This document shows positions 1 through 38,731 of a stretch of DNA of 38,731 nucleotides, piece after piece. The stretch comes from an uncultured virus (IMG/VR IMGVR_UViG_3300020048_000022) (Duplodnaviria > Heunggongvirae > Uroviricota > Caudoviricetes). The notes under the pieces are model-generated. The model made no database searches. It was not told the DNA's origin and worked only from the letters and a program-made list of their open reading frames with translations. Position 1 is the first letter of the stretch. Every line of letters starts with the position of its first letter. Both the position numbers and the translations under genes were made by a program. The stretch lies in the IMG/VR virus record IMGVR_UViG_3300020048_000022, one strand, 5' to 3'.

Positions 1-1572
1 ATTTTTTATATTTTCCACTCTAACACTCTGTCCACTGACATCTAAAAATATCATATAATAAGTTAAGGAATTACCAAGATCTATTAACTCGGGGGTTGTT
101 CCATCCTTTAAATTGTATACTGTGAATTTATAGAAGTTATCAAAAGGATCAATTAGTACTTTTGCTTTACCTTGTCCATATAATTTTGTTACATCAGGGG
201 TTGATGTCTCAGATATTACGTTACCATCTTTATCTATAATTATATTTTCCTGTGTTACAGAGATGTTATTATCTTTATAGAATACAGGTATTTTCTTTTC
301 TAACGGGGTAACATTAGGAGCAACTCCAACACCAGAAATAAGATTAGGTGCTTGTATTATTTTATTATAAACTTTCTGAGCATAAGCTCCAGTAGTAAGA
401 TTTATAATGTTATTTTCCTTACCGTATTTACTCACATCAAATGAAGAAAATGTTGATCTTCTTATGATCTGATTTTGATTCCCCTTATTAACTAACCTCA
501 TTGTATAATTAACAACAAATGATGTTGATAGTGGATTAACCAAAATTGGTCTGAATATAGCAGGAGAGTTAAAATCCTCTGTTTGTATACTTGTAAAATT
601 ATAAGTCGTTATATAAGAAAGTCCCACTTGTTCTTTTACCTCTATATCATTAACAACATAATAAGTATTTCCCACCTTTCCTTCCGATGTTAAGAAGTCT
701 TCCAAAAAGTTACCATCCCATGTGGGATAAAATTCTAAATAGTTATAAAATTGATTCTCCTGTATTACAGCAGATAAAGAACTAAAATTATCTTTAGGAA
801 ATATACTGAGTTGCGATCTAGTTTGACCTATATAATTTTGATATCCATTTTTAAGTACAGTCTGTGTTACTTCAAAAACTGTAAACTCCACTGGAGCATC
901 TCTTAAGAATCCATTTCCATCCGAAGATATTTTTGCAGCTAATGTGCTTGATTGTGTAGGGTTACCGTTTAGAATTTCAAATTCATAAACCATATTAGCA
1001 TAAGCAGGAATTTTAACCTCTACGTATTTGTCATATAAAGCTCCTCCTAAATAAATAGGATTAGGATTTAAGACTGGTAATGTCACGTCAGATTTTTGTA
1101 ACAAAATCTGCATTAAAGTGGCTTTTTTCCCTGTTCTCTCTTGGTACTTAGCTTGTAAAATTACTCCATCAAGATTATCAAAATTGTATCCCGATATAAT
1201 ATGAAATTTTACAGAATCATAATAGACACCAATATTAGAAGGAAACACTACAGGTAAATTACTTACTGGAGTTAATTTAGGATCTGTATCCAAATAAGGA
1301 ACTAAGAAATCCTTATCTAATGTAACGAATCTATTTTTATCAACTTGAACTACACTTAAATCTCTAACATTATTAGTTGTTGCCTCTGAAGAGGGGTTGT
1401 TTAAAATCTGTACTGTGTTACCGAAATACCCATTTACGATTTTTTCAAATCCCACCGCAGGAAATCCAGTATTAACGTAGTATACCTCAGGAGTTGGCGC
1501 AGTTGTGTAATTATACTCTAGTAATAAGTAATCAGTGATTTTAACAAACCTTTGTGTTGATGTATAAGCCAT
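1..1572 (-). CDS. Hypothetical, probably structural, protein of >=524 aa; 3'-truncated at the window edge and absent from the supplied ORF track
   Basis: ATG at 1572-1570. Hand translation MAYTSTQRFVKITDYLLLEYNY... stays open to base 1 (...SGQSVRVENIKN). Directly preceded by GAATATATAGAAC. Confidence 0.85.
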   Translation of the reverse strand, partial: MAYTSTQRFVKITDYLLLEYNYTTAPTPEVYYVNTGFPAVGFEKIVNGYFGNTVQILNNPSSEATTNNVRDLSVVQVDKNRFVTLDKDFLVPYLDTDPKLTPVSNLPVVFPSNIGVYYDSVKFHIISGYNFDNLDGVILQAKYQERTGKKATLMQILLQKSDVTLPVLNPNPIYLGGALYDKYVEVKIPAYANMVYEFEILNGNPTQSSTLAAKISSDGNGFLRDAPVEFTVFEVTQTVLKNGYQNYIGQTRSQLSIFPKDNFSSLSAVIQENQFYNYLEFYPTWDGNFLEDFLTSEGKVGNTYYVVNDIEVKEQVGLSYITTYNFTSIQTEDFNSPAIFRPILVNPLSTSFVVNYTMRLVNKGNQNQIIRRSTFSSFDVSKYGKENNIINLTTGAYAQKVYNKIIQAPNLISGVGVAPNVTPLEKKIPVFYKDNNISVTQENIIIDKDGNVISETSTPDVTKLYGQGKAKVLIDPFDNFYKFTVYNLKDGTTPELIDLGNSLTYYMIFLDVSGQSVRVENIKN

Positions 1573-1585
1573 GTTCTATATATTC
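1573..1585 (-). promoter_or_regulatory. Putative late promoter or 5'-leader motif GAATATATAGAAC
   Basis: Fills the 14-nt intergenic gap and abuts the ATG. An identical 13-mer lies at 27466-27478. Confidence 0.55.
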
Positions 1586-1586
1586 C

Positions 1587-2384
1587 TTAAAATTTAAACC
1601 AAGAATACTGTATACCTAATCCTATATTAAATACAGGACCTGCAATAGGTTTTCCGTTTAATCCGTAACCAGCTCCCATACCTATTCCTACATAAGGACC
1701 AACTGACCATTTTTTATTAGGAAACATTGTCTTAAGCACATCAGATTTATAAGGATCTATAACCGCACCTTCAATTTCTGTGATTTTCATTCCTGGATAT
1801 TTCGGTGTTACAAATATCTCCAGAGCATTATCTTTTTCTCTAAGACCAGTAATAAATGAGAATCCCATTTCATCTTGATCTATTCTAGTTTTTCCTGGAA
1901 TAACTCTATTATTAATTGTGTCTACTGTAAAGAAGCTCTTTCCTGAAAATTTTCTATAATTGTTTTCAGAAAATAAAGAATCATATTTCCAATCTAAACT
2001 GTATTTACCATTCCGATAGCTAGTAAGATAATTATTTACGTAATGTGTATCAACTTTAGTCTCAGTTACAACCTTCTCAATCACTATAACTTTACCTTTC
2101 TGTTTATCTAATTCTTCAGATAATGCTTTATTAAGATTTTCTAAATCTTTCTTAGAAGCTAATAGAGTCTTTCTCACGTATGTTGCCTCACCAGCTTTAT
2201 TCTTTTGAATGCGTACAGTGTCTTTTAACGCATCTAAATTCATATTCTGTATCTTGATCTGTGACTTAAGTGATAAGTTGCCGTCACACTGTCTAAATAG
2301 CAATAAACAAAGTATAGCAACTATTGCTAGAAGCACAATATCCTTTCTTTTAAGCATTTTAGTAATTAAAGATTCTTCTTTCAT
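1587..2384 (-). CDS. Membrane-anchored coiled-coil protein with C-terminal amphipathic beta-strands; spanin-like lysis candidate
   Basis: N-terminal hydrophobic segment IVLLAIVAILCLLLF followed by RQC, a central coiled coil, and a C-terminus KKWSVGPYVGIG...FNIGLGIQYSWFKF ending in Phe. Confidence 0.5.
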   Translation of the reverse strand: MKEESLITKMLKRKDIVLLAIVAILCLLLFRQCDGNLSLKSQIKIQNMNLDALKDTVRIQKNKAGEATYVRKTLLASKKDLENLNKALSEELDKQKGKVIVIEKVVTETKVDTHYVNNYLTSYRNGKYSLDWKYDSLFSENNYRKFSGKSFFTVDTINNRVIPGKTRIDQDEMGFSFITGLREKDNALEIFVTPKYPGMKITEIEGAVIDPYKSDVLKTMFPNKKWSVGPYVGIGMGAGYGLNGKPIAGPVFNIGLGIQYSWFKF

Positions 2385-2565
2385 CTTCTCTTGTTTTTTT
2401 TAATCTCTCAATCTCTAATTGAGCTTTATTTTTAAGTGAATCAATAATCTCGTCGTTTCCTATAAGATTCATTTTGTTCTCTAAATGATATTCGATCTCT
2501 TTCTCTATAAAGGAAAGATTACTGTGTATATCATTATATTGTTGGATAAACCAATCCCTTTCCAT
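2359..2565 (-). CDS. Small hypothetical helical protein, 68 aa
   Basis: Fills the gap between the fibre gene and the 265-aa gene on the operon strand and overlaps the next start by 26 nt. Confidence 0.6.
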   Translation of the reverse strand: MERDWFIQQYNDIHSNLSFIEKEIEYHLENKMNLIGNDEIIDSLKNKAQLEIERLKKTREDERRIFNY

Positions 2566-2576
2566 AGTATATTAAA

Positions 2577-5306
2577 TTATTTAACCATATATTGATAAGT
2601 CATATGATAATCTTTTCCAGATCCTGTAGGTATACCACTTCCATCGTTATATATTTCGCCATTAGTACCGTTGCCAGTTATACTATAGCTTCTGTTGGTT
2701 GTATCATTGACCACAGCCACTCCACGAATATTAGATATAACTGCAGGTAATGCTGGTTGTACAGGTAAATAGAAAATCGCGGTGTTTGTTTGTGTCCAAT
2801 ATGCAGCCACTTGTATCACACTTCCTACTCTCATCCAAGTTCCACTCATAGTTCCACCTCCTTGAACATAGCTGAATTGTCCTGAAGCTATACAATCTTG
2901 GCCTGGTAACATATAAACTACTCCGCTTGGTGGATCAGTTAATGAACTATGATGTAAGCTTACACTATAATTATGAATTCTACCACCGCTAAAAGTAAAA
3001 TCTGCGGTTGAGGGAGAAGTATCATATATTCTAACCTCACCAGTTCTAAGATTAGTATCTCCAGTAACCCCTAAATTACCTATTACCTCTACGCTTCCTG
3101 TTACTCCAATATTACCTTTTGCTCTAATAGCATAGTCAGTACCTGCTCCCGAAACTCCAATAGCAGCGGTTAAGTCTAAATATTGACCAACAGATATATT
3201 TTCCCCTCTATCGCTTACGAAGAATCCACTAGTACCAGCAGGACCTGTTCCAGCTATTGATGTTTTAGCGCCAACAGCAATAGCTACTGATCTATTTGCA
3301 GGACCTCCTTTGCTAGTGCCTGTAGTAGTAAGGAAAGGAATATATGACGTTATTTCTAGTCCATTAGGATAATTATTAATAGAGAAACCAGTAGCACTAA
3401 GCGGTGCTCCTTTTGTGTATGGATCATTATAGACTGCGCTATATAAGTCCCTTGAAATCTTAAGTAAAGAATTACCTCCTACTGGTGCTCCTGATCCTTG
3501 AATACCGACAAGATTAAATAGGGACAAAGGATCAGATGTTCCTATTGTCTGTACTCCAGTAACATATAAACTATGCCTAGGATTAGTAGCAGGGTTTGTT
3601 CCTGTTAAAGGGACTAAAGTAGGTGGAATATTAGAATTAGCTCCAATTGTAACACCACCTTGACCTGTTGTTCCAGATTCTCCAAAAACTCTTAAAAAAG
3701 ACTCATTTAAAGCCCCCATAATAATCTCGTTCCCTCCACCAGTACCATTCGCCATTAGAACTAATCTCTTGTTGGAATTTCTAGTCTCTATAGCAGTTTG
3801 GTAAGCAACAGTATTATTATTATAAGCACCCCCTGTAGAAAGACTAGTAATAGAAAAAACCCTTCCAGTAGATCCAGAATTAGCTATATTTGATATTTTA
3901 TGATTATAACTTACTAAAGGTAGAAATGAAGGAAACGTATATCCAGTACCTGCAAAGAATTCTTGTGTTATACTAGGTCCAGTACCAGATCCATCAAAAA
4001 CCCCGTCACCAATTATTGTTCTTGGTGAGTAATTAATACCTTTAGTTTTTATTTGTATACCTGGTCCGTAATTAGGAGATGTAACAAATAATTGAGGAAA
4101 TTTTCCTGCAGCTTCCGATGGTCCAGTAGTTGGAACACCACTTCCTGAGTTATCCCCCGTTGGATTTGTATGCCCGATCATAGAATGTCCAGCAACGAAT
4201 AAAACACCCTGATTATAATTAGGATTTCCCGATTGCCCAACAAACAAAGAAGAGGTATGGGGAGATGTACCAGTACCTATACTAGTATTTCCTCTAATTG
4301 CTAATCTTCTTGCATCTTCATTAGTTTGTTTAAATTGTCCAGTACCTAATCCAATGCCTACACCAGTTGTATTAGCAAATAAAGGAGCATTGCCCTGATT
4401 GATAGATCCTGTTACATTAAATTCTAAGAATCCCCCATTATTAGCAGTATTAATAAATACACCCTTATTTGCCGGATCTGTTTTTAATGTAATATTATCG
4501 GAAGCACTTTGTGCAGTAATCTCACTATTAGCATAAATATTTACTCCACCACCAGAAGCTGCGGATACAGTTGATCTTATTCCTATAGCTCCTCCTGGAT
4601 TGTTTAATGTGATATCATAATATGTAGGTCCAGAAGCTGAAGCATCCCAATCTATAGAAGGATTTCTTTGATTTCCTGTTGTTCCTGATCCTCCAGATGT
4701 AAGATCATAATTTGCTCTACCAAAACTTAGTATTTTAGTTCTTGAGTTTTCTGTTGAAATTTTTAATTTCGCATTCTCAAAATTAATATTAGATATTCCT
4801 GATCCTCCTGGTGTATATTGAGTAACACTATTATCTGATAAAACTAATGACTGATTAGAAGCTGTTCCAGATATTAATATTCCTTGTCCTGTACCACCCC
4901 CACTAACATCTATAGGAGTAATTTTCTGAAATATCTCCCCGGCAGATAATCCGTAACCAGTATTGGTCCATCCAGTAGCGGTAAAGACGTAAACGTCTTG
5001 ATTTGCTGAATCCGGATCTAACCAATAATCTCCTAAGGTAGGAAATGTCCAAGGATTAGATCCTGTTATACTAATAATGTCAGGAGCAATGTCTTGAACA
5101 AACCATTTAGTTCCTGAAGGACCCTGAGATCCTTGAACCCCTTGTGGTCCTTGTGGTCCAACAGCTCCAGTAGGACCCAATAATCCCTGTTGTCCTTGCG
5201 GTCCCCCACCAGCACTAAGTATCTGGTCAAAGTTATAATTAATCTTATCAACTACTGTTGATTGATTGTCTCCCTGTAAAACGTTTAATATGTTAATCTG
5301 CGGCAT
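2577..5306 (-). CDS. Tail/virion fibre protein with a collagen-like segment
   Basis: N-terminal GD...KINYNF anchor motif, 11 G-X-Y triplets, Gly/Ser/Thr-rich body with recurrent GxxxIG motifs (GNTSIGTG, GHSMIGHTNP, GVQTIGTSDP), and a C-terminal head-like domain (GTWMRVGSVIQV...FYLP). Confidence 0.75.
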   Translation of the reverse strand: MPQINILNVLQGDNQSTVVDKINYNFDQILSAGGGPQGQQGLLGPTGAVGPQGPQGVQGSQGPSGTKWFVQDIAPDIISITGSNPWTFPTLGDYWLDPDSANQDVYVFTATGWTNTGYGLSAGEIFQKITPIDVSGGGTGQGILISGTASNQSLVLSDNSVTQYTPGGSGISNINFENAKLKISTENSRTKILSFGRANYDLTSGGSGTTGNQRNPSIDWDASASGPTYYDITLNNPGGAIGIRSTVSAASGGGVNIYANSEITAQSASDNITLKTDPANKGVFINTANNGGFLEFNVTGSINQGNAPLFANTTGVGIGLGTGQFKQTNEDARRLAIRGNTSIGTGTSPHTSSLFVGQSGNPNYNQGVLFVAGHSMIGHTNPTGDNSGSGVPTTGPSEAAGKFPQLFVTSPNYGPGIQIKTKGINYSPRTIIGDGVFDGSGTGPSITQEFFAGTGYTFPSFLPLVSYNHKISNIANSGSTGRVFSITSLSTGGAYNNNTVAYQTAIETRNSNKRLVLMANGTGGGNEIIMGALNESFLRVFGESGTTGQGGVTIGANSNIPPTLVPLTGTNPATNPRHSLYVTGVQTIGTSDPLSLFNLVGIQGSGAPVGGNSLLKISRDLYSAVYNDPYTKGAPLSATGFSINNYPNGLEITSYIPFLTTTGTSKGGPANRSVAIAVGAKTSIAGTGPAGTSGFFVSDRGENISVGQYLDLTAAIGVSGAGTDYAIRAKGNIGVTGSVEVIGNLGVTGDTNLRTGEVRIYDTSPSTADFTFSGGRIHNYSVSLHHSSLTDPPSGVVYMLPGQDCIASGQFSYVQGGGTMSGTWMRVGSVIQVAAYWTQTNTAIFYLPVQPALPAVISNIRGVAVVNDTTNRSYSITGNGTNGEIYNDGSGIPTGSGKDYHMTYQYMVK
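5106..5204 (-). repeat. Collagen-like (G-X-Y)11 coding repeat
   Basis: GPQGQQGLLGPTGAVGPQGPQGVQGSQGPSGTK, residues 35-67 of the 909-aa ORF. Confidence 0.9.
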
Positions 5307-5322
5307 CTCTATTTATAGTTAC

Positions 5323-5332
5323 AATATATATC
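5323..5332 (-). promoter_or_regulatory. Putative late promoter motif GATATATATT
   Basis: In the 42-nt gap upstream of the fibre gene, with the same RATATATA core as three other intergenic sites. A TATAAATA also lies at 5310-5317. Confidence 0.5.
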
Positions 5333-5348
5333 AAAAATTCGATCCTCA

Positions 5349-8300
5349 TTAAATTTTTCCTATCTGTATAGAAAATGCTAGTGAATAATTAAATGATGGA
5401 TCTTTCGGTATTCTAAATTCGTATTTTAATTCATTAACTTTCGTGTATCTAATCTCTTGAGATGGATAATAGCCATTTATTAATTTTTGGTAATCCGCAA
5501 GATCACCAATCACAGGTGTTAATGACTGTGGATCAGCAACTGGTATTTTTTTCATATAAGATCCATTGTCTTTAGATTGGAATATAGGCAATACATTTAA
5601 TTTTATGTACTCGCTAAAATCGTCGTTAATATCAGTTAAGCTACCAAATCCAAATTCAGGTATTATAAATTCATTAAATGATTCCTTGCCTCCATTTTCT
5701 AAGAAGAATCTAGTTAGCATTCTATCAACTAACAAAACACCTCTTAGCTCCGTTGGTGTGTTTTCCCAAAGTATTTCGTAGTTGGGATAATTGTTATAAT
5801 TAAGATCCAATACTCCTTTAAGTGAAGTACCATAAACAATTTGTTTCTGTGAATTAACAGTGTCAGGAGTTTGCATCGCTTTACTTCCAAAGAAAGATTT
5901 TTCTTCTTTCATGTTTTTAGTCCCTGGTAAACTCGAATATCCAGTTGGTCCTGAGTATTGTCTATAGAATCCTGGGTCCCAAGAACTTTCAAATAGGGAA
6001 AGATCCCTTTTGTCCACTGGGGTTTCACCTATTAGATTATATGCTGGATTATATGGCGAATTTTGTCCTATTCTGAATATCCAATTAGTTGCATATTTAT
6101 AATAATTAACATTCTTGACATTTCCAAAATTATCTTTACTAGGACCAAAAGAACAATATGAATATTCTATGGAATCTATTACATTTATTTTGTGCCCCAT
6201 ATATTTTCCTCCTTGTGCAACGTAATAAACATCAGAAAGAAAATCATAAGGAACTTCAAACATTATATAAGCTCCGGGTGTTCCGGGGGTTCCAACTAAG
6301 TTGTATCCTTGAGCTAAAGAATCTAAAGGATAAGAATTTCCTGTATTATTTTTTGAAAAATATATCTGATATCCAGTATTGCTAGAATCACTAAGATCAA
6401 AGAAATAAGTGACCCCTTTAATTAAGCTTATTTCACTTTGCGTGTTTCCGTTTATTTCAAAACATAAATTAGATCCTAAATCGTATAATTCAGATCCATC
6501 TATTTTATCTGTAACTTTAACAGTAAATGTATATGTAGAAGGAATAGACCAAAAAGGTATATCATATTTTACATTCTCGAATTTTAATATCTCTCTAAAA
6601 CTAGGAATATATCCGCCTCCGTATCTGTATAATTCTGTATCCCCTTCCAATTCAGATATATTATACCCAACATTAAATACAGAAAGCTCTTGTGGCTTGT
6701 CAGTAATTTCTTCTGGAAATAAAATTGAATTCTGGACAAAAGTGGAAGGCTTAATGAATTCTAAAACAAACTGATTGTCTAAAATATCAGTAGTGTTAGT
6801 CGCTTCGTTCCACACATAAGTCTTATATTCTATATAAGGATATCCGGTATTAACCCAAAGAGATAAATTAGCAAACGATATTTTTTCTAGTATACTACCC
6901 CAATATGATTTACCTCCCTCTCTTTGATAAATTGGTGTATTTGCAACCGTATTATAATTAGCAGTTGATGGAATATTTAAAGGACCAGGTAATCCTATTT
7001 GACTAAAGTCAAATTCATAATTAGAATCTGTAGCTGTGAATTTAACAGCATCTTCAGAAACCCCAGTAGGGAAAGGTAATGTGTATCCTCCGCCCGCTCC
7101 CGCATTTCCAATTACCCCATAGAAAGATCCAGGCCCAAAAGAGCTACCTGCAGTTGGTACCACACTAGGTAAATATGTAAAGTTTATTTCCTCTCTTAGA
7201 TCCGTTTCATAATTAGGATTAGGTATAGTATAAATTGTTCCCTCATCTCCCTGTGTACCAGAGTTAACTACAGATACAAATCCTTGTGAATTTGGATTAG
7301 ATGAAACATTCAAGGCTGAAGAAAGCTTAATATCACCTATTATTGGTAATTCAATATCATTATTAGGTAACCAAGAAGGAGGAGATGATACTGGATAATA
7401 TTGACTATCTAATTTATCTTTTAAAGAGTAAAGTAAGAAATAATCCAGATCAAGATATTGAAGTTCAGGACTGATATTTTCAAAATCTAAAACCCTAGCA
7501 TCATCAATAAGAACTTCAACAACGAAAGTGATATTCTTAAAAGTCCTATTCTCTATAATTTTTACTTTTACTGGGATTTGTATATCTTCTGGTATATTTC
7601 TTATTGGTACTATTACGCAAGAGAATTTATAATCATCATAGAATGTATCATCCTCGACATATTTTATAGACTCCCCTTGAGCATAATCAGTAAAAGTTCT
7701 TTTAATTCTTACCTTAGCTCCTCTATATAATGTCTCGGAAAATCCATTTGCAGAATTGAAATCAAATATAGAAAATCTTTCAGTCAAATCTATTTTATCT
7801 ATAGTGGAACTTGTGGGATAATAAGTATTAAGATCCTCTCCCTCTATAGAAAAATAATCAAAGAAATAATCTCTTAAAGAAGGATTAGCATCATTCAATA
7901 AGATCTCGTCTATCTCTTTAGCTAAATAATTCTTATCTATATGAAGATTTGATTCTGGTATAGAATAAGGAGGCTTCTGTAAATGATACCATTCGTGAGT
8001 AAAGTATTGAGGATCTTGAGATCTTTTAAAGAAACTAGGTGAAAAATTAAGTGGGCTAAAAGCAAGATTTGCATTTAGTCTGTATCCATTCCCTCTAATA
8101 TCCGTTCCTCCTCTATAAACCCATTTAGTTATATAAGGACTTACTCTACTTTTTAGTGCAAAAGTTGGGTTGTAATTATCTTCAGTGTAATCATATTCTG
8201 AAGATAATTTACCAAAATTTAATATCTCATATTTGGTATTAATACCATTAGTATCATTAATAAATTGTAAGGATTGAATTCCATAAAAGCCAGGGAAAGC

Positions 8301-10961
8301 ATCTAAATCTGGATAGAAAGCAGTGTCAAAACCATTAAATCCTGTTATTCCCACTGTTATAAGACCTCTTGATGATAGTGTGGGAAAAACATTAGATTCT
8401 GCTCCGGTAGAAGAAGTAACTAGATTATATTCTTCCTCTCCTGAAATACCTTCAAAGAAATCTGGGCCACTTATCAGCGAAGATCCGTAGGTTATTTCTG
8501 CTCCAGAAGAAACAAAATAAGTTTTACCTGGTGTTATTTTAGTAACTCCGGAAGGTTGAACATCTAAGTATTTATAATATTCATCTGTAGGTGTATATCC
8601 ATATTGACTTGACCAGAAGTCCATATCAATTTCTCTTAATCCATAGAATGAGAATACTCCTAAGGGTATATCATACGTATTAAATGCAGATATATCACTA
8701 GATGATCCAATAGCTACAGTCTCTGTAAAATTGTTTATCTCTAAAGTTGCATGGGTTTCAAAGTCTTTAATTCCTATAATCTCTCCATTTTCATCTTTAG
8801 AATATTGATCAATGAATCTATATTTACCAATAACCACAGACGAAGACTTATTAGAGTATGCTGCTAATCCACTAAAAGAATCAGTTGCTGTATTTTTTAC
8901 AGTATCAATGAAGGTTTTACCAACTTCTATTTTATTTGCATCCTCTATTTTAACTTTTACTCTAGTATTAGAATAATTAGATCCTCCAATAAAAGACTGT
9001 TTTCTGTTTATATCACAGGCATCCTTTTCGTTTATGAAAACAATACCTCTTTGTGAATCTGGCATTCTTTGATTTGTCGACAGATTTAAAAAGAAGTCTA
9101 AATAATATTTATTATTCTCTTGAGTGCCAGTAGCTTTAGTTCTTATTACGAGTTCATCACCAGATTCAAATGTCTCAAATGAATTATAATTAAAGCTATT
9201 TAGTAATCCCGTTAATGCTTTTGCTATATCTTCTTTTGTTCCTCCTGCATGATAATAGTATGTGCTGTCTTGAGAATAAAAACTTCCAGGACCCCATTCA
9301 TCTATCATTCCTGACATATCAGAAGCTCTAAGTATATCATATTTAGATCCAGGAACTCCATAAGCTCCTAATGGATTATAGAAAAGAAAACAGTTCTCGT
9401 CTGTACTTGTTAAAGTGCCACCAATTCTTATTACTGAATATCCTCTCCCTTTTTCTCCTGTGCTTACTGCTTTGTATTGTTTCTTTGTTGAATCATCCTT
9501 ACCAGTAAGCAATCCAAGGTCTAAAGAAACATCTTGTATAACTAATTCATTATTAGTTGATCCTAATCCATAAGTTGAATAAGAAGGAGTAGGTGAAACT
9601 GCACCATAATCAAGCTCTCTTTTTAAAGAATGAAAATTACCATTCTTATCTCTTATCCAAAATAGTTTAGTTTGCTCTGTAATATTTACATCATCAGAAT
9701 TAGGAATAACACCTGTTATATAATTAGGATCTATATAAATTCTAACACCATTATCATTGTATTGGAAATAGCTATTATCTTGGTTATAATATCCTTTCTC
9801 GTTTCTATCTGGCATTGGTGTATTACCGGAAGATCCTAGACTTTTAAATAGAGCATCACCATCAAGTTTAAATTTAGCTAACTCTGGCGCATTAACATAA
9901 AGACCAAAATATCTATTTATAGTGTAATTTTCGGAATCTGTATCATTGAATAGAAACTCCATGTTTAATAACTTATAACTAATGATTCCATTATTTCTAA
10001 ATCCATTAGTTATAAAATCTTCAAATCCTATTTGTGTTTCTGGATTCTCGTAGTAATCTAAAAGATAATCACCCTTCTTATCGAATATTCCAACCGAATA
10101 ATTAACTCCATTAAATGTGGTTAATTGATTATCTTCAAATCTTACGTCTATTAAATTTTCAGTATATCCTGGATTAGTTTTTATCTTTCTTAAGTATTTA
10201 CCAATATCTGAATCCTCAGTAAGATCGAACGTAGACACTATTGTAGCCTTAGGTAAGATCTTATCATAGAAATGATTTTCTGTGTCCTCTACTGAGCTTA
10301 TATTATAGGAAGAATCCAATAATATTACTGTACCGCTACCTTGTGTAATAGTGAATAAAGAAGACGAAGCAGTAAAAACGTTTCCGTCTGTATAAGTGAC
10401 AGAATTACTAGATACTTCATAAGGTAAATAAGCAGGGGCATTAGTATCTACTGTTGTATCCTGTAACACTTTATAAGATTTACCAACTTCTAAAGTTGTA
10501 ACCGGTATCTTATAAGAATAATCTATAGGATCATTAACTTTAAATATAACAAAATGATCAGGTATATCATCACCTAACCATAAAGGTGCAAGATATGTAA
10601 AATCCTCCGTGTATTTATCAGAAGCTAAAGGTGATACACCTGAGCTATAAAAGAAATTATATACACTCGATAGGTCATTCGTTTGATTTTGTACAGGATC
10701 ATCCTCTCCAACAAGTCCAAAAACAAATTGTGGAGGGGTTTTTCCTTCGTCAAAAAATCTATATAAATCTTTATCAAATGAAGAATCAGGAGATATACTA
10801 AATCCCTTATAAGCACTATTGGACATTTCCGAATTAGAATCTATCGAATTAAGCCATATCCCATTGCTAGAGTCTACAGTTATTTTAACGTTACCAGATA
10901 TACTGGGATTTGCTCTAAGTACCCCAAATGATGAGGTCTGTTTTATTATCTTTCTAGCCAC
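5349..10961 (-). CDS. Very large putative virion structural protein (1870 aa, GTG start) with a degenerate cupredoxin-like domain near the C-terminus
   Basis: Long ORF in the structural operon. GTG follows TAATAA of the upstream gene. Beta-rich, Tyr/Phe/Asp/Asn-rich composition. Confidence 0.7.
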   Translation of the reverse strand: MARKIIKQTSSFGVLRANPSISGNVKITVDSSNGIWLNSIDSNSEMSNSAYKGFSISPDSSFDKDLYRFFDEGKTPPQFVFGLVGEDDPVQNQTNDLSSVYNFFYSSGVSPLASDKYTEDFTYLAPLWLGDDIPDHFVIFKVNDPIDYSYKIPVTTLEVGKSYKVLQDTTVDTNAPAYLPYEVSSNSVTYTDGNVFTASSSLFTITQGSGTVILLDSSYNISSVEDTENHFYDKILPKATIVSTFDLTEDSDIGKYLRKIKTNPGYTENLIDVRFEDNQLTTFNGVNYSVGIFDKKGDYLLDYYENPETQIGFEDFITNGFRNNGIISYKLLNMEFLFNDTDSENYTINRYFGLYVNAPELAKFKLDGDALFKSLGSSGNTPMPDRNEKGYYNQDNSYFQYNDNGVRIYIDPNYITGVIPNSDDVNITEQTKLFWIRDKNGNFHSLKRELDYGAVSPTPSYSTYGLGSTNNELVIQDVSLDLGLLTGKDDSTKKQYKAVSTGEKGRGYSVIRIGGTLTSTDENCFLFYNPLGAYGVPGSKYDILRASDMSGMIDEWGPGSFYSQDSTYYYHAGGTKEDIAKALTGLLNSFNYNSFETFESGDELVIRTKATGTQENNKYYLDFFLNLSTNQRMPDSQRGIVFINEKDACDINRKQSFIGGSNYSNTRVKVKIEDANKIEVGKTFIDTVKNTATDSFSGLAAYSNKSSSVVIGKYRFIDQYSKDENGEIIGIKDFETHATLEINNFTETVAIGSSSDISAFNTYDIPLGVFSFYGLREIDMDFWSSQYGYTPTDEYYKYLDVQPSGVTKITPGKTYFVSSGAEITYGSSLISGPDFFEGISGEEEYNLVTSSTGAESNVFPTLSSRGLITVGITGFNGFDTAFYPDLDAFPGFYGIQSLQFINDTNGINTKYEILNFGKLSSEYDYTEDNYNPTFALKSRVSPYITKWVYRGGTDIRGNGYRLNANLAFSPLNFSPSFFKRSQDPQYFTHEWYHLQKPPYSIPESNLHIDKNYLAKEIDEILLNDANPSLRDYFFDYFSIEGEDLNTYYPTSSTIDKIDLTERFSIFDFNSANGFSETLYRGAKVRIKRTFTDYAQGESIKYVEDDTFYDDYKFSCVIVPIRNIPEDIQIPVKVKIIENRTFKNITFVVEVLIDDARVLDFENISPELQYLDLDYFLLYSLKDKLDSQYYPVSSPPSWLPNNDIELPIIGDIKLSSALNVSSNPNSQGFVSVVNSGTQGDEGTIYTIPNPNYETDLREEINFTYLPSVVPTAGSSFGPGSFYGVIGNAGAGGGYTLPFPTGVSEDAVKFTATDSNYEFDFSQIGLPGPLNIPSTANYNTVANTPIYQREGGKSYWGSILEKISFANLSLWVNTGYPYIEYKTYVWNEATNTTDILDNQFVLEFIKPSTFVQNSILFPEEITDKPQELSVFNVGYNISELEGDTELYRYGGGYIPSFREILKFENVKYDIPFWSIPSTYTFTVKVTDKIDGSELYDLGSNLCFEINGNTQSEISLIKGVTYFFDLSDSSNTGYQIYFSKNNTGNSYPLDSLAQGYNLVGTPGTPGAYIMFEVPYDFLSDVYYVAQGGKYMGHKINVIDSIEYSYCSFGPSKDNFGNVKNVNYYKYATNWIFRIGQNSPYNPAYNLIGETPVDKRDLSLFESSWDPGFYRQYSGPTGYSSLPGTKNMKEEKSFFGSKAMQTPDTVNSQKQIVYGTSLKGVLDLNYNNYPNYEILWENTPTELRGVLLVDRMLTRFFLENGGKESFNEFIIPEFGFGSLTDINDDFSEYIKLNVLPIFQSKDNGSYMKKIPVADPQSLTPVIGDLADYQKLINGYYPSQEIRYTKVNELKYEFRIPKDPSFNYSLAFSIQIGKI

Positions 10962-10964
10962 TTA

Positions 10965-13900
10965 TTAAATAGTTTTCTTACTTTGTGAATAAGCTGGAGA
11001 AACTAATGAAGTTTTAGTATAGCTTCCAGTTACAAGAACATCAAGAGAAAATAAATCCTCGTTCTTTACTTGTATATCTATTCCTATCTTCTTACTGTAT
11101 GTAATATTTTTAAGATTACCAGCAGTTCTCCATCCCCCAATAAATCCTAATTTATCTTGAGCTCTCATTTGAAAAATCAGTGGAACTGTTATTGAATTCT
11201 CTTGTCCAAACTCTAATGTCTTTTTAGCTAATTGTGTTGACCCTTCTATTTGTATTGCAGTGTGTGATGTTGGTCCTAAAAATAAATAAGATCCACAAGA
11301 GTACTTACCACATAGGAACTCGTCAGAATCTAAGAATCCTAATTTATTAGGATAAGCATTATCATCAATACCAAATACTGATCCTGAATTAGCTCCGTAA
11401 TATTCTAATTGTTGTGTGGAAAGACTTTGAGAACTTGCGGGAATTGAAGAAGTTATATTGGTATCTACCTCAAATCCTAAAGCATGTCTAAATGACGGAT
11501 AAGTCATATTTCCTGGGCCAGTTACAATGGGTCTTTCTAAATCAACAAAAGAATTTGCCGATCCGTCGTTAATATCGGGATGTGAAATATGTACACAGAA
11601 TTCATTCAAATTACCATTTCCGTCAGGTATTGGTAAAGTTGTATAATTACCATCCCAAATGTTTACATTAGCAGAACCTAAAGGAGTTGTAGCTGGATCA
11701 AACGGCATAAGTATGCCATCACTATTTATAGGTAATCCAGTAGTTCCTGTATTAATATTCCAAGATGGTAAATTTGGTGGGGTGAAGTATAAATCCTCAT
11801 CTAATCCCACACTCTTATATCTAGTATAAACAAATTGAGAATAAGCATTAGCACTTTGATATCCTGATGCTTGTATAAATGCACCAGGGGTAGGTGTTGT
11901 TCCGACTATAACATTAGCGGAGTTAATACCTGATAGTTGTATTGGTGTTTCTCCGTATTTTCTGTTGTTGTTATAATCGCTCTGTCCGCTTATTGTAATA
12001 GGAGCTTTAACCCCTTGTCCTCCTGGTATTAAAGAGGAAAGTTCTAAAGGAGTAGCAGCTTCATTTCTTAATTCTAGATAATAAATAACTGTTGCAATTT
12101 TACCTTTATTACTAGGATTTGAAAGATCTATTAATTGATCGTAATATCCAGCAAATAAATTAACAGTGCTACCAGGATTTATTTTATTAGAAGTACCACC
12201 ACTTCTTATATAAACTCCCAAAGTTCCTTTTGCTTTAGCAATAAGAGCTCTTAATGATTGTAATTCATTGTCTATTTGAGTTAACTTTTGAAATAGATCT
12301 AAAGCTTTACCTCCTCCATCAAAGAATCCAGATGCAATAGAATTGGAATTGTGTGCATAAAATTTATCACCGGAAGTAAATTGAGTGGATAAATGTTGAT
12401 CTAATCCTTTAGCTTGTAAATCTGCTTGTACTTTAACTACAGCCTGATCCATGCTGTTCTGTGCTACGAAAGATCCATTGTCTATCGATACAACCAAATT
12501 AGCAGGGAATTCCACTATAGCAGAAGTTGACCAATCAGAGGTCAAAGGATTAGTAGGCCAACCAGCTTCAGATATAGATTGAACTTGTATTTCAACCTTC
12601 TCACCCTTGGTTATAGCAATATCTAATTGATTTATATTTACTGTATTAGCATCGCTAACATCTTCAATTTGCCAAACATATGTTCCAGTATTAGAATCAT
12701 ATACTTTCTTTCTTAAATCGCTTGTAAACTGTGTCCAATTTGTAAATTGTCCTGTCTTTTGCACTCCGTTATTGTCTACGTAGTCGATCTGAGTTGTGCC
12801 ATTAGAATTTCCCGTTAATGAAAGGTATCTATATCTTACATTAAATTGAACAATATTCTGTTCTCCAGTTTTAGAATCAATAATTGGCTCAGGTATAGGC
12901 CAAAATCCTCTAACTCTATATTTAGGTGCTTCCGTTAATTCAGGGGTTGCAATAGTTAGATTATTAATTTCAGTGATTGTGGTAGCTAATAAATCCGTTC
13001 TACTTGCTTTATCCTTAGCTAATGAAGTGATCTTATCGTTTAATTTCTTGTATTCTGCAGTAGGTGTTTTCCCTGTAGATGTTGTTGTTAACTCAGAAAG
13101 TTGTTTTCTTGTCTGGTCTATTGCTCTGTCTATTGAACCCACTTCATTTTTCAAGGAAGTCTTAATCTTAATCTTATCTTTAAAATCTACACTTTCTTTA
13201 GAATCAGTTATCTGTGAATTAACTTTAACTACCTTAAAGTTTCCGGGAGAAACTACAGGTGCAGAAGGGGTTTGTCCATAAACTGCAGGAATAACATTCT
13301 CTTTAGCAGAAGATATAAAGATCTTACTAAAATCTGAAACCTGTGAAGTATAGAATTCAGATAATGTCTTAACACCATCGGAGGTGTTTATTTGTAGCTC
13401 ATTAGATAAGAAACAAATACCAGGACTATATTTACTAGATGCAACATTAAAATCTCCATCAATAGATTTAATAAAAATAGCTTGTCTCTCATCAAATCCC
13501 ACATTAATATCTACAGTTCTATTAGATAGAACATTAGAGTAAATTGTAAGGGAGTTATTACCTATTTGTATAGCATCAAATCCAAATAGTCTTTTTAGAA
13601 CTATAGTTTGGTTTGTAGTGTCTATTGATGTTATTTCGTATTTAGTTCCTCCTGATGTTATTAAAGTGTCGCCTTTTGTTAAAGTCCTAGAATCAGTTGA
13701 GGTTGCTAATGTATCTGTGTATCTTAATGTGTTTAACTTATACTTTCTAACAGTATTAGTTGATGTGATACCATTTTCAGTTACTTGTGTTTCTTCGTCA
13801 AATATTCTAAGAACTCCAAAAGATCCAATATATCTTATTGTTCTTAATTCTAATTCATTTATTTGCTCATCGGTAAAGTATTGAATTCCTTGGCTTTTTA

Positions 13901-14459
13901 ATGAAGCAGTATAATCAGAATCTGTAATATCATTTCTTCCTTTTAGATTTGAATCAAAATAAGCTTTTTGAACATCAGTTTGTGTGCTAGCTATAATTCT
14001 TTTTACGTAAACTTTTTCAGAATTTGCTGGTATTTGATTCTCTACATCAATTGAAACATAAAGTAAAGGATTTAAAAAAGATTCAAAAAACCAATTGTTC
14101 CTAGCTTGGAAAGTACCGGGTACTTGTAGACTTCCAGGGGAAGATGGATCTTTTAATATATTAGCCTGGTATATTTTAGAAACAGTCCCATCCGATTTTC
14201 TAATATTTGCTGTAGTGTCTTCTAATCCAGAAAGTGCTAATACATTTTTATCAATTCTATTAATCTCAGATTTTAAAAATCCATAAGAAGGAATTTGAAT
14301 ATTCTCTGAAGTGTTATCATCCATCAAAAATTCGATTTCAACAGAATCTTTAGACGACGTAGCAACATCGTTCAATTTATTTATGATCTCTAAAGAATTC
14401 TTTTGAAGCCTTAAAAATTGAGCTATTAAAGAGGAGAATGAATTTTTTGTGTTTGACAT
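10965..14459 (-). CDS. Large putative virion structural protein (1164 aa) with coiled coils and Ig/FN3-like segments
   Basis: Heptad-like segments (LKNEVGSIDRAIDQTRKQLSEL; LFQKLTQIDNELQSLRALI) flank a beta-rich region (IVQFNVRYRY...VEIQVQSISEAGWP). Operon context. Confidence 0.65.
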   Translation of the reverse strand: MSNTKNSFSSLIAQFLRLQKNSLEIINKLNDVATSSKDSVEIEFLMDDNTSENIQIPSYGFLKSEINRIDKNVLALSGLEDTTANIRKSDGTVSKIYQANILKDPSSPGSLQVPGTFQARNNWFFESFLNPLLYVSIDVENQIPANSEKVYVKRIIASTQTDVQKAYFDSNLKGRNDITDSDYTASLKSQGIQYFTDEQINELELRTIRYIGSFGVLRIFDEETQVTENGITSTNTVRKYKLNTLRYTDTLATSTDSRTLTKGDTLITSGGTKYEITSIDTTNQTIVLKRLFGFDAIQIGNNSLTIYSNVLSNRTVDINVGFDERQAIFIKSIDGDFNVASSKYSPGICFLSNELQINTSDGVKTLSEFYTSQVSDFSKIFISSAKENVIPAVYGQTPSAPVVSPGNFKVVKVNSQITDSKESVDFKDKIKIKTSLKNEVGSIDRAIDQTRKQLSELTTTSTGKTPTAEYKKLNDKITSLAKDKASRTDLLATTITEINNLTIATPELTEAPKYRVRGFWPIPEPIIDSKTGEQNIVQFNVRYRYLSLTGNSNGTTQIDYVDNNGVQKTGQFTNWTQFTSDLRKKVYDSNTGTYVWQIEDVSDANTVNINQLDIAITKGEKVEIQVQSISEAGWPTNPLTSDWSTSAIVEFPANLVVSIDNGSFVAQNSMDQAVVKVQADLQAKGLDQHLSTQFTSGDKFYAHNSNSIASGFFDGGGKALDLFQKLTQIDNELQSLRALIAKAKGTLGVYIRSGGTSNKINPGSTVNLFAGYYDQLIDLSNPSNKGKIATVIYYLELRNEAATPLELSSLIPGGQGVKAPITISGQSDYNNNRKYGETPIQLSGINSANVIVGTTPTPGAFIQASGYQSANAYSQFVYTRYKSVGLDEDLYFTPPNLPSWNINTGTTGLPINSDGILMPFDPATTPLGSANVNIWDGNYTTLPIPDGNGNLNEFCVHISHPDINDGSANSFVDLERPIVTGPGNMTYPSFRHALGFEVDTNITSSIPASSQSLSTQQLEYYGANSGSVFGIDDNAYPNKLGFLDSDEFLCGKYSCGSYLFLGPTSHTAIQIEGSTQLAKKTLEFGQENSITVPLIFQMRAQDKLGFIGGWRTAGNLKNITYSKKIGIDIQVKNEDLFSLDVLVTGSYTKTSLVSPAYSQSKKTI

Positions 14460-14465
14460 TTTATC

Positions 14466-16646
14466 TTATTTTATTTGGTCTACTTCAAATATTAGATTCT
14501 TATCATCTACACAAACAATATCAAAGATAGGTTTGTAAGAAGCATTTTGAAATTGTATATTTATAAATCCAGCAACTACAGTAGAATAAGGTACACCTGA
14601 AGGAGTTCCTTTTGGATATTCTCCTAAAGCATCAGTTAGAATAACCAATGAATAGTTTCCTAAATCTATATCATCACCTATTACTAATCTCAGAACTTGA
14701 CCTTTTTGCCATTTATTTGTGGTATCGTCTATCTTAATAACAATATCATTATTTGCCGTTATAGATAATCCATTATTTTTATGCTTAAGGTAATTTGTAT
14801 AAAGTTCAAGTGATACCGTGTTACCCGCAACAGGATTCATAGTAAATAAAGAATTTGTTCCCACATTATAATCTTGTTGCGTAACATCCACTCTTAATAT
14901 ATTAGGTGTTGTCCTATCAACATAAGTTCCATCTCCGTCTTTTAAAAGATCGAGATTGTAACTCATATTTATAGATGTTTGATTCTGAAGTATATTTTCT
15001 ATGGAATCACTATTTCTTTCAATTAAACTTAGAATATCTTGAGTGTTATCGAAAAGAGCTTGATTTGCTTGTAAAGATTTCTCTACAACATCTAATCTTA
15101 ATTTTATATCTGTACTATCGTCAGTATTAATAATAAGATCAGTCAGTGCAGAAATCTGATCCTGCATTGCCATTATCTCTAATGTTCTATCATTAAGATT
15201 TTTAGCTGCATCCTGTAAAACAGTAGCTGCATCCATAAAGATAGAAAGTGAGAATGACGAGTAATCATTTATTGCTTGCTCTACCCCCGTGCTTTCTACA
15301 TCAGTATCAAACTTAAGATTTATTTTAAATCCATAAGAATTACCATTTAATTTGGTAATAGGATCTGGCTTAAATTTCTTGAAGTTTGGAAATTTAGATC
15401 CATTAGTAGAAATAGGCTCAGGATCATTTAAGAATAAAATACCATAAAGATTAGTTTCTGAATCTGTAGGGTTATTAGGATCATAAACATCATAATAAAC
15501 AAGAACTGCATTAAATTCAAAAGAAGTAGTAGTAGGTGTTCCGTTCCATTCTTCTATTGTGGAAATTCCCACGTAATTTTGAATAGCTTTGTATGATGAT
15601 GGTTCAAAGTCTATTTGTACACCATCAAGATTACTTCTATTATAAGTTACACTGTAACCAGAAGGTGCACTAGATACATATTTTTCTAACGTATAGTTGG
15701 TATTATCAAAGAAACTAGGATCAGTAAAATAAGAATTAGCCTCGTCTCTAGGTTGATACCAGTTACTTAAAAATGTTCCAGTAGCAGATATTCCGGTCAC
15801 TCCAGGTTCTCCTAAAACGTCCTGATCAAATATAGCCAATTTTGGTAATCCATTAGGACCATATAATCCAGAAGCAGAATCTCTTCCCTGAAGGTATTCA
15901 GTGTCTAATGGATCTGGAGGTAAGTGTGTGAATGTTCTGTCAGGATAATAATTCTCATCAGCAACAGTTTTAAATAGAACATATGGTGTTCCCCCGTCTC
16001 CTGTTGGTACGTGAATATAAACTTCAGAATAAGCATTATCTGAATTTTGTACAGAATTTACAACATCAATATCACCAATATATTGTACTAGTCTTTCGTA
16101 TCTAGGGGTTGGTGTACCGTTACCTGTTAATAAAGTGTCTTCCTCTACCCATCTTTTATCTGAATAAGGAAATCCATCAACTGTTGTTGTGGTTGTTTGA
16201 TTTAAAGAAGCTACCACTTCATTAGGATTTGCTGATCTGTATCGAATACCCCCTAATTCTTTGATCCATTTCCAAAAAATTCTTTCAGAAACGTTTCTTT
16301 TTAATTCTGCATTATAGTTAGGATCCGAAATAACAGTAGATTCTAAATTTAAGCAGTAATTCTGAAATGAAATTTCAGGAGAAGGACTAAGGTTATTAGG
16401 ATTTGTTAATACGAAATTACCAGCAGCAGCATCAAGAAAAGTTGTATCAATAGCATTAAATTGTAAAGTGTTTTCTTTATATGTCGGAGATCCCATAACA
16501 GGAATCTTCAAAAGAGCATATTTAGAAAAACTAAATTTCTTTAATGAATTATTAAAGGTTAATGTTAGATCCTCTGCAGCAGAAGAGAAGGTATAAAATG
16601 TACCCCCCTGAACTGCTATCGGTCTTATATAAGGTGTTTTTGCCAT
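14466..16646 (-). CDS. Putative virion structural protein (726 aa) with a C-proximal coiled coil
   Basis: Long ORF in the operon, coiled coil at about residues 470-555, no catalytic motif recognised. Confidence 0.65.
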   Translation of the reverse strand: MAKTPYIRPIAVQGGTFYTFSSAAEDLTLTFNNSLKKFSFSKYALLKIPVMGSPTYKENTLQFNAIDTTFLDAAAGNFVLTNPNNLSPSPEISFQNYCLNLESTVISDPNYNAELKRNVSERIFWKWIKELGGIRYRSANPNEVVASLNQTTTTTVDGFPYSDKRWVEEDTLLTGNGTPTPRYERLVQYIGDIDVVNSVQNSDNAYSEVYIHVPTGDGGTPYVLFKTVADENYYPDRTFTHLPPDPLDTEYLQGRDSASGLYGPNGLPKLAIFDQDVLGEPGVTGISATGTFLSNWYQPRDEANSYFTDPSFFDNTNYTLEKYVSSAPSGYSVTYNRSNLDGVQIDFEPSSYKAIQNYVGISTIEEWNGTPTTTSFEFNAVLVYYDVYDPNNPTDSETNLYGILFLNDPEPISTNGSKFPNFKKFKPDPITKLNGNSYGFKINLKFDTDVESTGVEQAINDYSSFSLSIFMDAATVLQDAAKNLNDRTLEIMAMQDQISALTDLIINTDDSTDIKLRLDVVEKSLQANQALFDNTQDILSLIERNSDSIENILQNQTSINMSYNLDLLKDGDGTYVDRTTPNILRVDVTQQDYNVGTNSLFTMNPVAGNTVSLELYTNYLKHKNNGLSITANNDIVIKIDDTTNKWQKGQVLRLVIGDDIDLGNYSLVILTDALGEYPKGTPSGVPYSTVVAGFINIQFQNASYKPIFDIVCVDDKNLIFEVDQIK

Positions 16647-16662
16647 TGATTATTTTTCTTAA

Positions 16663-17580
16663 TTAGAATGTAAATCCAGGAGTAGAGTTAACAACCACCC
16701 AAGATCCTTTTTGTGATGTTCCTGATTGACCTATTCTTGGTTCCCACATGATAGTTATAGATGATTTATATTGATTTCCTGTTGTTACAAAATCAGGATC
16801 TGTATAAGAAGCATCACCAGTTGAGAATCCAGTATAATAATAAGGTGCAGGACCAGTAACTCCTGTAGCAATTTTTCCTATGGAAGTTGCTGTGTCAACT
16901 AATGTTACAGTATAACCTGCAGGGATATCAGAAGCAGTTGCTCCAGCGCCTGTTGTAGCGTAAAAGAAAAATCCTGTAGTAAATCCAGCATCAGCTGGCG
17001 CACTCGAAACATAATCTGATTGTATATAAATAACATTTTCCGTTAAAGTTAATTGGTAAGGTGTTGAGTAAGTTCCAGTAACACCTGCTCCTGGAGCATT
17101 AGGGAAAGCAGTAGAAGATCCTACAGTGGCTTTTCTGTTAGTGTTAACAAAATTTCCAGATGCCCCGATGTTCATTCTTCCTTCTACGTTTAGAACACTA
17201 TTAAATGTTGCAGTTGCTCCAAATGTAGCTGTTCCTGAAGCAGATAAAGTATTTGCTTGTAAAACATTAGAGAATATACCAGTTGCCCCTGCAACAGTGC
17301 TAGAAGCCACGATAAAACCTCCACTAGCACCAGTTCCATATATTTGTATAGTTGGTGATCCAGAAGAAGGCATAACTAAGCTGTTAGCCAATAATGATTT
17401 TGCTTTAATCTGTCCACTTGTTGCGCTAGACACGTCTAGAGATCCAGTTAATACGTTTATATTAAATGTGTTTTCTAAATCGTTATAAGCATTCTCAAGC
17501 AACAAAAAGTTAGCATTGATAGTTAATCTAGAACCCGAAATTGAATCAGTTCCAAGAATTTCAGTAATTGTGATTGCCAT
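16663..17580 (-). CDS. Short fibre/appendage-like virion protein (305 aa)
   Basis: N-terminal GTDSISGSRLTINANF anchor motif resembling that of the 909-aa fibre. Gly/Ser/Thr/Ala-rich. Confidence 0.6.
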   Translation of the reverse strand: MAITITEILGTDSISGSRLTINANFLLLENAYNDLENTFNINVLTGSLDVSSATSGQIKAKSLLANSLVMPSSGSPTIQIYGTGASGGFIVASSTVAGATGIFSNVLQANTLSASGTATFGATATFNSVLNVEGRMNIGASGNFVNTNRKATVGSSTAFPNAPGAGVTGTYSTPYQLTLTENVIYIQSDYVSSAPADAGFTTGFFFYATTGAGATASDIPAGYTVTLVDTATSIGKIATGVTGPAPYYYTGFSTGDASYTDPDFVTTGNQYKSSITIMWEPRIGQSGTSQKGSWVVVNSTPGFTF

Positions 17581-17597
17581 TTGATTTTTCTTTTTTT

Positions 17598-17607
17598 GAT
17601 ATATATC
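17598..17607. promoter_or_regulatory. Palindromic GATATATATC, putative late promoter motif between the divergent 305-aa gene and phoH
   Basis: Perfect 10-bp palindrome containing the RATATATA core, 17 nt upstream of the 305-aa ATG. Confidence 0.5.
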
Positions 17608-17651
17608 CTGTATTACTTACAATAGAAAAAGACAGGGACAATCATTAAAGA

Positions 17652-17674
17652 AAGAAACATAGATTATGTTTCTT
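17652..17674. promoter_or_regulatory. Perfect inverted repeat AAGAAACATA-gat-TATGTTTCTT (operator or weak terminator hairpin)
   Basis: 10-bp arms with a 3-nt spacer, 17 nt upstream of the phoH ATG, flanked by A-rich tracts. Confidence 0.4.
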
Positions 17675-17691
17675 AAAAAAATAAAATTCTT

Positions 17692-18366
17692 ATGACTACA
17701 GGAAGCAATTGGACACAAAAAAGGAAACCTAAAAATCCTATTAAATTTAAAATCAATCTAAATGAAGAACAGAAAGAAGCTAAAGCAATCATTTTAGCAA
17801 ATCCTGTTAGTGTTCTTAAAGGAGCAGCAGGATCAGGTAAAACGTTATTAGCAGTACAAATAGCTCTGGATATGTTATTTAATAGGGAGATTGAAAAACT
17901 AGTTATTACTAGACCCACAGTAGCAAAAGAAGATATAGGATTTCTTCCTGGCGATTTAAAAGAAAAAATGGATCCTTGGTTAGCTCCTATATACGCTAAT
18001 CTAGAAATGGTCTATGATAAAACTAAAATTGAAAAATTACTTAGCGAAGGAATTATTGAAATCCTACCATTTCCTTTTATGAGAGGTAGAACTTTAGTTA
18101 ATTCTTGTGTGATTGTAGATGAAGCACAAAACGTAACAATGAGTCAAATGGAAATGGTTCTAGGAAGACTTGGAATTGGTTCTAAAATGATAATATGTGG
18201 AGACACATCTCAGATAGATTTAAAGAATAAGAAAGACTCAGGATTAGATTTCATGAATACACTTGCTGCAAGAGTTGAAGGTGTTAATGTGATAACTCTT
18301 AAGAAAAATCACAGACATCCTATTGTACCTGCAATGTTAGATGTTTACCGTGAATATACTACATGA
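17692..18366 (+). CDS. phoH: PhoH-family ATPase
   Basis: Walker A GAAGSGKT, ITRP, IGFLPGDL, FMRGRT, Walker B IVDEAQN, GDTSQIDL and RHPIV: the full PhoH motif set. Confidence 0.97.
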   Translation: MTTGSNWTQKRKPKNPIKFKINLNEEQKEAKAIILANPVSVLKGAAGSGKTLLAVQIALDMLFNREIEKLVITRPTVAKEDIGFLPGDLKEKMDPWLAPIYANLEMVYDKTKIEKLLSEGIIEILPFPFMRGRTLVNSCVIVDEAQNVTMSQMEMVLGRLGIGSKMIICGDTSQIDLKNKKDSGLDFMNTLAARVEGVNVITLKKNHRHPIVPAMLDVYREYTT

Positions 18367-18368
18367 TT

Positions 18369-21300
18369 TTATTGGGGTGGATTACCTATATCAAATCTTG
18401 ATAAAGGAGGAAACCCCAATTCATTTCTATCATAGTAAATAGATCTTAATAAATAATCCTCGGGATTAACTACCTCAGGAATTAAATCGCCAGCGGTAGG
18501 ATTTTTATGATCTATCACCCTGATTTTCCCTTTGTGCTCTGTTTGATAAAGATTACCATTAACATCTTGTAATTCACAAGAGATTGTATAAAATCCAGGA
18601 TTTACAAATGTCCATATAAAATATGGAGTCTTCCTAATCTTAGCTATCACTTCGCCTGTTTCAGTATCAGTCAAAGTCCATATATGATCTTTCTTACCAG
18701 GTACTAAAGAGTCAATAGGATTTATAAATATAGTGGTAGCTAAAGGTATTTCAAATTCCTCTTGGAAGAATTTTTCTTCTCTCCAAGACCATGAATGAGA
18801 TCCTAACCAAGATTGAACCGCTCCTATTTTATATCCGGGGTTAAATCTTTGCTTTGGTATTTTACCTAAGAAAGCATCAGTACTACTTCCTGGAGGTGAT
18901 GTAACAACATAAGGCGAAAATTCTGCCTCGCCTTCAAAGTAACCAGTTATATAAATATTCTCCTCAGCATCAAGTACAAGATCTGCACCTGAATCATTAT
19001 TAATCCCTCCAGCTGTAACTATATCTACTAAAGTTCCGTCTTTATTAAACTTAGTTAAGTATATGTCAGTACCTCCTCTGGAATCAATCTCCTCTGGAGA
19101 AAAATATGAACCTGATGTATATGATCCAGTTATATAAACATTCTCTTCTGAATCACTTTCTATATCATGTGAAGTATCTCCAGATGCACCCCCGCACATT
19201 TTAAGCCATATCAGCTTACCGGTTGAAAGAATTTTAACAACAAATATATCATCGTATCCAGGGAATGATGTTATTTTTTCATTCTGTATAGACATAGTTC
19301 CTTGGAAAGATCCTGTAATTAGTACATGACCTTTAGGATCTAAACAAATTGAAGGAGAAACAAAAGATGTTGAAGCATCATAAGCAAATGATTCTGCCCA
19401 TATAGAAGCACCGTCTCCTGAGTAGAATTTACCAACAAACATATCGGGAATACCAACTCCTGTTAATGTAATAGTATTAAGATCTATATCATTTTGAAAT
19501 AATCCAGTAACATAAATATCAGTCTCATCCATAACAGTTAACTCGTAAGCTCTTGAATACGTTGTGGAGTCTAGTTGTTTTGCCCATATAAAATCTAGTT
19601 CTGAATCCATCTTAGCAATAAATCCTGTATCCTGAGATGAGGTTAAAGTGTGAATTCCTAAATTTAATGTGCCTTGGAATCCCCCGCATATATAAACGTT
19701 CTCGTACTTATCAACTTTAATATCTCCTATAAATTGATCTGGAGATATTGGTATATTAATAGTATTTAAAAGAAGTCCAGAACTATTATACTTATCGATT
19801 CCTATAAATCCAGTAAGATTATTATCGCTAGCAACATAAATATTAGAATGAGCATCTGTTATAACTGATCTAGCATATATTGGTCCTTGTGGTGAAGTTG
19901 TAGAGATTGATCTTGCCCATTGTAAAACTCCACCTTTATTATACTTACTAATATAAACTCCAGAATCTGCACTGGTTAAGTAAACGTCCTGTGTGCCTAT
20001 ATTATTAACCTCGCCCATGAATATTGTTCCTTGGAAATCACCAATTGCAATTACGTCTCCTTCCTTATCAACAGTGACTTTAACACCCTGGTCTGGTTGG
20101 CTATTTCCTAATGTGATTATCCATTCAAAATTTTCAAAAAGATTTCTAGATTTTTTCTGTGCTATCCTTTCTATTTGTGAATTTCTCCAGTAACTTTCTT
20201 TGGTTGCTTTACCTTCTATAATATCTCGTAGCGGAGCGTATAAGAAGACATCGTTAAGGTTTAAAGATGGAAACTGATCTTTCAGTTTATGTATGTTATA
20301 ACGCTGCCAAATAGGCTTATACCAAGAGTATCTGTCTACATTAGGCATGATAGGTCTGGTGTAATCAGAGTTCAGTGTAATATTGTCACCACCAATAAAG
20401 TTAAATCCTAATTGAGAGAATCCGACATCTTCATTATGAATATATTGAACCGAAGGCAAAGGAGTGGTAGTATCATGATAAACAAAGTCCCATCCTTGAG
20501 TTCCTGGGAATTTAGAAGTGGCATGTATGTGTGGTATCACATAATCAATCTTAGCAAGTTCTCCAAGGTCAGTAACAAGGAGTAAATTCTTGGGATAAGT
20601 GGTTTCACCATTTTTAATAGTTTTCCAAGGAGCAGAAAGAAGAGTTTTTCCATGAAATATGTTGCAAGGATTTATTAGTGTTGTTCCATCATTTCTATAT
20701 AGAACTTTAGTGAAAAAGTATCCGTCAAAGAAATATAATTCAGTATCCCCAGGAGAAATTGAAGGATCTATAGTAAACCATATATTAGCATTTCCAGTTT
20801 CCACTATATTACCAAACCTACCCATAGATAATTCGGGGTTAGTAGCATTATTCCATACTGCCCATCTTATATTGTCCCAATAAACTAATCCGTCCGCTGT
20901 TCCTAACCATTTATGATTTAATGAATCAAGCTCTATAGAATAAATCGAATTATCAGGAATACCCGAATTCGATGTGTCATAATTTTTAAAATCTATGCCA
21001 TTAAATCTAGAAAGACCATTATCTGTAGCAATCCAAAGATACCATTTGTTTATTCCGTAATATTCTAATCTAAGATCCCTTATATTATCAGAAGGAATAT
21101 TAGAATTTAATACAGTGTAAAGATGCCACGATTTAGCATGTGAATCATAGAATAAAAGACCATCATAAGAAGGAGAAGCATTACAAACAAATGCAGCAAA
21201 TATGTCTCCTGACTGTGGATTTATTTCAATTGCATGTATACTTGAAGGAATCACTGGTGAAACAGGATTACCTCCATTATCAACAAAATCACTAACTGAA

Positions 21301-24300
21301 TATGCAATACTATTTGAAGGATCTTTATCGTCTATTTTAACAAGCGGATTAAGTGTATTTTCTACACCAATCCATTTAACATCATTTCTGTCTATCTTTA
21401 TACAATTAGTAAGTAGACCGATTCCAGGCAAAACGCTATTAGAAGAGTTATATGTAATGTAATTAGCTCCGTCGAATTTTACTACGTCTTCACCAGTTAT
21501 CCATATATCACCATCTCCATCCCAAGCAATTCCAGTAGGTAAAAATGCTACGGGAGAGTATTCAGGAATTTTATAAAACGTTGATGAGATATTTTGTGGT
21601 CCTGGGTTAGTACTTAAATCTGGGGATATAGGATTACCGTCAGGATAGAATCTATTTGGTAATTCAGAAAATCCTCTAACAATGTAATCGAATCTTTTTA
21701 TATTCTCGTCAATTGAATCATTAAGTTGATCTGCAGCTTCAGAAAGATCTAAATAACTATTAGCAGGTGAATCGGTTTCACCAAATACAATACCTGTAGA
21801 ATCATCAGTAACTTTTACTCTGTCTCCGTACTGTAAAGAGTATAAATCAAATCCACCTAACCAATCATTATGATAATCGTACATATCCCAAGTGTGAGCA
21901 TATGCTTTCTGAAATTCAAAATCTTCAAATGTATCCCATGCTAATCTCTTAGTACCCCAATATTTCATTATTGAATTTGGAAGTGTATTAAAATCATACG
22001 ATAGGTATTCCTCTCTTTGGTTTAATCCTCCAGTAAAAGAAGTCACAGTTGGTGTTGCTATTATTGATCCAGTAACTTGTAAAACCAATGATTTGCCATT
22101 CCAAATAACTCCCGAATCATTGGGAGCTTGTAAGGTAAATGTTTTATAACCAGAAACAGTAGAATCAATTAAATTAATAACTTTATATTTCGGATTAAGA
22201 CTAGATGTATTTATAGTTGTGTAAATTAAACTGGTAGTTGAATTTAGATCTCCTTGAAAATTACAATCAGCAATAACTATTGAATCCGCTATCACTTTTA
22301 TATTACCAGCTCCGTAAGAATATCCACCAGTAATAGCAGTTGTAATTATCTGTGGAATTTGATAAGTATTAGCTCCTGTTACCACTATAGGAAATTGTCC
22401 ATAAGGAGCACCAACTGAATCATAAATCCATACTGTATCACCTGTAGTGTATCCGTGAGGTGTTAAAGTTGTAACTATAGCTAAGACATAACCAGAGACA
22501 ACATAACTACTAACTATATTTACAATATCTATTTTAGTTATAGCAACATCAAAAGTTGATAATGCTTTTACCTCTGGCAATTTAGTAAGAACCTCACAAG
22601 TTTGACCTTCGTTAAAATTATTAGAATACTCCGGATAGTTCTGAATAAAATCTGATATGTTTAATATCTTATTTGTGTTCTCTACTGGGAATATCCATTG
22701 TGAAGGATAACTTTCCCATTTCAAAGGCACATTGTTCCAGTCATAGGTTTCGGATTCTCTAAACCTTGTAAGGGTGTTAAGTTCTATTTGTCTCTTATCA
22801 ACTTTTATTACACTTCTTTTTATTCCTAAAGAAATGGAATTTAGTGTGTCCCAAACTCTACATTTAACATTATAGTTGCCATCATAAGGTAAGAAATGAA
22901 CCAGTGTTTCAAATTCTGGTAATTTTCCTCTAGTTTGGAAGTAATAAGGTCTGCTATCCTCTTTGTATATTGTCCATTCTATCTCATAGAAATCTAAATA
23001 AGGTATTCTATCCCAAGAATAGAATCCTCCCGATTGTACAAAATTCACGTAATATTCAAAAAAGTATGTGCTGAATCCTAGATTAGTAGGAGAGACTTTC
23101 CAGTTAGAATAGGTTCCTGATCCTCTCGTATAAACTATCTGTACGAATAAATTACCAGTAACTGTATTATAATCTCCAGCACTTACATAACCTAAATATA
23201 AATTTCCAGGAGAATCTATAGATTCAATTCTTACAAATAATGTCTCAGGGAATGTGGTATCAAACCAATCGTTACCTGGACCTATATTTATATTTATACC
23301 ATTAGGGAGTGAAGGATCTAATATTAAAGAAGTTGTACTATTAACAGTCTGTAATGAACCCCCTGGATTACTAACAGCAGTTGAATTGTAATCTGCTACT
23401 AATAAAGGAGTGGAGGTAACAGTAGGATCTAAAGATATCCAACTTCCACTCGTTTCTTCCCAAGTAAGATTAAATGTATTATTTTTTATTATCACTGGAC
23501 ATCCTGCAGGAAGAACATAATCAGAGCCATCAGAGAATAACTTATATCCAGGTGGATCATAATCTCCATCTCCTAAAAATTTAGGCATTTCTTCATTCTC
23601 TATATCTTGATAGAAACTATTAACTGCAGTCTCTAATAAAGATATTGATGGTATAGGATATTCTTGAAAATAAGAATAAGGATCTACAGTATTACCATAA
23701 TAGCTTATTCCTAGTTCTGCTCCATTTATAGCGGGATATAATATACCAGATTGATTAGGTTTAGTATAAAAAACTCTAAGGTCCTCGATGTATCCTTCAT
23801 TAGGAAATACAGTGAAGTCCACTTCTATCCCAGTTTTAACTTCAGAAATATCTAGTACGTCAGTCCAACCTCTGGTTTTATAAATATTGAAATATACACC
23901 CTCGCCAGTTATATCAACTATTCTAGCATTAAGTGGTAAATAATCTCTTTTTAATCTTTCTTTTAATCCGAATAATTTAATTAAAACTTCTTCCGGACTG
24001 AAAACAAAAGAATCCTCAACGATTGGATATCCGTATTGATCCTCGTCTTGATCTTCTAATACTCTATTAATATCATAAAAAAGACCAAATAACGAAGTCT
24101 TCTTATATGATTTAGATGGAAATATTTCCTCGAATTGTTTTTTTAACCCAAAAGTTCCATCTTTTCTTTTTCCGTAAACCTCTACTTGTTTAAATTTACC
24201 TTCATTTTCATCTTTTAATAAACTGCTTATAAGTTCTAAGGAACTTTCACCCTGCATATTATGTTTAGCAAGTTGATTTAATATTTTATTATTTTGTTGT

Positions 24301-25142
24301 AGTGGTGTTAGTGTATCAGCTGTATCAGTCTTTATATTAAGCCAATATTCTTTAACCCTTAAATCATAGTATCCAAAGAATTTAATAGCATTAAAAAGCG
24401 ATTTATAAGATCCTAGATAAGGAAATATACTCTCGCCTTCTAATAATAGTTCTTTTCTTTTCTTGTTTATTATTTCGTAATCAGGTAATGGTTCTTTAAT
24501 ATCACCATCCCTAACTATGAATGCGTCAGATTCGTTAAATTCTCTACCAAAGTTTCCGAGCATAACAGCTAATCTGCTATCTTCTCCCTCAACCTCACCA
24601 TGAAAACTAACTCTTAAAATAGTAATAGGATTATTAGGATCGGTATAATCTTCAAATATTAATGTGCGATCATATATTCCTTCACTACCAGAATTAAGAG
24701 CAATATTAATCTGCATTGAAGATGAAGTAATATCCGAAGTTATAACTATACCACCAGGTGATGATATAGTGTCTCCTGGTACCAATTCCGGATAAAACTC
24801 TATGCTATTAGCTTTAACTAATACAGGAGCATCTAAAACGTCATCTACGCCTAATTCGTAAGTGTAAATCGTAGAGGAAACATCAGTGGTTCCGTCATAA
24901 TCAGATTCCCATCTCGTTCTCCATACAGGAGATCCAGGACTTGTTAATTCTGCGTGCGGATATCCATATTTTATATCTGATGAAAGATCTAAAAATTTTT
25001 CTATTACAAATATATTCTCTACCTCAAAAAGCTTCTCAGAAACCATAGGGAAAAGAACTGCACCTTCCCAATAGCTACCATTCCATTGAAAATTATATTG
25101 ATCACCTTTTTTATTAAAAAATAAAAGATTTTGAGTTGTCAT
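18369..25142 (-). CDS. Giant baseplate wedge protein (gp7/P2 gpI-like N-terminal core) with Reg_prop-type and SBBP-type beta-propellers and PKD-like domains
   Basis: Lies downstream of the gp25- and gp6-like genes. YLGSYKSLFNAIKFFGYYDLRVKEYW resembles the gpI/gp7 motif. Propeller repeats include NSGIPDNSIYSIELDSLNHKWLGTADGL and GGASGDTSHDIESDSEENVYITGSY. C-terminal WTFVNPGFYTISCELQD. Confidence 0.65.
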   Translation of the reverse strand: MTTQNLLFFNKKGDQYNFQWNGSYWEGAVLFPMVSEKLFEVENIFVIEKFLDLSSDIKYGYPHAELTSPGSPVWRTRWESDYDGTTDVSSTIYTYELGVDDVLDAPVLVKANSIEFYPELVPGDTISSPGGIVITSDITSSSMQINIALNSGSEGIYDRTLIFEDYTDPNNPITILRVSFHGEVEGEDSRLAVMLGNFGREFNESDAFIVRDGDIKEPLPDYEIINKKRKELLLEGESIFPYLGSYKSLFNAIKFFGYYDLRVKEYWLNIKTDTADTLTPLQQNNKILNQLAKHNMQGESSLELISSLLKDENEGKFKQVEVYGKRKDGTFGLKKQFEEIFPSKSYKKTSLFGLFYDINRVLEDQDEDQYGYPIVEDSFVFSPEEVLIKLFGLKERLKRDYLPLNARIVDITGEGVYFNIYKTRGWTDVLDISEVKTGIEVDFTVFPNEGYIEDLRVFYTKPNQSGILYPAINGAELGISYYGNTVDPYSYFQEYPIPSISLLETAVNSFYQDIENEEMPKFLGDGDYDPPGYKLFSDGSDYVLPAGCPVIIKNNTFNLTWEETSGSWISLDPTVTSTPLLVADYNSTAVSNPGGSLQTVNSTTSLILDPSLPNGININIGPGNDWFDTTFPETLFVRIESIDSPGNLYLGYVSAGDYNTVTGNLFVQIVYTRGSGTYSNWKVSPTNLGFSTYFFEYYVNFVQSGGFYSWDRIPYLDFYEIEWTIYKEDSRPYYFQTRGKLPEFETLVHFLPYDGNYNVKCRVWDTLNSISLGIKRSVIKVDKRQIELNTLTRFRESETYDWNNVPLKWESYPSQWIFPVENTNKILNISDFIQNYPEYSNNFNEGQTCEVLTKLPEVKALSTFDVAITKIDIVNIVSSYVVSGYVLAIVTTLTPHGYTTGDTVWIYDSVGAPYGQFPIVVTGANTYQIPQIITTAITGGYSYGAGNIKVIADSIVIADCNFQGDLNSTTSLIYTTINTSSLNPKYKVINLIDSTVSGYKTFTLQAPNDSGVIWNGKSLVLQVTGSIIATPTVTSFTGGLNQREEYLSYDFNTLPNSIMKYWGTKRLAWDTFEDFEFQKAYAHTWDMYDYHNDWLGGFDLYSLQYGDRVKVTDDSTGIVFGETDSPANSYLDLSEAADQLNDSIDENIKRFDYIVRGFSELPNRFYPDGNPISPDLSTNPGPQNISSTFYKIPEYSPVAFLPTGIAWDGDGDIWITGEDVVKFDGANYITYNSSNSVLPGIGLLTNCIKIDRNDVKWIGVENTLNPLVKIDDKDPSNSIAYSVSDFVDNGGNPVSPVIPSSIHAIEINPQSGDIFAAFVCNASPSYDGLLFYDSHAKSWHLYTVLNSNIPSDNIRDLRLEYYGINKWYLWIATDNGLSRFNGIDFKNYDTSNSGIPDNSIYSIELDSLNHKWLGTADGLVYWDNIRWAVWNNATNPELSMGRFGNIVETGNANIWFTIDPSISPGDTELYFFDGYFFTKVLYRNDGTTLINPCNIFHGKTLLSAPWKTIKNGETTYPKNLLLVTDLGELAKIDYVIPHIHATSKFPGTQGWDFVYHDTTTPLPSVQYIHNEDVGFSQLGFNFIGGDNITLNSDYTRPIMPNVDRYSWYKPIWQRYNIHKLKDQFPSLNLNDVFLYAPLRDIIEGKATKESYWRNSQIERIAQKKSRNLFENFEWIITLGNSQPDQGVKVTVDKEGDVIAIGDFQGTIFMGEVNNIGTQDVYLTSADSGVYISKYNKGGVLQWARSISTTSPQGPIYARSVITDAHSNIYVASDNNLTGFIGIDKYNSSGLLLNTINIPISPDQFIGDIKVDKYENVYICGGFQGTLNLGIHTLTSSQDTGFIAKMDSELDFIWAKQLDSTTYSRAYELTVMDETDIYVTGLFQNDIDLNTITLTGVGIPDMFVGKFYSGDGASIWAESFAYDASTSFVSPSICLDPKGHVLITGSFQGTMSIQNEKITSFPGYDDIFVVKILSTGKLIWLKMCGGASGDTSHDIESDSEENVYITGSYTSGSYFSPEEIDSRGGTDIYLTKFNKDGTLVDIVTAGGINNDSGADLVLDAEENIYITGYFEGEAEFSPYVVTSPPGSSTDAFLGKIPKQRFNPGYKIGAVQSWLGSHSWSWREEKFFQEEFEIPLATTIFINPIDSLVPGKKDHIWTLTDTETGEVIAKIRKTPYFIWTFVNPGFYTISCELQDVNGNLYQTEHKGKIRVIDHKNPTAGDLIPEVVNPEDYLLRSIYYDRNELGFPPLSRFDIGNPPQ

Positions 25143-25143
25143 C

Positions 25144-25389
25144 TTATCTTACGTACTTGTTATTTTTAGGAACTGTATAATTAATATAGTTCTTTATGTA
25201 TTTAGTGGTTTCAAATAATTGATAAACAACCTTTTCTATACTTGCTAATATATCAACTCTGTTTGAGTCTCCATTTAGTATTTGATTAGAAAGGGTCTTT
25301 TCAAAAATCCTACCTTCGTAATCAAATCCTTTATTTCCTCTCACATCATTTTGTGATTCTATAAATTCGTACCAGCTTTTTTTTTCCAT
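25144..25389 (-). CDS. Small hypothetical baseplate-region protein, 81 aa
   Basis: Exactly fills the gap, with TAA-n-ATG junctions on both sides. Confidence 0.75.
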   Translation of the reverse strand: MEKKSWYEFIESQNDVRGNKGFDYEGRIFEKTLSNQILNGDSNRVDILASIEKVVYQLFETTKYIKNYINYTVPKNNKYVR

Positions 25390-25390
25390 A

Positions 25391-27088
25391 TTAGTTTCCT
25401 GTATTTAGTGAGCTTTTTAATATGCTATTTACTCTAGTATTATAAGTTACTGGTACAATAGATCTAATATCTATATTTACAGATGATAAAGAACTCATAC
25501 CAGCTCCATAGTCGTAATAGATACCATTTCTATCTTCCCATCCGCCGGATATAACTACAATCTCATCTTTACCCATAACAATATCTCCAAATTCATCAAA
25601 TCCTATATCAGGGGAATTTGGACTTTGTAATTTAGCTGCTTCGTTAGATTCACCTACGAAATAAAGGGAAACCGAATCCACTCCTGAAATAGATTCAATC
25701 GCTGCAATCAAATCGGATCTAGGTATTTTATCTCTTCTTCTTATGTTAAGGAAGTAATCACTTAGAATACTAGTTATTTGACTTTTTATTGTATCAGGGT
25801 CATTACCTTCGAATATAGTTAAAGCAATATTCACAACATACTTAGTAAGAACCGGATCTAATATTTTTACAACAGTAGTAACTATTTTCTGTCCGCTCTC
25901 ATCTAATAATTGATAAATTCTATCTCTTTGCGCATTAGTTAATTTGAATCTAGAAAGAGGAATATCAAAATATGTTTCGTTACTTTTTAATGTGAGCTGA
26001 ATGTCGGGAACAAGAATTAAATAAATAATATTATCGTCATCTAAGTATTGATCATCAAAAGTAGTAAATGCTTCTATTATCGAAAACTGTCCAAATTTTT
26101 CAAAGAATGTTATATAATTTGTAGGATTGGCTAAAACAAAACTTCTAGATGTTTTAGGTGCAATAAGTCTTGTTAAATCTATAGGCTCTTGACTGGCACC
26201 TAATTGTGGAGCTATCGTACAATTAACCTGTAGAACTTCGCTTAGTGTTACGCTTCTTCCAAATATATCAGTTCCGTCGGAATCAAATTTAAAAAGAGCT
26301 TGTGATGAATCATCAAGTAATAAATTACCGTCTGCTCCAGAGCATTCTAAATAGTCAACTTCTATTATTGCTCCTGAAGGAGGAGGAAATCCAAAATCAA
26401 CAGTACCAAAGAAAACATCTATACCAGATATTAAAGAGCTTTTTACCATATAGCCTCTTGCATTTCTTGGTATATCATATAGAGAATCGTATTTCTTCCA
26501 TGTATTACCGTTTACCCTAACATCAACTTCAAAATTTTCTATTCCTGATGTACCTCTTGCTGATATATTATAGCTTTGTAATTTTCCACCAGTCCCTGTA
26601 TACTGATTAGTATTTAATACGCCTTCTATTACTGAAGCAGATAAAGTTGATGCTCCGTCAAGATTTAGCCTAACATATTCTTGCCCTAATTTAAGAAGGT
26701 ATGTTTTACCATTATTTATACATTTTACTTGTGAATTATTAGGTATAAGTACTGCTCCACCTCCGATATCTTCTAGACCTTTACCGTTCCATTTTGTTAC
26801 GATCTCACCTTTTGCTGCTATAGATCTTGTCGGGTTATGTCCTGCTAATGCTGCCAATCCGTATATAGAAGATTCTCTTGTTGCAGTATTTATATTAAGC
26901 TCAGTGATTGAATCTTCAATAAAGAATAATATAAATTGTGATAAGTTATCTAATACGAATATTATCTGTCCCCAAACAGAAGCAACAGTAAATAACTGTT
27001 CAGACATTCCATATCTTGCTTGTATTAAATCAAAAGTTTGAGATAATAAATCTGATATCTTGGCTTTGTTTTTATTTAATAAATCCAT
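25391..27088 (-). CDS. Baseplate wedge subunit, T4 gp6/baseplate-J-like
   Basis: ELNINTATRESSIYGLAALAGHNPTRSIAAKG, VFFGTVDFGFPPPSGAIIEVDYLECSGADGN and RSDLIAAIESISGVDSV match gp6-like patterns. Follows the gp25-like gene. Confidence 0.85.
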   Translation of the reverse strand: MDLLNKNKAKISDLLSQTFDLIQARYGMSEQLFTVASVWGQIIFVLDNLSQFILFFIEDSITELNINTATRESSIYGLAALAGHNPTRSIAAKGEIVTKWNGKGLEDIGGGAVLIPNNSQVKCINNGKTYLLKLGQEYVRLNLDGASTLSASVIEGVLNTNQYTGTGGKLQSYNISARGTSGIENFEVDVRVNGNTWKKYDSLYDIPRNARGYMVKSSLISGIDVFFGTVDFGFPPPSGAIIEVDYLECSGADGNLLLDDSSQALFKFDSDGTDIFGRSVTLSEVLQVNCTIAPQLGASQEPIDLTRLIAPKTSRSFVLANPTNYITFFEKFGQFSIIEAFTTFDDQYLDDDNIIYLILVPDIQLTLKSNETYFDIPLSRFKLTNAQRDRIYQLLDESGQKIVTTVVKILDPVLTKYVVNIALTIFEGNDPDTIKSQITSILSDYFLNIRRRDKIPRSDLIAAIESISGVDSVSLYFVGESNEAAKLQSPNSPDIGFDEFGDIVMGKDEIVVISGGWEDRNGIYYDYGAGMSSLSSVNIDIRSIVPVTYNTRVNSILKSSLNTGN

Positions 27089-27089
27089 A

Positions 27090-27461
27090 TTATATTATTT
27101 TAATTCCCAATATAGGGTTACCTTTTATAGCAAAATCAATAACACAAGCATCTCTAGTCTCACCCTTAAAGAATCCAACATTAAAGTCAACATTATATTT
27201 ACTTGATGCTAACGGAACATATGTTATTAAATGTAATCTTATTGCTCTTTCTAGAGTTGTCTGATCCACATTAAAGTCAAATAATAAACCCTCTAAGTCT
27301 ATACCAAAAAAAGGATCCCCTAGAACTTCTCCGGGAGTAGTTAACATACACTGCTTAATCATACCGATTAGTATTTCTACTTCATCGTCAGTATGTAATA
27401 ATCCTTCTTTGTATCTAGGATCATCTGGTGTTCTAGGATAAATTTCTGAGAATCTTGCCAT
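27090..27461 (-). CDS. Baseplate wedge/sheath initiator, T4 gp25-like (GPW/gp25 family)
   Basis: IKQCMLTTPGEVLGDPFFGIDLEGLLFD signature, 123 aa. Confidence 0.9.
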   Translation of the reverse strand: MARFSEIYPRTPDDPRYKEGLLHTDDEVEILIGMIKQCMLTTPGEVLGDPFFGIDLEGLLFDFNVDQTTLERAIRLHLITYVPLASSKYNVDFNVGFFKGETRDACVIDFAIKGNPILGIKII

Positions 27462-27465
27462 CTTA

Positions 27466-27478
27466 GTTCTATATATTC
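27466..27478 (-). promoter_or_regulatory. Putative late promoter or 5'-leader motif GAATATATAGAAC
   Basis: Identical to 1573-1585 and 4 nt upstream of the gp25-like ATG. Confidence 0.55.
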
Positions 27479-27509
27479 TTGATTAAAATAAAGGCAATAA
27501 TGCAAGAAT

Positions 27510-28289
27510 TTAGTTCCACTGCAAGAAGTATGAAGGAGTGTTTTCGTCTTTGATCATTTGCATGATCTCAGCTTTTTCTGTAGTTCCTAAAGTTTGTATA
27601 TTATTATAGTTAACTCTAACACCTCCTGGTAAATTATATTCGAAAGTACCTAATAGTCTACCAATATTAATTTTAGCTTCAGCAAGACAAAATCTTACAA
27701 ATAGTTCGTCATCATAAAGATCTTCTTCTGGTATTGCAATATAACCTCTAACCCCAACATCAGTACCAGAAAATAAAGTGGATGAACTTCCTCCATCAGT
27801 TGCTCCTGATCTATTAGGATCTCTACCGTTAATTGTTAGTTTTTTAGTATTCTTGTTAAAGTTAAAAGCGTAGGTTTCTAATAAATAAGCTTTAGCTAAA
27901 TCAAAGAATGAATAAAGTACAGTACGATAAACCAAGTTATCTCCAGCAAATGGTGATAGCATAAGCTCGGATCCTAATAATTTAGAATCTCCAAAATCTT
28001 TATCAGGTGTACCTGTAAGACCCGATCCACCAACTTCTCTAACATCATATACAGATACCACACAAGATGGTAATTGGATCTGTCTTGTTGCTCTAAAAGC
28101 AGCAGCAGAGAATAAGTCTTTTCCTAATACAAATATTCTATCTTCTACTGCATATTGATAATTATCATAAAAATAAGCTCTAGCTCTTTTTATAATTCTT
28201 TTTATTTCCTGGTCATTTAAGTTGTATGGTAATGCACAAGAATGAGATATATCATCTCTAATTTCCTGAATTAAGTCTGCTTCCGTCAT
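27510..28289 (-). CDS. Neck/head-tail adaptor protein, T4 gp13-like
   Basis: C-terminal FVRFCLAEAKINIGRLLGTFEYNLPGGVRVN...EKAEI parallels the gp13 LPGGV region. Helical N-terminus LNDQEIKRIIKRA. Confidence 0.8.
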   Translation of the reverse strand: MTEADLIQEIRDDISHSCALPYNLNDQEIKRIIKRARAYFYDNYQYAVEDRIFVLGKDLFSAAAFRATRQIQLPSCVVSVYDVREVGGSGLTGTPDKDFGDSKLLGSELMLSPFAGDNLVYRTVLYSFFDLAKAYLLETYAFNFNKNTKKLTINGRDPNRSGATDGGSSSTLFSGTDVGVRGYIAIPEEDLYDDELFVRFCLAEAKINIGRLLGTFEYNLPGGVRVNYNNIQTLGTTEKAEIMQMIKDENTPSYFLQWN

Positions 28290-28294
28290 TTTAA

Positions 28295-29737
28295 TTAGTT
28301 ATTTGATTCGAAGTTAGTACCAGGAATTCCTGATGGCTTACTGTTATTAATACTAAATCTAACAGGTTTAGATAACGTTTCACCGTCATTTCGATTAGGG
28401 AATCCTTTCTTCTTGGAGCTTCCTTTCATTTTCTTATCATCCTCTGCATCTTTAACTATTTCAGTATCTGGAGAAATAGTAGCAAGTTTTCCAATATAGC
28501 CTGATCTAATTATACCACCAAATACTTCACAATTGATTTCTTTTTCTTTATTATCTATATAAGTTTCATGTACTACATTACTAAACATAATATCCGAATA
28601 CATGATCTTAGATCTCTTAATTTCATTATTAGTAATCAAATCACAATCTTCAATCGCACAGTCGTTAAGATCACACGAAAACAGTCTACAGTCTAATATA
28701 TTTCCAGAGATTTCACTATTAAGAATGTCATAATCTTTAAGAAGATAAGCTCTAGTAGTTTTCACATCTTTTAATTGAAATTTACCTAATGAGCTATCAT
28801 AATTAATCATACCTTCTTTAATACCATTCTCTACGATAATATCATAAAGAATCTCTCTGATAGTCAAGAAAAATGTTCTAACTATCTGGGGATCAGATTT
28901 AAGATCGACCATTATGTTTAAGTGTGGATAATTCTTTTGGAAAGTATCAGGATCTATAAACGTAGCTGAATTTTTATAGATCTCTCCTAAAAACATTTTA
29001 AGTATCTTTAAATCGTTATCAGAGAATGAATTATTAAACTTAAGTGTCTGTACAGTATAAGTTATTATATAGTCTATAATCTCTTTTATTGATGAGTACT
29101 TCTTTTGGTAGTCTTTACCTCCAAGATATCTTACCTCAAAATATCCATCGGGTAATTTAGTCATATTTATACCCATATTTTTTTCTACGGGTACTTCGAA
29201 AAGATTCTTATCGATAAATGAAATGTTTGATGGATCTACAAACTTATTAGCAGGTAATATTCTTTTGATTGATTTAGCATATAAAGAACCCGCTCTCTCA
29301 GGAAATCTTTTATAAATAACATTCTCATCAAATCCTAAAATAAATTTAAGGGGGTTTAGTTGAGATACCGGAGGAACCTCAGGGAATATAGAAGTATCAA
29401 CACTTACTCCAAATTGAAATGCACATTTCTTATCTGTGTAACCATTTAGATCAATCCATCTAAGGGTCTTTATAAGAATTGCTATAGCCTCAAAATAAGG
29501 AAGAGGACCCGTGATGAATTCTGTCATCTTGGATCCTCCTGAGTAATCTGGTTCTAATTTAAAAATATCCTTGGTCGGTTTAAAACCTGAATGATACTTA
29601 CTAAATAGAAGTATTTTTTTGCCTAAAGTTTTTCCTAAGGAATCCGCTATCTCATTTCTATTTAAGTTACTAAAGAACTCAAATTCAAACCCTAATTTAG
29701 CTGAGTAGAAAAAATCATTAGAAAGTAAATTAGCCAA
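28295..29737 (-). CDS. Putative amidoligase (COOH-NH2 ligase, Amidoligase_2-like) with a C-terminal beta-helix-like repeat; TTG start
   Basis: GFEFE, EPDYSG, EFITGP, TDKKCAFQFG and FEVRYLGG motifs in the family order. 5-residue periodic tail ILDCR-LFSCD-LNDCA-IEDCD. Confidence 0.65.
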   Translation of the reverse strand: MANLLSNDFFYSAKLGFEFEFFSNLNRNEIADSLGKTLGKKILLFSKYHSGFKPTKDIFKLEPDYSGGSKMTEFITGPLPYFEAIAILIKTLRWIDLNGYTDKKCAFQFGVSVDTSIFPEVPPVSQLNPLKFILGFDENVIYKRFPERAGSLYAKSIKRILPANKFVDPSNISFIDKNLFEVPVEKNMGINMTKLPDGYFEVRYLGGKDYQKKYSSIKEIIDYIITYTVQTLKFNNSFSDNDLKILKMFLGEIYKNSATFIDPDTFQKNYPHLNIMVDLKSDPQIVRTFFLTIREILYDIIVENGIKEGMINYDSSLGKFQLKDVKTTRAYLLKDYDILNSEISGNILDCRLFSCDLNDCAIEDCDLITNNEIKRSKIMYSDIMFSNVVHETYIDNKEKEINCEVFGGIIRSGYIGKLATISPDTEIVKDAEDDKKMKGSSKKKGFPNRNDGETLSKPVRFSINNSKPSGIPGTNFESNN

Positions 29738-29740
29738 TTT

Positions 29741-30850
29741 TTATACTTCTGTTAATTGTATTTTGAGAGTAGACGTGTCTACGCTCGAGATTGAACAATT
29801 AACCAATTGGCCAACCTCATAGTTGTTAATAGAGTTTACCAATTTTTCTTTTTCAATAAGTCCAGATAATCCATTTTCAAGTTTAATGAACACACCGAAT
29901 GTCTTTAATTTAGTAATCTCTGCTTTATATATTTTCAATTCGGTATTTTCCCCTAAAACTTCAGCAGAAGAATCTTTTAAATTTTGGATGTTCTTTAACT
30001 TCTCATTTGGTTCTAAAATAGAAAGACCGATTCTTTGTGCATTTTTGATATCTACAACGTAGAATTCGACAGAATCACCAGTTTGTAAAGTTTCTAATTT
30101 TGTTCTATTATTTTCATCAATTGAAATAATACCAGTGTAAATCTCTTCCCACTCAACAAAAATGTTATTTCCTGAAACTCCAGTGACTTTACCTTCATAT
30201 CTTTGAGAGAATGAAAGATTTTTAACCTCAGAGTCAATAATTTTCTTAAGATATTTCTTAAACGAAACAACGAAAATATCTCTCTTCTGATCATAGATCT
30301 CAATCATGACAGTAAGTTCCTTTCCTACATAATCAGCAAAGTTCATGATTCGATTTGCAGCTGCTAAACTTCCAGGTAAGAAACATTCGATTCCAGAAAG
30401 ATCCACCATGAACCCACCGTTACAAACATTCTTAACTCTCACTTTAAATGCGCAATCTTCATCTTTGATAGATCTATGCAATTCTCTTTTTAAAGCTTTC
30501 TCGTATCCAGCAGATACCGATCCATTAAATGCTCCAGAAGCATCTTTATGAATAACAACATCTAAAACCTGTCCGCTTGTTATCTCTATTGCAGGATATC
30601 CAAGCTTTCTCATATGCTTTTCTTCCTTCTTAGTATCAATGATAATAGTCTGGCCAAAAGCAGTTTCGCCTAATGCTAATCCTTTTTCGCCGTCGTATCC
30701 AGTAACAACTATTCTTTCTGAACTATTCTCTACTAAATCTTTACCTGACATCTTCGTGTCGGTCTCAGGGAAAGTTCCTGAATAAAGATCTTCTAATCTT
30801 TCTCTTTCGTTTGTTTCGTATTCGAAACAGCTAAAATTTTTATTTTTCAT
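29741..30850 (-). CDS. rpsA: Phage-encoded ribosomal protein S1 (bS1) homologue, about 4 S1 domains
   Basis: VKNVCNGGFMVDLSGIECFLPGSLAAANRIMNFADYVGKELTVMIEIYDQKRDIFVVS matches bS1 domain 2. Further S1 folds YEGKVTGVSGNNIFVE and ITKLKTFGVFIKLENGLSGLI. Confidence 0.85.
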   Translation of the reverse strand: MKNKNFSCFEYETNERERLEDLYSGTFPETDTKMSGKDLVENSSERIVVTGYDGEKGLALGETAFGQTIIIDTKKEEKHMRKLGYPAIEITSGQVLDVVIHKDASGAFNGSVSAGYEKALKRELHRSIKDEDCAFKVRVKNVCNGGFMVDLSGIECFLPGSLAAANRIMNFADYVGKELTVMIEIYDQKRDIFVVSFKKYLKKIIDSEVKNLSFSQRYEGKVTGVSGNNIFVEWEEIYTGIISIDENNRTKLETLQTGDSVEFYVVDIKNAQRIGLSILEPNEKLKNIQNLKDSSAEVLGENTELKIYKAEITKLKTFGVFIKLENGLSGLIEKEKLVNSINNYEVGQLVNCSISSVDTSTLKIQLTEV

Positions 30851-30906
30851 TTTATTTAGAGTTTGTATCTATTTTAGTATTAAGTTCCAAGAAAATTTCC
30901 AAGTTT

Positions 30907-33900
30907 TCAATATTTTTTTCCCCCGAAAGCTTTCTTGAGTTCCGATGGTAATTCGGGTATAGGATAAACAGGATCTCCTGCTCCTAAAAAGAATTTAAAA
31001 AGACCCGATACATCGGCAGCACTTCTTAAAAATTCATCTATATAAACCACATAGTAAACATTCTTTAGGCTCATTCTTCTCCATACAGGATGATCATCTG
31101 ACATAGCTAAAGGATTTATAATATTAACAACATTTCTTCCTAACAATACTGCTAAAGGCCAAGGTATCTTAGATAATATATTAGATGCTACTTCTATTGT
31201 TGGTAAAGTTATTTTATCAGATAGAGGGGTTTTAGGAAGGGATTTGAAGTATTTCCAAAATAAGCTATAAACTATTCTAGCTGGCGGAGGTGCTCCCATT
31301 CCTATTAATGCTTGCTCTACCATATCTGTTGGTCTTGCTAAAGGTAAAATAGGAATTTTAGCTATACTTAAGAAATCAGGTATATTTGGTGAATTGGGAT
31401 CTACAACATCCCTAACCATATTCCTTACTATCTTTTGTATATCAGATGGCTCAAGATTTATAAATTTAGAGGATTCTGGATCATTTATCTCAGGTATCAT
31501 TTTCTCTAATAATCCGTTATCTAATAAAGTTCCTATAGATTTTTTTATAAATGTTTTAATTACACCCCCTGGTATTGTCACTTGTACGATACCCCCAAGA
31601 CCAGGTATTTGTGCAACTTGATCCTGCTTCGGGGGGAAAACAGTGGGAAGTTCAAAAGCGGATATTGCATTACCAAATCCTCCGTTTAAAGCTTCAAGAC
31701 AGCATAAGGGTCCTTCGGGATGAGGAAATTTAGATATTAAAGGTTCCTCCCTGTCTAAAGGTCTTTCAGGATCAAATGCTCCTCTTCTACTTAATCCTAA
31801 TTTTTTAGCTACTAATTTTTTTAAATCCTTAACTCTTATTATTAATACAGGATCCTCACCTTCGTATCTCACATATTTAGCAAAATCCTCTCTCGTATAT
31901 TCAGCTTTTACCATACCCTCCATCAATCTAAGGTAAATGGCTTCTATTATAGGATTTTTTAATTTTATAAACTTTAATGCCTTAGGTGCTGAGTTAGTTA
32001 GCTTTATAGGAGGGAATAAGAAATTACCTTGATAATCACATTCCTCTATTATAGAAAAAGATCCTTTTCTCATTTTTTTAACAACAGAGAATTTATTTCC
32101 TCTTAATATTATGTTGGTAATAACTACTGCTGTTGACTTAATCTCTTTTACTAAATTTGAGAATTCGTCCCGATCCATTAATCTAGGGTCTTTCTTAATT
32201 CTAAGAAATATCTTATTAATATTCGAAACGTCTCTATTTTCAAAGAAGTATTGAGGTGGACATATAATTTTCATAAGCTTGAGAACCTCTCGCATTTCAT
32301 CTTTGAAATTTATATAGCCTCCACATTTTATAGGAACAAAGTTGGCTTTCATCTCTTTAAGAATTCTTAAAGATTTAACAATTCCAGGAATATCTATTTT
32401 AAGTTTATCTTTGTCCTTGGGAAAGTATATTGATTTAGGATTTGGTATGCCTTTATCTAAATAATCATTAATAAGAGTTTTAAGTACATCCTTTCTTTGT
32501 CTGACTATAGCTTTTAATTCCTCATCCTCATCTAGAAAATTAGGAGTAGGAAGATCTAATAAAGCAGCTTTTTTCTCATACTCTTTTTTCTTTTCTCTCC
32601 TCTTCTCTTTAACGTCTTTTTCTTTCTGTTGTAAATTTCTAAGAGCTTGTGTATCACCGGGAGGTGGTACGTTATCAAGAATCTTAGTTAAGTTTGCTTG
32701 AATATCACTAAGAATTCTGTCTGGTGAATCTAAGTTATCGTTACCAAATCCTGGAAAAGGAATTAGCTTATCTGGAATACCAAAAGTAAGAGCTTGCTTA
32801 ATCTTCTCTAAAGGATCTTTTAATTGCGGATCTGACTTTCTAGGTATAAATCTAGGTCCTCTTATTCCAGTAAGAAATAAAGAACTACCCGTTATAAATT
32901 CTTTTAAATAAACTAAAGGTGTAGGCATAAATCCACCAATTAAAGGAATGAATATAACCAGAATACCCAGATTTAATGGCAGTGGAATAACTATAGGTGG
33001 TATAGTAGTCCAAATCATAGGGAGAGGAATTCTTATATATGGCTGTCCATCTATAGGATTAGGAAATGGAATAGGTATAAAAGCTGGTGGAAGATATCCA
33101 ACTGGCCAATATTTTAATCCCAATCTAACACTAGGTCCAGCTGCTAAGAAATAGGCTGGATCCTCTATCGGGGGTAAACCATTAGGGTATGGTAAAAGTC
33201 CAACTTTAGTAATATCTTTACAAAATTGTTTCCACCAGCACTTCTGAAACATAGTCGGGCAATCAGAACTTGGAGGTGAAGACATTAAATAATTAGATGA
33301 TTTAAAATCCGATCCCGCAGGTCCGCAACATACAGGAGGACAGTTCTCTGGGTCATCAGCATCGTTGCTACCACCTCCTGCGCATTTAACATCAGAGAAG
33401 CTTTTACCTACGCTATCGGGAGTTAAACTCTTTTCAATTTCCGCGCTTTTTTGTGCTACGTATAATATAGTGTCCTGTATTTGTTCATATTTCTGTTTGA
33501 CGTCAAAATAATTTTCAAATATTCTAACTCCTATAACATCTCCAGTAGGTAAAGTTTTACCTAATCCCTCCCCGGCTTTTCTTGCTTCAGTCTTTAGATC
33601 TTCTATAAAAGGATCAATATATTGTTTTTTGCTTGCTTGATATTTAGCATCCCATTTGGGTTTAAAGTTTCCCCAGAAATCAGTAAAAGCTTGATTTGGT
33701 TCTCCCTCCTCGGTGAAACTAGAAGGTCTAACTTTTGAAGGATCCCTAGAGTCGTTATCTCCTCTTTCTTCTTGTGAGAAGAATAGCCAAGGCGAAGCAG
33801 ATTTTTCTATAAGCTGTCCATAAAGAATTCCTCTATCTTTTACTATCTTTTGTATAATATCAGATTTTGAATCATTCTTTTTTATGATAGTCTCTATAAA

Positions 33901-36006
33901 GTCATAAAATTTAGCAACATCAGGGGTTCCTGTTTTAAGATTGTTGATCTTAATGAATTGATAACTTTTTAAATACGAAGGCGTAGTATCTTTTAATAAT
34001 CCGCCATTTCCTGCATATTCGTTTCCTATTTTTATTTTTTCACCATCGGTCTCATTAACTTCTTCCAGAGGATCTTTGCTTGAATTTTGAAAAGATATAC
34101 CAGCTGGCTTTTTAACTTTCTTGTAAGGAAGTGGTGAACCATAATCGCTCATGAAAGAGAGATCAAATTGCAATTCACCTATTTTTTTATTGAATTCTAC
34201 TTTATTAAATCTGACAGAAAAATCTTTTATTTTTTTAATAAACTCGTATCCATAAGAATCGTAAGTATTATCAGTAGCAACATTAAATAAAGGACTTTTA
34301 AAAACCCTTTCACTAATATCTAGATTAGTCTCACCTTGTTGATAAACATCACTTGCGGTGGTAGTACTAGGAATAAAAGCGTTTTCTAAATCTGAATAAT
34401 TTACTCTTTTATTAAGTTTGGTACCTAAAGAATCTACTGTAGAATTTCTTAATGCTATTGATTGATCCTTATCTATATTAAGGCTTTCTATAAAATTCTT
34501 CTGTATTAATATAGCTCTAATAGTATCAACATTTGATTCGAAAGATGTAACACCATCTGCTACCGGCCAAGATTGATTATCACTGTTATATGTTATTGGG
34601 GATTTGCTAGCTTCTATTTGGTAATTAAATAAAGCGGTTAATTCATCATTAGTTAATTCAGTATCAGGAATTGTTAGAAGAAAAAGATCATTAGTAAATA
34701 TTGAATTATTCTCAATAAATAAAGCCTTATCATTATTATATTTTTCTTGCTGGTCTTTAATCAGCTTCTCTAATTCTATTGATTGGTCATTGTACGTCAG
34801 TACACTTATAGCAAGATCCAAATTACTAGGATCTCCGCCTTCGTTAACAGGTATTCTATTTTTCCAATTTTCAGATAATGATTTTTGATACTCGTATATT
34901 ATTTCATAATGATAGTATATCTCTTCTAGACTTTTTTCTATCATTTGCCATCTAGCTAATAATTTACTGTCGTCTTCTATTTTTTTAGATTTCGTTAATG
35001 CAGAATCTATACATGCTTCAATAGCATCAACATCTACTGGTGCTGGCTCTGGATCAGTTTCGTCTGGATTATTATCAGAAAAATCATAGGCAGGAGGATC
35101 ACAAAAATCTTCAGTCACATCATTAAATGTTTCTTTAGTTACTATAGGATCTCCTGTAATAGGATCTTCAGGAACTCCAGGTAAACAATCTTCATCAACT
35201 ATTGGATCGTCACCATCAGGAAAGAAATTAGAGTCATAGTCATCTATTCTATCTGATTTTGTATTCTCGTCAATGTCTTCAAAATCGCAAGGTTTTGAAT
35301 TGATGTTCTGTTTATTTAGAATATCATTAATCTTATCTAGAGCTTTACTTATACTTTGTTCTTCTCCTCCTATCTTAACATGAACTACTTTTTTACCAGA
35401 CATTATGAATTCTAATGGGATTTTAAACCCAAGAACATTCATGTCTCTTTTTTTTCTAGATCCTGAATTTGATGGCTTGCCAAGAATTAATGGATCTAGA
35501 TTATCAAAGATCTTCTCGTTTACATTTTCTAAAAATTTTGAATCTTTATTTTTTAAGAAACCAGTTATACCTCTTGATGGTATTTTGAAATCGTACTTAA
35601 AAGAGGTAGAATTCTTTACTGTTATTCCGAGATCTTTCTCTGTTATTGCTGAATTGTTTTTAAATTCATCAGAGGCTATTAATTCATTATATAATTTTGG
35701 ATTTTGTTTTTTTAAAGATTCAAGTAATATAACGCTATATAAATCATCCCCTTCATAATTACAAGCCAATTCTTCTATCCTTTTCATAGGAATAGGAGGC
35801 TTTTGTGGTTCTAAGCTTGCTAGTATATTCGCTACTTCCTTTTCGCTTTTTTCTAATTCTTTATTAAACCCTTCATCAGATTGAAGATCTTCATAAGGAC
35901 CATTTATTCCTTCTCCTCCAGTTATAATACTTACTATTTCTTCAGTAGTAGTTTTTTCAAAATCCTTACCTAGGAGTTTATCAATTCTTTCCTCTATATT
36001 TGACAT
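30907..36006 (-). CDS. Large hypothetical protein (1699 aa) with a central Cys-rich and Pro-rich hydrophobic segment; probably virion-associated
   Basis: Starts 1 nt after the gp5-like stop. Acidic N-half, basic C-half. Contains CPPVCCGP and IPIPFPNP...IPPIVIPLPLNLGILVIFIPLIGGFMP. Confidence 0.7.
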   Translation of the reverse strand: MSNIEERIDKLLGKDFEKTTTEEIVSIITGGEGINGPYEDLQSDEGFNKELEKSEKEVANILASLEPQKPPIPMKRIEELACNYEGDDLYSVILLESLKKQNPKLYNELIASDEFKNNSAITEKDLGITVKNSTSFKYDFKIPSRGITGFLKNKDSKFLENVNEKIFDNLDPLILGKPSNSGSRKKRDMNVLGFKIPLEFIMSGKKVVHVKIGGEEQSISKALDKINDILNKQNINSKPCDFEDIDENTKSDRIDDYDSNFFPDGDDPIVDEDCLPGVPEDPITGDPIVTKETFNDVTEDFCDPPAYDFSDNNPDETDPEPAPVDVDAIEACIDSALTKSKKIEDDSKLLARWQMIEKSLEEIYYHYEIIYEYQKSLSENWKNRIPVNEGGDPSNLDLAISVLTYNDQSIELEKLIKDQQEKYNNDKALFIENNSIFTNDLFLLTIPDTELTNDELTALFNYQIEASKSPITYNSDNQSWPVADGVTSFESNVDTIRAILIQKNFIESLNIDKDQSIALRNSTVDSLGTKLNKRVNYSDLENAFIPSTTTASDVYQQGETNLDISERVFKSPLFNVATDNTYDSYGYEFIKKIKDFSVRFNKVEFNKKIGELQFDLSFMSDYGSPLPYKKVKKPAGISFQNSSKDPLEEVNETDGEKIKIGNEYAGNGGLLKDTTPSYLKSYQFIKINNLKTGTPDVAKFYDFIETIIKKNDSKSDIIQKIVKDRGILYGQLIEKSASPWLFFSQEERGDNDSRDPSKVRPSSFTEEGEPNQAFTDFWGNFKPKWDAKYQASKKQYIDPFIEDLKTEARKAGEGLGKTLPTGDVIGVRIFENYFDVKQKYEQIQDTILYVAQKSAEIEKSLTPDSVGKSFSDVKCAGGGSNDADDPENCPPVCCGPAGSDFKSSNYLMSSPPSSDCPTMFQKCWWKQFCKDITKVGLLPYPNGLPPIEDPAYFLAAGPSVRLGLKYWPVGYLPPAFIPIPFPNPIDGQPYIRIPLPMIWTTIPPIVIPLPLNLGILVIFIPLIGGFMPTPLVYLKEFITGSSLFLTGIRGPRFIPRKSDPQLKDPLEKIKQALTFGIPDKLIPFPGFGNDNLDSPDRILSDIQANLTKILDNVPPPGDTQALRNLQQKEKDVKEKRREKKKEYEKKAALLDLPTPNFLDEDEELKAIVRQRKDVLKTLINDYLDKGIPNPKSIYFPKDKDKLKIDIPGIVKSLRILKEMKANFVPIKCGGYINFKDEMREVLKLMKIICPPQYFFENRDVSNINKIFLRIKKDPRLMDRDEFSNLVKEIKSTAVVITNIILRGNKFSVVKKMRKGSFSIIEECDYQGNFLFPPIKLTNSAPKALKFIKLKNPIIEAIYLRLMEGMVKAEYTREDFAKYVRYEGEDPVLIIRVKDLKKLVAKKLGLSRRGAFDPERPLDREEPLISKFPHPEGPLCCLEALNGGFGNAISAFELPTVFPPKQDQVAQIPGLGGIVQVTIPGGVIKTFIKKSIGTLLDNGLLEKMIPEINDPESSKFINLEPSDIQKIVRNMVRDVVDPNSPNIPDFLSIAKIPILPLARPTDMVEQALIGMGAPPPARIVYSLFWKYFKSLPKTPLSDKITLPTIEVASNILSKIPWPLAVLLGRNVVNIINPLAMSDDHPVWRRMSLKNVYYVVYIDEFLRSAADVSGLFKFFLGAGDPVYPIPELPSELKKAFGGKKY

Positions 36007-36007
36007 A

Positions 36008-36919
36008 TTATCCTCCTGTAACTCCTATACCAGTAGCTCCAGTAGCTCCAGTAGCTCCATTAGCTCCCGTAGCTCCAGTAGCAGGTAATGATACAGGACT
36101 ATTATTTTGCGCTGGTGTAGTGGGAAGATCCGGTGTATTTTCTCTAGTAACTCTTACAGTTTGACTTGTAGCCAATTGTTCAAAACTAGTAGCTAAAGTT
36201 GAATTAACTCCTGGCGTAGCTGGCATTTTACTGTCTATTGATATAGCTAGTTTTTTTAAGAAGTCCCAAAGAGGCTCAGCGCATACAGCAGAAAAAACAG
36301 GTGAATGTCCTAAATTAGTTGTCTTACCGTCCATCCAAACTTCTTCTGATGAATGCTTAATTCTGGTAACTGCAGTATTCTCTATTTCTTGATCTGCATA
36401 TTTTGTTATTTTACCTCCTTTTAATTCTATAGAAGCAGTGTCATCCGCATGAGTTATTAAAATAGAATTGTCGTTTCTTATTATTATTTTAGAATCCTTC
36501 AAATCTATTACAAGTCCTTTCTCTACCGTATAGAACATCTTTAATCTTTCTATACCGTCATATATTACAGAATGAGCACCATCGTAACTAGCTCTTATTT
36601 CATCCACCAAATCTGGTGATAATTCTTGTACCGCTTTATATTCTGGGCTATAATAGTTTCCGTTATTAAATTGAACATGGACAACAGATCCTAATTTAGG
36701 TACAGACATTCTACCTGATCCACCTCCTAATCCATAACTCATTTCAAATCTTTGGTGTGACCAAGGAAGACTTGTATCTTCTATCTGATCAAATAATCCA
36801 AACACCCTTATCTTTGCTCTTCCTCTAAATTCAGGATCTTTATTATCGACCACTACACCAAGATAATGAGATATCTCAGTATTTGATCTTTCTAATTTTT
36901 CTCTGTCAACTAAGCTCAT
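36008..36919 (-). CDS. Baseplate central spike, gp5/VgrG-type N-terminal OB fold, with no lysozyme domain
   Basis: YLGVVVDNKDPEFRGRAKIRVFG...LPW...SVPKLGSVVHVQFNNGNYYSPEY followed by short beta-strand repeats. Confidence 0.88.
   Translation of the reverse strand: MSLVDREKLERSNTEISHYLGVVVDNKDPEFRGRAKIRVFGLFDQIEDTSLPWSHQRFEMSYGLGGGSGRMSVPKLGSVVHVQFNNGNYYSPEYKAVQELSPDLVDEIRASYDGAHSVIYDGIERLKMFYTVEKGLVIDLKDSKIIIRNDNSILITHADDTASIELKGGKITKYADQEIENTAVTRIKHSSEEVWMDGKTTNLGHSPVFSAVCAEPLWDFLKKLAISIDSKMPATPGVNSTLATSFEQLATSQTVRVTRENTPDLPTTPAQNNSPVSLPATGATGANGATGATGATGIGVTGG
36030..36083 (-). repeat. Six tandem 9-bp units (ccagtagct on +) encoding a GAT/GAN collagen-like tail of the spike
   Basis: ccagtagct x3, ccattagct, cccgtagct, ccagtagca; protein ATGATGANGATGATGATG. 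Confidence 0.9.
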
Positions 36920-36941
36920 TTAAAATTATAGTTAATTTGTA

Positions 36942-38731
36942 TTAAGAGTTTTCGGAATTATTAGATTTAGGATAAGTCCTTCCTAAATTAATCTGGGGCG
37001 GTGCAGGAATAGTCTGATATTCATCTCCTCTAACAGATCCATAATTTCTTCCAATACCTCCTAAATCTGATCCAGGTACGTTCTTATAAACATCTCCCAT
37101 ATTATCAGTAAATCCCTTAGGTGAATCTTTATATTCTTTATCGTTTACTTGCGGATATTTATTATCCGCATCAGGATATATTTTAGTAAAGCTAGGTTCA
37201 GTTACGATCGAGCCTCCAGGATATTCATTGCCCTCCGCTTGTGCGTATTGTCTATCAGGTGCTCCTAGATCCGATCCAGGTACGCCAGGATACACATCAC
37301 CTACTGGTTCAGGATAAACCCTTCCAATGACACCTAAATCGCTGCCAGGGACATTATTATATTCATCGCCTCCTGGTGCGCTATATTGTCTATCGGGTAC
37401 TCCTAAATCTGCTCCAGGAACAGTGGGATAAACGTCGCCTCCTGGAACAGGGTAAACTCTGTCAGGTACTCCTGAATCAGATCCTGGTACATTATTATAT
37501 TCATCTGAATTGTTAGAAGGATATTGTCTATCAGGTACACCTAAATCTGCGCCAGGTACACCAGGATAAACGTCACCACCAGGAATAGGATAAACTCTTC
37601 CAGGAACACCTGAATCAGATCCGGGCACATTAGGATAAACATCCGAATCATTTACTGGGTATTGCCTATCTGGTGCTCCTAGATCAGTACCAGGAACATT
37701 TGGATATACATCTCCTGATAATGTGCCAGGAGGATTAGTTCCTCCTCCTAAAACATTCCCTAGATTTTCATCATTTTGAGAGGAACTTCCTGTATAAGCA
37801 TCCTCGTTAATAGTAGGGTATTGTCTTTGCCCTGGACCACCTAGTCCTTGTGCTTGTGGTCTATTATCTGCGAATGGATTAGGTATTCCGTTATTTTTAA
37901 GATCGTTAAATGTATTAGCTACTGAAAATCCACTTCTTAAAGCTGCTCCAGCATTAATACCCCCTAATCCATAGATATTACCTAATAAGGCACTTTCTAA
38001 TTTAGAAACCCCTATATTCTTAAGATCTGCAACAGTATTAGTTATAAAATTAGAAGCCATCTGTTTAAAAAATGCACCAGGATCAGCTTCGTCAATGTTA
38101 TCAGGCAAACCTGATATTCCATCAGATCCTTTATAGTCATAGTCTCTATATCCATCTGCATTTGATCCCCATGTATCATTAAGAACCATCTGCTTTACGT
38201 TATCGTTCTTTTGTAAGATATCGGATAATTCGTTAAACTGTATCTTATAATCTTTAACTCTACCCACATGGATCTTAAATTTATTAGTTACTGGTCCACT
38301 TCCTTTGTTATCTATAGTCCCATATGAAGGATAACTGTCATCAAAATCGAATTCACATTGATCAAATTGGTAAATAAAAGCATATGGTCCTAATTCTGCA
38401 CCACCAAATTCAGGATTATTAGGAGGATAATCCTCCATATTTGTACTTTTCTGATTATCCCCTGATATTTTGTCCAATAATCCTGTCTGTGAATTAAAGC
38501 TGTCCAAAGAATTTGCAATGTTTGCAACGGATGGTATAGAGAACGGATTTAATACATCGGCAAGACCATAACTTAATTGTATATTTCTAATTTCTGTTAC
38601 AATCAGCCACATTCTAAATTTTCTAAGATTCTCAGGAAGCATTGATCTATGATATGTGTAATCATAAATACCTTTCCTGTAAAGTTCAGAGAGAGCGAAT
38701 ATTCTCATATCAATAGATTCTAAACAATCTA
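36942..38731 (-). CDS. 5'-truncated protein (>595 aa), possibly a tail-tube-like baseplate component, with a C-terminal 23-aa repeat region
   Basis: The frame is open from the window edge (DCLESID precedes the MRIFAL called at 38708), so that ATG is probably internal. It lies directly upstream of the spike gene. The tube-like fold is only a guess from position and FIYQFDQCEFD. Confidence 0.6.
   Translation of the reverse strand, partial: DCLESIDMRIFALSELYRKGIYDYTYHRSMLPENLRKFRMWLIVTEIRNIQLSYGLADVLNPFSIPSVANIANSLDSFNSQTGLLDKISGDNQKSTNMEDYPPNNPEFGGAELGPYAFIYQFDQCEFDFDDSYPSYGTIDNKGSGPVTNKFKIHVGRVKDYKIQFNELSDILQKNDNVKQMVLNDTWGSNADGYRDYDYKGSDGISGLPDNIDEADPGAFFKQMASNFITNTVADLKNIGVSKLESALLGNIYGLGGINAGAALRSGFSVANTFNDLKNNGIPNPFADNRPQAQGLGGPGQRQYPTINEDAYTGSSSQNDENLGNVLGGGTNPPGTLSGDVYPNVPGTDLGAPDRQYPVNDSDVYPNVPGSDSGVPGRVYPIPGGDVYPGVPGADLGVPDRQYPSNNSDEYNNVPGSDSGVPDRVYPVPGGDVYPTVPGADLGVPDRQYSAPGGDEYNNVPGSDLGVIGRVYPEPVGDVYPGVPGSDLGAPDRQYAQAEGNEYPGGSIVTEPSFTKIYPDADNKYPQVNDKEYKDSPKGFTDNMGDVYKNVPGSDLGGIGRNYGSVRGDEYQTIPAPPQINLGRTYPKSNNSENS
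37230..37712 (-). repeat. Seven tandem 69-bp (23-aa) coding repeats, consensus D[VE]YPxVPG[SAT]D[LS]G[VA]P[DG]R[QV]YPxxxx; a further copy lies at 37026-37094
   Basis: Read directly from the translation, residues 333-493 of the called ORF. Confidence 0.92.

Follow-up and report, generated by a model that had tools for sequence, protein, structure and literature searches.

An S1-like gene and an amidoligase-like gene stand side by side on the minus strand of a 38,731-nucleotide stretch of DNA from an uncultured virus of the Caudoviricetes (IMG/VR record IMGVR_UViG_3300020048_000022), which is referred to below as the window. With modest confidence, we regard them as inherited neighbours in an operon of a freshwater myophage of approximately 290 kb, one encoding a phage copy of S1 and the other an enzyme of the amidoligase group (the ligase), with coupled translation. 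On this reading, they are separate accessory genes in a late baseplate-neck operon, and their adjacency reflects inherited gene order. That the genes abut in frame in the window is not enough to establish a two-component system that modifies ribosomes.

Gene arrangement in the window

The S1-like gene (positions 29741–30850, minus strand) encodes 369 amino acids from an ATG start, and the ligase gene (28295–29737, minus strand) encodes 480 amino acids from a TTG start. In the sequence read at their junction (29735–29743, minus strand), TAA-AAA-TTG, the S1 stop codon is followed by one codon and the ligase start; the minus-strand letters are GAA GTA TAA AAA TTG GCT, with a gap of 3 nt. The TTG is the sole start codon between the S1 stop and the GFEFE motif (ligase residues 16–20), and no Met precedes the motif. 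The coordinates and the junction sequence agree with the earlier note, which had described a same-frame pair with TAA-AAA, then TTG, and no ATG before GFEFE. The tight in-frame spacing does not exceed chance: by the ORF coordinates, eight of 15 junctions between same-strand genes of the window measure 6 nt at most. The earlier note itself had put the chance of in-frame spacing alone at 1 in 3. The gap between the ligase gene and the next gene is 5 nt, just as tight as the S1-ligase join.

That next gene (27510–28289, minus strand), 5 nt downstream, encodes a gp13-like neck protein of 259 amino acids that matches phrog_211 (head-tail adaptor, 1.4e-6). In its Atlas clusters, PF26809 (Phage_T4_gp13) is found in 93% of members with a score of 0.98, and a search against the PDB gave chance-level matches only. 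It is followed by a gp25-like sheath-initiator gene (27090–27461, minus strand), whose matches to phrog_261 (0.0019) and to the PDB 'sheath initiator' 8kea_V (0.011) are both weak, and by a gp6-like baseplate wedge gene (25391–27088, minus strand; phrog_219, 3.4e-25). Directly upstream of the S1-like gene lies the gene for p1699 (30907–36006, minus strand), a 1699-aa protein of no known family, for which PHROG, Pfam and NCBIfam scans gave no match. Beyond it is a baseplate spike/hub OB-domain gene (36008–36919, minus strand; Phage_base_V, 2.8e-5; phrog_430, 1.1e-13). The spike, wedge, gp25-like and neck neighbours uphold the structural surroundings that had been reported for the pair; however, genes of other kinds also occur in the run, as a PhoH gene (17692–18366, plus strand) shows. 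In the 'Moraphage' paper (PMC12619734), gp13, gp25, gp6 and PhoH are listed in the core gene set of a large lineage from aquatic habitats, and the terms 'ribosomal protein' and 'amidoligase' occur zero times. The reported absence of glutamine amidotransferase (GATase) and gamma-glutamylcyclotransferase (GGACT) genes from the window was reproduced: a Pfam scan that covered 18 large ORFs gave no match to either family.

The S1-like protein is a shortened bS1 homologue

The predicted model of the S1-like protein (pLDDT 82.4) consists of an N-terminal helix (residues 13–26; 30773–30814) and four S1/OB barrels, D1 (residues 44–111; 30518–30721), D2 (134–196; 30263–30451), D3 (217–277; 30020–30202) and D4 (308–368; 29747–29929), all encoded on the minus strand. 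Its identification as S1 was confirmed by matches to Pfam S1 (3.5e-18, three stretches), to TIGR00717 rpsA (3e-24) and to E. coli bS1 (4.4e-20 by sequence and 1.2e-27 by profile). In the profile alignments, residues 89–200 align to bS1 59–171, and residues 12–368 are collinear with 9zcd_A 5–369. The collinearity with bS1 domains 1–4 starts from the N-terminus and includes the D2 signature GGF-V-L-GI--FLPGSL common to both proteins; tandem, collinear S1 domains are likewise found in the 'possible rpS1' of huge phages (PMC7162821). On the other hand, the protein has four barrels, not the six of bS1, and scores 85.4 bits against the TIGR00717 equivalog cut-off of 577. It is a shortened bS1 homologue that comprises the helix and domains 1–4 and lacks domains 5–6. 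The protein most likely docks on the host 30S subunit, for which bS1-like function would require contact through uS2 and the model offers the N-terminal helix, or binds A/U-rich leaders, and would thereby aid initiation on the phage's largely Shine-Dalgarno-less messages.

A Shine-Dalgarno-like core was seen by eye in two of 16 upstream regions; few Shine-Dalgarno sites are likewise described in the part of Al-Shayeb et al. (2020; PMC7162821) that deals with huge phages carrying a possible rpS1. A motif, GAATATATAG, lies at 27469–27478 (minus strand), 8 nt ahead of the gp25-like start. Among 38 distinct contexts of GAATATATAG in related loci, 37 are on the gene strand, and each of the 37 is followed, after 3–7 nt, by the ATG of an ORF of at least 60 amino acids.

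The ligase belongs to the GS-like amidoligase group

The ligase model (pLDDT 89.4, pTM 0.85) contains three parts encoded on the minus strand: a glutamine-synthetase (GS)-like carboxylate-amine ligase domain (residues 5–255; 28973–29725) bearing E18, E20, H49, E62, E73, Q108, E138, R148, E201 and R203; a predicted C-terminal beta-helix of pentapeptide-repeat-like character (residues 305–430; 28448–28825); and a Lys/Ser/Asn/Pro-rich C-terminal tail that is predicted to be disordered (residues 437–480; 28298–28429; pLDDT <50), in which N450 and F461 are invariant in 34 relatives. The family is large, with 618 homologues, none of them named, and 1155 clusters at 50% identity.

Direct searches with the window protein gave little. 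A Pfam scan found no family at E ≤ 1, a PDB search with the sequence found no chain and its alignment profile only weak repeat matches, a PHROGs scan gave phrog_9890 at 0.0068 only, and an NCBIfam scan gave a single chance-level match. The gathering score of PF12224 (Amidoligase_2; 22 bits) was not reached, which is attributable to sensitivity, since nine of 12 re-scanned close homologues match at 16–22.5 bits and one of them reaches the cut-off. Homology to PF12224 was found through intermediate sequences: 22 of 34 full-length homologues (best 5.5e-5) and 17 of 69 (best 7.1e-14) match, always collinearly from the N-terminus, and in the Atlas clusters PF12224 is present on 12–29% of members. 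Furthermore, the homologue in the huge-phage record LR745206 matches phrog_2443 'amidoligase enzyme' at 2.8e-5, and fold searches of BFVD with the model retrieved phage amidoligases at 3e-13 to 1e-5 with probability 1.0, consistent with a GS-like catalytic fold. The amidoligase identity given in the earlier note thus stands by way of the homologues and the fold, but could not have been called from the window protein alone. Based on the homologues, the confident model and the fold searches, the ligase is placed in the GS-like amidoligase group, probably as a divergent phage member to which a predicted beta-helix, perhaps of pentapeptide type, and a basic, disordered tail are fused.

The ligase shares with the phage amidoligases (PF12224; phrog_2443), such as those of Agrobacterium phage Atu_ph07, Pseudomonas phage tf and Cellulophaga phage phi14:2, a GS-like fold in which an N-terminal strand with G-x-E-x-E is followed by strands with E and E-x-R. 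In contrast to them, it has an extra helical region, the predicted beta-helix, the disordered tail and a location in a structural operon, and no GATase or GGACT gene is adjacent. Pairing of amidoligase and GATase genes in other phages is described in PMC10580990. GATase_6 is present in five related contigs but distant (~37 kb off in the 248-kb contig G002), and GGACT in one of the five. Compared with the GS/YbdK (gamma-glutamylcysteine ligase)/PafA-Dop superfamily, identity is 10–13% and TM-scores on the full model are 0.2–0.3. The repeat pattern and predicted beta-helix point towards the pentapeptide-repeat proteins MfpA, McbG/AlbG and Qnr: profile matches of the repeat region were obtained with MfpA (8.3e-6) and a McbG-like protein (9.5e-5), and Pentapeptide_4 matches 17 of 69 homologues and none directly on the window protein. 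The pentapeptide pattern covers residues ~313–394; a beta-helix is predicted, its type being ambiguous.

The acidic strands expected of the fold (E-x-E, E, E) and the E-x-R strand were found as six residues on predicted strands, E18, E20, E62, E73, E201 and R203. None of the 34 close relatives deviates at any of the six, and 40 of 69 wider relatives retain them all, as do four of five further homologues (four huge-phage records, LR756500 among them, and L100); the LR756504 copy departs from the set with L at position 62. At position 108, where the fold would call for His, all 34 close relatives carry Gln, and 36 of 69 wider ones have His. Together with Q108, the six residues may correspond to the metal and ATP ligands of GS. 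The ligase would most likely make an ATP-dependent amide bond on an acceptor. Catalysis is not guaranteed, since approximately 20 distant relatives are without the acidic set and this clade has Gln at position 108.

These latter features would also suit a pseudoenzyme, a protein that serves the structure or assembly of the neck or baseplate without catalysis. Twenty-nine of the 69 wider relatives lack part of the acidic/basic set and yet retain full length, the most conserved residues family-wide (T101, E138, Y204, G206, G207, Y210 and N312) are mostly outside the set, His108 is replaced by Gln, and in distant phages the protein is again encoded beside genes of the gp13-like, gp25-like or spike type. 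We consider a pseudoenzyme quite unlikely, given the conservation of the six residues in the close relatives and in most of the further homologues. Moreover, the apparent losses occur at 22–29% identity and are possibly alignment errors, and the S1-like protein and the ligase evolve faster than the gp13-like and gp25-like proteins (46–92% versus 60–94% identity over the same loci).

Linkage of the two genes in relatives

Whether IMG/VR was searched with the ligase (78 loci) or with S1 (80 loci), the S1-like and ligase genes were linked in every locus found. The genes for p588, spike, p1699, gp13-like, gp25-like and gp6-like proteins are largely in the same order at those loci, with synteny of the p1699 gene in nearly all relatives. 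A gp13-like match follows the ligase in 80 of 80 loci, mostly 4–70 nt on and ~1.26 kb on in L077. Linkage to S1 spans a divergence down to 46% identity, and to 29% in LR756500. Perfect linkage over such S1 divergence is also expected of a functional pair and counts against the inherited-neighbour reading.

In such a functional two-component module, the ligase would covalently modify a ribosomal protein, be it the phage S1, the host bS1 or a different one, in the fashion of RimK or PafA, and coupled translation would deliver both proteins in a fixed ratio. RimK extends bS6 and is an ATP-grasp enzyme, whose fold differs from that of the GS-like ligase. The likeness to RimK and bS6, in which a protein of the small ribosomal subunit is the target of an ATP-dependent amide ligase, is an analogy only, and we judge a module of this kind unlikely. 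In 21 of the 78 relatives, the genes are separated by a spacer, and the seven spacers that were read hold a terminator-like hairpin, a U-run and GAATATATAG, so that this motif also stands ahead of the ligase gene. Five spacer hairpins were folded, giving z values of −4.4 to −6.3, and none of 200 shuffles was as stable. In one spacer lies metK (8.3e-126), in another an ORF of 159 aa. The spacers, with their hairpins and inserted ORFs, argue against an obligate form of the two-component module that the earlier note had put forward as a candidate.

Proposed translational coupling and the junction

Tight junctions, abutting or overlapping, are found in 57 of the 78 relatives, and the ligase starts with TTG in all 57; in the 21 spaced junctions, it starts with ATG without exception. 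Start codon and spacing change jointly, with seven changes each on the ligase tree. All four independent pairs on well-supported branches agree, which is not significant in a sign test (p 0.125). The comparative evidence thus combines a close stop and start with a weak start tied to juxtaposition, as expected of translational coupling from S1 to the ligase. Judged from these sequences, coupling in this lineage is plausible, as the earlier note had proposed. The ligase would probably be translated by termination-reinitiation after S1, because it has only a TTG start, 3 nt past the S1 stop. An inserted cassette that brings its own ATG could also produce the TTG/ATG pattern. The window's other non-ATG start, a GTG at 10961, is also at a 3-nt junction, TAA-TAA-GTG. 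Several further tight junctions in the operon look alike.

Contigs from two lake metatranscriptome libraries span the junction (29608–29848 and 29547–29779). They are a weak hint that cannot prove one transcript, as DNA is possibly present in the libraries, and parts left uncovered mean nothing.

The window ORFs are in frame with TAA-AAA between them, and stop readthrough or frameshifting could give an S1-ligase fusion protein, which the earlier note had allowed for as an occasional product. The frame is held in 22 of the 57 tight junctions, and the remaining 35, with gaps of 1, 2, 4, −14 and −23 nt, are out of frame. No fusion was found among the homologue representatives, the best 150 of 1155 clusters all being 498 aa or shorter, or among the best 120 of 618 homologues, whose 'near' lengths are at most 503 aa. 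A search of proteins of 841–2400 aa gave no match, which is weak evidence. With the frame not conserved and no fused homologue in these searches, such a fusion is highly improbable.

Context of the genes in distant huge phages

Lak and other huge phages encode S1 homologues of 357–369 aa. The S1-like and ligase genes are 48–442 kb apart in five of six records of huge phages; in LR756500, two opposite-strand ORFs lie between them. The earlier note had named a lack of linkage in related phages as evidence against its gene pair. These distances supply part of that evidence: the synteny survey found the close relatives linked, but the distant phages largely unlinked. An S1-like gene in a baseplate-neck operon was found only in this clade and LR756500, unlike other huge-phage rpS1 genes.

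Both proteins might instead be virion-borne cargo that is packaged or leaves the particle along with the DNA, so that translation is primed and a host target modified as soon as infection begins. The genes lie inside the late structural block, between the spike and p1699 genes and the neck genes, and in spaced relatives the ligase gene has the start-proximal motif of the gp25-like gene. Injected tail-module enzymes exist, as described for the tape-measure-fused RNA polymerase of P23-45 (bioRxiv 10.1101/2022.12.01.518664). However, late expression alone is not packaging, and the S1 homologues of other huge phages stand among replication and RNA genes (SSB, methyltransferase, Thg1, DnaB and RNA ligase), and we therefore hold packaging of both proteins to be improbable.

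The distant context of the ligase was covered by four huge-phage records and L100; among very distant family members, P0250 yielded no locus and P0190 one. In distant huge phages, the genes that recur around it belong to the neck and baseplate and do not include S1. In LR745206 and LR756504, the ligase gene is 2–5 kb from spike or gp13/gp25 homologues, without S1, and a gp13-like gene is near it in LR756500 and LR756504. This association with structural genes does not hold throughout, since the neighbours in LR756501 and L100 are replication-type genes. An unlikely but conceivable role for the ligase is that of a protein-tagging enzyme linked to the virion or its assembly, which its beta-helix and basic tail would hold on the neck or baseplate and which would form amide bonds on structural proteins or on the co-translated S1.

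Significance

If this were true, the tagging enzyme would be a phage counterpart of Pup/RimK-type protein ligation, tied to assembly or to translation takeover. The ligase family is large, is found in big phages, combines an amidoligase fold with a beta-helix and is repeatedly encoded close to genes of the neck and baseplate; knowing its substrate would give a widespread 'hypothetical' protein a function. To our knowledge, redirection of host ribosomes by phage S1 copies, proposed since 2019–2020, has never been bench-tested. This clade carries a compact four-domain phage S1 and is abundant in lakes, and 18 DNA runs from 17 studies contain at least 60% of the sampled words of the window.

Arrangement and synteny of the S1-like and ligase-like genes

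In the window, a 369-aa S1-like ORF with an ATG start (29741-30850, minus strand) is directly followed by a 480-aa amidoligase-like ORF with a TTG start (28295-29737, minus strand), and the junction reads GAA GTA TAA AAA TTG GCT on the minus strand. The sequence confirmed the earlier note's description of two non-structural-type genes separated by TAA-AAA, the TTG being the sole start codon between the S1 stop and the GFEFE motif (ligase residues 16-20). According to the ORF coordinates, the window has 15 junctions between genes of the same strand, and 8 of them do not exceed 6 nt; the gene downstream of the ligase gene follows it at 5 nt. In addition, the 1870-aa gene at 10961 starts with GTG 3 nt past the upstream stop (TAA-TAA-GTG; 10961-10967); this GTG and the TTG of the ligase gene, both at 3-nt junctions, are the only non-ATG starts in the window. 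Because short gaps and a second non-ATG start occur elsewhere in the window, the spacing of S1 and ligase is typical of this operon and not specific to the pair.

A ligase profile search of IMG/VR gave 270 relatives, and the survey covered the 80 best-scoring loci; two of these have no upstream DNA, leaving 78 scored for S1 linkage. S1 was located directly upstream on the same strand in 78 of 78 loci, and a reciprocal S1 search (171 relatives; best 80 analyzed) placed the ligase gene downstream of S1 in 80 of 80. The synteny survey suggested earlier thus showed the two genes to be linked among these IMG/VR loci. The order 588-aa protein, spike, 1699-aa protein, S1, ligase, gp13-like, gp25-like and gp6-like was kept wherever these genes could be recognized; two surveyed loci, L076 and L077, gave no match to the 1699-aa protein. 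Each related contig (149-248 kb; CheckV completeness, 51-86%) carries one S1 gene copy.

Upstream of the pair are the spike gene (Phage_base_V; 36008-36919) and, beyond it, the gene of the 588-aa protein; downstream are genes of a gp13-like neck protein (phrog_211, 1.4e-6; Atlas clusters in which 93% of members carry PF26809), a gp25-like sheath initiator and a gp6-like baseplate wedge protein (phrog_219, 3.4e-25). These neighbors agree with the otherwise structural run described earlier, but a PhoH-like gene (17692-18366, plus strand; Pfam, 4.3e-64), the sole large plus-strand gene, breaks this minus-strand run. The 1699-aa orphan (30907-36006, minus strand), between the spike gene and S1, had no PHROGs, Pfam or NCBIfam match. 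It contains an extended hydrophobic stretch rich in Pro and diverges quickly, with 34-75% identity among relatives; a role in tape measurement or ejection is possible. The interval between the gp13-like and gp25-like genes, 48 nt in the window but filled in relatives by inserts of differing length that reach about 2.4 kb (10225 to 12605 in locus L055), is a second insertion hot spot of the block 25391-30850.

Variation of the S1/ligase junction

The two genes abut or overlap in 57 of the 78 loci, with gaps of 3 nt (22 loci), 1 nt (6), 2 nt (1) and 4 nt (6) or overlaps of 14 nt (17) and 23 nt (5), and every one of these ligase genes starts with TTG. In the other 21 loci, spacers of 68-1650 nt precede a ligase gene that always starts with ATG. 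Spacing and start codon co-vary on the ligase tree, with 7 changes each, and independent pairs on well-supported branches were concordant in 4 of 4 cases (sign test, p 0.125). This pattern makes the translational coupling proposed earlier plausible in this lineage, but such coupling would not be specific to the pair.

All seven spacers that were read contain a hairpin and then a U-run. Five of the hairpins were folded, giving stems of 11-15 bp with z of −4.4 to −6.3; none of 200 shuffles was equally stable. The element GAATATATAG lies past the spacer hairpin, 3-5 nt ahead of the ligase ATG. Cassettes of hairpin, U-run and GAATATATAG occupy the S1/ligase junction in several lineages, at L006:7816-7991, L037:7894-8000, L043:7232-7327, L046:7782-8000 and L050:7930-8003, and the ligase tree requires at least 7 gains or losses of them. 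These terminator-like hairpin and GAATATATAG units look like mobile regulatory cassettes. Their stem sequences diverge while the pairing is kept. Furthermore, a close relative with a 92% identical ligase carries a complete metK between S1 and ligase (L081:6478-7740), whose 420-aa S-adenosylmethionine synthetase product matches MetK structures at 8.3e-126; a different spacer holds a 159-aa ORF.

A readthrough fusion of S1 and ligase, as also put forward earlier, is not supported. In the search at 264-840 aa the best 120 ligase matches were at most 503 aa long, the best 150 of 1155 cluster representatives (50% identity) spanned 121-498 aa without any fused form, and proteins of 841-2400 aa gave 0 matches in a search rated as weak evidence. 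In metatranscriptomes, two lake libraries from two studies contain small parts of the stretch, each with one contig that spans the junction (29608-29848 and 29547-29779); such contigs are no proof that both genes share a transcript, and the libraries may also contain DNA. At least 60% of the sampled words of the stretch were found in 18 lake or aquatic DNA runs.

Start-proximal motif and the S1-like protein

The window contains two exact copies of the 10-mer GAATATATAG (27469-27478 and 1576-1585, minus strand); both are on the coding strand, and start codons follow after 8 and 4 nt. In loci L002-L081, 37 of 38 distinct contexts were on the gene strand, all 37 of them 3-7 nt before the ATG of an ORF of at least 60 aa. 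The motif occupies the place expected for a Shine-Dalgarno site. It could be a late promoter whose messages would be almost leaderless, or else an A/U-rich element for initiation.

The S1 identity of the upstream gene product was borne out by matches to Pfam S1 (3.5e-18, three stretches), NCBIfam rpsA (3e-24) and E. coli bS1 (4.4e-20). It does not qualify as an rpsA orthologue, scoring 85 bits against the curated cut-off of 577. A profile of 25 S1 relatives (1.2e-27) aligned residues 89-200 with bS1 59-171, including the common domain-2 signature GGF-V-L-GI--FLPGSL, and the protein was collinear with chain 9zcd_A (12-368 to 5-369). In the model (pLDDT 82.4, pTM 0.56), residues 13-26 form a helix, and four beta-barrel units span 44-111, 134-196, 217-277 and 308-368. 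The profile and chain alignments together with the model indicate that the protein is a bS1 homologue in which domains 1-4 are kept and domains 5-6 are absent. Domains 1-2 of bS1 are its ribosome-binding part. The S1 copy matches the idea, outlined in PMC7162821, that huge phages poor in Shine-Dalgarno sites initiate translation with an S1 of their own; here, a Shine-Dalgarno-like core was seen by eye in only 2 of 16 upstream regions. Phage ribosomal proteins are also covered in PMC6375957. S1 genes of this kind may already be listed in the tables of Al-Shayeb et al.

Family and conserved residues of the ligase-like protein

As a single query, the ligase-like protein matched no Pfam family at E≤1, its PDB sequence search was empty, and in PHROGs it reached phrog_9890 at 0.0068. 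None of its 618 homologues is named. The amidoligase identity given earlier, which the window protein alone does not reveal, was instead recovered from homologues and fold. PF12224 (Amidoligase_2) matched 22 of 34 close homologues (best 5.5e-5) and 17 of 69 wider ones (best 7.1e-14), and Pentapeptide_4 matched 9 of 34 and 17 of 69; on re-scanning 12 close homologues, 9 matched PF12224 at 16-22.5 bits, only one reaching the 22-bit cut-off. A profile of the 69 wider homologues matched MfpA (8.3e-6), and the homologue in the huge-phage record LR745206 matched phrog_2443 'amidoligase enzyme' (2.8e-5). In the model built on the alignment A2 (pLDDT 89.4, pTM 0.85; residues 1-4 and 437-480 disordered), residues about 300-430 match beta-helices; Foldseek against the PDB was concordant (probability 0.98-1.0), though TM was low (0.2-0.3). 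The top BFVD match was a full-length uncharacterized phage protein (1.4e-41, TM 0.81), followed by many phage 'Amidoligase enzyme' proteins (3e-13 and weaker).

The papers found for amidoligase with pentapeptide repeats, or for Amidoligase_2/PF12224, contain no description of this domain architecture. PMC10580990 mentions phage amidoligase and GATase pairs, PMC4431377 concerns ligase operons in general, and in the jumbo-phage review PMC7824862 amidoligase appears only among the references. A GATase_6 ORF lies ~37 kb from the ligase gene in a related 248-kb contig, and GGACT was present in 1 of 5 related contigs.

Residues E18, E20, H49, E62, E73, E138, R148, E201 and R203 were invariant in all 34 close relatives. 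Of the 69 wider relatives, 40 retain the six positions E18, E20, E62, E73, E201 and R203, as do 4 of 5 further homologues, which come from four huge-phage records and L100; the exception, in LR756504, has L at position 62. About 20 distant members lack this set or are misaligned. At position 108 this clade has Gln, versus His in 36 of the 69. The ligase is probably an active enzyme.

Ligase and S1 in distant phages

Among GenBank phage records, the ligase was found in only six huge-phage records. The order S1 to ligase is retained in LR756500, with two opposite-strand 127-aa ORFs between the genes and a gp13-like homologue two genes downstream of the ligase gene, but in the other five the two genes lie far apart, at ~206 kb (LR745206), ~442 kb (LR756501 and LR756503), ~252 kb (LR756502) and ~48 kb (LR756504). 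In LR745206, homologues of the spike and the 588-aa protein are encoded ~5 kb from the ligase gene, and in LR756504 those of the gp13-like and gp25-like proteins 2-3 kb from it; the neighbors of the ligase gene in LR756501 and L100 are replication-type genes. S1 homologues in LR745206 (363 aa), LR756504 (357 aa) and Lak-C1 (369 aa) are surrounded by SSB, methyltransferase, Thg1, DnaB and RNA ligase genes, and the Lak phages have S1 with no detectable ligase homologue. Across deep divergence, the genes that recur beside the ligase are those of the neck and baseplate, not S1. Taken as a whole, the evidence fits S1 and ligase being a pair of accessory genes within a late structural operon. An action of the ligase on S1 or the ribosome is possible, with adjacency as its sole positive support.

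In two huge phages, homing or HNH endonuclease genes adjoin the ligase gene or its neck-gene neighbor (L098:11334-12119 and L099:14334-16124; matches to phrog_12131 at 2.2e-11 and phrog_3339 at 2.4e-124), in keeping with a mosaic context there. In LR756500, a 401-aa TnpB-like ORF (L001:1457-2662) with a Cas12f1-like TNB domain (4.5e-17) is located two genes upstream of the spike gene.

Follow-up and report, generated by a model that had tools for sequence, protein, structure and literature searches.

A four-domain derivative of ribosomal protein bS1 in the tail and neck gene block of large phages, a candidate substitute for the host protein

We found that a 38,731-nt stretch of DNA from an uncultured virus (the whole of it hereafter called the window) encodes a protein derived from bacterial ribosomal protein bS1 and shorter than it, and that its gene keeps a fixed place among the tail and neck genes across a broad lineage of large phages. 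The host of the phage is probably a member of the Bacteroidota. With moderate confidence, we propose that the protein is a late-made bS1 substitute that docks on the host 30S subunit and helps to translate phage mRNAs lacking Shine-Dalgarno (SD) sequences. Ribosome hijacking has been suggested before: Al-Shayeb et al. (2020, Nature, PMC7162821) published a "possible rpS1" of huge phages and proposed for it a hijacking of the ribosome at initiation, linked to the absence of SD sequences. The passages of that paper on rpS1 mention up to six S1 domains and describe a true rpS1 as hard to confirm, and its supplementary tables may list the phage S1 family. Unlike in those passages, the protein described here has four domains, and its docking elements and fixed gene order are worked out.

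Results

The S1 gene (29741..30850, minus strand) starts with ATG and encodes 369 amino acids (aa) in the list of open reading frames of the window, as the sequence-only reading that preceded this analysis had stated; the frame, Pfam, NCBIfam, an AlphaFold2 model and Foldseek describe an S1 homolog with an N-terminal helix and four S1/OB domains (D1 to D4). Pfam S1 (PF00575) matched in three stretches (E 3.5e-18, 66.2 bits), passing its cut-off of 22 bits; NCBIfam rpsA (TIGR00717) aligned aa 88-366 with model positions 56-340 of 516 (E 3e-24), and E. coli bS1 chains in the PDB aligned phage aa 87-202 with E. coli 59-175, that is, the end of D1 plus D2 (E 4e-20). Based on these three scores, the S1 match is beyond chance. 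Nonetheless, the whole-protein cut-off was failed on every rpsA model, the score being 85.4 bits on TIGR00717, far under the cut-off of 577, and 64.5 bits on the Bacteroidota bS1 model NF004953 (cut-off 720), whereas all six sampled Bacteroidota bS1 scored 760-889 on NF004953. Bacteroidota bS1 (~580-600 aa; open frames of at least 580 aa here) has, like the Gram-negative form in general, six S1 domains, and the phage protein has four in 369 aa. No PHROGs family matched it.

The AlphaFold2 model of the phage protein alone (mean pLDDT 83.2; barrels ~80-90) contains a helix at aa 13-26 and five-stranded OB barrels at aa 43-111, 135-196, 217-277, and 307-368, the last two being the further divergent S1 folds that the sequence-only reading had placed after D2. 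The predicted fold is nearest to ribosome-bound bS1: the top Foldseek matches were ribosome-bound E. coli bS1 (9gut_B, E 4e-21), and the helix-D1-D2 part matched 9guq_B and 8peg_Z with TM 0.70-0.71, normalized to the target. Chains 4q7j_D and 4r71_F, from a Q-beta replicase context, were also among the matches.

The model and profile alignment identify at the N-terminus (codons 11-27, YETNERERLEDLYSGTF; 30770..30820, minus strand) a helix motif like that of Bacteroidota bS1, in which the helix string quoted earlier, ERERLEDLYSGTF, occupies aa 15-27 and Y11 and Y23 are invariant across the phage S1 family. Independently built profiles of the phage and Bacteroidota bS1 N-termini aligned with a score of 36.8 (P 6.6e-8), and aa 2-113 (helix plus D1) aligned with the bacterial N-terminus plus D1 with a score of 52.3 (E 5.4e-9). 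In a joint alignment read by eye, L19 and Y23 align with E. coli F5 and F9, the aromatic pair (i and i+4) of the uS2-binding helix (contact residues from D'Urso 2023); judged from sequence and predicted structure, phage S1 carries this helix. Compared with bacterial bS1, the phage protein has ~13 extra residues that form a loop between helix and D1.

Across the wider family the helix is worded differently: a first regular expression for the N-terminal helix matched none of 114 representatives, in which the helix is of the YAQELYDLY type, and for that reason we counted an FDW-type motif instead. This motif, which resembles FLANFNWHNF, the helix contacting uS8 in the Flavobacterium johnsoniae 30S subunit, is present within the first 90 aa in 28 of these 114 wider-family proteins, compared with 2 of 114 for either of two control windows; the member from the Prevotella phage Lak-C1 has FNW followed by YAQELYDAY. 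Among close members, a loose FDW pattern was seen in 5 of 116, and the FDW helix, retained by many relatives, is missing from the clade of the window. Profiles of two FDW-bearing sequence sets aligned with a score of 45 (P 9e-8), to which we give little weight because both sets were selected for that motif. The N-terminal motifs suggest that phage S1 may have originated from Bacteroidota; our tree sampled only Bacteroidota and gammaproteobacterial bS1, and the rpsA sub-model ranking placed NF004953 under the general models and did not single it out.

D1 (codons 43-111; 30518..30724, minus strand) is a modeled barrel that is barely recognizable by sequence: its score against bS1 D1 (12.3) is inseparable from that against D5 (11.3), in line with its earlier description as degenerate. 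The lysine K43 of E. coli bS1 enters the uS2 zinc pocket. In this diverged domain, where the alignment is uncertain, the bacterial loop 2 sequence GxKSEG faces ETAFGQ of the phage protein, putting F65 opposite K43, and the phage loop has its own family-conserved residues, E62, G66, and Q67.

D2 (codons 135-196; 30263..30448, minus strand), by contrast in profile score, is a clear ortholog of bS1 D2 and is under stronger constraint than the rest of the protein, as judged by hhalign, column invariance, and dN/dS. It scored 72.6 against bS1 D2 (E 2e-13; next best bS1 domain 23), and 35 of 73 columns in the region aa 131-203 are invariant. It includes the domain 2 string quoted earlier (GGFMVDLSGIECFLPGS, aa 145-161) and the GGF...FLPGS signature of Bacteroidota bS1. 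F147 and F157, the equivalents of E. coli F120 and F130 in the OB2 aromatic mRNA patch at the mRNA exit, are invariant in all 41 family members, and the equivalent of K117 is N144. Estimates of dN/dS were 0.05-0.18 across the gene and 0.011-0.039 in D2; judged by these ratios, phage S1 is under purifying selection.

The distal domains are of generic S1 type. D3 (codons 217-277; 30020..30202, minus strand), assigned by Pfam and profile scores, contains the best Pfam S1 stretch (aa 216-278) and finds its best bacterial counterpart in D6 (hhalign 47), then D5 (36) and D4 (34). D4 (codons 307-368; 29747..29932, minus strand), a modeled barrel with an FGVF...GLxGL motif and weak Pfam matches to RRP5/Spt6 S1 domains, is closest to bacterial D5 (62), then D4 (52) and D6 (51); its mean identity is 0.64, with 14 of 65 columns invariant. 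As read from the sequence, the histidine of the "GLxH" RNA-binding motif is replaced by E333 in D4 and is missing in D3, so RNA binding by D3 and D4 is itself inferred. The per-domain comparison proposed by the sequence-only reading thus led D2 clearly to its bacterial counterpart and D1, D3, and D4 to none of their own. Its claim that the docking part is kept holds for D2 and the N-terminal helix and falters at D1, where the uS2-pocket K43 faces F65. Its mRNA-binding part is indeed shortened, with two RNA-binding-type domains after D2 in place of four, and the supposed remodeling could not be traced to bS1 D3 and D4, given that the best matches were D6 and D5.

A library clustered at 50% identity contains 365 representatives of the phage S1 family at E < 1e-10, and contigs of relatives reach 248-405 kb. 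None of 109 wider-family representatives exceeded any rpsA cut-off (best 189 bits, against 624). A quick-method tree of 150 D1-D2 columns included 60 of the 114 full-length wider representatives, seven close members, and 31 Bacteroidota and two gammaproteobacterial bS1, a Listeria frame being left out as the wrong open reading frame. Phylogeny had also been proposed as a check, and in this tree the phage proteins formed one clade apart from the 31 Bacteroidota bS1 (SH-aLRT 100) on a very long stem of 2.31 substitutions per site, a length consistent with changed function. The family has long been part of its phage lineage. Among longer proteins we found no fused or relocated forms of S1, only one unrelated S1-domain protein of 983 aa.

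The gene had been described as lying between spike-associated and neck genes, which is correct with two genes intervening. On the minus strand, upstream of S1, are a baseplate spike/hub gene with a gpV/gp5 OB domain (36008..36919; PF04717 24.8 bits against a cut-off of 23.8, phrog_430 E 1.1e-13) and a 1699-aa frame (30907..36006) without a Pfam, PHROG, or Atlas lead that is kept upstream of S1 in the close clade. Downstream, also on the minus strand, a 480-aa frame (28295..29737) starts with TTG 3 nt past the S1 stop and combines a glutamine-synthetase-like (Amidoligase_2-like) domain with a pentapeptide beta-helix according to Atlas, Pfam, and its model: PF12224 occurs in 12-29% of the members of its Atlas clusters and matches 5 of 17 relatives (best E 4.8e-4), and the model (pLDDT 83.5) has weak Foldseek matches to glutamine synthetases (E 4e-4). 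It is followed, again on the minus strand, by a 259-aa neck/adaptor-like gene (27510..28289; phrog_211 E 1.4e-6), a relative of which carries the annotation "neck protein" in Tenacibaculum phages PTm1 and PTm5, and by baseplate wedge genes (25391..27461), gp25-like (123 aa) and gpJ/gp6-like (565 aa), recognized by phrog_261, phrog_219 (E 3.4e-25), and a weak Baseplate_J match.

The order spike, (large frame), S1, ligase-like, neck, and baseplate wedge was found in all 25 close loci, around a 37%-identical S1 on a contig assigned by binning to a Saprospirales genome, in huge phage LR756500 (S1 29% identical), and in all 13 examined loci of two distant subfamilies, spanning lineages whose S1 proteins are 28-37% identical. 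In LR756502, LR756501, and Lak-C1, no spike, ligase-like, or neck homolog lies within 12 kb of S1 (E 1e-3), and the ligase-like and neck genes are far from it. The related cultured jumbo phages PAU, PTm1/5, pT24, MA9V, and MaF61, which have the same kind of tail, gave no S1 match.

The S1 gene is preceded by a 56-nt A-rich leader without an SD sequence, as read from the sequence (30851..30906, minus strand). By eye and unscored, 15 of 16 frame starts in the window have A-rich leaders without an SD-like motif, the sole exception being AGGAGG preceding the 1699-aa frame. The S1 leader contains CTTGGAAATTTT at 30892-30903, just past the stop of the upstream gene, and this element is kept in 10 of 11 aligned loci. 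We rejected it as a repeated late promoter: the window holds a single exact copy, and at two or fewer mismatches there were 15 matches against 12.2 expected. No terminator-like site was found on the minus strand between 27000 and 38731, and promoter-like sites numbered 50 against 52.4 in shuffled sequence, counting only the sigma-70 type, which Bacteroidota do not use.

Discussion

Bacteroidota ribosomes ignore SD sequences, and bS1 is thought to be more important for initiation in this phylum than in model bacteria. Because its ribosome-docking end is kept, phage S1 probably sits on host ribosomes, as far as sequence and model can indicate. Under the mechanism we propose, S1 would be made together with the late structural proteins. 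The helix, D1, and D2 would bind where bS1 sits on the host 30S subunit (uS2, mRNA exit channel), a site that host bS1 would readily leave, and D3 and D4 would then take hold of phage leaders, which are A-rich and SD-less. Initiation on late phage mRNAs would in this way be kept up or raised at times of very heavy demand for virion proteins, or where host bS1 is limiting or disabled. The sequence-only reading likewise supposed that the protein would replace host bS1 and bias ribosomes toward late phage mRNAs. We favor this reading for the bS1 identity of the protein, its docking features, low dN/dS, and the SD-less context, and we also count in its favor the lack of a minus-strand terminator-like site between 27000 and 38731. 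In published experiments with F. johnsoniae ribosomes, extra bS1 raised initiation on an SD-less mRNA ~2-fold, and phage bS21, placed among structural genes and transcribed late with them in freshwater Bacteroidetes phages, is a further point in favor. Counted against it are a D1 inseparable from other S1 domains, the K43-to-F65 and K117-to-N144 changes, the missing GLxH histidine, the absence of the FDW helix from the clade of the window, scores far from the rpsA cut-offs, and the long stem. The rigid place in the virion block at 28-37% identity also counts against it, since a freely placed accessory gene would not need such rigidity.

Phage S1 belongs with the "possible rpS1" group of huge phages, for which records LR756500-LR756504, LR745206, and Lak megaphages of Prevotella exist: it is a homologous, multi-S1-domain protein of a large phage whose genome, by eye, is SD-less. 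By tblastn it is 25-30% identical over 69-85% of its length to proteins of six uncultured huge phages and 33% identical over aa 110-284 in 15 Lak records, and in LR756500 S1 likewise lies between the spike and ligase-like/neck genes. With Bacteroidota bS1 it shares the helix motif, co-linear D1 and D2, the D2 signature, and an acidic pI of 5.2, and it differs in its four domains, helix-D1 loop, altered D1 loop 2, and separate long-stem clade. Phage bS21 offers a further comparison, as a ribosomal protein of the 30S platform/mRNA-exit region in large Bacteroidota phages. In freshwater Bacteroidetes phages, as described by Chen et al. (2022, ISME Commun, PMC9723584), it sits among structural genes, is transcribed late with them, and is proposed to substitute late into host ribosomes; unlike phage S1, it is another protein, and its late transcription was measured. 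No bS21 gene was found in five related viral records (95-248 kb, 33-85% complete). In jumbo cyanophage PhiMa05, a bS1 homolog discussed as a host-protein replacement was described as lying in a ribosomal-protein cluster (ORFs 12-14) and as coming from a Vampirovibrio-like host (ISME J 2026, PMC13157829), whereas here S1 is the lone ribosomal gene, in the tail/neck block, and of a family old in its phage lineage.

We regard as unlikely a role as an RNA-binding protein off the ribosome, be it a transcript chaperone or protector, a cofactor of a phage nuclease or polymerase, or a coupling factor, for which the use of host S1 by T4 RegB and Q-beta replicase is a parallel. S1 domains are common outside ribosomes, the ground on which Mizuno (2019) excluded S1, and Al-Shayeb et al. 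(2020) did not decide whether the phage proteins act "on or off the ribosome"; D3 and D4 belong to the generic S1 type, rpsA scores are far under the cut-offs, and bS1 D1-D2 also dock Q-beta replicase, as in matches 4q7j_D and 4r71_F. Such a role, however, leaves unexplained the Bacteroidota-type bS1 helix, the FDW helix of relatives, and the strongest constraint falling on D2, which is not an RNA-chaperone domain. If the protein instead filled the bS1 site as a decoy, lowering initiation on host mRNAs rather than stimulating phage mRNAs, the docking evidence from D2, the helix, and the fold would apply equally, and two distal domains without the canonical histidine would fit. We nonetheless consider this decidedly unlikely, as the SD-less genes of the phage should themselves need bS1-type help, the conservation of D4 argues for a working distal end, and late timing, inferred from gene position only, suits host shut-off poorly.

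The constant spike-to-wedge order in the close loci, the Saprospirales-binned contig, LR756500, and the distant loci, and the lack of fused or relocated forms, would suit a virion-associated or morphogenetic protein, be it a bS1-derived OB-fold component or assembly factor of the tail or a protein that is packed and ejected with the DNA. To this we attach a low probability, slightly below that of a decoy: S1 stands apart from these genes in LR756502, LR756501, and Lak-C1, jumbo phages such as PAU and PTm1/5 build the same kind of tail without a detectable S1, and a structural role leaves the ribosome-docking features unexplained. A still less probable, speculative form starts from the rigid place between the spike/large frame and the ligase-like and neck genes, which persists at S1 identities as low as 28%. 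S1 may be carried in the particle and leave it with the DNA on ejection, so that a ready bS1 mimic would capture host 30S subunits before phage expression; in a variant, the adjacent glutamine-synthetase/PafA-like ligase may modify S1 or ribosomal or virion proteins. Contamination by host DNA or a misassembled fragment of bacterial rpsA was considered in view of Acinetobacter, E. coli, and Listeria "phage" records that are plainly bacterial rpsA and of a cmk-rpsA-himD context among the database "phage" matches. It is refuted, and retains a negligible probability, as phage tail genes flank S1 on one strand in every locus examined, the score is 85 bits against a cut-off of 577, and the phage clade is separate from Bacteroidota bS1.

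The phage bS1 concept has been known since 2020, and the present analysis makes its description more precise and open to testing without amounting to a discovery. For in vitro work, a system of purified F. johnsoniae ribosomes and bS1 has been described (McNutt et al. 2023). If the bS1-substitute reading is true, phage S1 would be a natural minimal S1, composed of the docking end of bS1 and two RNA-binding domains, and could reveal the bS1 parts responsible for selecting SD-less mRNAs and the way in which a virus adjusts this selection.

A shortened bS1 homologue

The phage S1 gene (29741-30850, minus strand) is an ATG-started ORF in a co-oriented run of genes with 31-38% G+C, and encodes an acidic protein (369 aa, pI 5.2) homologous to bacterial ribosomal protein bS1. 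The Pfam S1 domain (PF00575) was recognized in three stretches (E 3.5e-18; 66.2 bits, cut-off 22), and the NCBIfam rpsA model TIGR00717 aligned co-linearly (E 3e-24; aa 88-366 on model positions 56-340 of 516), with a score of 85 bits where the cut-off is 577. Among solved structures, chains of E. coli bS1 were the top sequence matches (E 4e-20); aa 87-202 pair with E. coli residues 59-175, which span the end of D1 plus D2. These matches confirm the S1 homologue reported in the sequence-only reading, and the strings quoted there were found.

An AlphaFold2 model built from an alignment of 41 family members (mean pLDDT 83.2) comprises an N-terminal helix (aa 13-26) and four five-stranded barrels (aa 43-111, 135-196, 217-277, and 307-368) connected by long linker helices. 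The top Foldseek matches were to 30S-bound E. coli bS1 (9gut_B, E 4e-21), and the helix-D1-D2 portion aligned to 9guq_B and 8peg_Z with target-normalized TM scores of 0.70-0.71. Each domain of the 41-member profile was also compared with each of the six bS1 domains, using a bacterial alignment that combined 31 bS1 sequences of the phylum to which a Saprospirales-labelled genome belongs with one from Acinetobacter and an incomplete one from E. coli. Domain 2 matched D2 (score 72.6, E 2e-13), and no other bS1 domain scored above 23 with it. Domain 1 matched D1 best, but at only 12.3 versus 11.3 for D5, while the top matches of domains 3 and 4 were D6 (47) and D5 (62), respectively. D2 is therefore the only domain demonstrably orthologous to its bS1 counterpart, and the distal two are generic RNA-binding-type S1 domains rather than specifically D3 and D4. 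The anatomy proposed earlier holds: a helix and four domains, the second being D2.

N-terminal helix and docking residues

The N-terminal helix is of the Bacteroidota type. In a joint alignment, the phage S1 start FEYETNERERLEDLYSGTF pairs with the pre-D1 segment of Bacteroidota bS1 (e.g., GNYSDEDRQKFEDMYAGTF in one such protein, L059), whereas the gammaproteobacterial N-terminus is worded differently. Profile-profile comparison of independently built alignments with Bacteroidota bS1 scored 36.8 for the first 34 residues (P 6.6e-8), and 52.3 for aa 2-113, D1 included (E 5.4e-9). Across the family, Y11 and Y23 do not vary; in the joint alignment, L19 and Y23 occupy the positions of F5 and F9, which anchor the E. 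coli bS1 helix on uS2 (D'Urso 2023). In F. johnsoniae bS1, the first 42 residues are described as a helix-loop-helix that contacts uS8 through residues 11-20, FLANFNWHNF (PMC13000457). Of 114 full-length proteins representing the wider family (phage S1 proteins clustered at 50% identity), 28 had an FDW-type motif within their first 90 aa, whereas each of two internal control windows had it in 2 of 114; among the Bacteroidota bS1 sequences sampled, 7 of 31 carried it. It is mostly absent from the clade to which the window belongs (loose pattern in 5/116). By eye, the 369-aa member from the Prevotella phage Lak-C1 has FNW followed by YAQELYDAY; this S1-like ORF (MK250029.1, 11521-12630) also has a long D1-D2 insert and only three discernible OB domains.

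Three differences from bS1 argue against exact mimicry. The E. coli lysine inserted into the uS2 zinc pocket corresponds to F65 in the joint alignment; the bacterial GxKSEG is replaced by a conserved phage-specific loop (E62, G66, Q67); and N144 stands in place of the OB2 patch residue K117, with both patch phenylalanines kept as invariant F147 and F157. Separately, in the uS2 of five sampled Bacteroidota genomes (L088-L093), the residue equivalent to E. coli F32, on which the bS1 helix stacks, is Leu and not Phe. At their N-termini, the bS1 proteins of these genomes (L038, L043-L046) share (D/N/S)(L/E/D)EY(T/S)xx(E/D)LAx(M/L)xxLY, and the two features may represent co-variation of the bS1-uS2 contact.

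Constraint and family

The D2 region is the most conserved (35 of 73 columns invariant; mean pairwise identity 0.79), compared with 0.64 for D4, 0.57 for D3, 0.52 for D1, and 0.45 for the N-terminal 30 residues. The gene is under purifying selection, with Nei-Gojobori dN/dS over eight pairs of 0.05-0.18 for the whole gene and 0.011-0.039 for D2, values for which dS was often saturated.

A word-indexed search returned 384 relatives, the best 120 of which were 49-100% identical and almost all 366-394 aa long, on contigs of up to 321 kb. Exhaustive searching of 50%-identity representatives gave 1750 matches at E <=1e-3 and 365 at <=1e-10, the best 150 being nearly all 340-450 aa. None of 109 scanned representatives reached the rpsA cut-offs (top score 189 bits versus 624); those with a match covered model positions of about 10-345, corresponding to D1-D4, and no fused S1 form was found among the longer proteins checked. 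In a D1-D2 tree, 67 phage-family rows formed one clade (SH-aLRT 100) apart from 31 Bacteroidota bS1 sequences, its stem measuring 2.31 substitutions per site.

Gene order and translation signals

The S1 gene has a fixed position among late genes. It is preceded, in transcription order, by a 588-aa ORF, a gpV/gp5-type spike gene (PF04717; phrog_430), and a 1699-aa ORF without family (30907-36006, minus strand), and followed by a 480-aa ORF (28295-29737, minus strand; TTG start 3 nt past the S1 stop), a 259-aa ORF (phrog_211; 'neck protein' in the annotation of Tenacibaculum phage PTm1), gp25-like and gpJ-like wedge genes, and, last, very large fibre-like ORFs. Wedged between such ORFs is the sole plus-strand gene in the window, encoding a PhoH-like ATPase (17692-18366; PF02562, E 4e-64).

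The order S1, 480-aa ORF, neck, wedge was kept in 25 of 25 close loci, with the 1699-aa ORF upstream in 24 and the 25th beginning at S1. It was also found in 13 of 13 loci of two distant subfamilies (S1 28-33% identical to that of the window; contigs up to 405 kb), picked for long flanks from 39 retrieved, and, with two small opposite-strand ORFs inserted, in huge phage LR756500 (S1 29% identical). The same order surrounds a 37%-identical S1 on a contig of 64 kb placed in the bin of a Saprospirales genome. That contig bears the phage tail block and a 388-aa S1, the genome's own 589-aa bS1 frame lying elsewhere; either it is a phage contig that was binned wrongly, or it hints at the host. The order is not universal: LR756502, LR756501, and Lak-C1 have no spike, 480-aa, or neck homologue within 12 kb of S1, these homologues lying far away in the genomes. 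No S1 match was found by tblastn in the cultured tail-module relatives PAU, PTm1/5, pT24, MA9V, and MaF61, nor in the whole PAU record with the S1 family profile, in a search run without a positive control.

The 480-aa ORF follows S1 in every syntenic locus examined, and its only phage-database homologues were in the six huge phages with full-length S1 matches. As a lead, it is read as a virus-specific domain resembling glutamine synthetase (Amidoligase_2-like), then a pentapeptide beta-helix and a disordered, basic tail (pLDDT <50 from aa 431). Within its GFEFEF strand, the leading Glu (E18) falls short even of near-invariance among 17 relatives, the distant ones not conserving it. The 1699-aa ORF had no match in Pfam, PHROG, or Atlas. 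Its N-terminal half is acidic, a proline-rich hydrophobic stretch lies near aa 1000-1090, and its sequence changes faster than those of its neighbours (49-75% identity, with S1 at 65-90%); possible roles are tape-measure protein or ejection protein.

Co-transcription of S1 with the tail genes is plausible because no minus-strand terminator-like sites were found in 27000-38731. A conserved CTTGGAAATTTT (30892-30903, minus strand), single-copy in the window and kept in 10 of 11 aligned related loci, lies in the 56-nt S1 leader directly past the 1699-aa ORF stop, about 45 nt ahead of the S1 start, and could be an S1-specific promoter or translational operator. An SD-like motif is absent at 15 of 16 ORF starts in the window, where leaders are A-rich by eye, matching Bacteroidota usage; SD-less starts were likewise reported for huge phages with possible rpS1 (Al-Shayeb et al. 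2020, PMC7162821).

Proposed role during infection

Phage S1 is a real member of a family whose like has been in print since Al-Shayeb et al. 2020 reported S1-like phage genes, putting forward the same hypothesis while cautioning that a true rpS1 is difficult to establish (PMC7162821). S1 was left aside as ambiguous by Mizuno et al. 2019, and PhiMa05 carries bS1 among six ribosomal protein genes (PMC13157829). No functional study of a phage-encoded S1 was found in full-text searches of the openly accessible literature. Replacement of host bS1 in favour of phage late mRNAs, proposed from sequence alone, is a plausible mechanism, and one previously published.

Among other explanations, an RNA-binding protein acting off the ribosome seems unlikely, and a decoy shutting off host translation more doubtful still. 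We consider it improbable that the protein is virion-associated or ejected: the main argument for this is the rigid gene order, but ribosome-docking features and the existence of S1-less relatives oppose a purely structural role.

The best-supported reading, which we favour with some reserve, is that phage S1 substitutes for bS1 on the host 30S. In freshwater Bacteroidetes phages, a bS21 gene is embedded among structural genes and co-transcribed with these (PMC9723584), and initiation by F. johnsoniae ribosomes on an SD-less mRNA is reported to rise about 2-fold with supplemental bS1. Timing, 30S binding, RNA binding, and any phage-mRNA preference are inferred: phage S1 would be produced late in infection and would dock on the host 30S where bS1 normally sits, and, once it is docked, two S1 domains would retain the SD-less leaders of phage mRNAs.
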